From Candidatus Rariloculaceae bacterium (GTDB lineage: Bacteria; Pseudomonadota; Gammaproteobacteria; Steroidobacterales; Rariloculaceae), in the NCBI GenBank assembly GCA_965221035.1, contig OZ244860.1, forward strand, positions 1,184,687-1,248,686: a stretch of 64,000 nt of DNA. Direction: 5' to 3'. The notes under the pieces were generated by a model. That model saw nothing but the letters and a program-made list of their open reading frames with translations, was not told the DNA's origin and did no database searches. Both the position numbers and the translations under genes were made by a program. This document shows, one piece after another, positions 1 through 64,000 of this stretch; the first letter of the stretch is position 1, and each line of letters begins with the position of its first letter.

Positions 1-47
1 TACCGGCAAGCCGCGCGGAAGCGAACACCCGCCGCGACCAGCGCGCG

Positions 48-1133
48 TTGTCCTTCCTGACCGATGCCGTGAATGCCCTGACGGAATCCCTGACCTCCGA
101 GACTGTTGCCGTGAACACCTTCACCGATGCCGTAGCTCCCGATGCGGAACGACTCGATTCCGACGCTTGGCGACGTTCGATGCGCAACGGAATCGCAACC
201 GTAGGGGAACTGCTGGACACCGTGCGGGTGGACGGAAAGCGCGTGGACGGCATGCAACCCGTAGACGGGGAGTTTCCGTTACGCGTTCCACGATCCTACG
301 CGGCCCGCATGCGCAAGGGCGACGCCGCAGACCCACTGCTGCTGCAGGTACTGCCGCGCCGCGCCGAGCGGATGGAAGTTCCCGGCTTCGAACAGGACCC
401 GCTTCGCGAAACACTCCTGGCCAACCGGGGCGTACTGAAAAAGTATCGCGGACGCGCGCTGCTTGTGACCACCCCCGCCTGCCCGGTGCATTGCCGCTAT
501 TGCTTCCGTCGGCATTTTCCCTACGCGGACCAGGTGGCCGCGAAGGCTCGATGGGAGCCTGCGCTCCGGGAGTTGCGCCGCATGACAGACGTCACGGAGG
601 TCATCCTTTCAGGAGGCGACCCCCTCAGTCTCGAAAACCCCCGATTGGGAGATCTGCTGCGCCGGATCGAAGACCTGCCGCAGGTCGATACCGTGCGAAT
701 CCACTCGCGATTTCCCATCGTGTTGCCGGAGCGCGTCGATGCAGGTCTATTGGAACTCCTCGAAGGCACGCGACTGCGTACCGTCATGGTCGTTCACTGC
801 AACCACGCCAACGAAATCGACCGCCCGGTTCGAGCGGCGCTGGAAGCCGTGGCGCGCACCGGCACGACCCTCCTCAACCAGTCTGTGCTGCTCAAGCGTA
901 TCAACGACCGTGCGAACAGGCTGGAATCACTGAGCCGGGCGCTGTTCGGCTGCGGCGTGCTTCCCTATTACCTGCACCTGCTGGATCCCGTGAGCGGCAC
1001 CGCGCACTTCGATGTCCCGGCGCACAGGGCCATCGAGCTGATCGAAGAACTGCGGCGGCGCCTGCCCGGCTACCTGGTGCCCAGACTGGTCCGGGAAGAG
1101 CCCGGCGAAGCATGCAAGACGATCATCGAGTGA
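48..1133 (+). CDS. epmB: EF-P beta-lysylation protein EpmB (lysine 2,3-aminomutase-like radical SAM enzyme)
   Basis: 361-aa ORF with the radical-SAM cluster motif CPVHCRYC and YjeK-like blocks (PLRVPRSY, DPLLLQVLP, ILSGGDPL). The track start at 48 is TTG and the frame stays open to the window edge, so the true start may lie upstream. Confidence 0.8.
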   Translation: MSFLTDAVNALTESLTSETVAVNTFTDAVAPDAERLDSDAWRRSMRNGIATVGELLDTVRVDGKRVDGMQPVDGEFPLRVPRSYAARMRKGDAADPLLLQVLPRRAERMEVPGFEQDPLRETLLANRGVLKKYRGRALLVTTPACPVHCRYCFRRHFPYADQVAAKARWEPALRELRRMTDVTEVILSGGDPLSLENPRLGDLLRRIEDLPQVDTVRIHSRFPIVLPERVDAGLLELLEGTRLRTVMVVHCNHANEIDRPVRAALEAVARTGTTLLNQSVLLKRINDRANRLESLSRALFGCGVLPYYLHLLDPVSGTAHFDVPAHRAIELIEELRRRLPGYLVPRLVREEPGEACKTIIE

Positions 1134-1199
1134 ACTGAAGCAGAAGCGTTCAGCTGAACGCATTCCCCTCGACCGATCACAGGGTCGGCAGATCGCTGG

Positions 1200-1251
1200 A
1201 AATTTAGTTGCAGTTATTCAATAAACTAAATTTAGTCCATACACTAAATTT
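1200..1251. repeat. AT-rich cluster of ACTAAATTT / AAATTTAGT half-sites around a perfect 12-bp palindrome
   Basis: AAATTTAGT at 1200-1208, palindrome ACTAAATTTAGT at 1225-1236, ACTAAATTT at 1243-1251. About 60 nt of very low G+C between the convergent epmB and parC stops. Confidence 0.6.
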
Positions 1252-1327
1252 GGAAGGTGAGTATTGAGTCGCTCGCAGGTGAGCAGTCCGACTGAATGCC
1301 TTCCTCATACCAAATCCTCCGGTCAGA

Positions 1328-3592
1328 CTACTTCGAATTGGGCACTACCGGCGCGATCGCGTCGACCTTTCGGTAGCCACGCGGCAGCGCCAAACCGCGA
1401 CGGCCCCTGGTAGCCATGTATTTCTCGTGCAGGTCGATCGGCCTGAGCCGCATGTACCGCGTGCCGCAGAAGACCATCACCGCCTGGCGCTCGGCGAACG
1501 AGCAGAGGGACACCAGACGCAGATCCTGGCCCTTGGGCAAGCTCATTATCCTGTTGCCCCGGCCCCGGGCCAGGGCCGGCAGCTCTTCCAGGGGAAATGC
1601 CAGAAACCGGCCGTCGCTGGATGCGGCGGCGAGATACCGATGGGTGTCCGCAATTTGTGCCGCAGGCAGCACCTCAGCGCCCTTGGGAACATTCAGAACC
1701 GATTTTCCGGCCTTGGCGCGGGAGTGCAGGTCCTGCAGCGTGGCGATGAATCCGTATCCCGCCGTAGTCGCCAGCACCCAATGATCTTCCGGCTCGCCGA
1801 TGAGCACCGACTTGAATGTTGAACCATCCGGCGGATTCAGCCGCCCGGATAACGGCTCACCAAGGCTGCGGGCGGAAGGCAGCGTGTGCGCCGGCAGACT
1901 GTAAGCCCTGCCGGTGCTGTCCAGAAACACCGCCAACTGGTTGCTTCGACCCTTCGCCGCGGCCAGCAATGCGTCTCCGGAGCGGTAGTTCAACGCCGCG
2001 GCATCCACTTCGTGGCCCTTGGCCGCCCGCACCCAGCCGTGTTCGGACAGCACCACGGTGACCGGTCCGCTGGCGACCAGGTCGGACTCGTCGATCACCT
2101 GCGCCGCCTCCCGCTCGACGATACGCGTGCGTCGAGAGTCGCCGTGGTCCTCCGCCAGCGCCGTGAATTCCTCTTTGATGAGCGATACCAACCGGCTTCG
2201 GGAACCCAGAATCTCCTCCAGATCGGCCCGCTCGCCTGCGAGATCCGCCTGCTCGCCCCGGATTCGCGCCTCCTCCAGCCTCGCCAGGTGGCGCAGCCGC
2301 AGCTCCAGCACGGCTTCGGCCTGCACGTCGCTGAGCCCGAACCGTTGCATGAGCACGGGCTTGGGCTCATCTTCCGCACGGATGATGGCGATGACCTCGT
2401 CGATATTGAGAAAGGCGATCAACAAGCCGTCAAGGATGTGCAGCCGCTTCGTCACCCGCCGCAAGCGGTGTTCGAGCCGCCGCCTGACCGTGGCGGTGCG
2501 GAATTTCAGCCAGGATTCAAGCAGTGACTTGAGACCAAATACCGCCGGCCGGCCGTCCAGACCGATCACGTTCAGGTTGACCCGGACCGACCGTTCCAGA
2601 TCCGTTGTCGCGAACAAGTGGCCCATGAGCGCATCGGTGTCCACGCGGTTGGAGCGCGGCACCAGCACCAGCCGGGTGGGGTTCTCGTGGTCGGACTCGT
2701 CGCGCAGATCCTCCATCATCGGCAGCTTTCTGGCGCGCATCTGCGCGGCGATCTGTTCCAGCACCTTGGCGCCGGACACCTGGTAGGGCAGCTCGGTGAT
2801 GACAATGGCACCTTGCTGCACCTCGTACCGGGCGCGCAGCTTCAAACCGCCGGTCCCCTTGTTGTAGATTTCCGCGATGTCCGAGGGTGGCGAAACCAAC
2901 TCGCCGCCGGTGGGGAAATCCGGTCCCTTGATGTGCCGCATGAGCTGGGCGGTGGAGGTCTCCGGCTGTTCCAGCAGGCGGATCACGGCAGTTGCGACCT
3001 CGCGCAGGTTGTGCGGCGGCACGTCGGTGGACATGCCCACGGCGATGCCGCTGGTACCGTTCAGCAACAGGTTGGGCAGCCTGGCCGGCAGCAAGGCGGG
3101 CTCCTGGAGCGTGCCATCGAAATTCGGCGCCCAATCTACCGTACCCTGGTCCAGCTCCGACAGCAGGATCTGCGCATAGCGCGTCAACCGGGCCTCGGTG
3201 TAACGCATGGCCGCAAACGACTTGGGATCGTCCTGGGAACCCCAGTTGCCCTGCCCGTCGACAATCGGATAACGGCAGGCGAACGGCTGCGCCATGTGCA
3301 CCATGGCCTCGTAGCAGGCCGAGTCGCCATGGGGGTGGAACTTGCCGATGACATCACCGACAGCCCGGGCCGCCTTCTTGGGCTTGGCCGCGGCCGACAT
3401 GCCGAGGTCGCTCATGGCGTAGATGATCCGGCGCTGCACCGGCTTGAGACCGTCGCCGATGTGCGGCAGCGCCCGGTCGAGGACCACGTACATGGAATAA
3501 TCCAGGTACGCCTTCTCGCTGAACTCCGCCAGCGAAAGGCGTTCGATCCCTTCGAAATTCAATTCCTGTTCATGCATGGACTCATCTCGCAT
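1328..3592 (-). CDS. parC: DNA topoisomerase IV subunit A
   Basis: 754 aa. The N-terminus ([33 protein letters not shown]) is the GyrA/ParC signature, and pairing with the adjacent parE supports ParC. Alternative start at 3577 (MHEQE). Confidence 0.93.
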
Positions 3593-3651
3593 GTTCGTTC
3601 ACTTGTCCGGTTTCAGACTGACCTGGGCTAGAAAGACAGTCTGCCACGGGT

Positions 3652-3802
3652 GCCGCAAGGCCGGGCGAGCAAGCCCATTGCGGGCTCAAGTTCGCCCGCC
3701 ATCCCTGGCGGGCTCACATCGGGGCCCGGCGCTCCTGGCCATCCCTGGCCCCGCGCCGTGCCCACGACGCCCGCAATGGGCTTGCTCGCCCGGCCTTGCG
3801 GC
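3652..3802. repeat. Composite palindromic element, copy A (34-bp perfect arms, two-hairpin core)
   Basis: 3652-3685 is the exact reverse complement of 3769-3802 (34/34). Internal hairpins are GCCCGCCA-TCCC-TGGCGGGC (3694-3713) and GGCCA-TCCC-TGGCC (3737-3750). The core aligns with 38499-38580. Confidence 0.85.
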
Positions 3803-3842
3803 GTCCAGTCCCTTGGCGAACATTATCCGGTCGAACCTGCCC

Positions 3843-5882
<2,040 letters not shown>

Positions 5883-5976
5883 TTAGCGGCTCGATCACGC
5901 CAGATCCGGTCTACATGGTGGAATCTTCGGAGCCGACCGCTGCACGCGACGCCAGCCCGAACCCGGCCATACGGAA

Positions 5977-6879
5977 TTACATCGTGTCCATCAGTTCGCG
6001 CAGCGTTGTCGCCAGCAACCGAAACTCCCGGGTTCTCTGCGACGTCTGACGCCACGCCAAGCCGATCTGACGGGCCGCCGGCACGCCGAGCCGTGAAACG
6101 GAGATTCCCGTCCCACGGGTCATGTGCGCGTCGACCGCAAGTCTCGGGATGAGGGCGACGCCGACACCCGCCGCGACCATCTGCACCATCGTCAGCAAAC
6201 TGCTGGCCTCGAACTGTGCCCGAAATCGCCTGTCGCTCGTCGTGCAGACATCCAGGGTGTGGCCGCGCAGGCAGTGGCCTTCCTCAAGCAACATGAGCTG
6301 TTCGCCCGCCAGCGTTGCGAGGGAAATTACGTCGGCCCCGGCGAGCGCGTGTTTACGGTGGCAGGCAAACAGGAGCTCGTCTTCCATGAGGATTTCGATG
6401 CGCAGGTCATCCGTATCGTACGGCAATGCAATCAAGGCGGCATCCAGTTCCCCATCTTCCAGCCGCGCAAGCAGCGGCGCTGTCTGCTCCTCCCTGAGGT
6501 AAATCGCAAGTTTGGGAAATTTCTCGCTCAACGCCGGGAAGACCCGCGGCAGCACGAATGGGCCGATCGTCGGGATCACTCCGAGGCGCATCTCCCCGGT
6601 CATCGGAGAGCGGGCTGCCCGGGCCACCTCCATGACCTCTTCAGCTTCGCGCAATACCGCCTTCGCCCGCTCGGCAACCTGCGAGCCGAATGGGGTGATC
6701 AATACACGCCGGTTGGAACGCTCCGCGACGGCGGTCCCGAGCACCGATTCCAGGTCTCGGATTCCCGCGCTGAGTGTCGACTGGGTGATGTGGCAGCGCT
6801 GTGCCGCCCGGCCAAAATGCCGGGTGTCGGCCAGCGCCACGAGGTACTGGAGCTGCTTCATCGTGGGCAACCGCTTCAT
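5977..6879 (-). CDS. oxyR: LysR-family peroxide-sensing regulator OxyR
   Basis: 300 aa with an LTTR wHTH (LQYLVALADTRHFGRAAQRCHITQSTLSAGIRDLE). Divergent from katG, and carries a GHCLR motif at the redox-Cys position. Likely true start MKQLQYL at 6861. Confidence 0.85.
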   Translation of the reverse strand: MKRLPTMKQLQYLVALADTRHFGRAAQRCHITQSTLSAGIRDLESVLGTAVAERSNRRVLITPFGSQVAERAKAVLREAEEVMEVARAARSPMTGEMRLGVIPTIGPFVLPRVFPALSEKFPKLAIYLREEQTAPLLARLEDGELDAALIALPYDTDDLRIEILMEDELLFACHRKHALAGADVISLATLAGEQLMLLEEGHCLRGHTLDVCTTSDRRFRAQFEASSLLTMVQMVAAGVGVALIPRLAVDAHMTRGTGISVSRLGVPAARQIGLAWRQTSQRTREFRLLATTLRELMDTM

Positions 6880-6908
6880 TTGCCGTAGCCGCCTTCGAAT
6901 ATCCGTAA

Positions 6909-9254
<2,346 letters not shown>

Positions 9255-9298
9255 CCTCGGGTTGGTTGGAGCGACCTCGCTCCATCGCTGAACGGGAG

Positions 9299-9336
9299 GA
9301 AGGTCCTCGGCAGGATGGGTCGAGGGCCTTCTTTCT
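9299..9336 (+). terminator. Intrinsic terminator downstream of katG
   Basis: An 11-bp stem, GAAGGTCCTCG (9299-9309) pairing with CGAGGGCCTTC (9321-9331) with one G-U pair, followed by TTTCT. Confidence 0.6.
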
Positions 9337-9384
9337 GCGCAAAAACCAGCTTCAGGCGTCCATGGGTAGCTTCCCGTTGCCCTT

Positions 9385-9426
9385 GACTTGCCTCCAGATG
9401 AGTCGGACTTGCCTCCGGATGAGTCG
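9385..9426. repeat. 21-bp tandem duplication (2 copies, 20/21 identical)
   Basis: GACTTGCCTCCAGATGAGTCG (9385-9405) followed by GACTTGCCTCCGGATGAGTCG (9406-9426), in the katG/TBDR convergent spacer. Confidence 0.8.
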
Positions 9427-9497
9427 CAGCGTGGCGTCCTGCTTGTCGAACCTCTGGTCGACATGCGCCGTGCCTTGCCGGATGGCGAGTCCCAACC

Positions 9498-11957
9498 TCA
9501 GAAGTAGGCCTTCACTCCCGCCCAAACGGTGCGGGGCGCTCCGGGCGCCAGGAAACGTACGTCTTCGCCGATGTCGTCGAGTCCGATGATCTCGTCCGGC
9601 TCTTCGCCGATCAGGCCGAAGTTCTCGTATTCCCGGTCCAGCAGGTTCTCCACCAGCACGAACGCCTCGAATCGCTCCCCGCTGTAGTTTGCGCGAACAT
9701 TCACCGTCGCGTGGCCGTCCAGCTTGTCCAGTTCATTGGATTCGTCGCCGCGCAGGTGGCTGCCGGCGACCGCCAGAAACTCGAGCTCCGCGGACATCCG
9801 GCTCGAGAACGCACGCTCGATGGCGGCCTTGAAGATGTGATCAGGTATTCCCGGCAGGCTGGCGCCGGCACTTACGGGACGGGTGCCGAACGCGCCCCCC
9901 TCATCGTCGTCGTCGCCATTATTGTCCCCGCCGCCCGCACGCGGCTCGTCATCGTCGTCATCATCGCCCCGCAGCAGCGCGTTGGCCGGATGGTTTGGGC
10001 TCAGGACGTCGAAGTCGTCTTCAAACGTCGCACGAATGTACGTGTAGTGGGCATTCCATCGCCATCGCCCGGTTGAGCCAAGGAGCGAAGCCTCGACGCC
10101 CAGCCGCCTGGTCCTGTCGATATTCTTGAACAGTCCGTGCGCCCGGGTCTGCCCGGTCTGCCAGATGATGTCATTCTCATTGAGTGTCCGGAACAGACCC
10201 AGCGACCCGCTCCAGACGTCGGACAGTGCGCCGCGAATGCCGATCTCGAGATTTCTGGCGATGACTTCGTCCAGGGGTGGATCCGCCAGGAAGGCATTCG
10301 GCAAACGGCATTCCTCCACCTCGCCCGTAATTGGGTTGCGGCTCAATTCCTCGCTGCAGGCAAGTTCGATGGGCGTCGGCAGGCGGCTGGATTCATTGTA
10401 GGCTCCATAGAGGTCCAGCTGGTCCGACAAGCGGCGCACGGCACCCACCCCCCAGTTGAAGTTTCCGAAGTCGTGCTCGCCGTTCAGTTGCGGCTGCTCG
10501 CCGGTTCGATCGCGCAACTCGATTCGGCTGCCGTGCCAGAAGCCTGACACGGTGACAGACCAGTCCTCGCCTGGAGAAAAGCGGCTGCCCGCGTAGACGT
10601 AGTTGCGCGCAATTTCGGTGTCGATCTCGGTACGCTCATCGGCGAAACCGCCGCTCACCGAACCTGACGTGGTGGTCGAGCGCGTCGACGGATCGAACAG
10701 GGCGAATTGCACGCTGGAGTCGAAGCCGCTGCTGCCGCGATAGAAGCCCGCACCCACTGTCAGGTCGTGCTCCAGCCCGAACAGCTCCGTCACCGCGTCG
10801 ATCTCCAGGGCGCCTCCCCTGGAATCCTGCTGCCTGCCGCTGATATTGTTGATCGCGCTGCAGCCGCTCTCACCGAAAGCCTCCGTGAATTCGTCCTCGT
10901 CGATACCGCCATCGCTGAGCGACCTGTCCAGTTCGTCCTCCACCGCCTCGCGGCACGCGCCCTGCAACATCCCTGTGAGCCTGTCGATGCCGCCAAAACC
11001 GTCGTCGATGAGCTCTTCCACCTCGTCCTCGTCCAGCCCATCGCCGTTGAATGACCCGGTGTCATTGCTGCGGAAATACAGGTTGGCCGAGAGGTCAATC
11101 CGGTCGGCCAGCGCGTAATCGCCCCTCAGCGCCAGGGTCCGAGTATCGTTGCGGGTTATGTCGGGCGCGGAAAAAATCCGTTCTCGACCCACCGCCAGCA
11201 ATCCGACGGGCGACAGGCCGTTGCCCGTAAGGTCCGACCGGGCTCCGTGGTAGTCGAGGCCCAAGGCACCCCGCTCGCCGCGCCAGTCCACACTGCCGTA
11301 CAGGTTTTCCGTCCAGGACGGAGACATGTCCCGCCATCCGTTCTCCTCGAAGCGTTGCGCGTTGACGTAGTAGGCCCAGTTGCCGTTGTTGCCGCCGCTC
11401 TCGATGTTGGCGATGATCCTGCTGTGGGAACCGCCTTCGACTTCCACCGAATGCCGCGGGTGCGTGAATCCGTTCTTCATCCTCACGACCACCGAGCCGC
11501 CTAGCGTGTTCAGCCCGTACAGGGGGTTCGAACCGCCGAGAAGGCTGAGGCTCGCGATCGCGTTCATGGGCACCAGGTCCCAGTTCACGGCGTCGCCCAG
11601 CGGTTCGTTGAGCCGCACCCCGTTCTGGTAGACCGTCAGCCCGATGGGCAGACCCAGCAGCGGAGATGCGGCGTAACCCCGGAAGTAGAGGTCCGGCTGC
11701 AGAGGATTGCCCTGGGCCGAGTGAACGTGAACGCCGCCGAAGCGCCGGCTGAGGAAGCTGGAAATATCGGCGCTGCCGCTCGCCGCCAACTGTTCCGCAG
11801 TGGCGGACTGGAACGTGCCGGGAAAGTCCCGGACACTCCTTCCCTCGGCGCGCACGGGTGTCGTACCGAACACTGTGACCGTCTCGATATCCTGCGCCGG
11901 CAACGCCGCCGCGACGAGTAGCGACGGGAGCGTTGGCGCCGTTTTGAGCCACCGCAT
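9498..11957 (-). CDS. TonB-dependent outer-membrane receptor
   Basis: Signal peptide (MRWLKTAPTLPSLLVAAALPAQD), plug domain (ETVTVFG...LYFRGY...VYQNGVRLNE) and a C-terminal beta-barrel ending in the aromatic residue (GVKAYF). Start moved to the ATG at 11957. Confidence 0.85.
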   Translation of the reverse strand: MRWLKTAPTLPSLLVAAALPAQDIETVTVFGTTPVRAEGRSVRDFPGTFQSATAEQLAASGSADISSFLSRRFGGVHVHSAQGNPLQPDLYFRGYAASPLLGLPIGLTVYQNGVRLNEPLGDAVNWDLVPMNAIASLSLLGGSNPLYGLNTLGGSVVVRMKNGFTHPRHSVEVEGGSHSRIIANIESGGNNGNWAYYVNAQRFEENGWRDMSPSWTENLYGSVDWRGERGALGLDYHGARSDLTGNGLSPVGLLAVGRERIFSAPDITRNDTRTLALRGDYALADRIDLSANLYFRSNDTGSFNGDGLDEDEVEELIDDGFGGIDRLTGMLQGACREAVEDELDRSLSDGGIDEDEFTEAFGESGCSAINNISGRQQDSRGGALEIDAVTELFGLEHDLTVGAGFYRGSSGFDSSVQFALFDPSTRSTTTSGSVSGGFADERTEIDTEIARNYVYAGSRFSPGEDWSVTVSGFWHGSRIELRDRTGEQPQLNGEHDFGNFNWGVGAVRRLSDQLDLYGAYNESSRLPTPIELACSEELSRNPITGEVEECRLPNAFLADPPLDEVIARNLEIGIRGALSDVWSGSLGLFRTLNENDIIWQTGQTRAHGLFKNIDRTRRLGVEASLLGSTGRWRWNAHYTYIRATFEDDFDVLSPNHPANALLRGDDDDDDEPRAGGGDNNGDDDDEGGAFGTRPVSAGASLPGIPDHIFKAAIERAFSSRMSAELEFLAVAGSHLRGDESNELDKLDGHATVNVRANYSGERFEAFVLVENLLDREYENFGLIGEEPDEIIGLDDIGEDVRFLAPGAPRTVWAGVKAYF

Positions 11958-12106
11958 CGGGAACGCAGTGGTGGCGCGGAACTTTTTCGATCTTGGCACC
12001 GATACCTCCGGCGCATTGACACCTTGGAGCGGCGCCAAGCTTAACGCATTTGACCGTGGAGACCCGCCTGTGTACCGTGCGCCGTGCGGACCGGGAGGGT
12101 CGATCA

Positions 12107-12346
12107 ATGACCAAGGAATCGGGCGTTGCAGGGCTTGAAAAATCCCTCGACGAACTCGAAGCACTGCTGAAGGAACTGGAAAGCGGCGAACTGACGCTCG
12201 AAGCGGCGCTGGCGCATTTCGAGCGGGGCGTGGAGCTGACCCGCGAGTGCCAGAAGTCCCTGCGGGAAGCGGAACAGAAGGTCGAAATCCTGCTGCGAAA
12301 AACGCCCGAGGACGAGCCGGAACCGTTCGACGCGCCGGGGAAGTGA
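12107..12346 (+). CDS. xseB: Exodeoxyribonuclease VII small subunit
   Basis: About 79 aa. LEKSLDELEALLKELESGELTLEAALAHFERGVELTRECQKSLREAEQKVEIL is the XseB pattern. Start chosen at the ATG at 12107. Confidence 0.85.
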   Translation: MTKESGVAGLEKSLDELEALLKELESGELTLEAALAHFERGVELTRECQKSLREAEQKVEILLRKTPEDEPEPFDAPGK

Positions 12347-12377
12347 CGCCTCCCGAGCGCAGCCGGACCGGCGAGCC

Positions 12378-12920
12378 TCAGACGAAAACCAGCTTGGCCA
12401 CCATCAAGCAAGCCGCCGCCAGGCCCGCCGCCGCCAGGTCGTCGAGCACGATCCCCAAACCGCCGCCCACGCGACGGTCCAGCCAGCCCACCGGCCATGG
12501 CTTGGCGATATCGAAAAGACGAAACAGCACGAAGGCCGCAATCCACCACTGTGGTTCGGGAGGAAGGACCAGCGTGACGGCGAGGAACCCGACGATCTCG
12601 TCCCAGACGATGGCCGAATGATCGTGTGTTCCCAGCCGTCGTGAGCTCTCCCCGCATATCCAGATCCCGGCCAAGGTGAGCCCGGCCACCATCGCGATAC
12701 GGCCCGGCATCGGAAGTGAAAGCATCCACCAGCCGGGAATGACCGCAAGTAGCGTGCCTGCCGTTCCCGGCATGCGCGGAACCAGCCCGACGCCAAAACC
12801 CAGGGCCAGGCAGTGGACCGGATGACGCAACAGTGAAAGACCGGCCCGCCCGATTTCAGGGCCCGCTGCCGCCGCCGCTTCCGTGGCGGACTCCGTCTCC
12901 GACTGCAAATGCCTACGCAT
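12378..12920 (-). CDS. pgpA: Phosphatidylglycerophosphatase A
   Basis: 180 aa with the PgpA pattern (LGFGVGLVPRMPGTAGTL...WDEIVG...FRLFDIAKPWP). Follows thiL as in many gammaproteobacteria. Confidence 0.85.
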   Translation of the reverse strand: MRRHLQSETESATEAAAAAGPEIGRAGLSLLRHPVHCLALGFGVGLVPRMPGTAGTLLAVIPGWWMLSLPMPGRIAMVAGLTLAGIWICGESSRRLGTHDHSAIVWDEIVGFLAVTLVLPPEPQWWIAAFVLFRLFDIAKPWPVGWLDRRVGGGLGIVLDDLAAAGLAAACLMVAKLVFV

Positions 12921-13905
12921 CGAAAAAGTGCAAGTAACCGCCGTACGCTCTCCGCTCCAGCGTTTGACCGTTCCGCCTGCAATGTATGCCGCTGCCGACC
13001 TGCAGTTGGCCTATTCTGCGCACCGGCGTGCCGCAGCGAGGCAAGACTCGCCGGACCGCCCGGCGCCTGGAGGAAGGCGCGGTAAAACACAGCTCGTAAT
13101 CGTCCCCTCCGGTCAGGGCCCAGTTTTCCACCTCATCCGTGGAAAACAGCGCCCTTGCATATTCCGATGTCGGCACCCTCTCCACATCGATCCGGGCGCC
13201 GCAACCGCTCGCCTCGCACAGATGTCCCAGGTCGGCGAGCAGACCATCGGAAACGTCGATGGCGGCGCTGGCGATGCCTCGCAAGGCGAGCCCTTCCGCA
13301 AGCCGCGGCTGCGGCCTGAGAAACCGCTTGCGAAGCGCCCGATGCGCGGCCCCTTCGCCGGGGTCGTTGGATACCAGGAGCCGCAAGCCCGCCCCGCCGT
13401 CCCCCAGGCAACCGGTGACGTAGATGTCATCGCCCGGTGCGGCGCCAGCACGGGTCAGCATCCGTTCCTTGTCCACTTCGCCAATCATCTGAACCGTTAC
13501 CGAAAGAGGGCCGCGCGTGGTGTCGCCACCCACCAGGACGACCCCATGCGTCTCGGCCAGTTCGAAGAACCCACGCGCGAACGCCTCAAGCCAGGCGTGA
13601 TCCACCTCCGGCACCGTCAGCGCGAGCGTGCACCAGCGCGGCCGGGCGCCCATGGCGGCAAGATCGCTCAGGTTCACGGCCAGGATCCGGTGGCCCACGG
13701 CATCGCCCATGAGATCATCCGGAAAATGAACGCCCGCGACCATCGTGTCGGTGGCGACCGCCGTCGCCTCCGCGGTTTCAATGACCGCCGCGTCATCACC
13801 GATTCCCAGAATTACTCCGGGACCCTTGATGTCCCGTACGAAATACTGCCGGATGAGCTTGAATTCGTCCCGGCTCAACGGCGCCGGTTCAGGTTGCGCG
13901 GCCAT
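12913..13905 (-). CDS. thiL: Thiamine-monophosphate kinase
   Basis: AIR-synthase-like blocks (EFKLIRQYF, GIGDDAAVI, VAGVHF, GGDTTRGP). Start uncertain: ATG at 13905 overlaps the nusB end, and TTG at 13878 is an alternative. Confidence 0.88.
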   Translation of the reverse strand: MAAQPEPAPLSRDEFKLIRQYFVRDIKGPGVILGIGDDAAVIETAEATAVATDTMVAGVHFPDDLMGDAVGHRILAVNLSDLAAMGARPRWCTLALTVPEVDHAWLEAFARGFFELAETHGVVLVGGDTTRGPLSVTVQMIGEVDKERMLTRAGAAPGDDIYVTGCLGDGGAGLRLLVSNDPGEGAAHRALRKRFLRPQPRLAEGLALRGIASAAIDVSDGLLADLGHLCEASGCGARIDVERVPTSEYARALFSTDEVENWALTGGDDYELCFTAPSSRRRAVRRVLPRCGTPVRRIGQLQVGSGIHCRRNGQTLERRAYGGYLHFFDA

Positions 13906-14314
13906 CGATTCCCCGCGCCGCACGGTCCAGCACGGCGTTGACAAACCGGTGGCTATCCAGCGGTCCGTACCGTTTCGCCAGTTCCACCGCCTCGTTGATG
14001 ATGACCCCCGTGGGGATGTCGTCGCGCTGATGCAATTCGGCGAGTCCCAACAGCAGGATTGCCCGGCTCACGGGATCGGTGCTGTCGATGCTCCTGTCCG
14101 CCTGCGCCGCAATTTGCGCATCCAGGGACTCGGCGTCGCGCAGTACCACGGCCAGCAGTTCTCTGAAGTACTTCCGGTCCACGGACTCGCGACCGGGCAC
14201 CTCGATGAACTGTTCGCGAAGGTCGGCTTCGCCGTGCCCGGCCAACTGCCACTGGTAGAGCGCCTGGATCAGCAATTCCCTTGCTTCACGGCGGCGATGG
14301 ACTGGCGCCGTCAC
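13889..14314 (-). CDS. nusB: Transcription antitermination factor NusB
   Basis: 141 aa (RREARELLIQALYQWQL...INEAVELAKRYG). Canonical position after ribH. Confidence 0.9.
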   Translation of the reverse strand: MTAPVHRRREARELLIQALYQWQLAGHGEADLREQFIEVPGRESVDRKYFRELLAVVLRDAESLDAQIAAQADRSIDSTDPVSRAILLLGLAELHQRDDIPTGVIINEAVELAKRYGPLDSHRFVNAVLDRAARGIDGRAT

Positions 14315-14332
14315 TTGCGCTCCCCACCGCGC

Positions 14333-14806
14333 TCAGGTTGCCAGACGGCGGCGCAGATTGGCCATTTCGATCACGGCCAGCGCCGCTTCCGCACCCTTGT
14401 TGCTGGAGCCGGGGCCTGAGCGCGCACGGGCCTGTTCGATGGTGTCGACGGTGAGAATGCCGAACCCCACTGGAATCCCGTGCTCCAGGCTGACCTCGGT
14501 CGCGCCGCGGCTGGCTTCCCCCGCAACATAGTCGAAATGGGGTGTCTCGCCGCGGATGACGCAGCCGATGGCAACAAGACCGTCGTGACGGTGGCCGTCG
14601 GCCAGCAGCTTGAGAGCCAATGGAATCTCGAACGCTCCCGGCACGCGAACCAGGTCCAGTTCGCCGGCCTCCGCGCCGGCCTGGACCAGCGTCTCCACCG
14701 CCGCCTCCAGCAGGCGGTCGACAATGAAGTCATTGAATCGGGAGGCGACGATCCCGAAACGAAGTCCCCTGGCGCCGAGGTCGCCGGTCATCCCGTTGAT
14801 GTCCAT
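14333..14806 (-). CDS. ribH: 6,7-dimethyl-8-ribityllumazine synthase
   Basis: 157 aa (RFGIVASRFN...VPGAFEIP...IGCVIRGETPHFDYV). Confidence 0.93.
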   Translation of the reverse strand: MDINGMTGDLGARGLRFGIVASRFNDFIVDRLLEAAVETLVQAGAEAGELDLVRVPGAFEIPLALKLLADGHRHDGLVAIGCVIRGETPHFDYVAGEASRGATEVSLEHGIPVGFGILTVDTIEQARARSGPGSSNKGAEAALAVIEMANLRRRLAT

Positions 14807-14842
14807 CTTCTGTGTCGCTCGCAGCGTCCGCTGGTCGGGTGG

Positions 14843-15997
14843 CTAGTCTGCCGGCGCCTCGTCCGACAGGTACTCGACCACTTCCAGGCCGAATCCGGAA
14901 ATGGCGTGCATCTGCATGGGCGCGCTCAGAACACGCATGCGCTTGACGCCCAGCGCCCGGAGTATCTGCGCGCCGGTGCCGAAGGTCTTCAGTTCGCTGG
15001 TCCGGTCATGGGGGATCTCGTGCGCATGGCGTCCGCGCCCGAGATCCCTGATGGTGGACATCAGCTCCCTCGGGTCCTCGTTCCGACGAAGGATGACGAC
15101 CACGCCGCATCCCTCCCGGGCGATCCGTTCGATGGCGTTCCGCAACGGCCAACCCAGGCGGCTGTCCTGGATTCCGACCACGTCGCTCAAGGTATTCTGA
15201 AGGTGGACCCGCACCAGGGTCGGGGCGCCCGGCCGTGGCTTGCCGCGCACCAGCGCCAGATGCACGGTGGTGTTGATACGGTCCTCCATGCATACCAGTC
15301 GGAACGGTCCGAATTCCGTCTCGACCTCGAAATCCGCGATGGCTTCGACAGTTTCTTCCTTGGCCAGGCGGTAGCTGATGAGATCGGCGATGGTGCCGAT
15401 TTTCAGACCGTGCCGCCCGGCAAAGCGCAGAAGATCGTCGCGGCGGGCCATGGAGCCGTCCTCATTGAGGATTTCCACGATCATCGCCGCCGGCTCAAGA
15501 CCGGCAAGCCGCGCCAGGTCGCAACCCGCCTCGGTGTGTCCGGCGCGTGTCAGCACACCGCCGGACTGCGCCCTGAGGGGAAAGACGTGACCCGGCTGGC
15601 GCAGGTCCTCCGGCCGGGCATTTGGCGCGACCGCCGCCCGGATCGTACGCGCCCGGTCATGGGCGGAGATTCCCGTGGTGACTCCTTCGGCTGCCTCGAT
15701 GGACAGCGTGAAGTTGGTGCTTCGTCGCCGATTCGTCTCACTGACCATCAGCGGCAGACGCAGTTGTTCGCAGCGCTCCCCCGTCAGCGTGAGGCAGATG
15801 AGTCCGCGTCCGTAACGCGCCATGAAATTGACGTCGGAGGCGCACACCCGGCTGGCGGCCATGATCAGATCGCCCTCGTTTTCGCGGTCTTCGTCGTCCA
15901 GGATGACCACCATCCTGCCGTCGCGCAGGTCGGCGACAATGTCCTCGGTGGTGTTCAGCCCGGCAACCGCAGTTTCCTTGTTGATGGGAATGGCCAC
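14843..15997 (-). CDS. ribBA: Bifunctional 3,4-dihydroxy-2-butanone-4-phosphate synthase / GTP cyclohydrolase II
   Basis: 384 aa with the DHBP synthase block (DDEDRENEGDLIMAA, RAGHTEA) and a C-terminal GCHII-like half. Confidence 0.92.
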   Translation of the reverse strand: MAIPINKETAVAGLNTTEDIVADLRDGRMVVILDDEDRENEGDLIMAASRVCASDVNFMARYGRGLICLTLTGERCEQLRLPLMVSETNRRRSTNFTLSIEAAEGVTTGISAHDRARTIRAAVAPNARPEDLRQPGHVFPLRAQSGGVLTRAGHTEAGCDLARLAGLEPAAMIVEILNEDGSMARRDDLLRFAGRHGLKIGTIADLISYRLAKEETVEAIADFEVETEFGPFRLVCMEDRINTTVHLALVRGKPRPGAPTLVRVHLQNTLSDVVGIQDSRLGWPLRNAIERIAREGCGVVVILRRNEDPRELMSTIRDLGRGRHAHEIPHDRTSELKTFGTGAQILRALGVKRMRVLSAPMQMHAISGFGLEVVEYLSDEAPAD

Positions 15998-16045
15998 GAG
16001 TTTTCGATGTCCTCCGTCGGTCCGGGAGCATGAACCCCGTCCCGG

Positions 16046-16642
16046 CTATCGATGATACGACCGCAAACGCTCCAGGTAGCGGGCGACGATGTCCACTTCA
16101 ATATTAACAGTCCTCCCGAGCCGGTACCCCCGTATCACGGTCACCTTGCTCGTATGCGGGATGATGTTCACTTCAAAGGCGTCGTCGTGGACCGCGTTGA
16201 CCGTGAGGCTGACACCGTCCACCGCCACCGACCCCTTGCGGGCGATGTAGCGCATCAACGACTTGTCCACGCCGATGCGCAGCCCCAGCGACTGTCCCGC
16301 CCGCTCCAGGCCCGCCACGGTTCCGATCCCGTCCACGTGACCGGTGACCAGGTGCCCGTCCACCGTATCCTTGAGCCGCAGCGCACCTTCCAGGTTCACC
16401 GGATCGCCACCGGACAATTCGCCGAGGGTGGTTGCCGCGAGCGTCTCAAGAGAAACATCGGCCGCAAGGCGTTCCTTTCCGCAGTCCACTGCCGTCAGGC
16501 ACACGCCGTTCACGGCAACGCTGCCACCGACCGCCAGCGACGGCAGCGCTACGCCCCGGGTGTCAATGGTCAGACGCCGACCGCCGCCGCCGTCGACGCT
16601 GTCCAGCACTCGCCCGACGCCCGTTACGATTCCGCCAAACAT
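16046..16642 (-). CDS. ribE: Riboflavin synthase alpha chain
   Basis: 198 aa starting [10 protein letters not shown], with the duplicated lumazine-binding repeats (GGSVAVNGVCLT / GSVAVDGVSLTV). Confidence 0.92.
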   Translation of the reverse strand: MFGGIVTGVGRVLDSVDGGGGRRLTIDTRGVALPSLAVGGSVAVNGVCLTAVDCGKERLAADVSLETLAATTLGELSGGDPVNLEGALRLKDTVDGHLVTGHVDGIGTVAGLERAGQSLGLRIGVDKSLMRYIARKGSVAVDGVSLTVNAVHDDAFEVNIIPHTSKVTVIRGYRLGRTVNIEVDIVARYLERLRSYHR

Positions 16643-17724
16643 GCCGTGATCCGTATGTCCCTGTCCAGCTTGCGAATCTCCTGATACTCCAGATTGATAC
16701 GCCCTTCAAGACCCGCCAGAGGTTCGATGGCAAACATGCCCCGAGCGTCGGCGCCCAGAACCTGGGGCGCCAGGTAGATCACCAGTTCGTCGATCAATCC
16801 GGCTTCCAGCAGCGCGCCGTTCAACCGCGCGCCCGCCTCCACCCAGACCTCGTTGAATTGCAATTCCCCCAGTCGGGCCACCACCTTCGTCAGATCGCAG
16901 CGCCTCTCCCCCGGAGCCCATTCCACCTGCGCCCCCGCCCGTCGAAGCGCCTCGGCCGACCCCGGCGCCTTCCTGGAACCGAAAATCAGAACGTTGCCGG
17001 GCAACGCCAGCGTTCGGGCGGTCGGCGGCGTGCGCAGACCCGAGTCCACGATTACCCGCGCCGGCGGCTCGATGGGCGTTTTGGCGTCCGGAACGCGCGC
17101 ATCCAGTCGGGGATCGTCCGCGAGCACCGTTCCGACCCCCGTGAGCACCACGCTTGAGCGCGCCCGCCAGCGGTGCACGTCACTGCGGGCAGCTTCGCCG
17201 GTGATCCATTGGCTCTCGCCGTTGGCCAGCGCCGTGCGCCCGTCCAGGCTCGCGGCCAGCTTGGAGCGTATCAGTGGCCGGCCGCGAATCATGCGGGACC
17301 GGTAACCGGGATTCAGCGCCGCGGCGGAGGCTTCCGACACACCGACGGCGACGTCGATCCCCGCCTCACGGAGCCTGCGGATGCCGGTGCCGTCAACCAG
17401 CGGATTGGGGTCGGTGGCGGCGCACACCACCCGGGACACCCGGGCCGCGATCAGCGCGTCGGCACAGGGGCCCGTGCGGCCCGTATGGCTGCACGGCTCG
17501 AGCGTGACATAGGCCGTGGCGCCGACGGCGCGCTCTCCGGCGGCGGCAAGGGCCACCCGCTCCGCGTGCGGACCGCCCGCCCGCTCGTGCCAACCCTCTC
17601 CGACTACCCGACCTGCCTTGACCAGCACGCACCCCACCCGGGGATTCGGGTCCGCGGTGAACAGCCCCCGCCTCGCCAATTGCACGGCGCGGGCCATGTA
17701 TGCCTGGTCGGACTGCCCGCTCAC
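16624..17724 (-). CDS. ribD: Bifunctional diaminohydroxyphosphoribosylaminopyrimidine deaminase / 5-amino-6-(5-phosphoribosylamino)uracil reductase
   Basis: 366 aa with the deaminase zinc motif (HAE...[13 protein letters not shown]) and a reductase half. Confidence 0.92.
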
Positions 17725-18224
17725 TTCTCGTCATCCGGCAGTAGCGACATCTGTTCCCGGCCGCCCGGCAGGGGCAGCGACTGCAGACGCTCGACCTCCT
17801 CGCGAAACTCGGAGATGTCCTGAAAACTTCGGTAGACCGACGCGTAGCGAACATAGGCGACCTGATCGAGGCCACGCAGTTCCTCCATCACCATGTCGCC
17901 GATATACCGGCCGCTGACTTCGCGTTCCCCGATGATCTGCAAGCGCTGCAGCAGGCGTTCGATACTCGCTTCGATGGCATCGCTTTCAATGGGGCGCTTC
18001 TCCAGCGCCCTGGCGATGCCGGCGCGGAGCTTGGCCTCGTCGAAGGGTTCGCGCCGTCCATCGCGCTTGACGACCCGCGGCATGACCAATACCGCCGACT
18101 CGAACGTCGTATAACGCTCGCCGCACCGCAGGCACTCGCGGCGGCGGCGCACCTGGCGGCCCTCGGCGGCCAGTCTCGAATCGATGACCTTGGTATCTTC
18201 GTGATTGCAGAATGGACAATGCAC
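17721..18224 (-). CDS. nrdR: Transcriptional repressor NrdR
   Basis: 167 aa starting [17 protein letters not shown], with a zinc ribbon and ATP-cone. The 4-nt overlap with the ribD start is a conserved arrangement. Confidence 0.93.
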
Positions 18225-18242
18225 AGCCGCCCGGGCTCTCCT

Positions 18243-19520
18243 TCAGAACGCGCCCTCGCGATAAACGGGGAAGCGGCGCGTGAGCTGCGAAACCCCCTCC
18301 CGCACGCGCCGCACCACGGCCTCCCTGGCCCGATCATCGTGCATCACATCGAGGATGTCGGCAATCCAGTGGCCCAGCTGGTCCGACTGCTCCTCCAGGA
18401 AACCGCGCGTGGTGACGGCCGGCGTGCCGATGCGCAGCCCGCTGGTGACCCGTGGCGGCAAGGGATCGTTGGGGACTGCGTTCCGGTTGACGGTGATGTT
18501 GGCCTGGCTGAGCGCGTCTTCGGCGTCCTTGCCGGTGATGCCCTGCCTGATGAGGTCGACCAGCATCAGGTGATTGTCGGTGCCCCCGGAAACGATCTTG
18601 TAGCCGCGCTCCATCAGCGTGGCCGCCATGCGGCGGGCATTGGCCAGAACCTGGGACTGGTACACCTTGAACTCCGGCTGCGCGGCTTCGGCCAGCGCCA
18701 CCGCCTTGGCGGCGATCACGTGCATCAGCGGTCCGCCCTGGGTACACGGAAAGACGTTGAAATTGAGTCGCTTGGCGAGTTCGGGATTCTCCCGCGCGAG
18801 AATCAGCCCGCCCCGCGGACCGCGCAGGGTCTTGTGGGTGGTCGTCGTGGTCACATCGGCGATGGACACAGGATTCGGATAGATGCCTGCCGCGACGAGT
18901 CCGGCCACGTGGGCCATGTCCACCAACAGGTAGGCTTCGACTTCGTCGGCGATGTCGCGAAATCGCTGCCAGTCCACCACCCGCGAGTAGGCGGAAAAAC
19001 CGGCGACAACCACCTTCGGCCGGTGCTCGCGGGCCAACCTCTCCACCTGTTCGTAGTCGATCTCCCCGCTGGCGGGGTCGACACCGTACTGCACCGCCTT
19101 GAAGAGCCGGCCGGAAAAACTCACCCTTGCCCCATGCGTCAGGTGGCCACCATGGGGCAGGCTCATGCCGAGCAGTGTGTCGCCCGGCTCCATCATCGCC
19201 AGGTAGGCCGCGATGTTCGCCTGGGACCCCGAATGGGGCTGGACGTTGGCGAAATCGGCGCCGAACAAGGACTTCGCCCTCTCGATCGCCAGATTTTCCG
19301 CGATGTCCACGAATTCGCAACCGCCGTAGTAACGGCGCCCCGGGTAGCCTTCGGCGTACTTGTTGGTGAGCACGGATCCCTGCGCGGCCAACACCCGGGG
19401 GCTGGCAAAATTCTCCGACCCGATCAGCTCGATGTGTTCTTCCTGGCGCCGGACCTCCCCCGAGATCGCCTCGGACAGTTCCTCGTCGAAACCTTGAATC
19501 ACATGAGTTGAATCGAACAT
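18243..19520 (-). CDS. glyA: Serine hydroxymethyltransferase
   Basis: SHMT blocks ([34 protein letters not shown]). Start moved to the ATG at 19520 ([12 protein letters not shown]); the longer track ORF is an upstream extension. Confidence 0.95.
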
Positions 19521-19593
19521 GGGTCGGCGTCCATCACGGGTGGATTGGCGGGGGGCGTGCGCATTGTAACGCCTATGTGGGGCCAGTTTCCGG

Positions 19594-20562
19594 CTACAGG
19601 AGTTCCCGAGCCGAACCGGGATCGGCGAATCCCTCCACCAGCCGCGTCCACGCCCTCGCCAGGTTGTCGCGATTGTAGCCGCCGGCGCCCATGCCGAGGA
19701 TGCGACCGTCGCAGAACCGGTCCGCAAATTCGCGCAGGCGGGCGGCGGCGTGACCGTGGGCATGCTCGGTGTACTGCAAGTGCGTGATGGGATCCCCGGC
19801 CAGGGAGTCGGCACCGCCCACCAGCAGCAGCAACTGCGGTCGCGCGTTTTCGATGTAGGCCTCCACTTCGCTCCAGGCCTGGAGGAAGGCGTCGTCGTCC
19901 GACCCCGGCGGCATGGGTATGTTCAGCTTCGTTCCTTCCGCGGGGCCGCGACCGGTTTCGCTCCGGGCGCCGGTTCCTGGGTAGAGGAATCGGCCGTCCT
20001 CGTGAATATCGGCGAACAACGCCCTGGGCTCGGTTTCGAATCCGTAGAACACGCCGTCTCCGTGATGCGCGTCGATATCCACGTAAGCCACCCTCTCCAA
20101 CCCGTAAACGCCCATGGCCACCTCGATGGCAACCCCGGCATCGTTGAAGACGCAGAACCCGGCGGCGCGGTCCCGCGCGGCGTGGTGAAGCCCGCCGATC
20201 GGGATGAATGCGCGCGGTATGTCGCCCTCCATGATCGCCGTCAGGGCTTCGAGCGTTCCCCCGACGGCGTGAGCCGCCGCTTCGTAGACGCCCGGATAGG
20301 CGGGCGTGTCGCCGGCGTCCAGCAGCCCATGACCCCGTTCCGAGAGTTCCCGGACGCGATCGACGTAGGCGGCGGTGTGGAAATGTTCGATTTCCGCACG
20401 TTCCGCCTGCCGTGACGGCCGTTGGACCACCTGCGGCGAATACGTTGATCGGGCAAGTTCGGCCATGAAGACGTCGTGGCGATCCGGGCCGAAGGGATGT
20501 CCGCCGGGGAAACCGTACTTCGCCAGTTCCCTGTCACTGATCACGATGACCTGGTCCGCCAT
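19594..20562 (-). CDS. Histone deacetylase-family amidohydrolase (AcuC/acetoin-utilization-like)
   Basis: HDAC-fold motifs ([21 protein letters not shown]). Start at the ATG at 20562 ([10 protein letters not shown]). Confidence 0.8.
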
Positions 20563-20602
20563 GTTTTCAACCTCCCGCTTGATCCGCTTCCGCCGATGCC
20601 GG

Positions 20603-23600
20603 TCAGGCGTCTCCTTCCACCCACCTCCGGGCATTGACGAACAGTCGTTGCCATGGAGAGTCCTCGCCCCACTCGGGCGGGTGCCACGAGAACTGCACCG
20701 TGCGGAAGACCCTTTCCGGGTGGGGCATCATGATCGTCACCCGGCCGTCCCGGTTGGTCAATCCCGCGATGCCCCGGGGCGAGCCGTTGGGATTCGCGGG
20801 ATAGCGTTGCGCGGGCTCGCCGCGGTTGTCCACGTAACGCACGCAGGCAAATTCCCGCTCGCACGCGGCCCGGGCGTCTTCGGAGGCGAACTGCGCGCGC
20901 CCTTCGCCGTGCGATGTGACGATGGGAATCCGCGACCCCGCCATACCCGCCAGCAGCAGCGAAGGACTCGGCTCTACCCTCACCAGCGACAGGCGGGCTT
21001 CGAATTGGTCCGACCGGTTGCGTACGAAGCGCGGCCAGTGATCGACGCCGGGTATCAGGGATTGCAGTGCGGACAGCATCTGGCACCCGTTGCAGACGCC
21101 GAAGACGAATACGTCGTCGCGCCGGAAAAACGTCTCGAAACGTTCCCTGACCGAATCGTTGTGGAGGATCGACTTGGCCCAGCCCTCGCCCGCGCCCAGC
21201 ACGTCGCCGTAGCAGAAGCCGCCAGGCACCGCCATGCCCCGGAACCCGTCCAGACCGATGCGGCCCGAGAACAGGTCCGTCATGTGCACGTCGTAACTGT
21301 CGAATCCCGCCCGGTGGAATGCCGCGGCCATTTCGCGCTGGCTGTTCACACCCTGCTCACGGAGGATGGCGACGCGGGGACGCCGGTTGCGGCGGCGCCG
21401 GTTGCTGGGGCGCCGGTTGCCGGGGCGCCGGTCATCTGAATGTCGAGGGCCGTCGAGGTCTTCAAGTTCGAAGCTCAGGACGGCGTTCAGGCCCGGGTCA
21501 TCCTCGTCGAGGAGCCCATCGTACGCTTCCTGGGCACATTCCGGGTTGTCGCGCAGCCGCTGCATTCGATAGGTCATCTCGGACCAGCGCCGATGCAGGT
21601 CGGTCCGGGACAAGAGGAACAGCGTCTGCCCGCCGCGCGTCACGACCACATCGCCGTGCGTCCCGACGCGGGCGACCACCGCTGACGACCCCAGTCCGTG
21701 ATCCGCCAGGACGGACTGGACTTGCGCCAGGTCCCGGCGGCGGATCTGGACCACGACACCGGGTTCTTCGTTGAACAGGTACTTGAGTGCGTCGGCGTCG
21801 GCCGGCAGGTCGATCTCAAGTCCCGCGCGGCCGGCAAAGGCCATTTCGACGAGCGTGGCGAACAGGCCGCCGTCGGAGCGGTCATGGTAGGCCAACAGCA
21901 GACCGTGGCGGCGCAGCTCGCGCTGGGCCTGGAAGAATGCGATCAGGCGCTGCGGATCGTCCAGATCGGCCGCGGGCCCGCCGAAACGTTCGAAACTCAT
22001 CGCCAACGCGGACCCGCCCATTCGCTGCCGGCCGCCGGCGAGGTCGATCAACAGCAACAGGGAGTCGGCTTGCGCCGCATCCAGCTGGGGAGTCAGCGTG
22101 CGGCGCACGTCCGTGACCGGCGCAAAGGCCGACACGACCAGCGACACCGGGGCGGTGACGGCCCGATCCTCGCCCCCGGCCCGCCATTCCGTGCGCATGG
22201 AAAGCGAATCCTTGCCCACCGGCACTGCGATGCCAAGCTGCGGGCACAGTTCCTCGCCCACGACCCTGACCATCTCGAACAACGTGTGATCATCGTCGCC
22301 GTGCCCGGCCGCAGCCATCCAATTCGCCGAGAGCCGCACGTCGGTGAGCCGCTCCACATCCGCCGAGGCGATGTTGGTGAGCGCTTCGGCAATCGCCAGC
22401 CGAGCCGACGCGGGCCCGTCGTAGACGGCCACCGGGGTCCGTTCGCCCATGGCCATGGCCTCCCCCGTATGGCCCCAGAAGCCGGACATCGTCACCGCGG
22501 CATCGGCCACGGGGACCTGCCAGGGGCCGACCATCTGGTCCCGCGAAATCCTGCCGCCGACGGTACGGTCGCCGATGTTGATCAGGAACGACTTGTCGGC
22601 CACGGCGGGAAACGACAAGACCCTATCGACCGCCTCGGCCAGCTCGACGCCGCTCCCGTCCCAGGGCTCGGGAGTCCGGCGCGCGGGCGAAGCCTCGCGG
22701 GTCATCCTGGGCGGTTTCCCGAACAGCACATCCAGCGGCATCGCCACCGGTTCGTCGCCGAATTCGTCATCCACGACCACCAGGTCGCGCCTGGCGGTCA
22801 ATTCACCGACCAGCGCATACGGACAGCGCTCGCGCTCGCAAATCCGCTCGAACGCCTCCACCGAATCGGCGCGCAGAAGCATCACGTAACGCTCCTGGGA
22901 CTCGTTGCACCACAACTCCATCGGGCTCATGCCGGGATCGTCATTGGGCACGTCACGCAGCCGGACCACGGCGCCGCAATGACTCTGGTGGACGATTTCC
23001 GGAATGGCGTTTGAAAGTCCGCCCGCGCCGATGTCGTGGATGGAGAGGACGGGGTTGGCGTCGCCCAGCGCCCAGCAAGCGTCGATGACTTCCTGGGCGC
23101 GCCGCTGCATCTCCGGATTGCCGCGCTGGACGGAGGCGAAGTCCAGGTCTTCCTTGCCGGCCCCGCTACCGAGTGAAGATGCCGCCCCGCCTCCGAGCCC
23201 GATCAGCATCGAGGGCCCACCGAGCACAACCAGATGGGACCCCGGGGGCGCACGCAGCTTCTCCACCTGCGATCCCCGGATGTTGCCGACCCCGCCGGCG
23301 ACCATGATGGGTTTGTGATAGCCCCGCCACGCGTCCCCCGTGTCGATCAGGCAGGTCCGAAAATAACCGGTGACGTTGGGGCGGCCAAACTCGTTGTTGA
23401 ACTGGGCACCGCCGATCGGTCCCTCCAGCATGATTTCCAGCGGCGAAGCGATCCGGTCCGGTCGCCCCGGCTGATTGCGTTCCCAGGGACGCTCCCAACC
23501 GGGTATCTCCAGGTGAGAAACAGTGAAGCCGGTCAGGCCGGCCTTGGGCGCGGCGCCCCGTCCCGTGGCGCCTTCGTCTCGAATCTCGCCGCCCGATCCT

Positions 23601-24541
23601 GTGGCCGCGCCGGGAAACGGCGAGATCGCGGTGGGATGATTGTGCGTTTCCACCTTCATGACCAGATGGGCCGGTTCGACCACCTGGCGGTAGCGGCCGG
23701 AACGGGCGCCGGGCATCCACCATGCCGCGGGCGGCCCTTCCACCACGGCGGCGTTGTCCGCATAGGCGGACAGGACGCCGTCGGACGCCTTGGCATGGGT
23801 GTTCTTGATCATGGCGAACAGCGACCTGGACGCCGGACGGCCGTCGATCAGCCAGTCGGCGTTGAACACCTTGTGCCGGCAGTGCTCGGAGTTCGCCTGC
23901 GCGAACATCATCAGCTCCACGTCCGTGGGGTTGCGGCCCATTTCGCCGAACTGCTCGGCGAGGTAGCGGATTTCACCCGGGGACAGGGCCAACCCGAGTT
24001 CGCGGTTGAACGCCGCAAGCGCCCGTTCTCCCCCGCCCAGCAGATCCACCGTAACCGACGGCCGCGGGCGGCTCCGCTCGAACAGCGAGGCCTCCATGGC
24101 CACGTCGGTCACCACGGATTCCGTCATGCGGTCGTGGAGAAGGGGCAGCAGGCGCTCGATCTCCTCGTCGCCAAGTGGCCGGCCCAGTTCGAGCCGGTAG
24201 GCTCGGCCCCGCTCCAGCCGACGCAGGGGAAGGCCGCAGATCCCGGCGATCTCCGTGGCCTTGGACGCCCAGGGCGAAATGGTCCCGATTCTCGGCACTA
24301 CAACGAGCTCAAGATCGCCCGCGGGCGATTCGCCGGGCATGCCGTAGGTTAGCAGCGCATCCAGCACGCCACGCTCGGTAGCCGTAAGCGGACGCGGACT
24401 GAGGGCGAAATGCAGGAAGCGGACCGTCACGCCGCGAACGGCATCCACGCGGGACCGCAGTTGTTCAAGCAGCCTTTCAAGCCGGAATCGGGTCTCCGCC
24501 GCCGGCCCCGGTAAACGCAGGATGGTTGCGGATTCAGTCAA
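20603..24541 (-). CDS. purL: Phosphoribosylformylglycinamidine synthase (large single-chain form)
   Basis: 1312 aa with FGAM synthetase blocks ([26 protein letters not shown]) and a C-terminal glutaminase domain ([13 protein letters not shown]). Contains an Arg-rich repeat insert before the glutaminase domain. Confidence 0.95.
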
Positions 24542-25298
24542 TGGGAATCCATCCGGAGGACCGGTCCTGTGCCGCGATATGCAACGGATAGTCTCGGCAC
24601 AGGCTTTGGGCCAGCGATTCTCGGACCCGTTCCGGCGTGTTGTTCTTGCCGCTGAGGTGCAGCGCGGCGACCCACTGCAGTCCCGGGTGTTCGACTTCGG
24701 CCAGCAACTGAGCCGCCTGATCGTTGCTCAGGTGTCCCAGCGACGAGGCGATGCGGGCCTTCACGCTCTCCGGATAGGGCCCCCGCTGCAAGGACTCCAG
24801 GTCGTGGTTGAACTCCACCGCGATCGCGTCGCAACCCTGCAGGCGCCTGCGGATATGCGGGGTAATGTGGCCGGTGTCGGTCAGCACGCCGAGCTTCCGC
24901 CCCCCCGCCTCGAACGCGAACTGGGCCGGCTCGCGCGCATCGTGGGGCACCGGAAAGGGCCGCACCGTGATCGAGCCGAATTCCAGCGACTCGTCGCTTC
25001 GGAGGCGGTTGAGTTGCGGGAGCTCGCTTACCGCCGGACTCATGGCCGTACCCGGTGTCATCCATACGGGCACGTCGTGGCGGGAAGCGAATGTCGCCAC
25101 GCCCCGGATGTGGTCGGAGTGCTCATGGGTCACCAGCAGCGCGGAAACGTCCGCCGGCCCGCAACCCAGCGTTTCCATCCTGCTCACGGCGGCCTTGAGG
25201 CTCAATCCGCAGTCCACCATGAGCAACGTGGAGCGGAAGTTCACGAGTATGGCGTTGCCCCGGCTGCCGCTGCCCAGGGAGGCGAATCGCATCGTCAC
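24534..25298 (-). CDS. MBL-fold metallo-hydrolase
   Basis: 254 aa with the HxHxDH motif ([11 protein letters not shown]). Its stop overlaps the purL start by 8 nt. Confidence 0.8.
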
Positions 25299-25327
25299 CG
25301 GCCGGCGCCCTTGAGCGACACGTGCCG

Positions 25328-25678
25328 CTAATCTCCCGGCCCGCCTCGGCCGCCTTCGCCCTTCGGCGTGTAGATCGGCATGGGAAACTGGGCAATGTTG
25401 CTGCCCTCCGCATCGCTGATCTTGCTCACGCCCTGCTTGTCCACCTCATCGATCCGCAACACGGAATGCATGGGGAGGTAGGTGCGGGTCACGCCGTCGA
25501 ACTCGCTCCTGATGCGCTCTTCGGAAGGGTCCACAACCACCCCGGAGCGCGCGTCGAACACCAGTTTCTCCACCTCCACGAAGCCGAGAAGGGCACCGTG
25601 ACTGACACTCCCGGCGTAGATCTCGTAGACCTTCCCCTGGTTCATGAATATGACCTTGTAAAGGGGTTTGGCAGCCAT
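25328..25678 (-). CDS. DUF1820-like small conserved protein
   Basis: About 116 aa from the ATG at 25678 (MAAKPLYKVIFMNQGKVYEIYAG...). Family assignment is from memory of this pattern only. Confidence 0.55.
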   Translation of the reverse strand: MAAKPLYKVIFMNQGKVYEIYAGSVSHGALLGFVEVEKLVFDARSGVVVDPSEERIRSEFDGVTRTYLPMHSVLRIDEVDKQGVSKISDAEGSNIAQFPMPIYTPKGEGGRGGPGD

Positions 25679-25766
25679 GAATCCTTGTCGGGGGGAGTCT
25701 CTCAGGATCGAAAGCGGTGGTGAGCTTAGCACAAGTTCGAAACCCGTCAACGCGATTCGCGCTCGC

Positions 25767-27218
25767 CTATTTCAGCGGCGCCGATTGCCGGTCGTCCAGA
25801 ACCTTGCCGGGATTCATGATGCCGCGCGGGTCCAGTGCGTTCTTGAGCGTTCGCATCGTCGCAAGTGCAACCGGAGAGGCATAACGATGTAGCTCACCGC
25901 GCTTCAGGATGCCGATGCCGTGCTCGGCGCTGAAACTGCCCCCGAGACGCATTGCCAGATCATGTACGGCCCGCGTCATCTCCCGGGCCGGGCCGCCAGC
26001 GAAGTCTTCCAGCGCCATGCCGTCTGGCGGGCGCAGGTTGTAGTGCAGGTTGCCGTCGCCAAGGTGACCGAATACCGACAGCCGGAAAGTGCCCAGGTTC
26101 GTGAGGCGGCGCTCCGCTTCGTCCAGGAATTTCGGGATGGCCGAGACACTGACCGAAATATCGTGCTTGACCGAGCCGCCGGCGTGGCGCTCCGCCTCGG
26201 GGATCGACTCCCGCAGTCGCCACAGGGCGCTTCGCTGGCGGTCGCTGGCCGCCAGCATCCCGTCCAGGATCTCGCGTTCTTCAAGACCGGCCTGAAGGAC
26301 TTCCTCCACCGTGCGTTGCAAGCGGGACTCCAGGTCTCCGCCGGCCACTTCGAACAGCAGATAGTGCGGCCACCGGCGTTCCATGGGATCCCGGGTTCCC
26401 GGCACGAACTCGAGCACCAGTTCCAGCGAGGCACGAGAGATGTACTCTGCCGATGTGACCCGCTCGCCGCTGTACCGCTGCATTCGCCGCAGCACGGCGC
26501 AAGCCGCCGCCGGGGTCGGCACGGCGAGCCACCCGGTCTGCCGGCTTCGCGGCAGTGGCACAAGCTTCAGTACCGCGGCGGTGATGACCCCGAGCGTGCC
26601 CTCCGCACCGACCAGCAGCGACGTGAGATCGTAGCCGGTGTTGTCCTTGCGCAGCCCCTTCAGCCGGGACAGGACCTGGCCGTCGGGCAGTACCGCCTCG
26701 ATGCCCAGCACCAGGTCCCGCGCGTTCCCGTAGCGCAGCGCCGAAACGCCGCCCGCGTTGGTCGAGAGCACGCCGCCGATCTGGCAGGAACCCTCCGATC
26801 CCAGGCTGAGCGGAAACATCAAGCCGTGCTCTTCGGCGGCGGACTGCACCCGGGAGAGCACCATCCCCGCGTCCACGGTCATGGTCTGATTGACGGGATC
26901 GACCTCACGGATGCGGTTCATCCTGGAGAGGCTCAGCAGAATCTGGCCCCCGCCGTCGAAGGGTGTCGCCCCTCCGCAATAGCCTGTGTTGCCACCCTGG
27001 GGCACGACGCCGAAGTCCGCTTCCGAGCAGATCTCGATGATCCTGGCGCATTCCCGGGTGCTGGCAGGCCGAACGACCATCGCGGCCTGCCCCCGGTAGA
27101 TTCCGCGATAGTCGCGCAACAGGGGCACCGCCTCCCCTGCCGGCACCACGCCCCGCTCGCCGACCACTTCAGCGATCCGTCGCAGCGGGTCGGCCTTTGT
27201 GTTCGTCTGGTCTTGCAT
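25767..27218 (-). CDS. FAD-binding oxidoreductase (GlcD / D-2-hydroxyacid dehydrogenase family)
   Basis: FAD_binding_4-type N-terminus (VVPQGGNTGYCGGATP) and a C-terminal EHGIG motif. Start at the ATG at 27218. Confidence 0.85.
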   Translation of the reverse strand: MQDQTNTKADPLRRIAEVVGERGVVPAGEAVPLLRDYRGIYRGQAAMVVRPASTRECARIIEICSEADFGVVPQGGNTGYCGGATPFDGGGQILLSLSRMNRIREVDPVNQTMTVDAGMVLSRVQSAAEEHGLMFPLSLGSEGSCQIGGVLSTNAGGVSALRYGNARDLVLGIEAVLPDGQVLSRLKGLRKDNTGYDLTSLLVGAEGTLGVITAAVLKLVPLPRSRQTGWLAVPTPAAACAVLRRMQRYSGERVTSAEYISRASLELVLEFVPGTRDPMERRWPHYLLFEVAGGDLESRLQRTVEEVLQAGLEEREILDGMLAASDRQRSALWRLRESIPEAERHAGGSVKHDISVSVSAIPKFLDEAERRLTNLGTFRLSVFGHLGDGNLHYNLRPPDGMALEDFAGGPAREMTRAVHDLAMRLGGSFSAEHGIGILKRGELHRYASPVALATMRTLKNALDPRGIMNPGKVLDDRQSAPLK

Positions 27219-27287
27219 TGCCCGTGCAGGCCTTCTCGCGCGCCAAGATAGGTTCGATGTTACCAAGCGACAAGCAACGCGCCACCG

Positions 27288-27316
27288 TTGCCGCAAGGGA
27301 TACTAGCTGATAGATT
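27288..27316 (+). promoter_or_regulatory. Candidate sigma70 promoter of tRNA-Ser
   Basis: TTGCCG (27288-27293), 17-nt spacer, TAGATT (27311-27316), ending 7 nt before the mature tRNA 5' end. Confidence 0.5.
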
Positions 27317-27323
27317 CGCCCGC

Positions 27324-27413
27324 GGAGGGATGCCGGAGTGGTCGAACGGGCTTGACTCGAAATCAAGTGACGGGTTTACCCGTCCGTGGGTTCGAATCCC
27401 ACTCCCTCCGCCA
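27324..27413 (+). tRNA. tRNA-Ser (anticodon CGA)
   Basis: Hand-folded cloverleaf: acceptor GGAGGGA/TCCCTCC, 3-bp D stem, anticodon stem CTTGA/TCAAG with loop CTCGAAA, long variable arm GACGGG-TTT-CCCGTC (mismatch: actually GACGGG/CCCGTC pairs), T arm GTGGG-TTCGAAT-CCCAC, and an encoded CCA. Confidence 0.92.
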
Positions 27414-27510
27414 CAAAATACCGGGTCCGATATCAGCCTGGGCTGATTCCAATCACTAATCGGCCCATAAAATTGATATTTCTGGGCTGATTTGGCCTAC
27501 AATTCCCTCC

Positions 27511-28638
27511 ATGTGGGCTTGGGAACATCCAGATTGGCCGCGCTTCGTCATTGACGAAGAAGCCTTCGCGGGCCGCGCAGAGGCATTTCATCGCGCCGCC
27601 GAGCGCCTCTCCGGCAGCGTGTGGGCCATGAACGACGAGTGTCGCTCCGACACCGCGATCGAACTGATGCTTTCCGAAGCAATCGCCACGAGCGCCATCG
27701 AGGGGGAGGACCTCGACCGCGAATCGGTGCGTTCATCCCTCCTGGCGCACTTCGGCAAGGCGGTGGTCGGAACGAATGTCGACCCGAAAGCGGACGGCGC
27801 AGCGAGCCTCATCGTCGATACGAGGCGCAACTGGGACCGACCCCTGACGCACGAACTGCTGGGCTCGTGGCAAACGATGGCCGTCCCGGAAACGCTGTCC
27901 AGCGTGGCGATGCGCGGGGCGTATCGTACGGGCGAAATGCGCATCGTCAGCGGTCTGCCCGGCCGCCACCGCGTTCACTACGTCGCCCCACCGGCAATTC
28001 GAGTGCACGACGAAATGGAACGCTTTCTGGAGTGGTACAACACAGACGGCGAGAACCTGTCGGGACCGGTCCGCGCGACCGTCGCGCACATGTGGTTCGA
28101 ACGCATTCACCCCTTCGACGACGGCAATGGGCGGGTCGGCCGCGCGATCTCGGACCACGCGCTTTCCCAATCTCTCGGTCGACCGACGCTGGCCTGCCTG
28201 GCCACAGCCATCGAAGCGACCCGGAAGAAATACTACAAGGCGTTCGAGGAGTTCGACCGCAACGAAAGGCTCGACTTGAACGGTTTTGCCGAATACTTCA
28301 CCACTGCGATTGTCCGGTCTCAGGAGATCGCCATTGCGGAGGTCGCGTTCGTCCTGGACAAGAGCCGATTCTTCGATCAGCACCGCGAATCCATGAACGG
28401 GCGGCAGATCAAGGCTTTGGAACGTATGTTCATGGAAGGCAGGCGTGGATTTGAAGGTGGCATGTCCACGAAAAAGTACATGGCCATCACCAGGTGTTCC
28501 GCAACCACGGCCACCCGCGACTTGGCCGCACTGTGCGCCATGGGGGCGATGGTTTCGAGGGGTGCCGGGCGCGGCACGCGATATGAAATCTTCCATCCGC
28601 CCCCGGCGCTCGAAGGGCAACGCGGGTTTGCGCGGTAA
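27511..28638 (+). CDS. Fic-family protein (DUF4172-type N-terminus; AMPylase-type active site)
   Basis: 375 aa with the Fic motif HPFDDGNGRVGR and an intramolecular inhibitory-helix-like motif TSAIEG upstream, matching (S/T)xxxE(G/N). Confidence 0.9.
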   Translation: MWAWEHPDWPRFVIDEEAFAGRAEAFHRAAERLSGSVWAMNDECRSDTAIELMLSEAIATSAIEGEDLDRESVRSSLLAHFGKAVVGTNVDPKADGAASLIVDTRRNWDRPLTHELLGSWQTMAVPETLSSVAMRGAYRTGEMRIVSGLPGRHRVHYVAPPAIRVHDEMERFLEWYNTDGENLSGPVRATVAHMWFERIHPFDDGNGRVGRAISDHALSQSLGRPTLACLATAIEATRKKYYKAFEEFDRNERLDLNGFAEYFTTAIVRSQEIAIAEVAFVLDKSRFFDQHRESMNGRQIKALERMFMEGRRGFEGGMSTKKYMAITRCSATTATRDLAALCAMGAMVSRGAGRGTRYEIFHPPPALEGQRGFAR

Positions 28639-28653
28639 CCGACTGCCGGGATT

Positions 28654-28938
28654 TCAATCCTTGTCGACGACCTCGTCGAGCGTCGTCTCGGCCGCGTCGA
28701 ACATGCGGGCAAGCACCCGCCGGTGCTGTTGCTTCAGCTGCTCGACCTGCTGCCAGAGCACGTCCGAGATCCGCTTCATGGCTTTCTCGCGCAACTCGGG
28801 AGAAAGCGCCTTGTCATTCTTGAATTCGTATTTCTCGATGGTGAACTCGGCGATGTCCGAAATGTTGTCACCGACGATATTGAAATCCACCGCGTACCGG
28901 ACGGTGAGTATTTTTTCTTCGACGCCGCTGTCCGCCAT
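28654..28938 (-). CDS. Hypothetical acidic 94-aa protein
   Basis: ORF only, with locally lower G+C. No motif I recognise. Lies 63 nt downstream of the STAS gene on the same strand. Confidence 0.45.
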   Translation of the reverse strand: MADSGVEEKILTVRYAVDFNIVGDNISDIAEFTIEKYEFKNDKALSPELREKAMKRISDVLWQQVEQLKQQHRRVLARMFDAAETTLDEVVDKD

Positions 28939-29001
28939 CCCGGTCGCTCCGGCTGGATCTCGGGGGAGTGTCTCGATCCGAGGGGTTGCCGTTGCCAGCG
29001 G

Positions 29002-29340
29002 TCAGCTGTTGACAGCAGCGAGGGCGTCGGCCCGCGACGAATGGACGGAGATGATCTGGTCGAAGCCGCTGATCCGAAAGACCTCCGCTATCGGCTCGGA
29101 GAGCGAGCAAAGCGCAAATCCGGCTTGCCGCTGTCCCATCGTCTTGGCAATCAGCAGGATGGCCCGCAGGCCGGCACTGCTGATGTAGGAAAGGTCTGCG
29201 CAGTCGATGATGACCGGCCCCTCGCAATCGCGAATCGCGGATTGGGCGGCGGCCTCGAACTCCCCCGCGTTGGAGCCGTCGATCCGGCCCGCTGCCCTGG
29301 CGATCAATACACCCTCGGTGTTCTCGGTGTTCAGTTCCAT
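29002..29340 (-). CDS. STAS-domain anti-sigma-factor antagonist
   Basis: 112 aa from the ATG at 29340 with the SpoIIAA/RsbV-like pattern (IDCADLSYISSAGLRAILL...FRISGFDQII). Confidence 0.8.
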   Translation of the reverse strand: MELNTENTEGVLIARAAGRIDGSNAGEFEAAAQSAIRDCEGPVIIDCADLSYISSAGLRAILLIAKTMGQRQAGFALCSLSEPIAEVFRISGFDQIISVHSSRADALAAVNS

Positions 29341-29449
29341 TTGCCCACGCTTCCGGTATGGCTTCAGGTGCGGCGCAGTATACCAATTGCCCATGGCTTG
29401 ACAACGACGGAAAAGCCCTCGGGGTTCCGCCGTGATCCGGCGATGGGCG

Positions 29450-29764
29450 CTACCCGGCCTCGTCAGCGGCTTCGCAGCGCCAGCAGGCCGCGAATTGGCC
29501 TTCGTTGCTTTCGCCGCAGCGTCGGCAACGCCAGGGGCCGCGCGGGGGTTCGGTTTGCTCCAACCTCTGGATCAGCGCCTCCGCCCTGGGCAGATCGCTG
29601 TCCTGCAGCACCCACAATTCCGGGAGACACTCCAGGAACGGGATCTCCCCCAGACCGCCGGACAGTTGCTCGTTCTTGACCAGGCAGGCGATTCCCGACT
29701 GCTCCAGCAGGTTGCGGACATGGCTCACGTGGGCCAGGGACTCGTGTGAAATGAGTCGCTTCAT
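29450..29764 (-). CDS. DUF2007-like small protein with C-terminal zinc ribbon
   Basis: 104 aa with an N-terminal pattern (AHVSHVRNLLEQSGIACLVKNE...) and a C-terminal CRRCGESNEGQFAACWRC four-Cys motif. Confidence 0.6.
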   Translation of the reverse strand: MKRLISHESLAHVSHVRNLLEQSGIACLVKNEQLSGGLGEIPFLECLPELWVLQDSDLPRAEALIQRLEQTEPPRGPWRCRRCGESNEGQFAACWRCEAADEAG

Positions 29765-29774
29765 GGCGTGGGCA

Positions 29775-30536
29775 TCAGGGACGCAGGCCGGTCAGGAAAT
29801 CGCCCGCGTTGCCGCCGCGTTCCAGCACCTCCACCAGCGCGGAGCCGACGATCACGCCGTCCGCGCAACGGGCGATACGCGCCACCTGCTCCCTGGAGCG
29901 GACGCCGAAACCGGCGCACACCGGTACCCGCGACCGCGCCTTGACGGTGCCAAGGTACTCGGTCAGTTCCGCCGGCAAGTCCACGGCCCCGCCGGTGATC
30001 CCCGTGCGGGTGACCGCGTAGACGAATCCCTGGCTCTTTGCACACAACTGCGCAAGGCGTCCCGCGGACGTCGCCGGCGTCACCATCTGCACCAGCGCCA
30101 GTCCTTCCGCCTCAAGGTGCCCTCTGAACGGCGCGCTTTCCTCAAAGGGCAGGTCGGGCACGATGAAGCCGCTCACTCCCGCCTCGCGGGCACGGACCGC
30201 GAGCTTGTCGAAACCGTAAGCCAGCAACGGATTCAGGTAGCTCATCAACAGCAGCGGGGCTCCCGGCGGAGCCCGTCGGCCGGCCAGCTGGTCCAGGATC
30301 CACCGCAGGCTCACGCCGCCCTCGAGGGCCGCGTGGCTGGAACGCTGGATGGTCACGCCGTCCGCCATCGGATCGGTGAAGGGAACGCCGATCTCTACGG
30401 CATCCGCGGCCGCCTCGACCTGGGAGAGGATCTCCAGAAAGCGGTCCGGCGCCGGATATCCGGCGGTGAGGAAGGCGATGATCGCCGGGCCGTCGGCTGC
30501 TTCCAGCGCCTGCCGGAGATTGTCATGCGGCGTCAT
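29775..30536 (-). CDS. trpA: Tryptophan synthase alpha chain
   Basis: 253 aa with TrpA blocks (EIGVPFTDPMADG, SYLNP, GFGV). Confidence 0.95.
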   Translation of the reverse strand: MTPHDNLRQALEAADGPAIIAFLTAGYPAPDRFLEILSQVEAAADAVEIGVPFTDPMADGVTIQRSSHAALEGGVSLRWILDQLAGRRAPPGAPLLLMSYLNPLLAYGFDKLAVRAREAGVSGFIVPDLPFEESAPFRGHLEAEGLALVQMVTPATSAGRLAQLCAKSQGFVYAVTRTGITGGAVDLPAELTEYLGTVKARSRVPVCAGFGVRSREQVARIARCADGVIVGSALVEVLERGGNAGDFLTGLRP

Positions 30537-31803
30537 TGGAGGCCTCCTCCAGCGCGGTGGCGCCGACCGGGAAACGTCGCAGGATCGGCATGTCCTTGTC
30601 GCCGCGGCCGGACAGGCCGATCAATATCCTCGATCCGGGATGGTCGGCGGCCCAGCGCCGGGCGCCGGCAATGGCATGGGCGCTTTCAAGCGCCGGCAGT
30701 ATGCCTTCGGCCCCGCAACACTCGGCAACGGCATCCAGTGCCTCGTCGTCCCCGGCGGTGACGTAATCCACCCGGCCGATCATCTGCAGCAGGGCGTGTT
30801 CCGGGCCAACGCCCGGATAGTCCAATCCCGCTGAAACGGAATGGGTCTCCTGGATCTGTCCATCGTCATCGTAGAGCAGCATGGAATGCGCGCCGTGCAA
30901 CACTCCGGGCCGTCCGCCGCCCAGGGTCGCGGAATTGTCTCCCAAGGACACGCCCCGCCCTCCGGCCTCCACGCCCACCAGCTTGACGCCCTCGTCACCG
31001 ATGAATTCGTGAAACAGGCCGATGGCGTTGGAACCGCCACCGACACAGGCGAACACGGCGTCCGGCGGCCCCGCCCGCTCGGCGAGCTGGGCCTTTGCCT
31101 CACGGCCGATAACGGCCTGAAGCTCCCGCACCAGATACGGATATGGATGCGGGCCCACGGCGGATCCCAGCAGGTAGTGGGTCCCCTCCGGATCCGCCAC
31201 CCAGTCGCGGATCGCCTCGTCGATGGCGGCCCTCAGGGTCCGGTCCCCGGAGGTGACCGGGACCACGGATGCGCCAAGCCGATGCATGCGGTCCACGTTG
31301 GGAGCCTGACGCTCCACGTCCACTTCGCCCATGTAGACCACGCAGGGCAAACCCAGCCGGGCACAGGCGGCCGCCGCGGCGACGCCGTGTTGCCCTGCCC
31401 CCGTTTCGGCGACGATCCGGCGTGCACCCAGTGCCTGCGCCAGCAGGCCCTGGCCGATGGCATTGTTGATCTTGTGGGCGCCGGTGTGGGTGAGATCCTC
31501 GCGCTTCAACCACACTTCCGCGCCCCACCGGTCCGACAGTCCCTCCGCCCGGGTCATCGCCGTCGGTCGACCGACCCAGTCCCGCAATTCCCGGTCCAGC
31601 CGACCGCGAAACGCCTCGTCCGGCAATAGACGGTACACGCCCTCGGTAAGCCGATGAACGGCCGGTATGAGCGTTTCGGGAACAAAGCGGCCGCCGAAGG
31701 GACCGAACCGGCCTTTGGCGTCAGGCAGTCTCCCTTCCACGAGTTCCCGAAGCAGCCGGGCCCGTTCGGCCGACGTCGGGGAGGTATCTGGATTAGTGGA
31801 CAT
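30523..31803 (-). CDS. trpB: Tryptophan synthase beta chain
   Basis: PLP-lysine block (LKREDLTHTGAHKINN, GGGSNAIG). Start at the ATG at 31803; overlaps trpA by 14 nt. Confidence 0.95.
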   Translation of the reverse strand: MSTNPDTSPTSAERARLLRELVEGRLPDAKGRFGPFGGRFVPETLIPAVHRLTEGVYRLLPDEAFRGRLDRELRDWVGRPTAMTRAEGLSDRWGAEVWLKREDLTHTGAHKINNAIGQGLLAQALGARRIVAETGAGQHGVAAAAACARLGLPCVVYMGEVDVERQAPNVDRMHRLGASVVPVTSGDRTLRAAIDEAIRDWVADPEGTHYLLGSAVGPHPYPYLVRELQAVIGREAKAQLAERAGPPDAVFACVGGGSNAIGLFHEFIGDEGVKLVGVEAGGRGVSLGDNSATLGGGRPGVLHGAHSMLLYDDDGQIQETHSVSAGLDYPGVGPEHALLQMIGRVDYVTAGDDEALDAVAECCGAEGILPALESAHAIAGARRWAADHPGSRILIGLSGRGDKDMPILRRFPVGATALEEASNDAA

Positions 31804-32392
31804 GTACGCGTTCTCTTTCCGTCGCCCGTGCCCGGGCAATGAATTCACTGATCTTGCGGGGATCCTTGATGCCCCTTGAACGTTCCACCCCGCTGGACAC
31901 GTCCACACCCCATGGCCGGACTGTCTCGATGGCATCGGCGACATTGTCGCAGTCGAGACCGCCGGCGAGGATCACCCGCGTGCGGGCCGCTATCCGGGCG
32001 GCTCCGCGCCAGTCCGCGCGTTCGCCCCGGCCGCTGCGGGCACCTTCGACAAGAATCCGCGCGGGCCACCGCCGCGGTTTCGTTTCGCCGTCACGAAATA
32101 CCGGCAGGCGTTCGCAATTCAGCCTTCCCAGGGAGGCGAAATCCTCGGCATCGGTCTGCAGCCAGTCGGGCTCGAATACGTCCCTCACCCGCTCCCAGTC
32201 CTCGACAGCGGGGTGATGCATCACCGCGACTCGAACCACTCGGCCTTCAACCGCATCGCATAGGGAACGCGCCCGTTCGGGGGTCACCTGCCTGGGCGAA
32301 CGGGCGAACACGAAACCCAGCGCATCGGCGCCGGCGGCAACCGCGGCATCGATGTCCGCGGTCGTGGTCAATCCGCAGATCTTTATGAACAC
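31793..32392 (-). CDS. trpF: Phosphoribosylanthranilate isomerase
   Basis: VFIKICGLTT...DALGFVF... pattern, about 199 aa. No ATG is available, so GTG at 32392 is chosen; the longer track ORF is an in-frame read-through of the trpC 3' end. Confidence 0.85.
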   Translation of the reverse strand: MFIKICGLTTTADIDAAVAAGADALGFVFARSPRQVTPERARSLCDAVEGRVVRVAVMHHPAVEDWERVRDVFEPDWLQTDAEDFASLGRLNCERLPVFRDGETKPRRWPARILVEGARSGRGERADWRGAARIAARTRVILAGGLDCDNVADAIETVRPWGVDVSSGVERSRGIKDPRKISEFIARARATERERVHVH

Positions 32393-33249
32393 GACTCCGT
32401 CCTCAACGACCGAGCCCCAGCCGCCGCCATGGCAGCCAATTCCCGTCGCGCGTCCGGTGCCCGCATCAGCGCCGTACCGACCAGCGCCGCGCGAAAACCC
32501 AATGACGCGACGGTCACGATGTCTTCCACCGCGTCGATGCCGCTTTCCGCCACCGCAGGCAGGTTGGGGGGCAGGTACGGCGCCAATTGGCGGAACCGCT
32601 CGCGATTGACCGCCAGGTCCCGCAGGTTCCGGCAATTGACGCCGCACAGCCATTGCGCGGAATCGTCCGGCCGCGCCGCAAGCCTGGCGATGCGATCGAG
32701 ATCCGCCTCGTCGAAGGCCTCGAGCAGGACGAACAGCCCGCACTGCGCCGCGCAATCCAGCAATTCCAGGACTTCGGGGTCGCTGAGCATGGTCACGATC
32801 ACCAGTACGCCACCGGCGCCCGCCGCCCGAGCCTCAAGGACCTGATACGGCTCGGTGAGAAAGTCCTTGCGCATGGCGGGTATGCCGTCTGCCTTCAACG
32901 CCTGCGCGGCTTCCCCCAGATCCTCCAGGCTGCCGCGAAAGGCCTCAGGCTCGGTGAGTACGGAAACAGCGACGGCACCGCCGGCCCCGTAGGCCCGGAC
33001 CTGCGCCGCGCGGTCGAAGTCCCGCCCCGCCAGCGGTCCCGACGAGGGGGAACGGCACTTGAGTTCCGCGATCATGCTGAACTCCCGCAGCCGCAATGGC
33101 GGTGGTTCGGGCGTTGCCAGCGCGCGTTCGAGCAGCGCGCCTTCGGGTTCCCTCCGTCGGGCCGCGCGGACGCGTTCACGGCTGCCGCTGGCCATCCTCC
33201 GAAGAAAGGATTCGCCCGGGTCAGGTTGCACCGCGGCCATCGTCGTCAC
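32383..33249 (-). CDS. trpC: Indole-3-glycerol phosphate synthase
   Basis: 288 aa with IGPS blocks (IAELKCRSPS, VSVLTE, RKDF, GVNCRNL). Confidence 0.93.
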   Translation of the reverse strand: MTTMAAVQPDPGESFLRRMASGSRERVRAARRREPEGALLERALATPEPPPLRLREFSMIAELKCRSPSSGPLAGRDFDRAAQVRAYGAGGAVAVSVLTEPEAFRGSLEDLGEAAQALKADGIPAMRKDFLTEPYQVLEARAAGAGGVLVIVTMLSDPEVLELLDCAAQCGLFVLLEAFDEADLDRIARLAARPDDSAQWLCGVNCRNLRDLAVNRERFRQLAPYLPPNLPAVAESGIDAVEDIVTVASLGFRAALVGTALMRAPDARRELAAMAAAGARSLRTESCS

Positions 33250-34277
33250 TTCGCGCCGGACGCGAATGATTCAAGTTTCTCGACAAATCGGCGCCCGCCG
33301 CCCGCCTCGACAACCTCGCGGGCACGCTGGACCGCGCTGCGGGCGTCCGGCACCGCGCCGGTCACCTCCAGCGCCAGCGCGGCGCCGAGAACCAGGGCAT
33401 CGCGGTGCGCGCTGGTGTCCCGACCGCACAGCGCCTCGCGTAGCCGGGCCGCGTTCTCCTCCGGCCCTCCACCCTTCAGCGCCTCCTCCGGGCACCGCGC
33501 CAGCCCGTAGTCCAGCGGGTCGCGCACTTCCCTGGTCACCGATCCCGGCCGCACGTCGAAGCAGACGAAGGGCCCCACCGGCGTGGGCTCGTCCCAGCCA
33601 GCGGCTCCATGCACCACCAGGCTTCGCACCGCCTCCAGGCCCGAAAGCGTCTCGGCCATCAGTTCGGCCATGGGCTCGCTGAACGCGCCGATGACATGGA
33701 AGGGCGGTCTGGCGGGATTGGTCAGCGGCCCGAGGATGTTGAACATCGTGCGCACGCCCATGGCCGCGCGCACCGGCGCGATGTGGCGCATGGCGGGATG
33801 GTGCCGGGGCGCGAACAGGAAGGTAAATCCGGTCTCGCGCAGGCAGGCACCGACCTTCCCGTCCTCCAGCGGCACGGGCATGCCCAGCGCCATCAGCACA
33901 TCGGCGCTGCCGGAGCGGCTGGAGATGGATCGGTTGCCATGCTTGACGATCCGCGCTCCGCAGGCCGCCGCCAGCAGGGCACTGCCGGTCGACAGGTTGA
34001 GGCTGGAAGATCCGTCGCCGCCTGTGCCGACGATATCCACATAGTCCCCTTCTTCGGGTATGTCCGGCCTGACCGCCAGGTCGCGCATGGCCCGGGCAGC
34101 GCCCCTGATCTCGGCCGCAACCTCTCCCTTCGCCCGGAGGGCCGCAAGCAGCCCGCCGGCCAACGGCTGGGGAAGTTCGCCCGCGCCCATGGTGCGCAGC
34201 ATGGACTCGGATTCGGACTCTGTGAGGTGACTCCCCGCGAGTACCTTTTCCAGCAATGCCGCACCCTCGAAACTCAC
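33246..34277 (-). CDS. trpD: Anthranilate phosphoribosyltransferase
   Basis: 343 aa (DIVGTGGDG, KHGNRSISSRSGSADV). Confidence 0.94.
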   Translation of the reverse strand: MSFEGAALLEKVLAGSHLTESESESMLRTMGAGELPQPLAGGLLAALRAKGEVAAEIRGAARAMRDLAVRPDIPEEGDYVDIVGTGGDGSSSLNLSTGSALLAAACGARIVKHGNRSISSRSGSADVLMALGMPVPLEDGKVGACLRETGFTFLFAPRHHPAMRHIAPVRAAMGVRTMFNILGPLTNPARPPFHVIGAFSEPMAELMAETLSGLEAVRSLVVHGAAGWDEPTPVGPFVCFDVRPGSVTREVRDPLDYGLARCPEEALKGGGPEENAARLREALCGRDTSAHRDALVLGAALALEVTGAVPDARSAVQRAREVVEAGGGRRFVEKLESFASGAK

Positions 34278-34882
34278 CGGCCACCTCCACGATCATCGAC
34301 TTCGGAACCCTCGAAGCCGAGAAAATTTGCAAGCAGTGCCGGGCCGTCGGGCGTCAGCACGCTCTCAGGATGATATTGCACTCCCTCCACCTGCAGACTT
34401 CTGTGGCGTACACCCATGATTTCGCCGTCCCCGGTCCGTGCGGTGACCCTTAGAACGTCCGGAACACTGTCGCGGCGTGCCGCAAGCGAATGATAGCGAC
34501 CGGCTTCGAACGGGTCCGGCAAACCGCGATGGATGCCGGTACCGTCGTGGTTGACCCGGGATGTCTTGCCGTGCATCAGACTGCCTGCAGAGACGATCTC
34601 GCCGCCGAAGTGCTCCACGATGCACTGGTGTCCCAGGCAAACCCCGAGAACCGGAATCCTGCCGGCAAACCGCGCGATCATCTCCAGCGAAACGCCGGCA
34701 TCCGAGGGCCTGCCGGGTCCCGGTGAGACGACCAGGTGGGTCGGGTTGTGCGACTCGGCGGCATCCGCATCGATGGCATCGTTTCGGAACACCGTGACTT
34801 CCGCGTCCAGCACGAGGAACGCCTGCACCAGGTTGTAGGTGAAGGAGTCGTAATTGTCGATCAACAGCAGCCGCGCGCTCAA
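34274..34882 (-). CDS. trpG: Anthranilate synthase component II (glutamine amidotransferase)
   Basis: 202 aa (LLIDNYDSFTYNL, GVCLGHQ, QYHPES). Confidence 0.94.
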   Translation of the reverse strand: MSARLLLIDNYDSFTYNLVQAFLVLDAEVTVFRNDAIDADAAESHNPTHLVVSPGPGRPSDAGVSLEMIARFAGRIPVLGVCLGHQCIVEHFGGEIVSAGSLMHGKTSRVNHDGTGIHRGLPDPFEAGRYHSLAARRDSVPDVLRVTARTGDGEIMGVRHRSLQVEGVQYHPESVLTPDGPALLANFLGFEGSEVDDRGGGR

Positions 34883-36279
34883 GGTAGTCCCTCTCTGGCA
34901 ATTTCCATCGCGCGCCGGAGAATGTCGCTCTTGGCCATCACCTCGCGGAGCTCGGTTGCGGGATCGCTGTCGGCAACGATACCCGCTCCCGCCTGGAAGC
35001 TGTACTCGTCGCCGTGGAACACCAGGGTGCGGATGGCGATGGCCTGGTCCATGTTGCCGCTCTTTGAAACGTAGCCCACCGAACCTCCATAAAGCCCCCT
35101 GGAGATGGGCTCCAGTTCCGCGATCAGTTCCATGGCCCGCACCTTGGGCGCTCCCACCAGGGTGCCCGCCGGAAACGTTGCGGCGAACAGGTCCAATGCG
35201 TCCTGCCCGGGCCTCAATGTGCCCTGGACTCCGCTGACAATGTGCATGACGTGACTGTATCGCTCGATCGTGCGGTACGGGTCGACGCGCACGGTGCCGC
35301 GCTCCGCGACCCGCCCCAGGTCGTTTCTCGCCAGGTCCACGAGCATGACATGCTCGGCGTTCTCCTTCGGGTCCGCCAGCAGTTCCTCCTCCAGCGCGAC
35401 ATCTTCCCGGGATGTCGAACCGCGCGGCCGCGTTCCCGCGATGGGCCTGAGAGATGCCTCTCCGTGATCCAGCCTCACCAGCGCTTCGGGAGACGCGCCC
35501 GCCACCTTGAGGGACCCGGCGCGGAAGAAGAACAGGTAGGGCGACGGGTTCAGCAGCCGCATGGCCCGGTAGCAGGAAAAGGGATCCAGGTCGCCGGTGC
35601 CGGCAAATCGCACCGACATGACGATCTGGTAGATGTCGCCGGCCGCGATGTACGCCTTGCAGCGGTTCACGGTATCCATGAATTCAGCCTTTTCGAAACT
35701 CGCCGACGCTTTCGAATACCCGCGGCGCGACGCCCCTGCGGCGGACTGGCCGTCGATGCCGCCGCGAAGCGCTTGAATGACCTCCCGGCGAAGTTGCTGT
35801 CGTTCCTTGTCGGTACCGGAATGCAGCAACGCGACCCGCCGGGTGAGATGGTCGAATACCAGCACGGACGCGGGCGCCACCAGCGCGGCCTGGGGCAATC
35901 CATCCAGTTCGGCGCGGTTGGGCGGCAACCGCTCGTAGTAGCGGACCACATCGTATCCGAACGCCCCGACCAGACCTCCCGTAAACGGCAGACCATCGAT
36001 CTGCGGCAGCAGATCCGGCGCGTCGTCCATCAACCGGCGCAGCACGGTCGACCATTCCGCGGCGGTGGAGGGCCGTGGCGCCGGAGCGCCGTTGATCGTC
36101 AATCGGTCGGAATACAGTTCAAGCGAAGGCCCCGACCCGAACCCGAGAAACGAGTAGCGGGCCAGACGCTCGCCTCCGTCGACGCTTTCCAGCAGGAACC
36201 GCGGCTCGAATGCCTCAAGCTTGAGCCAGGCCGACACCGGCGTATCGAGATCCGCGGCGATATCGAATGGTGGTCGCAT
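34879..36279 (-). CDS. trpE: Anthranilate synthase component I
   Basis: 466 aa with chorismate-binding blocks (LLESV, PSPY, GAPKVRAMELI, GGSVGY). Confidence 0.95.
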   Translation of the reverse strand: MRPPFDIAADLDTPVSAWLKLEAFEPRFLLESVDGGERLARYSFLGFGSGPSLELYSDRLTINGAPAPRPSTAAEWSTVLRRLMDDAPDLLPQIDGLPFTGGLVGAFGYDVVRYYERLPPNRAELDGLPQAALVAPASVLVFDHLTRRVALLHSGTDKERQQLRREVIQALRGGIDGQSAAGASRRGYSKASASFEKAEFMDTVNRCKAYIAAGDIYQIVMSVRFAGTGDLDPFSCYRAMRLLNPSPYLFFFRAGSLKVAGASPEALVRLDHGEASLRPIAGTRPRGSTSREDVALEEELLADPKENAEHVMLVDLARNDLGRVAERGTVRVDPYRTIERYSHVMHIVSGVQGTLRPGQDALDLFAATFPAGTLVGAPKVRAMELIAELEPISRGLYGGSVGYVSKSGNMDQAIAIRTLVFHGDEYSFQAGAGIVADSDPATELREVMAKSDILRRAMEIAREGLP

Positions 36280-36296
36280 CAGAGTTTCCAGTTGTC

Positions 36297-36332
36297 AAAA
36301 AAAAACCCACCTCCATTGCGCAGAGATGGGTT
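36297..36332 (-). terminator. trp attenuator (intrinsic terminator 17 nt upstream of the trpE ATG)
   Basis: On the - strand, AACCCATCTCTGCGCAATGGAGGTGGGTT forms an 8-9 bp stem and is followed by nine T. Confidence 0.8.
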
Positions 36333-36362
36333 CGCATGACCGAAACGGACGCTTGGGTCAGA

Positions 36363-36437
36363 TCAAGCGCGAACCCCTCGCCGATGCTCTCGCCACCAGC
36401 GCGGCACACTCACAAGTTGCCCCAACGATCCGTTCAT
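36363..36437 (-). CDS. trpL: trp leader peptide with tandem Trp codons
   Basis: ATG AAC GGA TCG TTG GGG CAA CTT GTG AGT GTG CCG CGC TGG TGG CGA GAG CAT CGG CGA GGG GTT CGC GCT TGA encodes MNGSLGQLVSVPRWWREHRRGVRA. The TGG TGG pair is at 36393-36398. A shorter start at the in-frame GTG (codon 9) is possible. Confidence 0.7.
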   Translation of the reverse strand: MNGSLGQLVSVPRWWREHRRGVRA

Positions 36438-36445
36438 GGCGCGAG

Positions 36446-36474
36446 AGTATGTGCCGTCGGCTTGAGCGGGTCAA
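36446..36474 (-). promoter_or_regulatory. Candidate sigma70 promoter of the trp operon
   Basis: On the - strand: TTGACC (36469-36474), 17-nt spacer, CATACT (36446-36451). The -10 ends only 8 nt before the leader ATG, implying a leaderless or very short 5' UTR, or use of the downstream GTG. Confidence 0.45.
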
Positions 36475-36533
36475 GCGCGGCAAGACCACGGCAAGAGCCC
36501 GGCAAGACCTCGGCAAGACTACGGCAAGACCGA
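36468..36533. repeat. Six-unit tandem array with 11-bp period (GGCAAGACNNN)
   Basis: + strand units: GGCAAGACCAC (36479), GGCAAGAGCCC (36490), GGCAAGACCTC (36501), GGCAAGACTAC (36512), GGCAAGACCGA (36523), plus the degenerate unit GGGTCAAGCGC (36468) that contains the putative -35. Confidence 0.85.
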
Positions 36534-36557
36534 CCTCCGCGGCGAATGACCGCCCGT

Positions 36558-38372
36558 TCAAAGGTCGTAGAGCAGCGGCAGCACGATCGAATAGCCCGCC
36601 CACATCAGGAACATCAGCGGCAGCCCGGCGCGTACGAAGTCGGTCGCCTTGTAGCCGCCGGCGGACATCAGCAGGATATTGGTCTTGTAGCCATAGGGCG
36701 TCACGTAGCTCATGTTGGCGCCGAAAATGACCGCGAGCACGAACGGTTCCGGCGCCGACCCCAGCTCGTTCGCGATCTGGATGGCCACCGGCGCGCCGAT
36801 CACGCCGGTGGCGTTGTTGGAGATGATGTTTGTCAGTATCGCCATCACCAGCATCAGGCTGCTGAGGATCAGGGGCGTGGGCAGCCCTTCCACAAGCCGG
36901 ACCAGCACCTGGGCGAGATAGAGCGCCCCGTCCGTCTCGGTCATCGCCACCCCCAGCGCGAGGCTGGCGACGATAATCATGATGACCGTGGGGGACAGCG
37001 CGCCGGAGGCATCGCCCCAGCGCAGGCAGCGGCTCGCCAGCATGAGTCCCACGCCGGCGACCGCGGCGGCCTCGATGGACAATATGCCGCCGGCGGCCGC
37101 GAGGATGACCAGGGCCATGATCAGCATGGCCCGCGGCGCGCGATGGGTCCGCGGCAGGTCGGTGGTACCGTCGAGCACGAGCGCCGTCCCCGAGCGCTTC
37201 AGTTGCGACAACTGGGCGGCGGTGCCCTGCACCAGCAGCACGTCGCCCGAGCGCAACGAGACCGAGCCGATATCGCTGACGGATTCTTCCATCTCCAGGT
37301 CCCGCGCCCGATGCAGCGCCAGCGGCAACAGGCCGGTGCGCTGGGCGAACCGGATGCTCATCAAGCTGGAGCGGTAGAGCTTGGAGTCCCGCGTCACGAC
37401 GATCTCGGCCAGGTGCTGCGGCTCCTCGCCGACCTCGTGGGCAGTCTCTTCCTGGTGGAGCGTGGCGCGAAGCTGCGCTTCGTAGCGCTTCAGGCGCTCG
37501 GGGGTGTCGCGAACCACCAGCCGGTCGCCTTCGCGAATCGTCACCGACGGCAGCCTGGTCACCGAAAGGTCCTCGCCCCGCTCGATCCGCTCAACGCGTA
37601 TATCGTTGTCCGTCAATGCGAGGCATTCGGCAAACGACAGTCCGCAGGCGGCGCTGTCCGCGTTGATATGCAGGGCGGCATTGAAGACACGTGGCGCGGT
37701 ATCCGACATGGGCGGCTTGCGTTCCGGCAGTAGTCTGGGGGCGACCAACCAAAGGAACACCATCCCGAAACTGCCGACAATGACGGCCGGCAGCACGAAA
37801 TCGAACATGTTGAAGCGTTCGATGCCCTGGTCCGCGGCGATGGCCACCACCAGCAGGTTGGTGGACGTGCCGATCGTCGTCGCCATTCCGCCCACCAGTG
37901 TGGCAAGGCCCATGGGCATGAGGATGGCCGACGGCGCGAACTTGTTGCGTACGGCCACGCCCACGAGCATGGGCAGCAGCATCACCACGATGGGCGTGTT
38001 GTTGAGAAAGGCGCTGAGCACGCCGCTGGCCAGCAGCGTGGCCAGGCTGGCCAACAGGGGCCGCGCCATCCAGGCCCTGGCCAGGAAAGTCGCCACCGGC
38101 TGTAGCGCGCCGGTGACTTCGAGTCCCTTGCCCATGATCATCAGGGCGCAGATGGAGATCAACGCCTCGTGGCCAAACCCGAGCAGGAAAATCTCGGTGC
38201 CCAGCGTCTCGCCGTCGGCCTGATACGGGAACAACTGGAAGCTGAGCACCAGGATGACGAGTATGGCCAGGCTGGAAGCCTCCAGGGGCAGCCGATCGCG
38301 CGTGAACAGGTACAACGCCAGGGCGGTTAGCCCCAGCACGAAAATGGTGTGTCCGTCTGGTGGGGGAGGCAA
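36558..38372 (-). CDS. SLC13/DASS-family permease with two internal TrkA-C domains
   Basis: 604 aa, polytopic, with a central pair of RCK_C-like segments (IREGDRLVVRDTPERL; LRSGDVLLVQGTAAQL). Confidence 0.8.
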   Translation of the reverse strand: MPPPPDGHTIFVLGLTALALYLFTRDRLPLEASSLAILVILVLSFQLFPYQADGETLGTEIFLLGFGHEALISICALMIMGKGLEVTGALQPVATFLARAWMARPLLASLATLLASGVLSAFLNNTPIVVMLLPMLVGVAVRNKFAPSAILMPMGLATLVGGMATTIGTSTNLLVVAIAADQGIERFNMFDFVLPAVIVGSFGMVFLWLVAPRLLPERKPPMSDTAPRVFNAALHINADSAACGLSFAECLALTDNDIRVERIERGEDLSVTRLPSVTIREGDRLVVRDTPERLKRYEAQLRATLHQEETAHEVGEEPQHLAEIVVTRDSKLYRSSLMSIRFAQRTGLLPLALHRARDLEMEESVSDIGSVSLRSGDVLLVQGTAAQLSQLKRSGTALVLDGTTDLPRTHRAPRAMLIMALVILAAAGGILSIEAAAVAGVGLMLASRCLRWGDASGALSPTVIMIIVASLALGVAMTETDGALYLAQVLVRLVEGLPTPLILSSLMLVMAILTNIISNNATGVIGAPVAIQIANELGSAPEPFVLAVIFGANMSYVTPYGYKTNILLMSAGGYKATDFVRAGLPLMFLMWAGYSIVLPLLYDL

Positions 38373-38467
38373 CTTGGCGCTTCTCTTGCGGAATCCTCGA
38401 CTTGTAATAGCATGGTATTTGCTAGTCTGCCAGCCTGATTTTTGGGCATTTGCCGGATTTTGTGGGA

Positions 38468-38611
38468 GAGAGGGCGTGGGCGTACCGGGGTTGGCGGCTT
38501 AATCGAGTCCGCCATCCCTGGCGGACTCGAATCGGCGCTCGGTGCTTTCGCCATCCATGGCTGCGCGCCGAACGCACGACGCCGCCAACCCCGGTACGCC
38601 CACGCCCTCTC
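38468..38611. repeat. Composite palindromic element, copy B (31-bp perfect arms, two-hairpin core)
   Basis: 38468-38498 is the exact reverse complement of 38581-38611 (31/31). Hairpins are TCGAGTCCGCCA-TCCC-TGGCGGACTCGA (38503-38530) and GCCA-TCCA-TGGC (38550-38561). The core is homologous to 3686-3768. Confidence 0.85.
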
Positions 38612-38645
38612 GGCGCTGCCTGTGGGTGGCGAGCTCGGGCTGAGC

Positions 38646-38668
38646 TTGACACTTGAATGGCAAGTGTC
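38646..38668 (+). promoter_or_regulatory. TTGACA box overlapping an 8-bp inverted repeat upstream of the ABC exporter
   Basis: TTGACA at 38646-38651; GACACTTG (38648-38655) and CAAGTGTC (38661-38668) form the inverted repeat. No convincing -10 at 17-nt spacing. Confidence 0.3.
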
Positions 38669-38712
38669 GAGTCTTGCCTGGAACGGCGCGGTACGCCGTG
38701 GAACATCTCTCT

Positions 38713-40557
38713 ATGCTCGGGCATTCCACCAATCCCTCTGACAAGCCTGTTGCGCTACGGAGCTACCTGGGCGTGTTCCGCTACAGCCGGCGCGCGGTGG
38801 CGCTGGTCTGGTCCACGCACAAGGGGCTCACCGTGGCGCTGGCGGTACTGACAGTGACCGCGGGGGTGCTGCCGGCGGGCATCGCCTACGTGGGCAAGCT
38901 GATCGTCGACGCCGTGGTGGCCCAGATCGACGTGGCCCGGCTGGGCGGGGCGGTCGCCTACGGGGAAGTGCTGCGCTGGGTGCTGGTGGAGGGCCTGCTG
39001 GTGGCGTCCATGACCGGCGTGCAACGCGGCATCGGCTTCTCCCAGGCGTTGCTGCGGGTGCTGATCAGCCAGCGGGTCAACGTGCTGATCCTGGAAAAGG
39101 CGCTGACGATGGAGCTGGCGCAATTCGAGGACTCGGAGTTCTACGACAAGCTCAACCGCGCCCGCCAGGAGGCTTCCAGCCGCCCCCTGAGCCTGGTGAA
39201 CCGGACCTTCGGGCTGGCCCAGCACGGCATCTCCCTGGCGAGCTACGGTGGCCTGCTGGTGCAATTCTCGCCCTGGGCCGTGCTCATTCTGCTGGCCGCC
39301 GGGCTGCCCGCCTTCATCGCCGAGGCCAACTTCTCCGGCGAGCAATTCCGGATCTTCCGCTGGCGATCACCCCAGCGGCGCATGCTCATGTACCTGGAAA
39401 TGGTGCTGGCCCGGGAGGACCACGCCAAGGAAGTCAAGCTGTTCGCTCTGGGACGGGAACTGCTGGACCGCTACCGGCGCATCTTCCGCGACCTCTACAA
39501 GGAGGACCGCTCGCTGGCCATCCGCCGCGATGCCTGGGGATTCGGGCTGGGCGTGTTCGGCAACGCGGCATTTTACGGCACCTACGCCTGGATCGTGATC
39601 GCCACCGTCCAGGGCGCCATTTCGCTGGGCGACATGACAATGTACCTGCTGGTCTTCAAGCAGGGACAGGCTTCGGTGAGCTCGATGCTGACGGCGGTCG
39701 GCGGCATGTACGAGGACAACCTGTATCTCTCCAACCTGTACGAGTACCTGGAGCAGGAGTCGACACAGCGGCAGGGCACGGCGGTGGCGGGCCCTGCCCC
39801 CGATGCCGGCCTGGAGCTCACCGACGTCAGCTTCACCTATCCGGGCGCGAAGTTTCCGGCGCTGCGAAATGTAAACCTCAACATCCGCAGCGGTCAGAGC
39901 GTCGCCATCGTGGGCATGAACGGTTCCGGGAAGACGACCCTGATCAAGCTGATGGCGGGGCTGTACCCGCCCGACCGCGGCACGATCCGCTTCCAGGGAA
40001 GGGACCTGGCCGAGTGGGACCCCGCGCGCCTGAGAGCGGCGTTCGGCATCATCTTCCAGGATTTCAACCGCTACCAGCTCAAGGTCGGCGAGAACATCGG
40101 CGCGGGCGATGTCGAGCACCTGTGGGATCAGGGACGCTGGTCCGAGGCGGCTTCCAAGGGCCAGTCGGCCGGCTTCATCGAACGGATGGAGGACGGCTAC
40201 CACACCCAGCTCGGCCGCTGGTTCAACGATGGCCAGGAACTGTCCGGCGGCGAGTGGCAGCGCATCGCGCTGTCGCGGGCATTCATGCGAAGCGGCGCCG
40301 ACGTACTGGTGCTCGACGAGCCCACGGCGGCCATGGACGCCCAATCCGAAGCGGAGATTTTCGACCACTTCCAGTCGATGACCGCCGGCAAGATCGCGGT
40401 GCTGATCTCGCACCGCTTCTCGACCGTGCGCCGGGCGGAACAGATCGTGGTCATGGACGAGGGCAAGGTGGTGGAGACCGGCAGCCACGAGGAGCTGGTT
40501 GTGCGGAACGGCGTGTATGCGCGGCTGTTCGAGTTGCAGGCGCGTGGGTATCGGTAG
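38713..40557 (+). CDS. ABC transporter, fused permease/ATP-binding protein (exporter type)
   Basis: N-terminal six-TM-type domain; C-terminal NBD with Walker A GMNGSGKTT, signature LSGGEWQRIALSRA and Walker B VLVLDEPT. Start at the ATG at 38713. Confidence 0.88.
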   Translation: MLGHSTNPSDKPVALRSYLGVFRYSRRAVALVWSTHKGLTVALAVLTVTAGVLPAGIAYVGKLIVDAVVAQIDVARLGGAVAYGEVLRWVLVEGLLVASMTGVQRGIGFSQALLRVLISQRVNVLILEKALTMELAQFEDSEFYDKLNRARQEASSRPLSLVNRTFGLAQHGISLASYGGLLVQFSPWAVLILLAAGLPAFIAEANFSGEQFRIFRWRSPQRRMLMYLEMVLAREDHAKEVKLFALGRELLDRYRRIFRDLYKEDRSLAIRRDAWGFGLGVFGNAAFYGTYAWIVIATVQGAISLGDMTMYLLVFKQGQASVSSMLTAVGGMYEDNLYLSNLYEYLEQESTQRQGTAVAGPAPDAGLELTDVSFTYPGAKFPALRNVNLNIRSGQSVAIVGMNGSGKTTLIKLMAGLYPPDRGTIRFQGRDLAEWDPARLRAAFGIIFQDFNRYQLKVGENIGAGDVEHLWDQGRWSEAASKGQSAGFIERMEDGYHTQLGRWFNDGQELSGGEWQRIALSRAFMRSGADVLVLDEPTAAMDAQSEAEIFDHFQSMTAGKIAVLISHRFSTVRRAEQIVVMDEGKVVETGSHEELVVRNGVYARLFELQARGYR

Positions 40558-40571
40558 GGGGTTCTGGCACC

Positions 40572-40653
40572 TATTGGAAGTGCCCTATTGGACCCCTATT
40601 GGACCCCTACTTGGACCCCCTATTGGACCCCTATTGGACCCCTATTGGACCCC
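40572..40653. repeat. Seven-unit tandem array with 11-bp period (TATTGGACCCC)
   Basis: Five exact 11-nt units, one 13-nt variant (TACTTGGACCCCC) and one degenerate first unit (TATTGGAAGTGCCC). Lies between the convergent stops of the ABC exporter and the AlbA_2 gene. Confidence 0.9.
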
Positions 40654-40662
40654 ATCAAATCA

Positions 40663-42156
40663 TCAGCCGCCGGACTGAACATCAATCGGTATCCATCGCG
40701 CCGCCAACCCACGTCCTTCAGTCCGAACGAGTTGGCGATCACGAAGATTTGAAAGAGCGCGCTTGACCTGCCGCGGACTGGCCGAGGCACCAAGCGCGGA
40801 TCGAATCTCGCGAAGCGCCATTGGCCCACCCCCACTGACCAGCAGATCGAGCACGGCGTTCTGAACCGCTGACAAGCCGCTGTCGTTAGCATCGTTGACA
40901 GCCGAAAACCGGGAAGGACTTGTCGGTGCGTGACCGCCTTGTGATCCTTGATGGCGGGTGGAGGATACGCGAAGCTGGCTTATCGGCACGCGGAACCTGA
41001 ACCGGACGGTCACGCAGCCACCAGCATCCTCGATCTCCGGTCGCGGCAACCCGGCGCCCAACGCCTCGGATTCCATCTTGAGGGTACCCCGGCCCCATTC
41101 CTCAATGATGCCGCGCAAATAAAACACATGGGCGATTCTCGGGTTCCATGGGCGAGAATCATGCGGTGCGAACAATTGATCCGGAGTCAGCCCGAAATGC
41201 AGGTTTCCGGATGAGCTGATTTCCACCCGGTCGTCATAGACTGCAACTCCGACCGACCCCCCGCCAATTGCGTAGTCGCGGTGACAAAACGCATTCGCCA
41301 ACGCCTCGCGCGTTGCGAGCGGCGGAACCAGCGGTTCATCAATCCGCTCGAGGCGATCCGGTTCGATCCTGCCAGGAATCGGCAGCGTCCCGCGCAGAAA
41401 CCGTTCCGCCGTTCGAAGCAGCGCAAACGCATTTCCGAAGAACTGGCGGTTGTCGACAAACTCCATTCGATCGGTGCCGACAAAGCGGGCCACCCGCAGC
41501 CAGCATTGCGGGAAATCGAATTCAAGGCGCTCCGATTGGCCAAATAGCACGGCGCCCGCCCGCATCAACTGGCCATCACGGATCAACCTGAGACCACGCA
41601 GCAAATCCTCAAGGCTGTTTGTCCCGGGATCGTCCAACCTCCCGCGACGAACCGCTTCCTGAACTGTCCGCCGAATCTCCGCCGCGTCCAGATCCGCGAC
41701 CGACCAGCCTGACACAGGCAGATTCTCCCAACGCTGGTCACCATGAAGCCGCTCGATCAGCAACCGATTGTATTCGTCGACCGGCATCATCGGTGAGGTG
41801 TTACCCACCCGCCGGTAGGCCCTTCCCCGGTATTGGTAAGGTTTTTCGGTACCTTCGTTCACGGCGATGGAGACGATCTCGCGCCGAGAATCGAGCGCGA
41901 CCCGGTTGATCGTTGGCGACGCGGCGGGCTCGATCCGTCGAACTTCGCCCGAAATACGTTCGATCGTACCGTCGCTCACCTCCTGCCCCACCGCCTTGCA
42001 GTCGGGCGTGACCCCGAACAATACCTGCCCGCCACGATGGTTGAGCATGGCGCAGACGGTCTTGGCCGCTTCCACTCTCATGCCGGAGGTTCGCTTGAAT
42101 TCCAGCGTCTCGGATTCACCTTCGGCGACCAGATTGCGGATGTTCTCGATGTTCAT
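40663..42156 (-). CDS. COG2865-type putative DNA-binding protein (AlbA_2/Schlafen-like N-terminus, HATPase_c_4-like core, C-terminal wHTH)
   Basis: 497 aa. N-terminus ESETLEFKRT...AMLNHRGGQVLFGV; central REALANAFCHRDY...GRG; C-terminal wHTH-like LREIRSALGASASPRQVKRALSNLRDRQLV. Its start overlaps the Type ISP stop (ATGA). Confidence 0.75.
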   Translation of the reverse strand: MNIENIRNLVAEGESETLEFKRTSGMRVEAAKTVCAMLNHRGGQVLFGVTPDCKAVGQEVSDGTIERISGEVRRIEPAASPTINRVALDSRREIVSIAVNEGTEKPYQYRGRAYRRVGNTSPMMPVDEYNRLLIERLHGDQRWENLPVSGWSVADLDAAEIRRTVQEAVRRGRLDDPGTNSLEDLLRGLRLIRDGQLMRAGAVLFGQSERLEFDFPQCWLRVARFVGTDRMEFVDNRQFFGNAFALLRTAERFLRGTLPIPGRIEPDRLERIDEPLVPPLATREALANAFCHRDYAIGGGSVGVAVYDDRVEISSSGNLHFGLTPDQLFAPHDSRPWNPRIAHVFYLRGIIEEWGRGTLKMESEALGAGLPRPEIEDAGGCVTVRFRFRVPISQLRVSSTRHQGSQGGHAPTSPSRFSAVNDANDSGLSAVQNAVLDLLVSGGGPMALREIRSALGASASPRQVKRALSNLRDRQLVRTEGRGLAARWIPIDVQSGG

Positions 42157-45100
42157 GAGTTGGTTTCTGGATGGTCCAGCTCAGAATCCTCGAAGGGATT
42201 GGGAAGACCTTTGACGATTTTCACTGTCTCGACACTGACGTGCACGATGCGACGAAACGAAGCGATCAGGTCACGTGGGTTTTCGAACCAGCCGTTCGGA
42301 TCATTGACGATGCCGCTGCGGCTGTCCGTCACGATACGGTAACGATCGATAAACCATTCAATTGGCGTGCGGCCGTTAACACTGTAATCGTGGGCTTCGG
42401 CTGGAATATTCTCAAGCCGGATAAGGTCGTTGATGGCCAGTACGGAACGTTCGCCGTCGACAAAACGCATCTTCTTCTTGCCAATCCTGTAATGCTCGTC
42501 TCGCTGTTCACCGTCGCCGGTGTACGTCACCTGAAGCGGATACTCCGGCCCACTTTCGTACCCGAGATGCAGTGCCGCCAGCTCTTGTCCGGCCGCTGCA
42601 AAAGCGCGGAAGTCCGTTGCGAACGGAATGCGTGGCAATTCCTTGGTGAGGTCGTTGGCAAAGCGCTCGCGATAACCAGGTGCGTGCAGCATGCCGTAGA
42701 CATAGTCGAAGATCGCGTCCCTGGTGATCGCGCGATCCCCGTATCGCACACGGTAGGTCTTGAGAGCCGCTTCAGAGACATTGTCGATGCGCTCCATGCC
42801 GGCGACATCATCGAGCAGATCCCTTTGCCCCCGACGAACATAGCGGTATCGCGGGAAACACTGGCCGTTGAACATCAGTTGGATGTCCGGCATCGTATCG
42901 ACGACAAGCACGGAAAATGGCTTCGTTGAACCGACTCCCGACACACAGATTGCGCGGTTTTCGGCATTGGGCGAGGGGAAAATGCTGTCTTGCTGGTACT
43001 TGTTGTTTACTAAGGTGTAATCGACGTAACAGTGCTGCTTAACGAATGGTCGGTACTGAGTATTCCAGATATTGCCCCGGGAATAGTTGACGCTCCTCCC
43101 TCGCCGAAGGTTGTTCTTGAGTTCCCGGTCCCAACGAACGTGCGAGGAAAACCTGTTTACGGCATCGTCGACTGTTTGCTCGGGATGCTGTTCGCGCACC
43201 GCCAGCGCGCCAAGAAAGTCATCCACCATCCTGCGCGCGTTTTCTGCGCAGTCTTCGCGCGTAAAGTTGTAGATGTAGGCGTCGCGGCTAGTGGCCAATC
43301 CCCTTGAGTACAGCTTGAATATCGTCCCATCGGCGCTCCCCGCCTTTGCCGCCTTGGATCCCAGCGGATAGAACGCCTGGAACGCCTCGTCGCGCTGGCC
43401 GACCCAGTCGTGGTGCCGGTCTGGAGTAATTTCCTCCCAGTCTTCGATGCCTGCGATCGATTGCCACTCGCGCACCTTGGCTAGTTTGTCCTCGCGGGAC
43501 AGATAATCACCGATGTCCCGATACAGAATTCGGCAGCCCTCATGTGCGGCGTCCGGGTTTTTCGCGAGGATCGTGATTGCAACCGGCGCGCGGGAGCCTT
43601 GGTCGAAAACGTTATCGCCTTCCGAACGGCGACGTTCACCCGATGTTCGGGCGTTGCCTCGAAGATTAACGATGTGGACTGAGCTGAATTCTTCCGCCAG
43701 ACAGGCTCGTACACCAGTATCGACGTTGCCGTCGATCCAGGAGCCGTTGGTCACAAGCGCTAGAATGCCACGCTCACCAATCCGGTCCGACGCCCAGCGA
43801 ATGGCCATCTTGTAGGTGTCGTAGAGGCTGTTCTTGAGCGTCGCCTTCGACCGGGTGGCGTACGTCTCGGCAACACGTTGCTCAATCTCAGGATATTTAA
43901 CGTTGGGGTTGCTGTCCGCTGAACTTCTTTGACCCACTGACCACGGCGGATTCCCGACAATCACCTGGATCGGCGTGTTCTGCTGCCTTTCAACCCGCTC
44001 GCTGTTATCCGGTAGCCATTCTTTCGGGAACCCGGCCGTCCTTTCCGTATGCAAGTTGAATGTGTCGGTCAGTACGATGCCCTCGAACGGCTCGTAGCTG
44101 CTATCGGCGCCACGCCGACCATGAAATGCCTCCTCGATATGGATTGCCGCAATGTAGTAGGCCAACAGCACTATCTCGTTGGCGTGCAATTCTCTACGAT
44201 ACTTCCTAACCAAATCTCCATCGGAGATAAGCGCGGACTGGATCAACCGCACGAGAAATATGCCGGTGCCTGTGAACGGATCGAGCACATGCACGCCCGC
44301 GTCGCTGAGGCCACGTCCGAACTCCGACCGCAACGCATAATTGGCACTCGCCAGGACGAAGTCGACGACCTCTACGGGCGTGTAGACGATGCCGAGCCGG
44401 TCCGCCTCCTTCTTGAGCGCCTTGGCGAAGAACTTTTCGTACAATTCCATCAGAACCCGTTGCCGCGCTTGGCTGTTGTCCAAGCCCCGGGCGCGCATCC
44501 GCACACTCTCGTAGAACGACTCAAGATCCTGTGTTTCGCCCTCCAGCCCGAATTCCCCAAAGTCGTTTCGAAGCGCATCCAGCGCCTGAGCAACAGGGTT
44601 GCTGCCAGCGAAGTCGTAGTGCTCGAACAACGCTTCGAAAACGGGCCGGGTAAGGATGTGTTGGGCCATCATTTCGATGGCGTTGTCGGTCGATACCGAG
44701 TCGTTGATGGATATGCGCAATTCCTGATGGAAAGCGTCGAACCACTCGTGCAACGCACCGTTGGCTGGGTTGGCCAGCAGGTTTTCGATGCGGCCCGTAA
44801 CGCGCAGGAAGATATCAGCGACATCCTTCGCCCAAGTCTCCCAGTACTTGCGGTCGCCGCACCTCTCAACGATCTTGGCGTAGATCGCGCCGGGCGGAAG
44901 TTCGAGCGGCGGAAACGGCAGGACGCTGGATATCGTAAGGCCGGATTCCTCGTCGCCGTCCCGCCAAGTGGCGCCGTCACCACTGAAAATAATTCTCTGC
45001 GTTGGCGTCTGATTCAGATCAATCTGGTTGATCTCTGCGTCGAACCGTTCGTCGTGGGAGCGTAGTGCTTGCAGCACGTCCCAGACAGGTGCGAACCGAT

Positions 45101-46946
45101 CATTGTTGTCAAGCGCCAAGACCGGGTCCGTTCCCGCTGGCACGGTCACCGGCAGGATAATGTAACCATACTCCTTGCCCGGCGACTTGCGCATGGCGCG
45201 ACCCACCGCTTGAACGATGTCGACTTGCGAACTGCGCGAATTCATAAACAACACCGCGTCCAGCGCCGGAACATCGATACCTTCCGACAGGCAGCGGGCG
45301 TTTGTGAGGATACGACACAGGCCGGACGAATCGCCCTTCAACCAGTCGATTCGCTTTTTGCGGTCCAGGGCGTGGTGTTGGCCATCGACATGTTGCACTT
45401 CGCAACGTAACGCCCCCGGCCTATCGCTCTCCGGCAGCAGGCCGACGGCATCCTCAACGATGCTGGGCCAGTGCATTTCCAATCGCTTGGAAGACAGGAT
45501 CGTATTCGTGAACGCGATGGCCCGTTTTAGGCGGCGTCCCGAGCCGTGTTCGGGTGCGGTCCCGGATCGCCTAACGGCGTGGCCCTCCGGATCCTGAAGC
45601 GCCTCCCAGCAACCGACGATTTTCGCGCGATCACTAAGGGTGATCTCCTTTCCGTCCCGGGCCAAACCCGACTGCATTGCCTTGTCGACACGATCCTCGG
45701 AGAGCGCGAAAATCACCACCTTGTAATCGGCCAGCAGATCGTTGCCGACTGCCCGCGAGAATGCCAGGCGATGAAACTCGGGGCCATAGATGGCTTTGTC
45801 GTCCATCGAGAACACTTCCACATCGTGACGGGACGCCCTGGACCTGGCAGCCTGCGTATACAGCTTGGGCGTGGCCGTCATGTACAAGCGGCGCTGCGCC
45901 CGAATTCTTTGTCCGTCGTGCACCAGTACGAACGGCGAAGTCTTGTCGCCGGGCCTGTCAATGCCTGTGGTCCGGTGCGCCTCGTCGCAGAGAATGAGGT
46001 CGAAGCCAGGAGCACCATCATTCTGCGCCTCTTCCACTATGCCAAGCGAATGATACGTGCTAAACGCCACTGTCATCGCATCCGAGCGGGCAACGCGAAG
46101 CGCCTTTGAAACGGACACCGAGTCGGTGGTGACGGGGATCTCCAGTTCTTCGATGGGTGCGTCTTCGTCGTTGCGACCAGCTCTCGTGTCGGAGCAGATT
46201 CCGATGTAGGCATGCGGGACTTCGCGCTGCTCCGCCCACTCCCGCATCGATTGCTGCAACAGAGAAATCGACGGAACCAGATAGAGAACACTTCCGCCGA
46301 CGCCCACCATGGACTCGGCGATGCGCAAGGCAGTGAAAGTCTTGCCCGTCCCGCAGGCCATTACAAGCTTGCCTCTATCAGACTCCTCGAACTTGGCCTT
46401 GACGTCTTCGAAAGCCGCCAGCTGGTGGGGCCGCAAGCTGTACGGCTCATGACGCAAAGACAACGCCTCAGGCTCGTTGTGCACGAGATCGGGCCAATCG
46501 ACGGGACGGCTTGCCAGATCGCCGAAACGAAGCACTTGGCACTCCGGTTTCAACCCGGTAATCGTCTTGCGGGCATTCGGACCCCACTCGTCGCCGGTGT
46601 CCACGAACAGGCGCCGGGTGAACGGGTCGCGGGCGGAGGCCGCGATGAAGTTTCGCAGGTGCGACATTTGCAGGCGAGTGCCCGGTTGGTAACACTTGCA
46701 CTGGATCGCGCAGTATCCGCCATCGCTTTCTTCAGCGACGAGATCGATGCCGGTGTCGGTCCCGCTGAATTCGGGTTGGCGCAGCGCCCAGTCGCGCCAC
46801 AGCCAAACCTGCCGGAATCGATCCTGATAGAGGGGGTCCTTCTGCAAATACGCCTTCATCAGGCGTTCGAAGAGGCGACCCTTTTCGACCTCCGTGCTGG
46901 CGATAGACCGGATATGATCCAGAACGGCTTGGAAGCCGTCGCTCAT
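42153..46946 (-). CDS. Type ISP restriction-modification enzyme (Mrr-like nuclease, SF2 helicase-like motor, N6-adenine methyltransferase and target-recognition domain in one chain)
   Basis: 1597 aa. N-terminal PD-(D/E)xK-like GIDLVAE...AIQCKCY; helicase motifs ACGTGKT and LILCDEAHRTTG; methyltransferase motifs VLDPFTGTGIF and VGNPPW; C-terminal YGMLHAPGYRERFANDLTKELPRIPF block typical of Type ISP enzymes. Confidence 0.85.
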   Translation of the reverse strand: MSDGFQAVLDHIRSIASTEVEKGRLFERLMKAYLQKDPLYQDRFRQVWLWRDWALRQPEFSGTDTGIDLVAEESDGGYCAIQCKCYQPGTRLQMSHLRNFIAASARDPFTRRLFVDTGDEWGPNARKTITGLKPECQVLRFGDLASRPVDWPDLVHNEPEALSLRHEPYSLRPHQLAAFEDVKAKFEESDRGKLVMACGTGKTFTALRIAESMVGVGGSVLYLVPSISLLQQSMREWAEQREVPHAYIGICSDTRAGRNDEDAPIEELEIPVTTDSVSVSKALRVARSDAMTVAFSTYHSLGIVEEAQNDGAPGFDLILCDEAHRTTGIDRPGDKTSPFVLVHDGQRIRAQRRLYMTATPKLYTQAARSRASRHDVEVFSMDDKAIYGPEFHRLAFSRAVGNDLLADYKVVIFALSEDRVDKAMQSGLARDGKEITLSDRAKIVGCWEALQDPEGHAVRRSGTAPEHGSGRRLKRAIAFTNTILSSKRLEMHWPSIVEDAVGLLPESDRPGALRCEVQHVDGQHHALDRKKRIDWLKGDSSGLCRILTNARCLSEGIDVPALDAVLFMNSRSSQVDIVQAVGRAMRKSPGKEYGYIILPVTVPAGTDPVLALDNNDRFAPVWDVLQALRSHDERFDAEINQIDLNQTPTQRIIFSGDGATWRDGDEESGLTISSVLPFPPLELPPGAIYAKIVERCGDRKYWETWAKDVADIFLRVTGRIENLLANPANGALHEWFDAFHQELRISINDSVSTDNAIEMMAQHILTRPVFEALFEHYDFAGSNPVAQALDALRNDFGEFGLEGETQDLESFYESVRMRARGLDNSQARQRVLMELYEKFFAKALKKEADRLGIVYTPVEVVDFVLASANYALRSEFGRGLSDAGVHVLDPFTGTGIFLVRLIQSALISDGDLVRKYRRELHANEIVLLAYYIAAIHIEEAFHGRRGADSSYEPFEGIVLTDTFNLHTERTAGFPKEWLPDNSERVERQQNTPIQVIVGNPPWSVGQRSSADSNPNVKYPEIEQRVAETYATRSKATLKNSLYDTYKMAIRWASDRIGERGILALVTNGSWIDGNVDTGVRACLAEEFSSVHIVNLRGNARTSGERRRSEGDNVFDQGSRAPVAITILAKNPDAAHEGCRILYRDIGDYLSREDKLAKVREWQSIAGIEDWEEITPDRHHDWVGQRDEAFQAFYPLGSKAAKAGSADGTIFKLYSRGLATSRDAYIYNFTREDCAENARRMVDDFLGALAVREQHPEQTVDDAVNRFSSHVRWDRELKNNLRRGRSVNYSRGNIWNTQYRPFVKQHCYVDYTLVNNKYQQDSIFPSPNAENRAICVSGVGSTKPFSVLVVDTMPDIQLMFNGQCFPRYRYVRRGQRDLLDDVAGMERIDNVSEAALKTYRVRYGDRAITRDAIFDYVYGMLHAPGYRERFANDLTKELPRIPFATDFRAFAAAGQELAALHLGYESGPEYPLQVTYTGDGEQRDEHYRIGKKKMRFVDGERSVLAINDLIRLENIPAEAHDYSVNGRTPIEWFIDRYRIVTDSRSGIVNDPNGWFENPRDLIASFRRIVHVSVETVKIVKGLPNPFEDSELDHPETNS

Positions 46947-47007
46947 CGTCCCGCGCTTCTCGTTGAAGTCATGCCCAGTTTACCTGTGCGACCGTTTACT
47001 GCCGCTC

Positions 47008-47036
47008 TGCATACAGCACGCTGGCGAGCGTTGCAA
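47008..47036 (-). promoter_or_regulatory. Candidate sigma70 promoter of the Type ISP gene
   Basis: On the - strand: TTGCAA (47031-47036), 17-nt spacer, TATGCA (47008-47013), about 60 nt upstream of the ATG. Confidence 0.35.
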
Positions 47037-47095
47037 CCGACAAGGCCCCGCGCGGGCACGTTCCTGACTCAACGCTTGTCACCGGGCTCGGCGGA

Positions 47096-48241
47096 TTACA
47101 CTGGCGTTATCGGTTCCAGGGTTGAAATCTCCGCAACCGGCAACACAGTAACACTGGCGTCCAGCGAGTAACGCTCCGGCCCCGGATAGACGATCCACAA
47201 GTGCCGCAGCGGCAGGTCGCGCATCACCGCGCGGATGCCTCGCGTCATCCTGGGCGCGTCCTGGTACTTGAATTCCATTCCCCACAAGGTGCCGCGCGCC
47301 TGCCACACGAGGTCGAGTTCCGCGCCGGAATGGGTGCCCCAGAAATGCGGATGATTGATGCCGTGCAGGCGAATGGCCTGTTCAAGTGCGAAGCCTTCCC
47401 AAGAGGCGCCGAGCTTGGGGTGGGATTCCAGTTCGGCGGGCGTTGCGATGGTGTGCAGGGCGTGGAACAGGCCACTGTCCCGGATGTAGAGCTTGGGTGC
47501 CTTCACCAAGCGCTTGCCCACGTTCGCGTGCCACGGAGGAACGAGACGGATCATGAACGTGCCCGTCAAGATCTCCAGATAGCGGCGTATGGTGTGATCC
47601 GACACGCCGAAAGACCGGCTCAGCTCCGAGAAATTCAGCGTCTGGCCGTGGTAGTGGCTGACCATCAGCCAGAACCGTCGTAGCGTTTCGGCGGCGATGG
47701 TGATCCCGAGGCCGGGTATGTCGCGTTCCAGGTGGCTGCGGATGAAGTCTTCCCGCCACAGAAACGAAGCCGTTTCATCCTCGGCAAGGTAGCTTCGCGG
47801 GAACCCGCCCCGCAACCACAGGTTTCGCCAAGCGCCCGCACCTGCCTCGTCCAGCGAAAACGCGCCGAGGTCATGGTAGGCGACTCGACCGGCAAGACTC
47901 TCGGAAACGTCCCTGACCAGATCGGGTGAGGCGCTGCCGAGCAACAGGAAGCGGGTATCGACCTGCCGGTCGGCCAATACGCGGAGCAAGGGAAACAGTT
48001 CGGGCATGCGCTGCACTTCGTCGATGACCACAGTACCCGTCAGGTGTTCCAGGGCGGTTTGCGGTTCCTCCAGTCGGGCAACGCTCCGGGGATCTTCAAG
48101 GTCGAAGTAATGCTCGGCGCCCAGTGAACGGGCCAAGGTGGTCTTGCCGCATTGCCTGGGACCCGCCAATACGGTGATGGGCGCACGGCGGAGGTTGGCC
48201 TTGATGGCCGCAAGCTCGCGGGGACGAGGCAGGTTACTCAT
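47096..48241 (-). CDS. AAA+ ATPase with DUF4143 C-terminal domain (COG1373 type)
   Basis: 381 aa with Walker A GPRQCGKTT and Walker B VVIDEVQ. The C-terminal AELDLV...MEFKY resembles a PD-(D/E)xK-like core. Confidence 0.8.
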   Translation of the reverse strand: MSNLPRPRELAAIKANLRRAPITVLAGPRQCGKTTLARSLGAEHYFDLEDPRSVARLEEPQTALEHLTGTVVIDEVQRMPELFPLLRVLADRQVDTRFLLLGSASPDLVRDVSESLAGRVAYHDLGAFSLDEAGAGAWRNLWLRGGFPRSYLAEDETASFLWREDFIRSHLERDIPGLGITIAAETLRRFWLMVSHYHGQTLNFSELSRSFGVSDHTIRRYLEILTGTFMIRLVPPWHANVGKRLVKAPKLYIRDSGLFHALHTIATPAELESHPKLGASWEGFALEQAIRLHGINHPHFWGTHSGAELDLVWQARGTLWGMEFKYQDAPRMTRGIRAVMRDLPLRHLWIVYPGPERYSLDASVTVLPVAEISTLEPITPV

Positions 48242-48257
48242 TATCTCAACATAGCAC

Positions 48258-48304
48258 GCATAACACGAAAATTCGAAGTTCAGGTACGAATTTTCGTGTT
48301 ATGC
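48258..48304. promoter_or_regulatory. 18-bp perfect inverted repeat immediately upstream of the AAA/DUF4143 gene
   Basis: GCATAACACGAAAATTCG (48258-48275), an 11-nt loop, then CGAATTTTCGTGTTATGC (48287-48304). AT-rich, starting 17 nt from the start codon. Confidence 0.6.
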
Positions 48305-48389
48305 GGCCAAAATCAACGGTGGACTGTTCAACCCACTGATGACACCATGCGGAGCCGGGTCGCCCTCACGAGGCCACGGAGCGATTTTG

Positions 48390-51131
48390 ATGCCCTCCCA
48401 CTCTTCGCCAACCATACGCCGCGCGGACATCGTTTTCCCTGAGAAGGACCAGGCTCTGCGAAATGACGTTCACCGGCTCGGAGAACTGGTGGGCGACGTG
48501 GTCCGGGAACAGGGGGGCGAAGCGCTTTTCGACCTGGTCGAGTCGGCGCGGCGGTCATCCATCGCCCACCGGGAAGGCGATGCCGGGTCGTTGGAGCGAC
48601 TCCAGCGATTGTTGGCGTCCCTGGACCCGGAGACCGCCACCGAATTCATTCGTGCCTATTCCACCTATTTCCAGGTGGTCAACGTGGCCGAAAAGGTCCA
48701 CCGGATCCGTCGGCGCAGGGCCTACCTGAGGGACGCGGCGACTCCCCAGCCGCGCGGATTCGAGGACATCCTTGCGCGGCTCAAGGCCGGCGGAGCGAGC
48801 GCCGACACAATTTTGGAGGCCTTGGCGGGGATGTCGGTGGAACCGGTTTTCGCCGCGCATCCCATGGAAGTGACACGCCGGACGTTGCTGGCCCACCAGC
48901 AAAGCGTTGCCAGGCACCTGATCCGGATGCTCGATCCATACCTCACGCCCCAGGAGGAAAACGCGCTGATGGCCAGCATCCGCATGGATATAACCACCAG
49001 TTGGCAGACCGAGGAACACCCGCGGGAACGCGTGCGCGTGGGTGACGAGGCCGAGCACATCCTGTTCTTCCTGACGGACATCCTGTATCGCATCATCCCG
49101 CCGTTCTACGAGCAGCTGGAGGAAACGGTCAGGGACGCGTTCCCTTCCGTCGCGGAACCCCTGCGCCTGCCCACGGTTGTGAAGTTCGTTTCCTGGGCCG
49201 GGGGAGACATGGACGCCAATCCGAACGTCACCGCCAAGACCATTCGCGAGACGCTCGCGCGGCAAAAGGCCCTGGTGCTGAATCTCTACCACCGGGAGTG
49301 CGGATCGCTGGCAAGGCGCCTCAGCCAGAGCGCGAGCCGGGTCGAGGTCTCCGCAGCGCTGCGGGACCGCAGCGAGTTTTACGTCGGACACTTTCCCCAT
49401 GCGGCCCATGCCATTCCCGCCCGGCACCGGGACATGCCCTACCGGGTCTTTCTGGCCTTGGTGGCGGCCCGGTTGCGCGCCACCCACGAGGAAAGCGCGT
49501 TCCCCTACGAATCCCCGGATGAATTCATCGAAGATATCGACATCGTCGCCGACAGCCTGCGCGACAACAAGGGGGCCAATTCCGGACTGTTCGCGGCCCG
49601 GCGGCTGCGCCGGAGGGTGGATACCTTCGGATTCCATATCGCCACGCTGGATATCCGCCAGAACGCGCTGGCGCACCGGCGCGTCATCCGCGAAGGCCTG
49701 CAGGAACCGGACTGGCTCGACGCTCCCACCGAGGAACGCACGGCGCGACTTCAGGCGGCTCTGGAACGGCGCGAGTCCCCCGTGGGCCGGCTGTCTTCCG
49801 ACGCGCGGCGAACGCTGGCGGTATTCCAGACCATCGCCCACTGCCGCCGAAATTACGGCGACCGCTCCGTGGGACCCTATATCGTCAGCATGGCCCACGG
49901 CGCGGACGACATACTCTCGGTGCTGTTGCTGGCACGCTGGGGAGACCTGGGCACCAAGGGATTGCCTGTGCCGCTGGATGTTGTGCCGCTGTTCGAGACC
50001 GTCGAGGATCTGGAGAGATCTTCGGCCATCCTGAAACGGGTGCTGGAGGATGAGAGCTATCGCCAACACCTGAGCCATCGCGGTTTCCGCCAGATGGTCA
50101 TGGTGGGCTATTCCGACAGCAACAGGGACGGAGGTGTCGCCTCGGCGCGATGGACGTTGCAAAACGCCATGCGCGACCTGGTGGACACCGCCAGGCGCCT
50201 GGGCGTCGAGCTGACACTCTTCCACGGACGCGGCAGCACGCTGACCCGGGGTGGCGGCCGCCTGGACGAAGCGCTGCTGGCAGCTCCCGCGGGCGCCGTC
50301 ACGGGCCGGCTGCGCATCACGGAGCAAGGCGACATGATCAACGCGAAATACGGCCTGCGCGGCATCGCCATGCGCTCGCTGAAACGTAGCGTCGGATCAT
50401 TGCTCTGGGCCACCGCCGGGAACCACCCGCCTGCCAGGTCGGAAGCCCGCTGGCGCACGATCATGGGAGAAATCGCGACGGCCAGCCGGCAGGCCTACAA
50501 GGAAGCGGTGTTCGACCGTGACGAGTTCAACACCTATTTCAGGGCAGCCACTCCGATCGACGTGATCGAAAGGCTGGGCATGGCCTCCCTTCCAGGTGCG
50601 GAGCAAGACGTGAATGGCACCAGCGAACCCCGGGCCAATCCATGGCTTTTTGCCTGGACGCAGAATCGGGCGTTCCTTCCGGGATGGTACGGTCTGGGAA
50701 CGGGACTCGAACAGGCCGCCGGCAAGTACGGTATGGACGAGCTGCGCAGGATGTTCGCGGATCTCAACTTCTTCCGGGTTCTGATCACCGATGCGGAAGT
50801 CGTCATGGGCAAGGCGGACCTGACGGTTTCGGAGCGCTATTCACGGCTCGCCGGCCCATTGCATGAGACGTTCTTTCCCATGGTGCGCGACGAGTTCGAC
50901 CGCTGTGCGGGTCTCGTGATGGAGCTCACCGATCAGGGCGAATTGCTGCAGCGCGCAACGACATTGCGCCGCGCGATACGGCTGCGCAACCCCTACACGG
51001 ATCCCATGAGCCTGTTGCAGGTGGACCTGCTGAAGCGCTGGCGTCGGAGCGGCCGGCGGGACGATGCCGTGCTTCAGCCGCTGGTCGCCAGCATCTACGG
51101 TATCGCCCACGGAATGCAGGCGACCGGTTAA
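48390..51131 (+). CDS. ppc: Phosphoenolpyruvate carboxylase
   Basis: PEPC blocks (VFAAHPMEVTRRT, MVGYSDSNRDGG, FHGRGSTLTRGGG, C-terminal IAHGMQATG). Start at the ATG at 48390. Confidence 0.95.
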   Translation: MPSHSSPTIRRADIVFPEKDQALRNDVHRLGELVGDVVREQGGEALFDLVESARRSSIAHREGDAGSLERLQRLLASLDPETATEFIRAYSTYFQVVNVAEKVHRIRRRRAYLRDAATPQPRGFEDILARLKAGGASADTILEALAGMSVEPVFAAHPMEVTRRTLLAHQQSVARHLIRMLDPYLTPQEENALMASIRMDITTSWQTEEHPRERVRVGDEAEHILFFLTDILYRIIPPFYEQLEETVRDAFPSVAEPLRLPTVVKFVSWAGGDMDANPNVTAKTIRETLARQKALVLNLYHRECGSLARRLSQSASRVEVSAALRDRSEFYVGHFPHAAHAIPARHRDMPYRVFLALVAARLRATHEESAFPYESPDEFIEDIDIVADSLRDNKGANSGLFAARRLRRRVDTFGFHIATLDIRQNALAHRRVIREGLQEPDWLDAPTEERTARLQAALERRESPVGRLSSDARRTLAVFQTIAHCRRNYGDRSVGPYIVSMAHGADDILSVLLLARWGDLGTKGLPVPLDVVPLFETVEDLERSSAILKRVLEDESYRQHLSHRGFRQMVMVGYSDSNRDGGVASARWTLQNAMRDLVDTARRLGVELTLFHGRGSTLTRGGGRLDEALLAAPAGAVTGRLRITEQGDMINAKYGLRGIAMRSLKRSVGSLLWATAGNHPPARSEARWRTIMGEIATASRQAYKEAVFDRDEFNTYFRAATPIDVIERLGMASLPGAEQDVNGTSEPRANPWLFAWTQNRAFLPGWYGLGTGLEQAAGKYGMDELRRMFADLNFFRVLITDAEVVMGKADLTVSERYSRLAGPLHETFFPMVRDEFDRCAGLVMELTDQGELLQRATTLRRAIRLRNPYTDPMSLLQVDLLKRWRRSGRRDDAVLQPLVASIYGIAHGMQATG

Positions 51132-51140
51132 GGCCGGTCA

Positions 51141-51228
51141 GTCCCCCCGCGCGTCAGCTGCCGTCCCCCCGCGCGTCGACCGCCGTCCCCTCGCGCGTCG
51201 ACCACCGTCCCCCTGCGCGTCGTCAGCC
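51141..51228. repeat. Four-unit tandem array with 22-bp period
   Basis: Units GTCCCCCCGCGCGTCAGCTGCC, GTCCCCCCGCGCGTCGACCGCC, GTCCCCTCGCGCGTCGACCACC and GTCCCCCTGCGCGTCGTCAGCC, between the convergent ppc and ybbA-like stops. Confidence 0.85.
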
Positions 51229-51244
51229 GATTCGCGGAGCTGCG

Positions 51245-51934
51245 CTACGCGGATGTCGTGCGTACGATTCGCCCGGCCGCCAGCTCGAATACGCGATCAC
51301 ACTTGCGGGCCGCGGCCAGATCGTGCGTCACCAGGACCAGGGTGGTGTCGGCCGCGGCATTGAGCTCAAACAGCAGGCTCAAGATCCGTTCGCCGGTCTT
51401 GTTGTCCAGGTTGCCGGTGGGTTCATCGGCGAACAACAGCGATGGCCCGGTGACAAAGGCCCGGGCGATGGCGACCCGCTGCTTTTCCCCGCCGGACAAC
51501 TGCCTGGGGTAATGGCTCATGCGCCGGTCCAGCCCGACGCGGCCCAGCGCTTCCCTGGCGCGTGGCGCCTGGTCCGGCGCCCCGCCGAGTTCCAGCGGCA
51601 GCAGGACGTTCTCGAAGGCGGTAAGCGACGGCAGCAAGTGAAAGGACTGGAACACGAAACCCACCTGGCGGCTCCTCAGTCTGGCGCGACCGTCCTCGTC
51701 GAGGCCGGTGACTTCCACGCCATCCAGCCACACCTGCCCCGAGGTCGGCTCGTCCAGTCCCGCCAGAAGCGCCAGGAGCGTGGACTTTCCGGCGCCCGAG
51801 GGACCGACGACCGCGGCCGTCTCACCCCGGTTCACGGCCAGACTGGCGTCGTCGAGGATGGTCAACTCACCCTCGGGGCTGGTAACCTTTTTGGTCAAGG
51901 CCCGCGCCGCAAGCAGCGAGTTCAGTCCGATCAT
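51245..51934 (-). CDS. ybbA: ABC transporter ATP-binding protein (YbbA/LolD-like)
   Basis: Walker A GPSGAGKST, signature LSGGEKQRVAIARA, Walker B LLFADEPT. Divergent from tesA as in E. coli. Start at the ATG at 51934 (MIGLN); the longer alternative is 51979. Confidence 0.85.
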   Translation of the reverse strand: MIGLNSLLAARALTKKVTSPEGELTILDDASLAVNRGETAAVVGPSGAGKSTLLALLAGLDEPTSGQVWLDGVEVTGLDEDGRARLRSRQVGFVFQSFHLLPSLTAFENVLLPLELGGAPDQAPRAREALGRVGLDRRMSHYPRQLSGGEKQRVAIARAFVTGPSLLFADEPTGNLDNKTGERILSLLFELNAAADTTLVLVTHDLAAARKCDRVFELAAGRIVRTTSA

Positions 51935-52568
51935 GTTGTCCAAAGTTTCCGCACCCCGTCGCGTCTCGTCCCTGCTCATCGCCTGCGTCGCCGCGTGGAG
52001 CCTCGCCCACGCGGCGGGCGACGGGCCGATTGTCGTCCTCGGCGATTCTCTGAGCAGTGGCTACGGACTGAGCCGGAACGACCAGTCATGGGTTGCCCTG
52101 CTCCAGCAGCGACTTCGGAGCGAAGGGTACGGATATGACGTGGTCAACGCCAGTATTTCGGGCGACACCACTTCAGGCGGAGTCGCCCGGCTGCCCGCAT
52201 TGCTCGAGGCCCATCGCCCGTCGATCGTCATACTCGAACTGGGCGGCAATGACGGCCTGCGGGGCCAGCCGGTGTCGCATATGCGCGGCAACCTGCGGCA
52301 CATGATCGAAATGACACTTCAAGCCGGCGCGACCCCGGTGCTCGCAGGCATGCAGATCCCGCCAAATTACGGTCCCGCCTACGCCGGGGAATTCGCTCGC
52401 GCGTACCACGAACTCGCCGCGCAATTCGATATTCCATTTGTGGAATTCCTTCTGGAGGATGTCGCCCTGAACGTCGAGCTGATGCAGCCGGACAGCATCC
52501 ATCCCAACGCGGGCGGCAACGCGGTCATGCTGGACAACGTCTGGCCCGTGCTGGCGAGCCTGCTCTGA
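51933..52568 (+). CDS. tesA: GDSL-family arylesterase / acyl-CoA thioesterase I (secreted)
   Basis: Signal peptide followed by the VVLGDSLSSGYG block, GGNDG, and a C-terminal DSIHPN catalytic motif. Start at the ATG at 51933. Confidence 0.88.
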   Translation: MLSKVSAPRRVSSLLIACVAAWSLAHAAGDGPIVVLGDSLSSGYGLSRNDQSWVALLQQRLRSEGYGYDVVNASISGDTTSGGVARLPALLEAHRPSIVILELGGNDGLRGQPVSHMRGNLRHMIEMTLQAGATPVLAGMQIPPNYGPAYAGEFARAYHELAAQFDIPFVEFLLEDVALNVELMQPDSIHPNAGGNAVMLDNVWPVLASLL

Positions 52569-52616
52569 AGCGGGCGGAATATCGCGGACGCAGATCTTTC
52601 AAGGAGAACGGTAACC

Positions 52617-54284
52617 ATGACTGCCTACCAAGAAAAACCCTGGTCTAGCGCCTATCCGAGGGAAATCCCGACCGAGATCGATCCGCAAGGCTACTCGTCC
52701 TTGAAGCACATGATCGAAACCGGCTTCGAACGATTCGCGTCCTCGCCTGCCTTCTCCAACGCCGGCACGACACTCAGCTACGCGCAGGCGGATGAACTGA
52801 GCCGGCACTTCGCCGCATTCCTGCAAGCCAGGGGTCTTGAGCGCGGCGACCGCGTCGCCATCATGATGCCCAACCTGTTGCAGTACCCGGTGGCGGTGTT
52901 CGCGGCACTGCGCGCAGGCCTCGTGGTGGTCAACGTCAATCCGCTGTACACGCCCCGGGAGCTCGAACATCAGCTCAAGGACAGCGGCGCCCGGGCCATC
53001 GTCGTGCTGGAGAATTTCGCCCATACCGTAGCGCAGGTGGTAGACGGCACGGACGTGGAAACGGTGGTCGTCACCGAAATCGGGGATCATTTTCCGCCGT
53101 TCAAGCGTGCGCTCGTCAACCTCGTGGTCCGGTATGTCAAGAAGCTCGTCCCGCGTTGGAACATCGCCGACGCGGTGCGCTACCGGGCCGCGCTTGCGCA
53201 GGGGCGGCGCGCATCCTTCGAAGACGTCGACGTCGGCGCGGACGACATCGCGTTCCTGCAGTACACGGGGGGCACCACCGGCGTGGCCAAGGGAGCGGTG
53301 CTGACGCATGCCAACATGGTTGCCAACATTCTTCAGATCTCGGCCTGGTCGAAGCCGTACCTGAAGGGCCCCGGGGACATCGGAGCCGCACCGCTGCCGC
53401 TCTATCACATCTTTGCGCTGACAGTGAACCTGTTCCTGATCTTCGAACTCGGCGGACAGAGCCTCCTGATCACCAATCCGAGGGATCTTCCGGGCTTCAT
53501 CAAGGAGCTGGCGCGCCAGCCGGTGACACTCATCACCGGCGTCAACACGTTGTTCGCGGCGCTGCTGGAATCCCCCGACTTCAGGCAACTCGACTTCGGC
53601 AAGCTGAAAATCTGCCTGGGCGGCGGCATGGCGGTGCTGAGCGACGTGGCGGCCCGGTGGAAGGCCGTGACAGGACGCAGCCTGGCGCAAGGATACGGAT
53701 TGACGGAAACCTCGCCCGTCGTCACTGCCAATCCGCTCGACGGACGCGAGTTCAACGGCTCCGTGGGCCTGCCGATTCCGTCCACCGACGTGGAGATCCG
53801 CGATGATGACGGCAATACCCTGTCCATAGGCGAAATCGGCGAAATCTGTGTACACGGCCCCCAGGTCATGCGGGGCTACTGGCAGCGCTCCGAGGCGACC
53901 GCGGAAGTCCTGTCGGCGGATGGCTGGCTGCGGACCGGGGACATCGGCCGCATGGACGAGGCGGGATTCGTGTATATCGAGGATCGCAAGAAGGACATGA
54001 TCATCGTCTCGGGATTCAACGTCTATCCGAACGAGATCGAAGACGTGGCGACCGCCCATCCGGGCGTCCTTGAAGCAGCCGCCATCGGCATTGCCCACGA
54101 GCAGTCCGGCGAAGCCGTGAGGTTGTTCGTCGTCAAACGGGATCCGGAGTTGACGGCAGACGACGTCATCGCCCATTGCCGCGAACAGCTGACCCGGTAC
54201 AAGATTCCCAGGGAAGTGGTGTTCCGGGACGATCTGCCCAAGACCAACGTCGGCAAGATCCTGAGGCGGGAGCTTCGGGAATAG
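52617..54284 (+). CDS. fadD: Long-chain-fatty-acid--CoA ligase
   Basis: 555 aa with AMP-binding motifs (LQYTGGTTGVAKGAVLTH, GYGLTETSP, TGDIGRMDEAGFVYIEDRKKDMI). AAGGAGA ribosome-binding site upstream. Confidence 0.92.
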   Translation: MTAYQEKPWSSAYPREIPTEIDPQGYSSLKHMIETGFERFASSPAFSNAGTTLSYAQADELSRHFAAFLQARGLERGDRVAIMMPNLLQYPVAVFAALRAGLVVVNVNPLYTPRELEHQLKDSGARAIVVLENFAHTVAQVVDGTDVETVVVTEIGDHFPPFKRALVNLVVRYVKKLVPRWNIADAVRYRAALAQGRRASFEDVDVGADDIAFLQYTGGTTGVAKGAVLTHANMVANILQISAWSKPYLKGPGDIGAAPLPLYHIFALTVNLFLIFELGGQSLLITNPRDLPGFIKELARQPVTLITGVNTLFAALLESPDFRQLDFGKLKICLGGGMAVLSDVAARWKAVTGRSLAQGYGLTETSPVVTANPLDGREFNGSVGLPIPSTDVEIRDDDGNTLSIGEIGEICVHGPQVMRGYWQRSEATAEVLSADGWLRTGDIGRMDEAGFVYIEDRKKDMIIVSGFNVYPNEIEDVATAHPGVLEAAAIGIAHEQSGEAVRLFVVKRDPELTADDVIAHCREQLTRYKIPREVVFRDDLPKTNVGKILRRELRE

Positions 54285-54376
54285 CAGGACGCTGCGTTCG
54301 CTTGCACCGCGTACTTCGACAAGTTGGCCCGTTTTGAGGCATCCCGGACCAAGGGGCACCGTGTTAAATTGCGCCA

Positions 54377-54688
54377 ATGAAGGAAGAAGTGCGATGGCTG
54401 ATCGGCATCGGGATCATCCTCGCCGGGTTGATTCTGAACGGTCAACGTGTGAACGGAAACCGCATTGACCGGCTGGAGGCGGCGCTCGCAGAACACCGGC
54501 TGGAAGCGGCCAGGGAATTCAATCGCCTGGAGGAAGCGCTCAACGAACATCGCGCCGAAGCGGCCAGGGAGTTTGATCGGCTGGAGGAAACGCTGACCGA
54601 ACACCGATTGGAGGCGGCCAGGGAGTTCGTCGAGATCAGGAGCACCCTTGATTTTCTGCTCCCCGGTGATCCTCCAGGTGGGCAGTGA
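54377..54688 (+). CDS. Hypothetical small membrane-anchored protein with three 14-aa tandem repeats
   Basis: 103 aa with one TM segment (WLIGIGIILAGLILNG), then a repeated EHRLEAAREFxRLEExL unit three times. No strong RBS seen. Confidence 0.5.
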   Translation: MKEEVRWLIGIGIILAGLILNGQRVNGNRIDRLEAALAEHRLEAAREFNRLEEALNEHRAEAAREFDRLEETLTEHRLEAAREFVEIRSTLDFLLPGDPPGGQ

Positions 54689-54704
54689 AACGCAATCCCC
54701 AGGT

Positions 54705-55949
54705 TCAGCCGACCAGCCCCCAGAGCAGGTAGATCGCCACTCCCACCAGTCCGCCCACCAGGGTGCCGTTGATGCGGATGAACTGCAGGTCGCGGCCGAT
54801 GTAGAGTTCGATTCGCGCCGACGTGGCGGCCGGGTCCCACTGCTCGATGGTTTCGGAGATGAAGGCGCTCAGGGGGTCTCGGTAATTATTGATCAGGTAG
54901 AGGACAAGATCCCGAAGCCAGCGGTTGACCTGCCGGTTGACGTCGCCATCCTGCCTGAGCCCGTGGCCGATGCCCCTGAGTTCACCATCGATCGCCAGCC
55001 GGCTGAGGGATTCAGGATCGCGCAATGACGCCGCAAGGTACTCCCGCAACTTTTCCCAGACGTCCTGAAAGTAGCCCTGCACGGCCGGGTGGTCGAGGAA
55101 TTCGTCCTTGAGCTCCCCGGCCAGCCGCCGCATCTGGGGATCATCGCCCAGGGCCGTCCGGACCTCGGCAAGCCAGGCATTGAACCTGGCCCTTGCCGGG
55201 TGATTCCGGTCCGCGCCGATCTCGTCCAGGATGCGCCGCAACTCGTTGATCAATTGGTCATGGATTTCCCGGTCCACGAACTTCGGCAACCACCAGGGGC
55301 TGCGGTCATCGATACGATCACGTATGTGCTCCTTGCTGCGCTCCAGTTGTTCCCGGGCGAACAGCACCAGCCGGTCCACCACCGCCTGGGAGTGCCCGCC
55401 CGAAGCCACCACTTCCAGCGCGGCCTGGAATGCGGAAGATAACGGTGCCCGGTCCAGCGCCGAGCCCAATATCTCCCGAAGGGCGTTGCGCAACTGGGCG
55501 CTGTCCGTCGCGCTCAACAACCACACCAGCGCCACGCTGATGTCCCGGCCCAGGTTGCGCGCGTGGTCTTCGTCGGCCAGCCAGGCCCCCGCACGAGCGG
55601 CAAGGTCCACGTTTTCCAGGCGCGCCGCCACCGTCTCCCCGACCAGGAAATGATCGCGAATGAAATCCGCCAGCATCCGGCCGATTTCGTCCTTGCGCGT
55701 GGGCACGATGGCGGTATGCGGTACGGGCAGCCCCAGCGGATGGCGGAACAGCGCAGTGACCGCGAACCAGTCCGCCAACGCGCCGATCAGCCCGGCTTCG
55801 GCAAAGGCCTGGACCAGCCCCAGCCAGGGATGGCGCGGCAGCAGCAGGCTGGTCGCGACAAACAGGGCCGCCATGGCGAGCAGAAGGCCGGTGGCGATCC
55901 AGCGCATCCGCGCCAGCCGGCGCGCCATGAGCGCTTCGGCAGTGTTCAC
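54705..55949 (-). CDS. DUF445-family membrane protein
   Basis: 414 aa with N- and C-terminal TM segments around a long helical core. The pattern recalls the YjiN/DUF445 family, from memory only. Confidence 0.6.
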   Translation of the reverse strand: MNTAEALMARRLARMRWIATGLLLAMAALFVATSLLLPRHPWLGLVQAFAEAGLIGALADWFAVTALFRHPLGLPVPHTAIVPTRKDEIGRMLADFIRDHFLVGETVAARLENVDLAARAGAWLADEDHARNLGRDISVALVWLLSATDSAQLRNALREILGSALDRAPLSSAFQAALEVVASGGHSQAVVDRLVLFAREQLERSKEHIRDRIDDRSPWWLPKFVDREIHDQLINELRRILDEIGADRNHPARARFNAWLAEVRTALGDDPQMRRLAGELKDEFLDHPAVQGYFQDVWEKLREYLAASLRDPESLSRLAIDGELRGIGHGLRQDGDVNRQVNRWLRDLVLYLINNYRDPLSAFISETIEQWDPAATSARIELYIGRDLQFIRINGTLVGGLVGVAIYLLWGLVG

Positions 55950-56680
55950 GGCGATGCGGCTGCGATCTCCGCCTGCACCGCCTCCGCCGCCTGCCGCGGG
56001 CTCGAGGCGTTGCGGATCGGCCGACCCATCACGATGTAGTCCGCGCCGTTTGAGAACGCCCGCGCGGGGGTCACTATCCGCTTCTGGTCGTCCGGGGTGT
56101 CCGCCCCCGCGCGGCGCACACCCGGAGTCACGATCCGCGGACCGCGTCCGAGGTCGGCCCGAAGCGCGGCGGCTTCAAGACCCGAAGCGATCAGGCCGTC
56201 ACTGCCGGCGGCGACCGCCACTCGCGCGCGCCGCAACACCAGGTCTTCAACCTCCATGCTGATGCCCATGTCACGAAGGTCTTCCCTCCCGATGCTGGTG
56301 AGCACGGTGACCGCGAGAATCTGCATCGGGCCCTTCTCCGACGCCGCGGCCTCGATGATGGCGCGATCACCGTGGACCGTCACGAAGGAGGCGCCGCGTC
56401 CGGCCAGTTGGCGCACGGCCGCGGCCACGGTCGCCGGGATATCGTAGAGCTTCAGGTCCGCGAATACCCGCTTGCCGCTCTCGAGCAACCAATCCAGCAG
56501 TTGGAAGTAGCCGCCCGATGCCATGAGTTCGAGCCCGATCTTGTAGAACTCCACGGCGTCGCCCAATTCCCGCACAAGCTCCCTTGCGGCATCGGGACCG
56601 GGCACATCGAGGGCGACGATCAGGCGCTGGCGGGGCGGAATGGTCGTGCGGGGGGAAACGGATTCGGTCACGCCGGACAT
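55946..56680 (-). CDS. pyrF: Orotidine 5'-phosphate decarboxylase
   Basis: OMPdecase blocks (LIVALD, FYKIGLEL, DLKLYDIP, IVMGRPI). Start chosen at the ATG at 56680, which forms a TAATG overlap with the dgt-like stop; the track ORF extends to 56707. Confidence 0.9.
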   Translation of the reverse strand: MSGVTESVSPRTTIPPRQRLIVALDVPGPDAARELVRELGDAVEFYKIGLELMASGGYFQLLDWLLESGKRVFADLKLYDIPATVAAAVRQLAGRGASFVTVHGDRAIIEAAASEKGPMQILAVTVLTSIGREDLRDMGISMEVEDLVLRRARVAVAAGSDGLIASGLEAAALRADLGRGPRIVTPGVRRAGADTPDDQKRIVTPARAFSNGADYIVMGRPIRNASSPRQAAEAVQAEIAAASP

Positions 56681-57831
56681 TATCCGACTATTGGCGGTGT
56701 CTTGCACGCGCTCAGGTCGGCGTGAGCCCGCTGGGCGAACCGGTCCGTCATTCCCGAGATGTAGTCGGCGACGACCCGGGCCGACCCGGCCGCGCCTCCG
56801 GCTTCGCGGGCGAGCCGGGCGTGCTCGACGGGCATCAATCCCGGGTCCCGGACAAGGACAGCAAAAAGGGACGTGATGATTTCTTCCGCTTTCGCGCCCA
56901 TGCTCCGAACCTTGGGGTGGTCGTAGAGCCGCTCCCGCAGAAACGCTTTCAGTTCCCGCTGGGCGCGGGCAAGTGAGGGACTGAATCCAACCAGCGGCTC
57001 AGGATGGCCGTATACCGCCTCGACGCTTCCCGGAGACAGACACCGGATCCGCTCGCCGCTGGTGGCGACAACGTCTCGGATCAGCGTGCCGATCATGGCG
57101 CGCCCCACTTCGAAGTTTCTCTGCAGCGGGCCGATTCCCGGGTAGCGATGCTCCACCCGGCAAGCGGTCTCGTCCACGAACGCGATCCGCCGTAAGTCCT
57201 CGAATCGGATCAGTCCTGAGCGCAACCCGTCGTCCAGGTCGTGATTGTTGTAGGCGATCTCGTCCGCCAGGTTCGCGAGTTGCGCTTCAATACCCGGCTG
57301 CCCGCGCTTGCGGGCATGTTCCCCAAGTACGCCCAGTTCGCGAGCGGCCTCGCCGGAACAGCGTTTCAGGATGCCCTCGCGTGATTCGAAGGTCAGGTTC
57401 AGCCCGCGGAATGCCGCGTATCGCCGTTCCAGGCGATCCACCACCCGCAACGACTGGAGGTTGTGCTCGAAGCCTCCGTATGGCGCCATGCAGCGGTCGA
57501 GGGCGTCCTGCCCGGCGTGCCCGAATGGCGTATGGCCGAGGTCGTGGGCCAGGCTGATGGTTTCGGAGAGGTCTTCATTGACACGCAACGTACGCGCCAT
57601 GCTGCGGGCAATTTGCGCCACTTCCAGCGAATGGGTGAGCCGGGTTCGGTAGTGATCGCCCTCGTGGTTGACAAACACCTGGGTCTTGTAGACCAGGCGC
57701 CGGAAGGAAACCGAATGGATGATGCGGTCCCGGTCCCGCTGATACTCGCTTCGATGTTTCGGCGGGTCCTCTGCATGGACGCGGCCGCGGGAGGTTTCCC
57801 CGGTCGCCGCGTAGGGAGCCAACGAGTACAT
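56680..57831 (-). CDS. dgt: dGTPase-like HD-domain triphosphohydrolase
   Basis: 383 aa with HD motifs (RTRLTHSLEVAQIA, LAHDLGHTPFGH). Confidence 0.85.
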   Translation of the reverse strand: MYSLAPYAATGETSRGRVHAEDPPKHRSEYQRDRDRIIHSVSFRRLVYKTQVFVNHEGDHYRTRLTHSLEVAQIARSMARTLRVNEDLSETISLAHDLGHTPFGHAGQDALDRCMAPYGGFEHNLQSLRVVDRLERRYAAFRGLNLTFESREGILKRCSGEAARELGVLGEHARKRGQPGIEAQLANLADEIAYNNHDLDDGLRSGLIRFEDLRRIAFVDETACRVEHRYPGIGPLQRNFEVGRAMIGTLIRDVVATSGERIRCLSPGSVEAVYGHPEPLVGFSPSLARAQRELKAFLRERLYDHPKVRSMGAKAEEIITSLFAVLVRDPGLMPVEHARLAREAGGAAGSARVVADYISGMTDRFAQRAHADLSACKTPPIVG

Positions 57832-57840
57832 CGGAAAACG

Positions 57841-58962
57841 TCAGGATGCGGCCGCGCGCTTCCGGCGGGCTGGCGAACCATGCGTCCGGGCGCGGGTGTC
57901 GATCACCTGCCGCAGCAGGTCGGCATCCGGTGCGGCCATCACCGCGGCACGGCCGAGCCGTTCGAGAAAGATCATCCTCAGCCCCGCGCTCTCGGCCTTC
58001 TTGTCAAGGTTCATGGTCCGGAGCAGCGCGTCGACATCGATGTCGGGCGCCGGAGCGATGGGCAGTCGCGCACGGCGAAGCAGCGTCTCCACCCGACGGC
58101 AATCAGCCGCGTCGATCATGCCGAGGGCCTCGGAAGTCCACGCCGCCAGCGCGATCCCCGCCGCCACGGCTTCGCCGTGCAGCCAGTCCCGGTAATCGCC
58201 CAGGGACTCCAGCGCGTGGCCGAACGTGTGGCCCAGATTGAGCAAGGCGCGGCGGCCCCGCTCCAGTTCGTCCTCGGCGACGATGGCGGCCTTGACTTCG
58301 CAACTTCTTCTGACGATGTGGGCGAGCGCGTCGGCGTCCTGGTCGAGAATCGCGTCCATGTTGTCTTCCAGCCAGGCCAGGAACGCCTCGTCCAGAATCA
58401 GGCCATGCTTGATGACTTCCGCCAGCCCGGCGGAGAACTCCCGGTCCGGAAGGCTCGCAAGCGTATCCGTATCCGCCAGTACCGCGATGGGCTGGTGAAA
58501 CGCCCCGATCATGTTCTTGGCCTGCGGATGGTTCACCGCCGTCTTGCCTCCAACCGAAGCATCGACCTGCGCCAGCAGTGTCGTGGGAACCTGCGCGAAC
58601 GCGATCCCGCGCTGGTAACAGGCCGCGGCGAATCCCGTGAGATCGCCGATCACTCCGCCGCCCAGGGCCACCAGGCAGGCATCCCGACGGAAGCCCTCGG
58701 CCACCAGCCGATCCATGATCGCGCCCATCACAGCCAGATTCTTCTGCCCCTCCCCGTCCGGGAGGATGATCGTGCACCGCTGTCGGGCCGCAAGGGCGCG
58801 TTCCAACCGAGCCAGGTAGAGGGGCGCGACGATCTCGTTGGTTACGATCATCACCTGTTTCGCCGGAATGCTGCGCCGCAAGAGGTCACCGTCATCGATG
58901 AGCCCCGGTCCGATATGGATGGGATAGCTGCGTTCACCCAGCGAGACGGTGATGGTCTTCAT
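57841..58962 (-). CDS. aroB: 3-dehydroquinate synthase
   Basis: DHQS blocks (LGGGVIGDLTGFAAA, VGGKTAVN, LNLGHTFGHA). Start at the ATG at 58962. Confidence 0.94.
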   Translation of the reverse strand: MKTITVSLGERSYPIHIGPGLIDDGDLLRRSIPAKQVMIVTNEIVAPLYLARLERALAARQRCTIILPDGEGQKNLAVMGAIMDRLVAEGFRRDACLVALGGGVIGDLTGFAAACYQRGIAFAQVPTTLLAQVDASVGGKTAVNHPQAKNMIGAFHQPIAVLADTDTLASLPDREFSAGLAEVIKHGLILDEAFLAWLEDNMDAILDQDADALAHIVRRSCEVKAAIVAEDELERGRRALLNLGHTFGHALESLGDYRDWLHGEAVAAGIALAAWTSEALGMIDAADCRRVETLLRRARLPIAPAPDIDVDALLRTMNLDKKAESAGLRMIFLERLGRAAVMAAPDADLLRQVIDTRARTHGSPARRKRAAAS

Positions 58963-58981
58963 GCCGTGGCGTCGCGACAGG

Positions 58982-59566
58982 TCAATGGCCTTCCGCCGGA
59001 GCCGCCGCATCGGTAGTGGCAGTGGACGCGGACAGTGGCGCGGCGAATCCCCGCTCTCGAAGCCGTTCGCCGATCATCCGAACCGTGACCCCGATCCTCT
59101 GGTCGCCCGTGGGGACAACGACATCGGCGATCTCCTCATACACCGGACCGCGCAGTTCCATCAAGTCCCGCAACACCTCCGCCGCGTCCCGGTCCCGCAG
59201 CAGGGGCCGGTTGTCGCCATGCCGCGTTCGTTCCAATTGGTGCGCCAGGCTGGTCTTCAGGTAGACGACGGTTCCGCAGCCGCCGAGCAGTCTGCGATTG
59301 TCCGGGTCCATCACCGCGCCCCCGCCGGTGGACAGGACCACGTTTTCCCGGCGGCTGAGATCGGCGATGACCGTGCATTCCCGTGCGCGGAAGCCCTGCT
59401 CGCCTTCCTTGTCGAAGATGAAGGAGATGTCCACACCGGTTCGGCGTTCGATCTCACCGTCACTGTCCACGAAGTCCATGCCCAGATATCTGGCCAGTTG
59501 CCGACCCACCGCGGTTTTCCCGGAACCCATGGGACCCACCAGGACGACATTGGATTTGCTGTTCAT
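58982..59566 (-). CDS. aroK: Shikimate kinase
   Basis: 194 aa with Walker A GPMGSGKT and a DSD motif. Canonical pilQ-aroK-aroB order. Confidence 0.93.
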   Translation of the reverse strand: MNSKSNVVLVGPMGSGKTAVGRQLARYLGMDFVDSDGEIERRTGVDISFIFDKEGEQGFRARECTVIADLSRRENVVLSTGGGAVMDPDNRRLLGGCGTVVYLKTSLAHQLERTRHGDNRPLLRDRDAAEVLRDLMELRGPVYEEIADVVVPTGDQRIGVTVRMIGERLRERGFAAPLSASTATTDAAAPAEGH

Positions 59567-59727
59567 TCAGTCCATTCCGATCAACGAATCGCGCGACGCC
59601 CATCAAGGCGCTCCCCGCGGAGGTGATTCTAGCAGTACGAATTGGGCACACCCACGGAATTTGACGGTTTGCGATCATCGGAGGCATCATCGTCGTGATA
59701 TCCATTGCCCAGGTGGCGAAACCTCCG

Positions 59728-60099
59728 ATGGACCGATCAGTCAACGTATTCGGCGAACCGCTGGAAGACTGCAACCAGGACCCGGTAACGGGCTTCTTTC
59801 GCGACGGATGCTGCAATACCGACGACTCGGACCTGGGTTCCCACACCGTCTGCGTACGCGTCACCGAGGAGTTTCTCGAGTTTTCGTCCTCCAGGGGGAA
59901 CGACCTGTCGACCCCCCATCCGGAGTTCGGGTTTCCGGGTCTTCAGCCCGGCGACCGCTGGTGTCTGTGCGCGGTGCGCTGGCTCGAGGCCTTTCAGCAC
60001 GGCATGGCGCCGCGTGTGATGCTCAAGTCCACCCACGCCCGCGCCCTGGAAGTGGTTCCGCTGTCAGTACTGAGAGAGTACGCGGCCGACCTGAATTGA
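59728..60099 (+). CDS. DUF2237-family protein
   Basis: NVFGEPLEDCNQDPVTGFFRDGCCNT...GDRWCLC pattern. ATG at 59728 preferred over the track GTG at 59695. Confidence 0.7.
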   Translation: MDRSVNVFGEPLEDCNQDPVTGFFRDGCCNTDDSDLGSHTVCVRVTEEFLEFSSSRGNDLSTPHPEFGFPGLQPGDRWCLCAVRWLEAFQHGMAPRVMLKSTHARALEVVPLSVLREYAADLN

Positions 60100-60186
60100 A
60101 CCGCCGTGCCTGCGGAACCCGCCGCGTTACGGAGACACCCGAAACCCGGCCGAGGCCCGGTGGCCTCCCAATCCCCCGACCGGGAC

Positions 60187-61698
60187 TCACTCGCGCAGGA
60201 TGTTCGGCGTCACGAACACCATCAGTTCGACTTCCTTCTCGATCGTGACCCGGGAGCGGAACAGGCGGCCCAGCGCCGGCACGTCGCCCAACACCGGCAC
60301 CTGGCTGGTGGCTTCCCGCGACTCGGTCTCGATGATGCCACCGAGAACCACGGTTTCCCCGTCGCCCACCAGAACCTGGGTCGTCAGCGACCGCGTGTCC
60401 ACGCTCGGCACAAGGCCGCCCGTGGCGCTGGACACCAGTTCGCCGACCGAATCCTTGGTGACCACCAGATCCATGACGATGCGGTCGTCCGGAGTGATCT
60501 GCGGCGTCACCGACAGGCTCAACACGGCCTCCTTGAACTGGGTAGTGGTGGCGCCGCTGGATGAGGACTCCTGATAGGGAATCTCCGTACCCTGCTCGAT
60601 GCGCGCCTGCTTCTGGTTGGCGGTGATGATGCGGGGCATGGAGACAATCCGCCCGTTGCCTTCGGCCTGGATCGCGGAGAGCTCGAGATCCAGCAGGTAG
60701 TCGGGCCGCAAGATCGCCAGTGACAGACGCCCGGCGGGATTGGCGACCGGAAGGTTGACGCTGTAGCGCTGATCGACGGGCGGCATGAAACCCGATAGAG
60801 GGCCTGGCCCGCTTGCGATGCCTTCGACCGCCGAGGCCGCCAGCGAGTCGACTCCCGCTCCGGTGCCGGATATCGCGATCAATGTATCGTCGGTCGGCGA
60901 GCCGATGGCCGTGGCCCCCAGGCGCACTCCCAGATCCCGCCGGTAGTCGCCGTTGACGATGACGACCCGGGATTCGATCAGCACCTGGCGGACGGGCTTG
61001 TCGAGGGTTGCGACCAATGCCGCGATGTCCTCGATGCGGCTGGCGATATCCTGCACCAGCAGGGTATTGGTCCGTTCATCGACGGTCACGCTGCCGCGGG
61101 CGGAAACCAGCGGATTCTGGCCGCCGCCCAGGGCGAGGGTCGCCAAATCGGCGGCCTTGGCGTAGTTGATCTGAAGGTATCTGGTTTGCAGCGGCTCCTG
61201 CTGCCGGCGTTGGAGTTGTTCGGCCTGGGCGGCCTGTTCCCGTGCGGCCAGCTCCTCCGGGGGAGCGACAATGATCACGTTGCCGTGCCGGCGCGTGTCG
61301 AGGCCCTTTGTCGTCAGTATGGTGTCGAGCACCTGATCCCAAGGTACATCCCTCAGTTGCAGGGTCACGCCGCCCTGGACCGAGTCGCTCACGACCATGT
61401 TCAAACCACCCGTTTCGGCCAGCAACTGCAGCACGGCGCGTGTGGGTATGTCCTGGAAATTCAGCGACAACCGTTCGCCTGAGTAGCCATCCCCGTTCTC
61501 GGACGAACCGGATGGACCGGATGGACCGGGCGGATCGGATGGACCGGGCGGATCGGATGGACCGGGCGGATCGGATGGACCGGGCGGATCGGCAGTAGAC
61601 TGAGCCTGAACTTCCAACGTAGAAGAGAAAACGGTCCAGGCTGCCACCGCACATACCCATCCGGCCACCCGGTAACCGCATTTCAACGCCTGTCTCAT
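60187..61698 (-). CDS. pilQ: Type IV pilus secretin PilQ
   Basis: 503 aa with the secretin C-terminal domain (VLVGDGETVVLGGI...VPVLGDVPALGRLF) and an N-terminal PPGPSD low-complexity linker. Confidence 0.92.
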   Translation of the reverse strand: MRQALKCGYRVAGWVCAVAAWTVFSSTLEVQAQSTADPPGPSDPPGPSDPPGPSDPPGPSGPSGSSENGDGYSGERLSLNFQDIPTRAVLQLLAETGGLNMVVSDSVQGGVTLQLRDVPWDQVLDTILTTKGLDTRRHGNVIIVAPPEELAAREQAAQAEQLQRRQQEPLQTRYLQINYAKAADLATLALGGGQNPLVSARGSVTVDERTNTLLVQDIASRIEDIAALVATLDKPVRQVLIESRVVIVNGDYRRDLGVRLGATAIGSPTDDTLIAISGTGAGVDSLAASAVEGIASGPGPLSGFMPPVDQRYSVNLPVANPAGRLSLAILRPDYLLDLELSAIQAEGNGRIVSMPRIITANQKQARIEQGTEIPYQESSSSGATTTQFKEAVLSLSVTPQITPDDRIVMDLVVTKDSVGELVSSATGGLVPSVDTRSLTTQVLVGDGETVVLGGIIETESREATSQVPVLGDVPALGRLFRSRVTIEKEVELMVFVTPNILRE

Positions 61699-61730
61699 GT
61701 CACTCGATCCCCCTCGCCCGGATCCGGCGG

Positions 61731-62249
61731 TCAGTCGTCCATCAGCAGTGCGGCCGGGCGTTGCCGATGGCCGCCGTGCTCGTCCGCGACCAGTTCCACC
61801 AGCCGAACCTCATCCGTGGCGACGTGTGTCACCCGACCGTGGTCTCGTCCCAGAAATCCGCCTTCCGCCAGAAGGTGTACCAGTCCGTCGGGCGTCTGCA
61901 CCAGCGCGAATCGCCCCGCTTCCGAACTCAGCGAACCGACCATGCGCAACGTGTCCAGCGAATAGTTCTCGAGCACCTCCCGTTCGCGGGCAGGATCCGG
62001 ACCGCGACCCTCATCGGCCACACGGGGCGCTTCCGATCCGCGCGCAAGCGGCGTGAAGGGTGATCGCCTTCCCGCCTCCAGGTAATCGAATTCCTCGGGT
62101 TCCTGAGTTTGCGGCAGGGACTCCAAGGGTGTTGCCGGCCTGGATCTGACGTCGTCCAGATAGGCGGTCAGATCGTCGGGCTTGCCGGCACAGGAGGCAA
62201 CAACCGACGCGACCATAACCACGGCCAATGGGTCCATTCGACCGTTCAT
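61731..62249 (-). CDS. pilP: Type IV pilus assembly lipoprotein PilP
   Basis: 172 aa with a lipobox-like ASCAG motif. The position between pilO and pilQ, and the YSLDTLRMVG...ALVQTPDG pattern, support PilP. Confidence 0.85.
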   Translation of the reverse strand: MNGRMDPLAVVMVASVVASCAGKPDDLTAYLDDVRSRPATPLESLPQTQEPEEFDYLEAGRRSPFTPLARGSEAPRVADEGRGPDPAREREVLENYSLDTLRMVGSLSSEAGRFALVQTPDGLVHLLAEGGFLGRDHGRVTHVATDEVRLVELVADEHGGHRQRPAALLMDD

Positions 62250-62851
62250 GGCGATCCCTCCCCTTCCTCCAGCTGTCGGTAGGTCATTGCGGTGACATCC
62301 ATCAGGAGATCGCCCGGACCGCCGCCGTCGAGCCGTCGGATCCGCAAGTCATGCAACGTCACCAGGCGCGGCATCGCGGATACTTCGCCGACGAAGCGCC
62401 CGAGCTGGTGATAATCACCGGACAGGCTGAGGTTGATGGGCAACTCGACGTGGAATTCCCGTCGCTGCTCCTCCATCGGCTGGAACAGCCGTTCCTCCAG
62501 ACCGGCGTTGATCCCCGCCTGAGATATGTCCGCAAGCATCCCGGGAATTTCGGTGGTGGCGGACAGGCGGCCCGGCTGCCTGCCGTACGAATCCCCGATC
62601 TCGTCAAGCTGCTCCCGATAAGCCGTCAGGCTCGCGGCCCGACGCTGTGCCTGTTCGAAGCGGCTTCGCAGTTCAGCTTCCTCGCGTCGCGCGGACTCGA
62701 GCAGGGCGTAATCCGCATCGACACCCAGGATTCGGACTCCCAGCACGAGCACCGCGGCAAGGGCCAGCGTGATCGCGACCGCGCGCACGCTCGGCGGCCA
62801 CCGCCCGGGACCGCTCAAGTCCACCGACCGCAGTTTGTCGTCAAGTCTCAT
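62246..62851 (-). CDS. pilO: Type IV pilus assembly protein PilO
   Basis: 201 aa with a single TM segment plus coiled coil. Assigned from its position in the pilMNOPQ order. Confidence 0.85.
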   Translation of the reverse strand: MRLDDKLRSVDLSGPGRWPPSVRAVAITLALAAVLVLGVRILGVDADYALLESARREEAELRSRFEQAQRRAASLTAYREQLDEIGDSYGRQPGRLSATTEIPGMLADISQAGINAGLEERLFQPMEEQRREFHVELPINLSLSGDYHQLGRFVGEVSAMPRLVTLHDLRIRRLDGGGPGDLLMDVTAMTYRQLEEGEGSP

Positions 62852-62852
62852 T

Positions 62853-63407
62853 TCAGGGATCCCGCAGGGACGCGGCCTGCTCCATGGAGATGGTGAATCG
62901 GGCCCGCTTCACGGCACCTTCGGGATCGACCTCCACCACCTCGAGCCGGGGTGTGAGAAACCATTGCGACGCGTCGATGTTCCGCATCAGCGCCGCGACC
63001 CGGCCGCTGGACTCCGCCAGACCGTCAAGTACGATTCGGTCGCCGTTGCGGGCGACTTCCACCAGCTGTACGCCGGCCGGGACAACCTCCACCAATTCGT
63101 CGAACATTCGGACCGCAAGCGGTCTGGCATGCCGCAATTCGACGAGAATCTTCAACCGGGCCAGCAGATGATTCCTGCGGATCTCGAGTTGCGCGAGTTC
63201 CGCAAGCTGCACGTCCAGCAATTCGATCTCGTTGAGGATGGTGCGATTGCGGTCTCGCTGTTCCGCCAGCAGGCCCTGCACGGCAAGCCTGGCGGCCAGG
63301 GCCGCCGCCCCACCCGCGAGGATGGTGAAACAAAGCACGGCCAGAAATTGCCGCTGCCGTCTTCGACGACGCTCCTCCCGCCAGGGCAACAGGTTGACTC
63401 TGGGCAT
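62853..63407 (-). CDS. pilN: Type IV pilus assembly protein PilN
   Basis: 184 aa starting MPRVNLLPWREERR, the PilN signature. Confidence 0.88.
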   Translation of the reverse strand: MPRVNLLPWREERRRRRQRQFLAVLCFTILAGGAAALAARLAVQGLLAEQRDRNRTILNEIELLDVQLAELAQLEIRRNHLLARLKILVELRHARPLAVRMFDELVEVVPAGVQLVEVARNGDRIVLDGLAESSGRVAALMRNIDASQWFLTPRLEVVEVDPEGAVKRARFTISMEQAASLRDP

Positions 63408-63408
63408 G

Positions 63409-64000
63409 TCAGTCGAAACTCCGCAATGCCAGACCGCAAGCCGTCATCAATCCCGAATCGGCGTGGCGCACGCCCCGGGTCTCGGCGCGGCGCGAGACGC
63501 TGACATGCCCAAGCGGGTCGACAATCTGCGCGGGGATGTCCAGCCGCGCCGAGACGGCCTCGACCGCACCCGGAAGCTTTGCGCAGCCTCCGCCCAACAG
63601 GACCTGCACGGGCTGTCTGGCGCCGTTCCGGGATGCCAGGAAGAACTGCAGTGCGCGACTGGCCTGCTGCGCGATGTCTTCAATGAAGCCGGCCAGCAAT
63701 TCGGTGTCGTAATCTTCCGGCAATCCGCCAGCCTGTTTCGCATGTTCGGCCTCCGCCGGGCTGAGCCCGTAGCGCTCCTTGATGTCATCGGAGAGCTGTT
63801 GCCCGCCGAACGCGAAGTTGCGCGTATAGACGAGCTTGCGGTCGGACAGCGCGCTGAACGTCGTGTTGACGGCCCCACATTCCACCAGGGCGATCAGCTG
63901 TCCCAGCCCTCCGCCGATCATCTGATGGGCCAACAACCGGCAGGCTCGCTCCAGCGCATGGGTCTCGGGTTCCACCACCCGCGCCTCCAGCCCCCCGGCC
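63409..64000 (-). CDS. pilM: Type IV pilus assembly ATPase-like protein PilM (C-terminal part; 5' end outside the window)
   Basis: Actin-like fold C-terminal blocks (LLGGGCAKLPG...ACGLALRSFD). The frame stays open to position 64000. Confidence 0.88.
   Translation of the reverse strand, partial: AGGLEARVVEPETHALERACRLLAHQMIGGGLGQLIALVECGAVNTTFSALSDRKLVYTRNFAFGGQQLSDDIKERYGLSPAEAEHAKQAGGLPEDYDTELLAGFIEDIAQQASRALQFFLASRNGARQPVQVLLGGGCAKLPGAVEAVSARLDIPAQIVDPLGHVSVSRRAETRGVRHADSGLMTACGLALRSFD

Follow-up and report, generated by a model that had tools for sequence, protein, structure and literature searches.

The two composite palindromes present in the window, by which we mean the whole stretch of 64,000 nucleotides of Candidatus Rariloculaceae DNA analyzed here, belong to a previously undescribed family of structured palindromic intergenic repeats of approximately 145-155 bp, found in an uncultivated clade of marine Gammaproteobacteria. 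All members follow the same plan, in which inverted-repeat arms of 27-42 bp (most often 31) close an asymmetric core of 82-86 nt. On our best reading, to which we attach a probability of roughly 60%, they form a family of the REP/REPIN/BIME kind, in which the core is constrained in its sequence and the arms only in their ability to pair, and which spread in the past and is now mostly immobile. REP, BIME, REPIN, Correia and ERIC elements shape bacterial intergenic space, and their mobilization and function are understood in few model organisms. In a literature search, the 14-mer hairpin of the element appeared in no paper, and no work on repeats in Ca. Rariloculaceae was found.

The first-pass annotation of this DNA had described two composite palindromes, with completely paired arms and a conserved core carrying two hairpins, and its coordinates were reproduced exactly, the arms pairing at 34/34 positions in copy A and 31/31 in copy B (Table 1). 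The two cores have two CCA-TCCN-TGG hairpins in common, and the core of copy A can be aligned over its full length with 56 other copies. On either strand, copy A is predicted to fold into a 34-bp stem bearing two hairpins on a short junction helix, resulting in a Y-shaped structure, with folding energies of -144 and -138 kcal/mol for the two strands (z = -11.8 and -14.3 compared with shuffled sequences). Copy B is located in the divergent spacer between two ABC-transporter-like genes. A scan of the window for inverted repeats of at least 18 nt lying within 300 nt revealed one further perfect repeat (19 bp, 48257-48305) and three imperfect palindromes (18-23 nt, 78-94%). The sequence CCGCCATCCCTGGCGG, shared by the interiors of copies A and B, occurs exactly twice in the window and has three matches at up to two mismatches, against 0.35 expected by chance, and a degenerate 34-nt core pattern also occurs exactly twice, against 0.00 expected from shuffles. 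A candidate third copy at 55821-55836, a two-mismatch match to the 16-mer, was discarded, as it lies within an apparent coding sequence and is armless. A chance origin of the elements is ruled out by the shuffles together with the recurrence of the element.

Table 1. Features of copies A and B and of the parE-parC region in the window, with parC loci of related genomes (positions refer to the window).
Feature	Position	Strand	Description
Copy A left arm, 34 nt	3652-3685	+	exact reverse complement of 3769-3802
Copy A right arm, 34 nt	3769-3802	+	34/34 pairing with 3652-3685
Copy A asymmetric conserved core, 83 nt	3686-3768	+	TCAA, hairpin 1, ATCG junction, long hairpin 2, CACGAC
Copy A hairpin 1	3694-3713	+	GCCCGCCA-TCCC-TGGCGGGC
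Copy A hairpin 2 domain	3719-3767	+	junction helix, outer helix and apex
Copy A hairpin 2, junction helix	3719-3721 with 3765-3767	+	TCG/CGA
Copy A hairpin 2, outer helix	3722-3732 with 3753-3763	+	
Copy A hairpin 2, apex	3737-3750	+	GGCCA-TCCC-TGGCC
Copy B left arm, 31 nt	38468-38498	+	31/31 complementary to 38581-38611
Copy B right arm, 31 nt	38581-38611	+	pairs with 38468-38498
Copy B core, 82 nt	38499-38580	+	contains both hairpins
Copy B hairpin 1	38503-38530	+	TCGAGTCCGCCA-TCCC-TGGCGGACTCGA
Copy B hairpin 2, apex	38550-38561	+	GCCA-TCCA-TGGC
parC, topoisomerase IV subunit A	1328-3592	-	downstream of copy A; by homology
parE-like ORF	3843-5873	-	upstream of copy A by transcription direction; by ORF position
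L068			parC 88% identical to that of the window; spacer 177 nt; 5'-truncated element, orientation of L027
L069			parC 83%; spacer 666 nt; no element; unrelated insert
L070			parC 79%; spacer 158 nt; no element
L071			parC 77%; spacer 204 nt; no element
L072			parC 75%; spacer 77 nt; no element
L073			parC 73%; spacer 6 nt; no element

The copy count in related genomes that the first-pass annotation had proposed was obtained in one scan of a collection of species-representative genomes, where the core pattern was found at 67 loci in about nine genomes. The hosts are labeled as Ca. Rariloculaceae or as unclassified Gammaproteobacteria or Proteobacteria, the lone exception being a 2.6-kb contig binned as Chloroflexota; the host clade is uncultivated and apparently sponge- or marine-associated. 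The copies are extragenic and numerous, with up to 14 exact-pattern copies per genome, a figure that is a pattern count and not a whole-genome profile. A relaxed pattern added five full copies from metagenomes. Neither the viral contigs nor the PLSDB plasmids that were searched contained the element, and a phage or plasmid origin was rejected on these grounds. The search for copies used an exact pattern that fixes 33 core bases, and the degree of core conservation is therefore overstated. Four copies recovered only by a profile, outside this pattern selection, have perfect or near-perfect arms of 31-38 bp and small core variants (CCG-TCCC-TGG, GCCG-TCCG-TGGC and CGCGAC). Paralogues within one genome are mostly no more than 87% identical, which points to an old family that has not been recently active. 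At some loci, [linker + left arm] units are repeated in tandem every 54 nt (L061, 7626-7826; L020), and at others partial cores adjoin full copies. We also considered that the arms could be a pre-existing palindromic target into which the core was inserted, and this was rejected: no core-less palindrome of two arms was found, the only orphan arms being those of the tandem [linker + left arm] arrays beside full copies.

In nearly every complete copy, the arms measure 27-42 bp and contain 0-3 mismatches. Aligned from their inner ends, the arms conform to a consensus of approximately GCGAGGGYGYGYGCGGACAGCCCTTGYGCGC that comprises several subfamilies, of which one includes copy A, L013 and L014 and another copy B and its orthologous copies L003 and L067. 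The arms of copies A and B had earlier been called unrelated in sequence because just two copies had been compared; this view has to be abandoned, as both sets fall into subfamilies of one fast-diverging arm consensus. The mean pairwise distance is 0.40 for the arms compared with 0.21 for the core, the ends thus being the least conserved part of the element, and in an alignment of 57 pattern-selected full elements (A1) invariant columns occur only within the core and at the two innermost pairs of the arms. RNAalifold applied to this alignment predicts the 31-bp outer stem, hairpin 1, the TCG/CGA junction helix and hairpin 2. In a structure that we specified, 95.2% of the cells are in standard pairs, compared with 77% in column shuffles and 33-45% when partners are slid, and the covariation score is 0.468, compared with 0.13 in shuffles. 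Changes on both sides were seen at 29 of the 31 arm base pairs, so that the early observation of arms that vary and yet are always paired holds for the family as a whole.

G.U pairs make up about 1% of the cells in the 31-bp arm stems, the pairing being essentially Watson-Crick, and in this respect the arms look like a DNA-level inverted repeat and not like an RNA-only helix. Mismatches in the arms are rare (29 of 1733 pairs). Read on the + strand, they consist of 14 A.C compared with only 2 G.T (p = 0.004), plus 7 T.C, an asymmetry that would favor folding of the reverse strand, where the loops are GGGA. In the opposite sense, the core tolerates G.U on the + strand (20 cells) as well as loop-closing A-to-G variants. 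Evidence from wobble pairs on the functional strand is thus contradictory, and choosing the strand by this means was given up, since arms and core disagree.

In its folded form, the core consists of two hairpins that stand on a 3-bp junction helix and both end in a CCA-TCCN-TGG cap. The inner 6 bp of hairpin 1 are invariant in the pattern-selected alignment, where its CGCCA/TGGCG part was required by the search pattern, and its outer pairs covary. In alignment A1, the sequence directly before hairpin 1 is TYAA and that before hairpin 2 is ATCG; helix 2 of the reverse strand follows GTCGTG. In copy A, the two loops read GGGA on the reverse strand, i.e., a GNRA tetraloop; on that strand loop 1 is GGGA in every pattern-selected copy and loop 2 is NGGA. 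A CCGCCA-TCCC-TGGCGG hairpin is also found in soil and sediment contigs, within unrelated, tandemly repeated units of about 50 nt, and for this reason it may be a stable GNRA hairpin that arose convergently and not a marker of the family. At least two of these soil or sediment arrays lie directly downstream of genes with GGGA in the sense strand, one of them, from soil, just 3' of an RNase P RNA gene and another directly after an ORF stop codon, both in sense orientation.

Many loci are orthologous between species, as judged from flank alignments; L052 and L027 (the latter inverted) correspond to copy A, and L003 and L067 to copy B. Ten independent orthologous pairs, with 301 positions compared, show 38 compensated arm differences and only 3 that affect a single arm. 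Divergence between orthologues is about 0.13 in the arms and 0.075 in the core, compared with about 0.23 at four-fold degenerate sites of the flanking genes. In several pairs, among them L006 and L047 with an element of 154 nt, the element is 100% identical, and in others, among them L038 and L045, it differs by a single base, despite an identity of only 0.84-0.88 at four-fold sites; these elements are consequently constrained and not drifting. In a few further pairs (L010/L038 and L002/L006), the arms have changed at or above the four-fold-site rate and are still fully compensated. Independent drift would yield mismatched arms and does not fit alone, and neutral drift combined with unbiased arm-to-arm conversion is likewise insufficient, since it predicts the four-fold-site rate, when the arms evolve at about half of this rate and not at all in several pairs. 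The best fit is given by selection on pairing, to which hairpin-templated correction, through the known mechanism of quasipalindrome template switching, may have contributed.

Eight orthologous pairs differ in the orientation of the element with respect to the flanks (e.g., L004/L007, and L027 compared with the window and L052), and in one pair, L034 and L065, a shared set of locus-specific arms surrounds differing core types. One arm type occurs with four different core types, and arm and core distances are uncorrelated (Mantel r = 0.04). Arms and core types therefore reassort between copies.

Copy A lies between parC and a parE-like ORF. The window parC shares up to 88% identity with proteins that carry PF00521 and PF03989, and more distant matches (73-75% identity) are named topoisomerase IV subunit A in their source records; parE is assigned from the position of the ORF in the window and from the GyrB-type domains at orthologous loci, where Pfam finds HATPase_c, DNA_gyraseB and Toprim in the gene upstream of parC. 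Only a sub-clade carries the element in this spacer; in relatives with a parC 73-83% identical to that of the window, the spacers measure 6-666 nt and are element-free. Judging from this comparison, the element at parE-parC appears to be a lineage-specific insertion into an otherwise tight operon junction. Relative to parE-to-parC transcription it is antisense in the window and in L052 and sense in L027, and this free orientation argues against a role specific to parE or parC. No special meaning attaches to this location; family members occupy intergenic regions of every type. Neither of the two element-bearing spacers of the window contains a predicted sigma-70-like promoter or intrinsic terminator, and no T-run follows the hairpin; parC is therefore probably transcribed through the hairpin, and the resulting 34-bp RNA duplex in the parE-parC spacer could plausibly be cut by RNase III, one of two possibilities raised by the first-pass annotation, the other being a cruciform-prone DNA site.

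All copies are intergenic and usually lie 20-130 nt from gene ends. Gene calls (GC3-based and crude), orthology and replication direction rest on simple proxies throughout. Among the 49 copies with genes called on both sides, 20 (41%) are between convergent genes, 12 are sense between co-directional genes, 8 are antisense and 9 are in divergent regions, and the latter three counts indicate no orientation preference with respect to flanking transcription. The strand carrying the TCCC loops is the G-rich strand, according to local GC skew, at 47 of 64 loci, and after orthologues were collapsed the ratio was 31 to 10 (about 3:1, p = 0.0015), GC skew over 8 kb being a mere proxy for replication direction. 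The flanks are not T-rich and carry oriented G-rich motifs at 12-20 times the background: GTGGG or TGGGG in 21% of left flanks (background about 1.5%) and TGGTGG in 16% of right flanks (background 0.8%). No copy-specific target-site duplication was detected, the longest word shared by the two flanks averaging 3.88 within a copy and 3.86 between copies, and terminal direct repeats did not exceed expectation. Protein clustering and Pfam showed the 104 genes adjoining elements to be ordinary metabolic and transport genes, with no recurrent transposase (Y1 transposases included) or recombinase family. A tblastn search with E. coli RayT gave no match in 837 kb around at least 70 copies, and within the examined loci no insertion sequence with these ends was present.

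Among known systems, the family is on our best reading closest in kind to REP, REPIN and BIME elements, and it would work like these, an analogy that does not by itself establish membership. REPINs are doublets of REP sequences that form hairpins and are associated with RAYT transposases (Bertels and Rainey, 2011; PMC3116915). Like these, the present elements are intergenic, of about 100-150 bp, and able to fold into a long hairpin in single-stranded DNA or RNA that is kept by compensatory changes (29 of 31 arm pairs, and 38 compared with 3 between orthologues); they also share with REPINs the occasional ordered tandem cluster (here L061 and L020) and a long vertical persistence. Target-site duplications, of which none was detected here, are not mentioned for REPINs in the paper cited (PMC3116915). 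The pattern of conservation is nevertheless reversed: in REPINs the ends (the REP 16-mers) are invariant and the spacer is variable, whereas in the present family the asymmetric center is conserved and the ends vary, and this center is a branched two-hairpin domain instead of the simple loop of a REPIN. REPINs moreover have their RAYT, and none was found in the 837 kb around the copies described here. Counted against our best reading were the lack of a mobilizing enzyme near the copies, the reversed conservation, the missing GTAG, the low identity of most paralogues, the contradictory strand evidence, the pattern-based recovery of copies and the crude proxies used for genes and replication direction.

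A REP sequence itself is a palindrome of 20-50 nt that directly follows a conserved GTAG, and it is associated with a RAYT gene, around which the repeats are typically placed (Corneloup et al., 2021; PMC8266576). The likeness to REP and BIME elements, including the REPtrons and their TnpA-REP (PMC8266576), lies in the small size, high copy number and extragenic position of these palindromes and in their enrichment at gene ends; REP hairpins are read as folded single-stranded DNA by a Y1/HUH enzyme, which may serve as a model for the reading of the two identical core hairpins here. Differently from REP sequences, no GTAG precedes the hairpins, although the reverse strand has GTCG before helix 2, and the present element consists of 31-bp outer arms plus an 83-nt core. 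The miniature elements derived from IS200/IS605 (PATEs) resemble it in having, on one strand, a pair of like hairpins placed sub-terminally in direct orientation, in lacking target-site duplications and in showing a replication-related orientation bias (here 31 compared with 10, by the GC-skew proxy). However, the ends of IS200/IS605 are not inverted repeats, whereas the present core lies between perfectly inverted arms of 31-34 bp, and no TnpA or TnpB gene and no full-length parent was seen near the copies. Correia elements of Neisseria, ERIC/IRU and YPAL are intergenic elements of 100-170 bp with terminal inverted repeats, which are co-transcribed and whose long RNA hairpins are RNase III substrates or mRNA stabilizers, the mechanism envisaged in the first-pass annotation; their termini are conserved, and Correia elements have a TA target duplication. 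By contrast, the present termini vary and covary, no duplication is found and it is the center that is conserved.

Taken in mechanistic terms, the preferred REP/REPIN/BIME-like reading would have the family spread formerly as a folded single strand, with a trans-acting enzyme that, like HUH/Y1 or RAYT enzymes, recognizes the paired hairpins of the core, and the elements would now be mostly immobile and retained. Transcription in either direction would give rise to a very stable hairpin of about 31 bp that could serve as an RNase III site, protect 3' ends or insulate transcription, and copy A would have been inserted into the normally tight parE-parC junction. A bolder proposal, which we put forward tentatively and hold to be improbable, is that the Y-shaped core is the recognition module of a strand-specific nucleic-acid machinery and that the family constitutes a new class of domesticated hairpin element. 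The machinery could be a non-RAYT enzyme acting on single-stranded DNA or a host protein that works on the template of the lagging strand. Selection, or active copying of one arm onto the other, would keep the 31-bp arms perfect, and the element would be under purifying selection with a replication- or transcript-linked function.

Two alternatives center on RNA and on DNA structure, respectively. The elements could be host-functional, cis-acting structured RNAs, that is, modules for processing, stability or insulation at gene boundaries with a protein-bound core. This is unlikely in our judgment, even though conservation in situ exceeds that of synonymous sites, covariation is massive and the elements are enriched at gene 3' ends. 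Also in its favor are the GGGA (GNRA) loops of the reverse strand, on which most arm mismatches read as G.U or G.A, and the sense orientation of the CCGCCA-GGGA-TGGCGG hairpin in the soil arrays 3' of the RNase P RNA gene and of the ORF stop. An RNA acting in this way would not be expected to lack an orientation preference (12 sense, 8 antisense and 9 copies in divergent promoter regions) or to be carried either way round by orthologues; G.U accounts for about 1% of 31-bp stem cells, unlike in helices selected as RNA, the core tolerates G.U on the opposite strand, and neither window spacer has a sigma-70-like promoter or intrinsic terminator. The earlier claim of selection on structure therefore stands insofar as pairing is kept by covariation, and it is weakened insofar as a purely RNA structure is meant, given the few G.U pairs and the lack of bias with transcription. 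The purely Watson-Crick arm pairs would suit a role at the DNA level, and the elements might be structural sites, a lagging-strand-template hairpin or a cruciform that offers a protein-binding or priming site, as BIMEs do when binding gyrase and IHF, with quasipalindrome template-switch correction keeping the arms perfect. The correlation of orientation with GC skew, the flipping of cores between inverted arms, the reassortment of arms and cores and the oriented G-rich flank motifs at 12-20 times background agree with this proposal. Yet unbiased correction predicts a neutral arm rate, and the observed one is about half the four-fold rate and zero in several pairs; a binding protein is not known, and the 8-kb GC skew is only a proxy for replication direction. 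We consider a DNA structural element quite improbable as the whole explanation.

The remaining candidates are established classes of element. A classical MITE, i.e., a deletion derivative of an IS with a DDE transposase that is mobilized via its terminal inverted repeats, would account for long terminal inverted repeats with a family consensus, for many dispersed intergenic copies and for the presence/absence differences at parE-parC. It is very unlikely, since target-site duplications are absent, the termini are the least conserved part and covary, no transposase was observed next to the copies and the paralogues are old; the first-pass annotation had already set this class aside, with good reason. 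The same applies to a simple terminator, which it had also dismissed and of which neither spacer contains a predicted example. The stable GC-rich hairpin and the 41% of copies between convergent genes could be taken to suggest an intrinsic (bidirectional) terminator, and the between-species orientation flips an invertible promoter switch, but no T- or U-run is found on either side, a promoter-like site is absent, nine copies occupy divergent promoter regions and copy A lies inside an operon junction. An invertible segment of 83 bp without an adjacent recombinase would furthermore be unlike known invertons, and both ideas are highly improbable. Lowest of all we place a known Rfam RNA. The Rfam comparison proposed by the first-pass annotation gave no family at gathering threshold for the elements in the window (where an Rfam 15 scan returned tRNA only), for copies A and B or for nine other loci; E-value scans yielded generic miRNA-hairpin matches far below threshold for copies A and B, and nothing for the nine other loci. 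The one specific candidate was the twister-sister self-cleaving ribozyme RF02681, against which copy A reaches 27.4 bits (E = 0.0004 when 271 nt are searched), short of the 34 required as gathering threshold, through matches in GCAAGGCC and GGCGCUC.UGG. This match relies on the private arm sequence of copy A, its pairings compete with the 34-bp perfect helix, and it is lacking in copy B and the nine other loci, so that a twister-sister identity is refuted for the family and its probability is negligible.

With its sequence-conserved center and stems constrained only to pair, the family represents an unusually clean natural experiment. It can be asked in testable form whether it is maintained by host-level selection, by hairpin-templated correction or by both, and which strand and which molecule (single-stranded DNA or RNA) are functional. 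The family also marks an uncultivated clade, where it could confound assembly and annotation; gene callers put spurious ORFs across the element.

Mismatches within the arms, counted over all copies on the TCCC-loop strand, are unevenly distributed, with 14 A.C against two G.T and seven T.C against no C.T, whereas the G.U pairs of the core favour the strand opposite to the one indicated by these arm mismatches. An orientation is also seen in the 20-nt element flanks, where the G-rich words GTGGG, TGGGG and TGGTGG, together with GTCGCG on the left side, are found on both sides of the elements at 12-20 times the background, and the reverse complements of these words are almost never found. The left flank of L008, a pattern-matched copy, contains GCTGGTGG, which is the E. 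coli Chi sequence. These G-rich words may be a part of the element, may reflect a target preference or may be words with a leading-strand skew.

Some copies are accompanied by additional element sequence or are interrupted. The two arrays of linker and left-arm units (L061 and L020) are each followed directly downstream by a complete element, and partial cores are present after the right arm at the L054, L061 and L062 loci. At two loci from different genomes (L001:6900-7110 and L060:6500-6715), the left arm is broken off at an identical position, 6 nt away from the inner end of the arm; the intact orthologue used for comparison is L016:994-1147. DNA of lower GC content, ending in GAGTAGTTGCAAT, takes the place of the missing arm, and the two loci have AATCCGCTTTC..TTGCTTAC in common further upstream. 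This DNA may be the terminus of a different mobile or integrative element targeting the arm; the ORFs upstream of the breaks are short-chain dehydrogenases, with no transposase among them.

The small hairpin CCGCCA-TCCC-TGGCGG is also found in unrelated tandem units of approximately 50 nt on soil or sediment contigs, each unit combining it with a second, different hairpin.

Regarding the parE-parC surroundings in relatives, the spacer of L069 carries an unrelated insert of 666 nt. In the closest parC relative (L068, 88% identity), we also observed a BREX/Pgl-type defence cluster (BrxC/PglY, a methyltransferase and PglZ) directly upstream of parE and a DDE_Tnp_1 transposase downstream of parC (L068:1-7775 and 13156-14883).

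Besides copies A and B, the window contains one other long perfect inverted repeat, which is AT-richer than the neighbouring DNA, and its sole match at the Rfam gathering level is a tRNA gene, presumably of the long variable-arm type.

Repeats, flanks and RNA gene in the window and at other loci
Feature	Location	Details
Perfect inverted repeat, CGCATAACACGAAAATTCG and complement	window 48257-48305	19 bp, 11-nt loop
Short tandem array	window 40583-40653	11-nt unit x6.3
Short tandem array	window 51141-51229	22-nt unit x4
Short tandem array	window 54491-54628	54-nt unit x2.6
Short tandem array	window 61499-61592	18-nt unit x5.2
tRNA gene	window 27324-27410	87 nt; Rfam gathering-level match
G-rich flank examples, copy B	window 38456-38467 and 38620-38632	
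Tandem array, linker + left arm	L061:7626-7826	54-nt units; 3.7 copies, 98% matching
Tandem array, linker + left arm	L020:5642-5780	54-nt units
~50-nt CCGCCA-TCCC-TGGCGG units	L075:6652-6760	
~50-nt CCGCCA-TCCC-TGGCGG units	L080:2304-2404	
~50-nt CCGCCA-TCCC-TGGCGG units	L084:11136-11313	directly after ORF; GGGA loops in sense strand
~50-nt CCGCCA-TCCC-TGGCGG units	L094:309-384	just downstream of RNase P RNA gene
~50-nt CCGCCA-TCCC-TGGCGG units, further contigs	L082, L086, L088-L090, L092, L096-L098

Follow-up and report, generated by a model that had tools for sequence, protein, structure and literature searches.

A palindromic intergenic repeat family with a three-way-junction fold and jointly evolving arms in Candidatus Rariloculaceae and other uncultured Gammaproteobacteria

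Bacterial MITEs such as Correia/NEMIS, ERIC/IRU, RUP and Nezha are dispersed intergenic sequences, bounded by inverted repeats and able to form long hairpins, that are often located at gene 3' ends. The AAV ITR, of about 145 nt, consists of a long stem closing two small internal palindromes in a T- or Y-shaped three-way junction, and is found in 'flip' and 'flop' orientations. REPINs are mobile, RAYT-linked repeats that form hairpins and commonly show compensatory changes (PMC3116915), and the defining feature of REPs is a GTAG tetranucleotide adjoining the REP palindrome (PMC8266576). According to the IS608 model, Y1 HUH transposases recognise same-strand subterminal hairpins on single-stranded DNA (PMC8266576). 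Imperfect inverted repeats are corrected via template switching during replication (PMC7202029, PMC6357072).

The element described here, copy B, spans 144 nt (38468–38611) of the window, that is, of the whole 64-kb stretch of DNA that was analysed, and its 82-nt core lies between two long arms. A further copy, copy A, is present in the same window. Their features are the following:

38468–38498, no strand assigned: left arm (5' half of helix P1), 31 nt, GAGAGGGCGTGGGCGTACCGGGGTTGGCGGC, complementary to 38581–38611 at 31/31 positions
38499–38502, plus strand: junction J1/2, TTAA, unpaired in the DNA and RNA folds, its columns conserved in the alignments
38503–38530, plus strand: hairpin 1 (P2), a 12-bp stem with loop TCCC, 12/12 paired
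38532–38579, plus strand: extended hairpin 2 (P3), with base TCG/CGA, internal loops and tip, as seen in the folds; base pairs invariant or covarying, 100% paired
38581–38611, no strand assigned: right arm (3' half of helix P1), 31 nt, exact reverse complement of 38468–38498, preceded by the CACGAC junction
3652–3802, plus strand: copy A, with arms at 3652–3685 and 3769–3802 (34/34 paired) and core at 3686–3768, between parE and parC (Pfam)

The sequence of copy B agrees with what the earlier note had stated about it: the arms are exact reverse complements of each other (31/31), hairpin 1 has 12 bp, compared with 8 bp in copy A, and the tip of hairpin 2 is the weaker one. Hairpin 1 reads TCGAGTCCGCCA-TCCC-TGGCGGACTCGA (38503–38514 paired with 38519–38530) and the tip of hairpin 2, GCCA-TCCA-TGGC, occupies positions 38550–38561. 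The description of the core as two hairpins within a palindrome needs to be amended, since both are present but are parts of one conserved three-way junction with invariant junction nucleotides, not independent hairpins. In a refinement of that description, hairpin 2 caps a longer imperfect helix (P3), at the base of which TCG (38532–38534) pairs with CGA (38577–38579), and these base pairs are invariant across the family. The DNA fold of the 144-nt strand has a free energy of -76.1 kcal/mol, against -32.4 ± 2.9 kcal/mol for shuffled sequences (z = -15), and none of the 200 shuffles folded as well as copy B, the pairing of which is far beyond chance.

Copy B is flanked by a CitMHS/TrkA_C permease gene on the minus strand (36558–38372) and an ABC exporter gene on the plus strand (38713–40557), the product of the latter having no identical protein on record in an exact-protein lookup. 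Neither a sigma-70-like promoter nor an intrinsic terminator was found at copy B, no T-tract follows the stem, and ARAGORN detected no tRNA-like gene at the element. The open reading frame at 38442–38741 is an artefact, as had been suspected; it crosses a palindromic non-coding repeat that occurs in either orientation and in contexts unrelated to one another, the start of the ABC exporter overlaps it in another frame, and the arms of orthologous copies differ in length by 2 nt each.

Copies A and B are the only perfect inverted repeats of at least 25 nt, placed at most 400 nt apart, in the 64-kb window. The core of copy A, of 83 nt, aligns with that of copy B, its hairpin 1 is the 8-bp GCCCGCCA-TCCC-TGGCGGGC, and a covariance model of the family (see below) scores it at 136.6 bits. 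This shared core is the one observation, and nothing else, that would suit a recent segmental duplication with secondary arm replacement, or a palindrome arisen by chance. Such an origin is extremely improbable: identity between the two is only about 75% in the core and about 52% in the arms, although both copies are perfectly self-paired; 16 more full copies with homologous arms occur in other genomes; and the folding z-score is -15. As for the points set down beforehand as decisive against a dispersed element, further copies were found, pairing is preserved at orthologous loci, and the core identity of only about 75% excludes a recent segmental duplication.

All copies share one three-way-junction fold, in which the P1 arms (25–36 bp across the family) close hairpin 1 and the extended hairpin 2. 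The invariant GC pair that closes P1 is followed by J1/2, with a family consensus of 4 nt, T-n-A-A, and then by P2, a 9–13-bp stem with loop TCCC, after which a single A is left unpaired. The P2 tip, GCCA-TCCC-TGGC, is nearly invariant in the family, and among the tip positions only the fourth loop base of the P3 tip, GCCA-TCCN-TGGC, varies freely. Conservation across 18 copies extends to the CccAcGaC-GC junction. The invariant nucleotides cluster in the tips of the two hairpins, in the junctions and in the GC pair closing P1; what is chiefly conserved in the arms and the lower P2 stem is the pairing. In an alignment of 13 copies 97.2% of the cells are paired, compared with 35–43% when the partners are slid by 1–3 columns, and changes on both sides are seen at 35 of 53 pairs (116 cells), values that none of 500 shuffles reached. 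P1 contributes both-sided changes at 25 of its 31 pairs in this alignment. The lower stem of hairpin 1 also covaries, 7 of the 11 modelled pairs having changed on both sides, in line with the compensatory change that had been proposed from the two window copies. Over 18 copies the P1 cells comprise 528 Watson-Crick pairs, 4 G:T, 11 A:C and 10 others, these last being mostly positions past the ends of shorter arms; wobble pairs are thus no commoner than plain mismatches and about 95% of the pairs are Watson-Crick.

The two window copies had been said to have the same core and different arms. Their arm sequences do differ, but they are homologous and have diverged from a common consensus, GCGAGGGTGTGCGCGGACAGCCCTTnnnnGC, that is recognizable across the family, the changes being mirrored from one arm to the other. 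The arms of L070, L127a and L073 are clear relatives of that of copy B, and those of L122 and L133 are related to the arm of copy A. Within the arms there is a conserved alternating purine-pyrimidine tract, GTGTGCGCGG, with an invariant G at alternate columns, and a hypervariable stretch of 4–5 bp beside the closing GC pair. Arm identity between copies of one assembly is 71–87%; between copies the arms differ by 13–50% and are still self-complementary. Since the arms are homologous and share a consensus, the entire sequence of about 145 nt is a single unit and not a core between arbitrary palindromes. The family consensus rules out private, unrelated arms made at insertion, and insertion of a core into a pre-existing arm-only palindrome was discarded too, no arm-only hairpins being present in the window or the loci.

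The extent of the family was determined in several searches. A first scan with a loose two-hairpin pattern, on one genome per species, yielded for the most part other repeat families having the GCCATCCCTGGC hairpin in common, along with true relatives, every one with its own long arms. A family-specific pattern applied to metagenomes added 5 further copies, and the covariance model, built from 13 full copies, recovered 18 full copies at E <= 1e-13 together with truncated ones in the window and its relatives. The other repeat families with the GCCATCCCTGGC hairpin were rejected as members, having a different architecture and no match to the covariance model. It may be mentioned that the same hairpin turns up in other repeat families of Gammaproteobacteria. 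The copies are hosted by the window, by Candidatus Rariloculaceae MAGs, by other uncultured Gammaproteobacteria and by ENA assemblies, and the nearest protein homologues of the window genes carry the names Candidatus Rariloculaceae or Gammaproteobacteria. In 678 kb from unrelated genomes sharing the hairpin motif, the model found only 2 weak, sub-family-level matches (40 and 35 bits), both at one Myxococcales locus. The family pattern is absent from viral contigs, and BLAST of the element against plasmid and phage records gave no match. In an Rfam search of the whole window at the gathering score only a tRNA-Ser was detected, with nothing at either copy; in E-value mode both copies returned generic long-hairpin miRNA-precursor models, as well as RsmW far below threshold. 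A Twister-sister match of 27.4 bits (below 34) to copy A only was dismissed as inconsistent with the conserved structure. A full-text literature search for the motif found no paper. The family, consisting of repeats of about 145 bp (~135–157 bp), is real, lineage-restricted and previously undescribed.

Among the systems outlined above, REPINs are the nearest kind. Like REPs and REPINs, the element is short (~100–150 nt), intergenic, multi-copy, lineage-restricted and persistent at orthologous sites; it would likewise form a long single-stranded DNA hairpin, shows compensatory changes, leaves decayed singlets or remnants and has no target-site duplication. It differs from them in that GTAG is found in 0/16 copies and CTAC in 1/16, in that its small hairpins are direct and on the same strand, only the outer arms being inverted, so that there is no inverted REP doublet, and in that its most conserved parts are central (tips and junction) instead of terminal, with essentially perfect arms of 25–36 bp. 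With MITEs bounded by terminal inverted repeats (TIRs) it shares its size (~150 bp), its inverted-repeat boundaries, foldability and intergenic location; in contrast to these, it lacks a consistent target-site duplication and a parent IS, and has variable arms in place of a fixed transposase-binding TIR. The two similar same-strand hairpins and the absence of target duplication recall, by analogy only, the PATEs of IS200/IS605. However, the ends of IS200/IS605 lack long terminal inverted repeats, and the present element is bounded by long inverted arms; neither TnpA nor a conserved flanking target tetranucleotide was detected, and the 4–5 bp beside the core are the most variable positions. An integron attC site was also considered and rejected: the R'' core site, RYYYAAC, occurs in 4/16 copies and solely at the J1/2 junction, the R' core site, GTTRRRY, in 0/16, and the neighbours are housekeeping genes. 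The element is best filed with the REPIN/MITE kind, its three-way-junction design being unusual.

All copies are intergenic, without strand bias relative to transcription. At six of about 14 loci they are placed between convergent gene ends in a gap that they nearly fill, with 11–76 nt to each stop codon; about 6 copies lie between co-directional genes (3 sense, 2 antisense and 1 unclear), and the context is divergent at 2 loci. With 18 full copies in many gene contexts, the earlier interpretation as a dispersed element and not a gene-specific regulator stands. Orthologous loci were retrieved through homologues of the ABC exporter and ParC. The spacer between permease and ABC exporter is filled in the window and in L127, in the same orientation, and L070 carries, beside the permease gene, a copy 92% identical to that of L127. 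In L128–130 this spacer contains the element inverted and with very different arms, still paired at 30/30 positions. The distance from the element to a conserved TTGACAC box is 34 nt in the window, 36 nt in L127 and 32 nt in L128 (inverted), near-equal values that place the insertion point at the same position in the three. L131 and L132 have a spacer of 199 nt without the element. The parE–parC spacer, filled by copy A in the window, is empty in L134 (76 nt) and L135 (72 nt), and in L133 it holds a truncated copy made of P3 and one arm, with the core facing the opposite way to that of copy A. The inner part of the arm of this L133 copy is nearest to that of copy A (11/14 positions; no other copy exceeds 9).

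Further rearranged or additional copies were seen at these and other loci. L127 has an additional copy between the ABC exporter and PEPcase, and in both L127 and L070 an orphan arm remnant is located upstream of the full copy. In L020 a half element is cut by an AT-rich block; it was evaluated as an autonomous element of the form arm-gene-core-arm and discarded, its left arm being cut off by this block and no second arm being found within 7 kb. The ends of 16 copies show no consistent target-site duplication, the longest chance matches being of 2–4 nt and of differing sequence, and no precise empty-site junction could be defined, the flanks being too diverged or rearranged. These comparisons show gain or loss, decay, and in-situ inversion or re-insertion. 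From the presence and absence at orthologous sites we infer that the element transposes; loss alone could account for some of the empty sites.

Comparison of related copies sheds light on how the arms remain matched. Between the arms of copy B and L127a (the orthology of the two being uncertain, and the L127 orphan remnant resembling copy B at some arm positions) 6 of 29 positions differ, all of them mirrored (6/6) and none one-sided, in addition to a 2-nt length difference per arm. The fourfold-degenerate sites of the flanking genes differ by 0.34–0.38 between the window and L127, and independent neutral change at that level would be expected to produce about 13 one-sided changes and 1 matched change, an expectation that has to be read bearing in mind that fourfold sites are near saturation. 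The paired arms of L127 and L070 differ at 1 of 29 positions, in a mirrored manner, and the full elements are 92% identical, whereas the adjacent arm remnant, which has no partner, shows differences between the same two loci at 7 of 28 positions; the full copy (8% divergence) is therefore about 3 times better conserved than the orphan fragment next to it (25%). As the mirrored arm changes and the faster-changing remnant show, paired arms change in concert and at a lower rate than an unpaired copy only some dozens of bases distant. Template-switch copying of one arm from the other and selection against mismatched copies both fit these observations, which do not separate them, and joint action is favoured. 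Neither process in its simple form explains a C:A arm mismatch that recurs with the same polarity in L118, L120, L122 and L123, and which corresponds to a G:U or G:T wobble on the opposite strand.

The opposite strand also brings in a role as RNA, an unlikely one on the balance of the evidence given here. Read from the sequence, its transcript would be a long double-stranded stem with a pair of GGA-tetraloop hairpins (GCCA-NGGA-UGGC, CANGGAUG) separated by about 39 nt, a candidate two-site module for a CsrA/RsmA dimer, and the many dispersed copies could titrate CsrA or bring adjacent mRNAs under CsrA control. On the reverse strand of copy B the hairpin tips are CAGGGAUG (hairpin 1) and CAUGGAUG, both of them matching the Rsm/CsrA motif CANGGANG at 6/6 specified positions, the loop containing GGA and the variable base falling on the N of ANGGA (PMC6849547). 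Two CANGGAUG tips per element on one strand, with GGA in the loop, constitute a likeness to Csr/Rsm sRNAs (PMC6849547), although the match to the motif was noticed post hoc. Both tips form loops in the RNA fold of the GGA strand, and the same strand gives Rfam RsmW matches in both window copies; these are weak (19.8 and 11.8 bits), far under the gathering score of 52, and the cousin families have no Csr/Rsm match. The recurrence of the same hairpin in other repeat families of Gammaproteobacteria counts in favour of this role. Unlike members of the Csr/Rsm sRNA clan (Rfam CL00106), for which 19.8 bits falls short of the 52 required, the element lacks its own promoter and terminator, shows random orientation and lies within a perfect stem of about 30 bp.

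The arms can be read in both directions with regard to this RNA role. An excess of A:C (G:U on the GGA strand) over G:T, 11 to 4, together with the one mismatch that recurs with fixed polarity in four copies, is what a helix formed by that strand might show, and the better conservation of the full copy than of the adjoining orphan fragment is compatible with it as well. On the other hand, about 95% of the arm pairs are Watson-Crick and scarcely any are G:U, which is atypical of a selected RNA helix. Long perfect RNA duplexes are RNase III substrates, and an RNA duplex of 31 perfect base pairs would be one of them. No orientation bias is observed, copy A and L127b being in the GGA sense and L051, L123 and L133 in the other, and intact copies occur in both orientations at one locus. 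Neither promoter nor terminator was found at copy B. A tblastn search with CsrA had no match in 1.16 Mb, a result that is uninformative for whole genomes.

The position of the copies relative to genes raises the alternative of a cis-acting element of the host, at the level of DNA or transcript structure, kept for a local effect as a bidirectional transcription barrier, an mRNA 3'-end stabiliser or a site for nucleoid or topology proteins of the sort proposed for REP/BIME, with spreading rare or nil today. The 6 of about 14 loci in which a copy nearly fills the gap between convergent gene ends would agree with such a function, as would the location of copy A inside the parE–parC pair and the conserved alternating purine-pyrimidine tract of the arms, GTGTGCGCGG. 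Copies at the same locus persist across a fourfold-site divergence of 0.34–0.38 and are better conserved than the orphan fragment. Nevertheless, contexts are mixed (divergent promoters, operon-internal positions and convergent ends), no T-tract is present past the stem and the terminator scan was empty. The orthologous spacers of L131/L132 and L134/L135 function without the element, truncated and orphan copies decay, and a generic barrier role leaves the invariant tips and junction unexplained. A purely local function of this type has, in our judgement, a low probability.

The explanation that we consider probable, with moderate confidence, is that copy B belongs to a non-autonomous, lineage-restricted family of palindromic intergenic repeats, REPIN/MITE-like but distinct, that acts as a DNA hairpin with its arms kept matched by copy-correction and/or selection. 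Because wobble pairs are no commoner than mismatches, there is no strand bias and neither promoter nor terminator was found, pairing would matter in DNA rather than in RNA, with the element folded either into a cruciform or, when single-stranded at the replication fork, into a hairpin. Arm complementarity may be kept by template switching within the element onto the partner arm, as occurs at quasipalindromes, together with selection against mismatched copies. In the least certain step of this scheme, the invariant tips and junction nucleotides would be recognised by a structure-specific DNA enzyme acting in trans from a gene elsewhere in the genome, for which an HUH/Y1-type ssDNA transposase that moves or maintains the element would be the likeliest candidate. 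The effects on neighbouring genes, such as the blocking of read-through between convergent genes, mRNA 3'-end protection or the spacing of divergent promoters, are probably by-products.

With respect to this putative enzyme, tblastn with E. coli RayT detected a RAYT/Y1 homologue neither in the window nor across about 330 kb of DNA of the lineage from partial genomes (1.16 Mb searched in all). The sole RAYT match was at an unrelated Nevskia MAG locus, where it is flanked by classical GTAG REPs and not by the GCCA-TCCN-TGGC hairpin element. A DDE transposase IS in L133 was discarded as parent IS, its terminal repeats being unrelated to the element, and no parent IS was seen. The arm identity of 71–87% within one assembly argues against recent transposition bursts, and the better conservation of the full copy compared with the orphan fragment hints at a host-level function over pure selfishness. 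The recurrent C:A mismatch of constant polarity speaks against an efficient copy-correction, which would remove it.

By analogy with parvoviral ITRs, the element might instead be a chromosomal three-way-junction DNA hairpin processed by a putative nicking or structure-specific enzyme, with fold-back or hairpin-transfer synthesis rebuilding one arm from the other. This proposal, which we regard as decidedly speculative and rather improbable, draws on the T/Y shape, the similar size and the two core orientations that the element has in common with the AAV ITR, a likeness by analogy only, since the element is interstitial in bacterial chromosomes and not at a replicon terminus, and has neither a Rep gene nor sequence similarity to the ITR. 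If true, it would account jointly for essentially perfect Watson-Crick arms despite near-neutral drift, for the in-situ 'flip/flop' of the core at orthologous loci and for half-elements made of the core plus one arm.

For the biology of these bacteria, the family described here adds a structurally distinct member to the few persistent bacterial intergenic repeats (REP/REPIN, ERIC and Correia), in a lineage known from metagenomes only. Its perfect stems of 25–36 bp matter for assembly, for ORF calling, as illustrated by the spurious frame at 38442–38741, and for the annotation of promoters and terminators in such genomes. Should the GGA-hairpin reading be true, the element would be a mobile carrier of CsrA sites, and a partner enzyme, if found, would define a new element–enzyme system. 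The family also offers an unusually clean natural experiment on the upkeep of palindromes, in which the same genomes provide for comparison paired arms, an orphan arm and orthologous sites that are filled, empty or inverted.

The spacer between the permease and ABC exporter genes, in which one copy of the palindromic element lies, also holds conserved boxes close to each gene. A TTGACAC motif together with the palindrome CTTGACACTTG/CAAGTGTCGAG (window 38645-38671), placed a short way upstream of the ABC exporter, is kept in all orthologous loci, with or without the element, and is probably the -35 box and operator of the exporter gene. Upstream of the permease gene, the box TAATAGCA(T/C)GGTAT (window 38405-38420) is likewise kept in all orthologous spacers, and could be a promoter or a regulatory site of the permease.

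In other genomes the element could also be seen in partial and paired form. An orphan remnant, made up of the left arm and the 5' half of hairpin 1, is found in L127 (~9598-9661), a relative with an orthologous permease/ABC locus, and in L070 (~3230-3275), a locus from another genome. These remnants are orthologous and each lies upstream of a full element; between the two loci the remnant has diverged by 25% and the full element copies by 8%. The remaining arrangements are as follows.

Paired and half copies of the element in other genomes
L066, 5031-5171, plus strand: element copy in a Chromatiales MAG, between divergent genes
L066, 5379-5524, minus strand: second element copy between the same genes
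L020, 6850-7210: half element, consisting of the core and right arm

The two L066 copies, in opposite orientation, are separated by only ~210 nt, and hairpin 1 is degenerate in one of them. At L020 an AT-rich block takes the place of the left arm, and its start falls precisely on the inner 6 bp of that arm. Foreign DNA may have been inserted into the arm of the element.

A loose two-hairpin pattern scan over one genome per species also returned other repeats that share the hairpin. Several of these loci (L013, L017, L036, L065 and others), in Methylobacter, Sedimenticola and other Gammaproteobacteria, are tandem arrays of ~50-60-nt units holding the same CCGCCATCCCTGGCGG hairpin; on the reverse strand of the L036 array a second, GGA-containing hairpin was noted by eye in each unit. 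These arrays have no Rfam match. A second cousin family, also absent from Rfam, occurs in Pseudohongiella, Nevskia, Luteimonas and Microbulbifer (L104, L012, L028, L029, L038, L057, L094 and others). In its layout, two GCCA-TCCN-TGGC hairpins are followed by CGTTCGG, by a perfect hairpin that is specific to each copy, and by CTCACCC; at L104 (6976-7710) the family forms five tandem 135-nt units. A Nevskia MAG (L047, 7340-7848) carries a RAYT gene with 43% identity to E. coli RayT, and ahead of this gene lies a classical inverted REP pair bearing GTAG/CTAC (GTAGGCTGGGTTGCAGCGCAGCGGAAACCCAGC).

On the far side of the ABC exporter, a block of low GC (0.57-0.62) at window 40560-48340 separates this gene from PEPcase.

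Features of the low-GC block and its edges
40583-40653: 11-nt tandem repeat CCCTATTGGAC, 6.3 copies, at one edge
40663-42156, minus strand: Schlafen/AlbA_2 + HATPase_c_4 protein
42153-46946, minus strand: Type ISP restriction-modification enzyme, 1597 aa
47096-48241, minus strand: AAA_14/DUF4143 ATPase
48257-48305: perfect 19-bp inverted repeat CGCATAACACGAAAATTCG with an 11-nt loop, at the other edge

In relatives the exporter and PEPcase are direct neighbours without this block, and in the L127 spacer a copy of the palindromic element stands in its place. The block looks like an inserted defence island, of which the edge repeats may be boundary or att-like features.

Elsewhere in the window (27324-28638), tRNA-Ser(CGA) is directly followed by a gene for a DUF4172/Fic-domain protein (27511-28638, plus strand). 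In one relative (L133, 1-7775), a BREX-like defence cluster (BrxC/PglY, a methyltransferase, PglZ and Schlafen/AlbA_2) precedes the parE-parC locus and a DDE_Tnp_1 IS follows it. Defence islands seem to be recurrent near these housekeeping loci.

Follow-up and report, generated by a model that had tools for sequence, protein, structure and literature searches.

A 7.8 kb islet of three minus-strand genes, encoding a COG2865 protein, a Type ISP restriction-modification (R-M) enzyme and an AAA/DUF4143 ATPase, lies between an ABC exporter gene and ppc in a Candidatus Rariloculaceae bacterium. It raises the question of whether these genes work as one defence system. The window analysed is a stretch of 64,000 nucleotides of contig OZ244860.1, and its relevant features are listed in Table 1. 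The gene content given in the original prediction was confirmed by Pfam and PADLOC. The locus is probably a composite defence islet with two independent units: a Type ISP enzyme and a putative latent Schlafen tRNase forming a cassette with a tandem array, and a solo DUF4143 gene.

Table 1. Features of the islet and its flanks (window coordinates).
Feature	Position	Strand	Basis or remark
Left host flank, ABC exporter	38653..40557	+	Same gene adjoins ppc in relatives
Inserted islet	40558..48335	.	Left edge directly after the ABC-exporter stop codon
11-bp tandem array, 6–7 copies	40572..40653	-	TRF; starts about 10 nt after the COG2865 stop
Predicted Schlafen (AlbA_2) nuclease + GHKL ATPase + wHTH protein, COG2865, 'Schlatpase-HTH', 497 aa	40663..42156	-	Pfam, AF2, Foldseek
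Predicted Type ISP restriction-modification enzyme, 1597 aa	42153..46946	-	Pfam, PADLOC, LlaBIII alignment
149-bp spacer, DUF4143 stop to Type ISP start; presumed Type ISP promoter region	46947..47095	-	Without array-unit copy
Predicted AAA_14 ATPase + HTH + DUF4143 (PD-(D/E)XK) protein, 381 aa	47096..48241	-	PADLOC candidate PDC-S01, E = 4e-78
TATGTT, -10-like TAnnnT hexamer	48248..48253	-	6 nt before the DUF4143 ATG
Inverted repeat, perfect 19-nt arms, 11-nt loop	48257..48305	-	Arms 48257–48275 and 48287–48305
Right host flank, ppc	48390..51131	+	913 aa from ATG 48390

The segment from 40558 to about 48335 is horizontally acquired, as had been predicted, and its empty site was found. In five relatives (L001, L002, L003, L004 and L006), represented by megabase contigs with the same wider synteny and a ppc 78–86% identical, the exporter and ppc are 30–224 bp apart; because the two genes directly adjoin each other there, the segment is a lineage-specific insertion. 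A second contig, from a different sample and with a 100%-identical ppc, carries the islet too. Homology to the empty sites picks up near 'cccactg' (48333) and 'ccacggag..ATG' (48374–48392), and the right edge of the islet is approximate, about 48320–48340. The true start of ppc is the ATG at 48390, which gives the protein length seen in all relatives, and not position 48339. G+C content is 59.4% for the whole islet, against 64.7% for the window and 65.7 ± 1.9% for host genes (n = 32). The predicted dip was confirmed, though it is less deep than the hand count of 50–57% had suggested: 500-bp windows over the islet give 54–61%. By gene, the values are 58.4% for Type ISP (z = -3.9), 60.8% for COG2865 (z = -2.6) and 62.7% for DUF4143 (z = -1.6). 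The dip of the islet is modest and the DUF4143 value lies within the host range.

The locus does not have the features of an integrase- or tRNA-borne genomic island. As anticipated, the neighbouring ORFs include no integrase or transposase and a tRNA scan of 30000–60000 found no gene; no flanking direct repeats or target-site duplication were found at the islet, and there is no Rfam match in 40000–49000. This want of insertion marks, along with the modest G+C dip, would also fit a region that was ancestral and has been deleted in the sampled relatives. Such a history is extremely improbable, however, given that all five genomes are empty with a short spacer, that the branching of the Type ISP tree does not follow the host phyla and that the nearest relatives of the Type ISP and COG2865 proteins belong to other phyla. 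That the event was a gain here, and not a loss in the five relatives, is deduced by parsimony.

The largest gene encodes a protein with the complete architecture expected of a Type ISP enzyme. Pfam detects Mrr_cat_2, ResIII, Helicase_C, ISP_coupler, N6_Mtase and Type_ISP_C in the expected order, so that one polypeptide is predicted to unite an Mrr nuclease, an SF2 helicase-like ATPase motor, a coupler, a gamma-class N6-adenine methylase and a C-terminal TRD, as in LlaBIII and other known Type ISP enzymes, with all catalytic motifs. The PADLOC model REase_MTase_IIG matches with 1845 bits. The alignment with LlaBIII runs end to end (1124 bits, residues 5–1583 against 15–1573), and there is a full-length match to LlaGI as well. 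The motifs D68/Q82/K84 (nuclease), G199–T203 and D321–H324 (helicase) and N999–W1002 (NPPW, methylase) are invariant in 24 homologues. The enzyme would be expected to act like those studied, methylating its own asymmetric site, translocating with ATP on unmodified DNA and cutting where two enzymes collide. A search for sequencing runs gave only contig-level data and one Hi-C run, and no RNA runs. It differs from the known enzymes in being chromosomal, in belonging to a subfamily 60–81% identical across many uncultured phyla, and in its translational coupling to a Schlafen-type gene. The literature searched treats Type ISP enzymes as stand-alone, and no Type ISP enzyme with a coupled Schlafen-type gene was found described in it; Type ISP genes on 184 plasmids have no evident close partner.

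The protein encoded by the coupled gene consists of SLFN_AlbA_2 and HATPase_c_4 domains and a C-terminal wHTH; the GHKL ATPase corresponds to PF13749 (Pfam E = 2.5e-18). Across 54 homologues, the Schlafen motifs E14-x4-E19-x-K21 and C35AMLN39 and the ATP-binding motifs E284/N288, D308-D309, G317 and G355-x-G357 show at least 90% conservation; within the latter, E284, N288, D309, G317, G355 and G357 do not vary at all. The AF2 model has a pLDDT of 91, with residues 430–490 forming three helices and a wing at a pLDDT above 90. A Foldseek search with this model retrieved 3LMM, SLFN5/11/12/13/14, the SAMD9 tRNase, histidine-kinase CA domains and the wHTH protein 7NE9; HTH_24 was detected in the paralogue L020. 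By sequence and model, the protein can be assigned to the Schlafen-GHKL-HTH class, having an AlbA_2 domain with E(x)4(D/E)xK and a Schlafen box, a PF13749 GHKL domain and a C-terminal HTH.

Three papers of 2026 show that the Schlafen proteins of prokaryotes serve in defence as tRNases; a link to R-M systems is frequent (PMC13462974, PMC13056530). Metal-dependent tRNA cleavage and phage defence are known only for other Schlafen architectures (PMC13056530, PMC13462974, bioRxiv 10.64898/2026.05.29.728809). The R-M link of Schlafen-ATPase-HTH proteins was published in 2026, and the papers state that the activation mechanism of this large R-M-linked class is not known (PMC13056530, PMC13462974, bioRxiv 10.64898/2026.05.29.728809). 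The proteins named pSlfn HisKinase-HTH or 'Schlatpase' + HTH (PMC13056530; bioRxiv 10.64898/2026.05.29.728809; the R-M-associated cluster 7 of PMC13462974) share with the present one the AlbA_2 motif, the SAFAN-like box, PF13749 and the C-terminal HTH. The E(x)4ExK motif and the box agree with the motifs given in bioRxiv 10.64898/2026.05.29.728809 and with E15/D20 of RorSlfn5 (PMC13056530), and the gene adjoins a restriction system, as the genes of cluster 7 of PMC13462974 do. What sets the present Schlafen gene apart from that class is its link, through a conserved ATGA overlap, to a Type ISP gene, and a helically phased repeat array at its 3′ side, of which no mention was found in the passages that term searches retrieved from the three papers. 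The Type ISP cassette and the 3′ arrays appear to add new detail.

The TGA stop of the Type ISP gene overlaps the Schlafen start codon as ATGA at 42153–42156. Six loci, which represent four phyla, share this overlap: the window, L007 (Rhodothermales), L012 and L014 (Alphaproteobacteria), L041 (Binatia) and L027 (Gammaproteobacteria). The pairwise identities of the two genes co-vary (r = 0.82). In 9 of 13 cases, a COG2865-like gene lies no more than 3 kb downstream of Type ISP on the same strand (binomial p = 4e-8; 2e-4 if the orthologues are taken as a single event). An R-M context is also seen elsewhere in the subfamily. Its closest members from outside sponges (52–58% identity) reside inside Type I operons, with hsdS and hsdR as neighbours; such embedding was found for five of the six top loci with enough flank, one of which has an ATGA overlap with hsdS. 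The link between accessory genes and Type ISP that the original prediction proposed thus holds for COG2865, which is coupled and co-inherited across phyla, and fails for DUF4143, a homologue of which lies within 10 kb of Type ISP in 5 of 80 loci and never in the layout of the window.

Of 80 related Type ISP loci, 74 lack an orthologous Schlafen partner, and the Type ISP enzyme therefore does not need it. The coupled enzymes do not form a single clade in the Type ISP tree, and at least four changes are required; it follows that loss or replacement of the partner has recurred. In L027, the partner copy contains an in-frame stop. Judging by these loci, the partner is dispensable for restriction.

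The slot after Type ISP can be occupied by another kind of gene. In four Bryobacterales loci (L018, L019, L025 and L031), the Type ISP enzyme has a VapB-type antitoxin tail and is followed by an ATGA-coupled VapC-like PIN gene, whose product is 64% identical to a PIN protein that follows a small antitoxin with the same C-terminal tail. These loci, though not the window, differ from type II VapBC systems in that a whole 1600-aa Type ISP enzyme replaces the DNA-binding part of the antitoxin. By their sequences, they may serve as a precedent for a Type ISP enzyme controlling a tRNase. Since the toxin is neutralised there by a tail fused to the enzyme, and since the cassette moves between phyla, the Schlafen gene might be an addiction module that stabilises the Type ISP cassette by post-segregational killing and has no antiviral role. 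This is improbable: repeated loss of the partner with retention of Type ISP runs counter to what an addiction module should bring about, and the enzymes coupled to Schlafen genes lack an antitoxin-like tail.

The preferred reading of the first unit is a mobile two-gene cassette, in which the Schlafen protein would be a latent, ATP-switched tRNase. It would provide a second, abortive-infection layer, a back-up tied to the restriction enzyme. A comparable arrangement is known from Type I R-M loci, where PrrC, a latent tRNA-cutting NTPase encoded between hsdS and hsdR, acts as a back-up for failed restriction. Guard nucleases of this kind are silenced by the restriction enzyme until anti-restriction factors of a phage set them free. 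As with the anticodon nucleases PrrC-EcoprrI and RloC, relatives of the COG2865 protein occupy the slot between hsdS and hsdR, and the window gene is ATGA-coupled to Type ISP. There is no homology: the present protein combines Schlafen and GHKL domains, whereas PrrC has an ABC-type NTPase and an ACNase domain. Searches with Pfam, NCBIfam and PADLOC gave only Schlafen, GHKL and pAgo-type profile matches, and the likeness lies in position and logic.

The tandem array has the unit CCCTATTGGAC, or GGGGTCCAATA in the sense of the COG2865 gene, with 6.3 copies at 40583–40653 and a degenerate unit from 40572; five copies are exact, against 0.5 expected. Equivalent arrays with units of 10–12 bp come directly after the stop codon of 11 out of 21 COG2865 relatives (L007, L041, L087–L091, L097, L106, L113 and L116), compared with 29 of 1135 control genes (Fisher 5e-12), and are degenerate in L012, L014 and L027. 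The array had been predicted as the left boundary of the islet; it is present there, but as an element conserved on the 3′ side of genes of this COG2865 subfamily, and it travels with its gene. It is proposed to be an iteron-like site for the wHTH, which would bind it either for docking or as an operator. The motif of the unit varies with the type of wHTH helix, including that of the Type I-linked L088, at group level and confounded by shared ancestry.

The same features could belong to a protein that is mainly a transcription regulator, similar to a C protein, whose wHTH on the array sets restriction expression while the Schlafen and ATPase domains are sensory or vestigial. The array in Type I operons lies between the COG2865 relative and hsdR, and so upstream of the restriction subunit, which with the wHTH and the tracking of its type by the unit is what a regulator would lead one to expect. 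Nevertheless, this explanation is rather unlikely. The nuclease and ATP-binding motifs are at least 90% kept among the homologues, related Schlafen proteins are proven tRNases (PMC13056530, PMC13462974), the array is the final element of the Type ISP cassettes with unrelated genes beyond, and no copy of the unit occurs in the Type ISP promoter spacer or elsewhere in the window. Membership among controller (C) proteins, which are small HTH proteins whose operator lies upstream of their own gene or of the restriction gene, was rejected for a protein of this length with two enzymatic domains and with no array unit upstream of Type ISP. The position upstream of hsdR in Type I operons is also compatible with a purely regulatory role of the array.

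A broader proposal, put forward tentatively, concerns R-M-linked Schlafen-GHKL-wHTH proteins with their own cis element. A helically phased, iteron-like array of 10–12-bp units, placed right behind the gene and recognised by the wHTH, might hold the ATP-switched tRNase by the restriction locus as an inactive DNA-scaffolded oligomer, or else set the expression of the restriction subunit; release would follow restriction failure or competing foreign DNA. The islet itself is ordinary, and the cassette could help to test how restriction-linked Schlafen proteins are controlled. It represents a minimal form of the class, with a single restriction polypeptide, a single Schlafen-ATPase-wHTH protein and a short repeat array. 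Related genomes hold natural variants without each part, and the question of control is therefore directly testable in a laboratory host. Together, the 3′ arrays and the antitoxin-tailed Type ISP enzymes suggest two control routes, DNA docking and tethering of a toxin to the restriction enzyme. If this is true, the slot after translocating restriction enzymes would be a general site for latent tRNases under restriction-enzyme control.

The second unit is a solo AAA_14-HTH-DUF4143 gene that probably just landed beside the first. It encodes a predicted ATP-dependent PD-(D/E)XK nuclease and has a promoter and a proposed palindromic operator of its own. Distant homologues keep Walker A (GPRQCGKTT), Walker B (IDE) and E282/E308/E323-x-K325, and DUF4143 has been placed in the PD-(D/E)XK superfamily (PMC3424549). 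The domain order, with the AAA_14 P-loop ATPase ahead of a DUF4143 PD-(D/E)XK domain, the HMM match, the Walker motifs and the E...D...ExK residues assign the protein, at sequence level, to PDC-S01 (AAA_14 + DUF4143, COG1373), a candidate family. To that family, the present gene adds a conserved promoter-proximal palindrome and a solo, context-independent distribution.

A single tripartite system, with the DUF4143 ATPase-nuclease cooperating with the Type ISP and Schlafen proteins, is very unlikely. The gene does share the strand of the cassette across a 149-bp gap with no predicted terminator, the empty sites lack all three genes and the family is a PADLOC defence candidate. However, its orthologues (79–83% identity) stand alone in unrelated contexts, and each has a conserved palindrome and a promoter of its own; a DUF4143 gene adjoins none of the other five Type ISP-Schlafen cassettes (0/5); and the G+C content of the window gene is host-like, unlike that of the cassette. 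The doubt that the original prediction had expressed about its membership of the islet was justified by this composition. The Type ISP subfamily and the DUF4143 gene are common to many uncultured phyla at 60–83% identity, which points to heavy exchange of defence genes in one habitat; the many-phylum, all-uncultured spread of the Type ISP relatives suggests that the host is a marine sponge symbiont.

The inverted repeat ends 16 nt upstream of the DUF4143 start and is unique in the window, with 0.01 matches expected by chance. It had been predicted with arms of 18 nt, one short of those found, and as the right boundary of the islet, a role that gives way to that of a promoter-proximal palindrome. 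The repeat stands at the same position in the orthologue loci L167–L171, with changes on both arms (CACG/CGTG, CATG/CATG and CCTG/CAGG), and it travels with the gene. It is proposed to be an operator overlapping the DUF4143 promoter, through which the gene may regulate itself. The TAnnnT hexamer occurs at the same position in 5/5 orthologue loci (alignment A5), there 7 nt before the ATG; its placement suggests that it acts as a -10 element and that the DUF4143 mRNA is leaderless or has a very short leader.

The three minus-strand ORFs of the original prediction are all present as given (see table), flanked by an ABC exporter and by ppc, whose start lies at 48390 by comparison with 913-aa relatives. 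The Type ISP enzyme P0002 aligns with LlaBIII from end to end. The G+C content of the islet is indeed low, 59.4% vs 64.7% for the window, but the hand count had overstated the dip. Per gene, it amounts to 58.4% (Type ISP), 60.8% (COG2865) and 62.7% (DUF4143), with 65.7 ± 1.9% in 32 host genes; the earlier doubt concerning the membership of the DUF4143 gene was justified, as its value is inside the host range. An 11-bp tandem array and a perfect 19-nt inverted repeat are in place, both far beyond chance expectation. As previously noted for integrases, transposases and tRNAs, no tRNA gene or recombinase was seen near the islet, and no Rfam matches were found there. The sequence of the window was confirmed by two contig-level public runs, one of which spans only 45633–50600 at ~3x; RNA runs were looked for as well, and none turned up. 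The islet as such is an ordinary acquired defence islet.

Features of the islet in the window and at related loci
Feature	Locus and position	Strand	Description
P0001, COG2865 gene	window 40663–42156	−	497 aa; SLFN_AlbA_2, HATPase_c_4, wHTH at C-terminus
P0002, Type ISP gene	window 42153–46946	−	1597 aa; all Type ISP domains in correct order
P0003, DUF4143 gene	window 47096–48241	−	381 aa; AAA_14 and DUF4143; match to PADLOC candidate PDC-S01
11-bp array	window 40583–40653		6.3 copies
Inverted repeat	window 48257–48305		perfect, 19 nt
Palindromic element	L001:9780–9940		in exporter–ppc spacer
COG2865 orthologue	L027:9135–10553		gammaproteobacterial MAG
FRG+TPR protein	L009:14736–16181; L062:14764–17123		after Type ISP
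FRG+TPR protein	L027:10722–12320		after COG2865 gene
Weak, sub-threshold Pfam match to nucleoside deoxyribosyltransferase	L036:14754–15779		after Type ISP
Uma2 nuclease gene	L018:15520–16377		after coupled PIN gene
Type ISP tail and PIN	L018:14693–15270; L019:5254–5831; L025:7444–8021; L031:14699–15276		four Bryobacterales
Array, cassette	L007		CCTTGGCTTATT x 4, equivalent place
Array, cassette	L041		ATTCyGGCTn x 5, equivalent place
Array, cassettes	L012, L014, L027		degenerate GGTCCAATGGG-like units
Array, Type I-linked	L088		GGGGCGAGATA x 4
Array, Type I-linked relative	L089		CCGCCCTATT x 4
Array, Type I-linked relative	L090		GTCGAATTCC x 4
Array, Type I-linked relative	L091		TGGCCAATTC x 4
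Array, Type I-linked relative	L097		CTGGCTTATT x 13
Array, Type I-linked relatives	L098, L106, L113, L116		present

Synteny was taken from ppc homologues and the contigs encoding them. Five related genomes (L001–L004, L006) have such homologues, at 78–86% identity, on contigs of megabase size; in all five, the exporter is followed directly by ppc, with 30–224 bp between them. Gene order is also shared further out: one flank has the trp operon and a CitMHS transporter, the other a ybbA-like gene, a GDSL lipase and an AMP-binding enzyme. The search for an empty site at this junction was therefore successful, the islet being absent from 5/5 related genomes. A contig from another sample (L005) carries a 100% identical ppc, adjoined by the DUF4143 and Type ISP genes. 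Similarity to the empty sites picks up again at ~48333–48374, so the coordinates first proposed for the islet are about right; on this comparison, the segment from 40558 to ~48335 can be regarded as an insertion. The exporter–ppc spacer, elsewhere empty, contains a long palindromic element of ~145 bp in one relative (L001), which shows that it accepts insertions; this spacer is targeted by insertions repeatedly. The islet is not flanked by direct repeats. The array and the inverted repeat had been taken as the bounds of the islet; as boundaries or recombination sites they were rejected, since each accompanies one gene across unrelated contexts, the array the COG2865 gene and the inverted repeat the DUF4143 gene. 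On the minus strand, 48319–48336 contains a terminator-like hairpin with a T-run after it; this lies roughly where the insertion ends on the right, with the DUF4143 palindrome on one side and ppc on the other. The ppc promoter of the relatives (TTGCGTTACAAT region) is not conserved in the window, and ppc transcription in the window strain may start from another promoter.

Relatives of P0003 form more than 120 protein clusters (P0246–P0364), all at 79–83% identity and many from large genomes, on contigs that vary widely in size and reach 8 Mb; for a solo gene, such a star-like spread is unusual. The gene stands alone in all five orthologue loci, among toxin–antitoxin genes or between metabolic genes. 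These unrelated contexts contradict the proposed linkage of the DUF4143 ATPase to the Type ISP enzyme, and the gene is a unit separate from the Type ISP–COG2865 cassette. A palindrome (C[A/C][T/C]GAAAwyTCG(AA)...) is present 16–23 nt upstream of the start in 5/5 loci; its arms change on both sides (CACG/CGTG, CATG/CATG, CCTG/CAGG), and it is followed by TAnnnT 6–7 nt before the ATG. Since the palindrome is conserved at the orthologues, the inverted repeat can be assigned as the putative promoter-proximal operator of this gene, not an islet boundary; it probably serves the internal HTH of the DUF4143 protein itself. The Walker motifs and E282/E308/E323-x-K325 are conserved in this protein. One orthologue locus (L171) has a second AAA_14/DUF4143 gene, which lies 3.6 kb downstream and is encoded on the other strand.

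Type ISP and Type I enzymes are related, the former being built as a single chain. The subfamily of P0002 (L007–L086), at 60–81% identity, extends across more than 10 phyla, nearly all of its members coming from uncultured MAGs; the hosts include Poribacteria, Acidobacteriota, Latescibacterota, Rhodothermales, Gemmatimonadota, Nitrospirota, Nitrospinota, Binatia, Verrucomicrobiota and Alpha- and Gammaproteobacteria. The tree of the enzymes is incongruent with the host phyla, which suggests that these genes are exchanged intensely among the inhabitants of one habitat, probably marine sponges. The motifs of the nuclease, helicase and methylase do not vary across 24 homologues; P0002 is expected to be active as a restriction-modification enzyme in its own right.

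A close orthologue of P0001 is encoded immediately downstream of the Type ISP gene in five of 80 Type ISP loci (L007, L012, L014, L041, L027), and the ATGA stop/start overlap is kept in 6/6 pairs, including that of the window. From pair to pair, identity in one protein rises and falls with identity in the other (r = 0.82), and the most similar pairs are one alpha- and one gammaproteobacterial; both observations argue that the pair moves as one unit. More distant COG2865 genes, mostly downstream and on the same strand, are near eight further Type ISP genes, giving a total of 9/13 within 3 kb (binomial p = 4e-8). The co-occurrence of the two genes is thus borne out, and the suggestion of more than a plain R-M locus holds for the COG2865 gene as a member of a coupled pair; it fails for the DUF4143 gene as a separate solo unit. 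Coupled Type ISP enzymes are interspersed with uncoupled ones on the tree, which needs at least four changes. The COG2865 orthologue of L027 aligns over residues 1–490 in one frame, with an in-frame stop near 10103, and is either a pseudogene or affected by a sequencing error. Restriction would not depend on the COG2865 partner, which appears to be optional.

When metagenomes were scanned with the COG2865 alignment, no Type ISP gene was found beside the COG2865 homologues (0/80 loci). The closest relatives of the COG2865 protein (52–58% identity) are located inside classical Type I operons: in L087, hsdS is followed, through an ATGA overlap, by the COG2865 gene and then hsdR, and in L088, L097, L098 and L099, hsdS and/or hsdR are within a few hundred bases. 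A Type I context is seen in five of the six top COG2865 loci with sufficient flank; together with the kinship of Type ISP and Type I enzymes, it indicates that the subfamily is tied to ATP-dependent translocating restriction enzymes. Tandem COG2865-type genes (717 and 465 aa; L098:4639–8392) precede hsdR in one Type I locus. In the plasmid collection, COG2865 homologues, all distant (≤35% identity), occur on 14 plasmids and Type ISP on 184, with no shared accession among the matches listed.

In the orientation of the gene, the window array consists of 6–7 units of GGGGTCCAATA, starting ~10 nt past the COG2865 stop codon. Arrays were counted with TRF (period 9–13 bp, ≤100 nt past the stop). They follow 11/21 homologues with a '...GxGRGARW...' wing vs 29/1135 other genes of the same loci (Fisher, 5e-12) and, with L088 and L114 added to the wing homologues, 13/23 vs 3/46 COG2865 homologues with other C-termini (Fisher, 1e-5); an autocorrelation test that required 82% identity across 28 positions, and was too strict to capture short arrays, gave 4/21 vs 1/1137. 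The unit type follows the type of wHTH helix: 'ERxLRxDL...GRGARW' pairs with GGCTTATTCC-type units and 'RQV(K/R)RAL...(A/T)RW' with ...ATAGGGG-type units, the Type I-linked L088 included. Past the array, genes are unrelated from cassette to cassette. Outside the array, the unit does not recur in the window, the Type ISP promoter spacer included, and the 171 loci contain neither the exact unit nor the exact inverted repeat, save the same-strain contig L005; relatives keep the position and period of these repeats, not the sequence. The array belongs to the COG2865 gene, and we infer that the wHTH recognises it as its cognate DNA site. In two public runs, contigs of 5171 bp and 142 bp match 37 nt of the array (40617–40653) with two differences, at the ends; similar arrays are therefore present elsewhere in the same samples. 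Two further COG2865 homologues, with differing C-termini, are followed by very long arrays of short period, with 21 copies of GTGCGGGATA (L101:3280–3490) and 12.6 copies of TCAAGGCCAGAG (L163:956–1150).

The motif E14-x4-E19-x-K21, the C35AMLN39 box with the glycines after it and the GHKL boxes E284/N288, D308-D309...G317 and G355-x-G357 are at least 90% conserved over 54 COG2865 homologues. The first two match the E(x)4(D/E)xK nuclease motif and 'SAFAN' box of Schlafen-Argonaute (bioRxiv 10.64898/2026.05.29.728809) and likewise the catalytic E15/D20 of RorSlfn5 (PMC13056530). In a Foldseek search, the AF2 model of P0001 (pLDDT 91) matched 3LMM over its full length, the N-domain matched mammalian SLFN5/11/12/13/14 and the SAMD9 tRNase, the middle part histidine-kinase ATP-binding domains and the end a wHTH. 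In the literature, this architecture goes by the names pSlfn HisKinase-HTH, accounting for 19% of prokaryotic Schlafens, and 'Schlatpase'-HTH. Schlafens of other architectures have been shown to act as tRNases triggered by phage, and the ATPase/DNA-binding forms are stated to be closely linked to R-M, BREX and type I CRISPR systems, their activation being unknown (PMC13056530, PMC13462974). The general association is therefore already known; the literature searched yielded no description of the Type ISP–COG2865 cassette. The favoured reading, drawn from homology, context and analogy, is that the COG2865 protein would be a back-up tRNase docked on its own 11-bp array.

A possible precedent for a Type ISP enzyme controlling a tRNase is provided by L018, L019, L025 and L031. 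Here, the enzyme has an extra C-terminal tail of ~30 aa (...ALRRSPLVGADIDLTRPREEGRDVIL), and the next gene, coupled through ATGA, encodes a VapC-like PIN protein. The VapB-like tail, which had no match in PDB, Pfam or NCBIfam, was identified by a representative-protein search and a genomic context look-up. The query returned 50 small proteins among 1.84 billion representatives, the tail always being at the extreme C-terminus; the gene of one of them has a PIN gene immediately downstream (L172), whose product shares 64% identity with the PIN linked to Type ISP. In these four loci, the restriction enzyme appears to occupy the antitoxin position. The gene slot 3′ of the Type ISP gene is variable among related loci, and Uma2 nuclease genes are found 0.7–1 kb downstream of it in L018 and L073.
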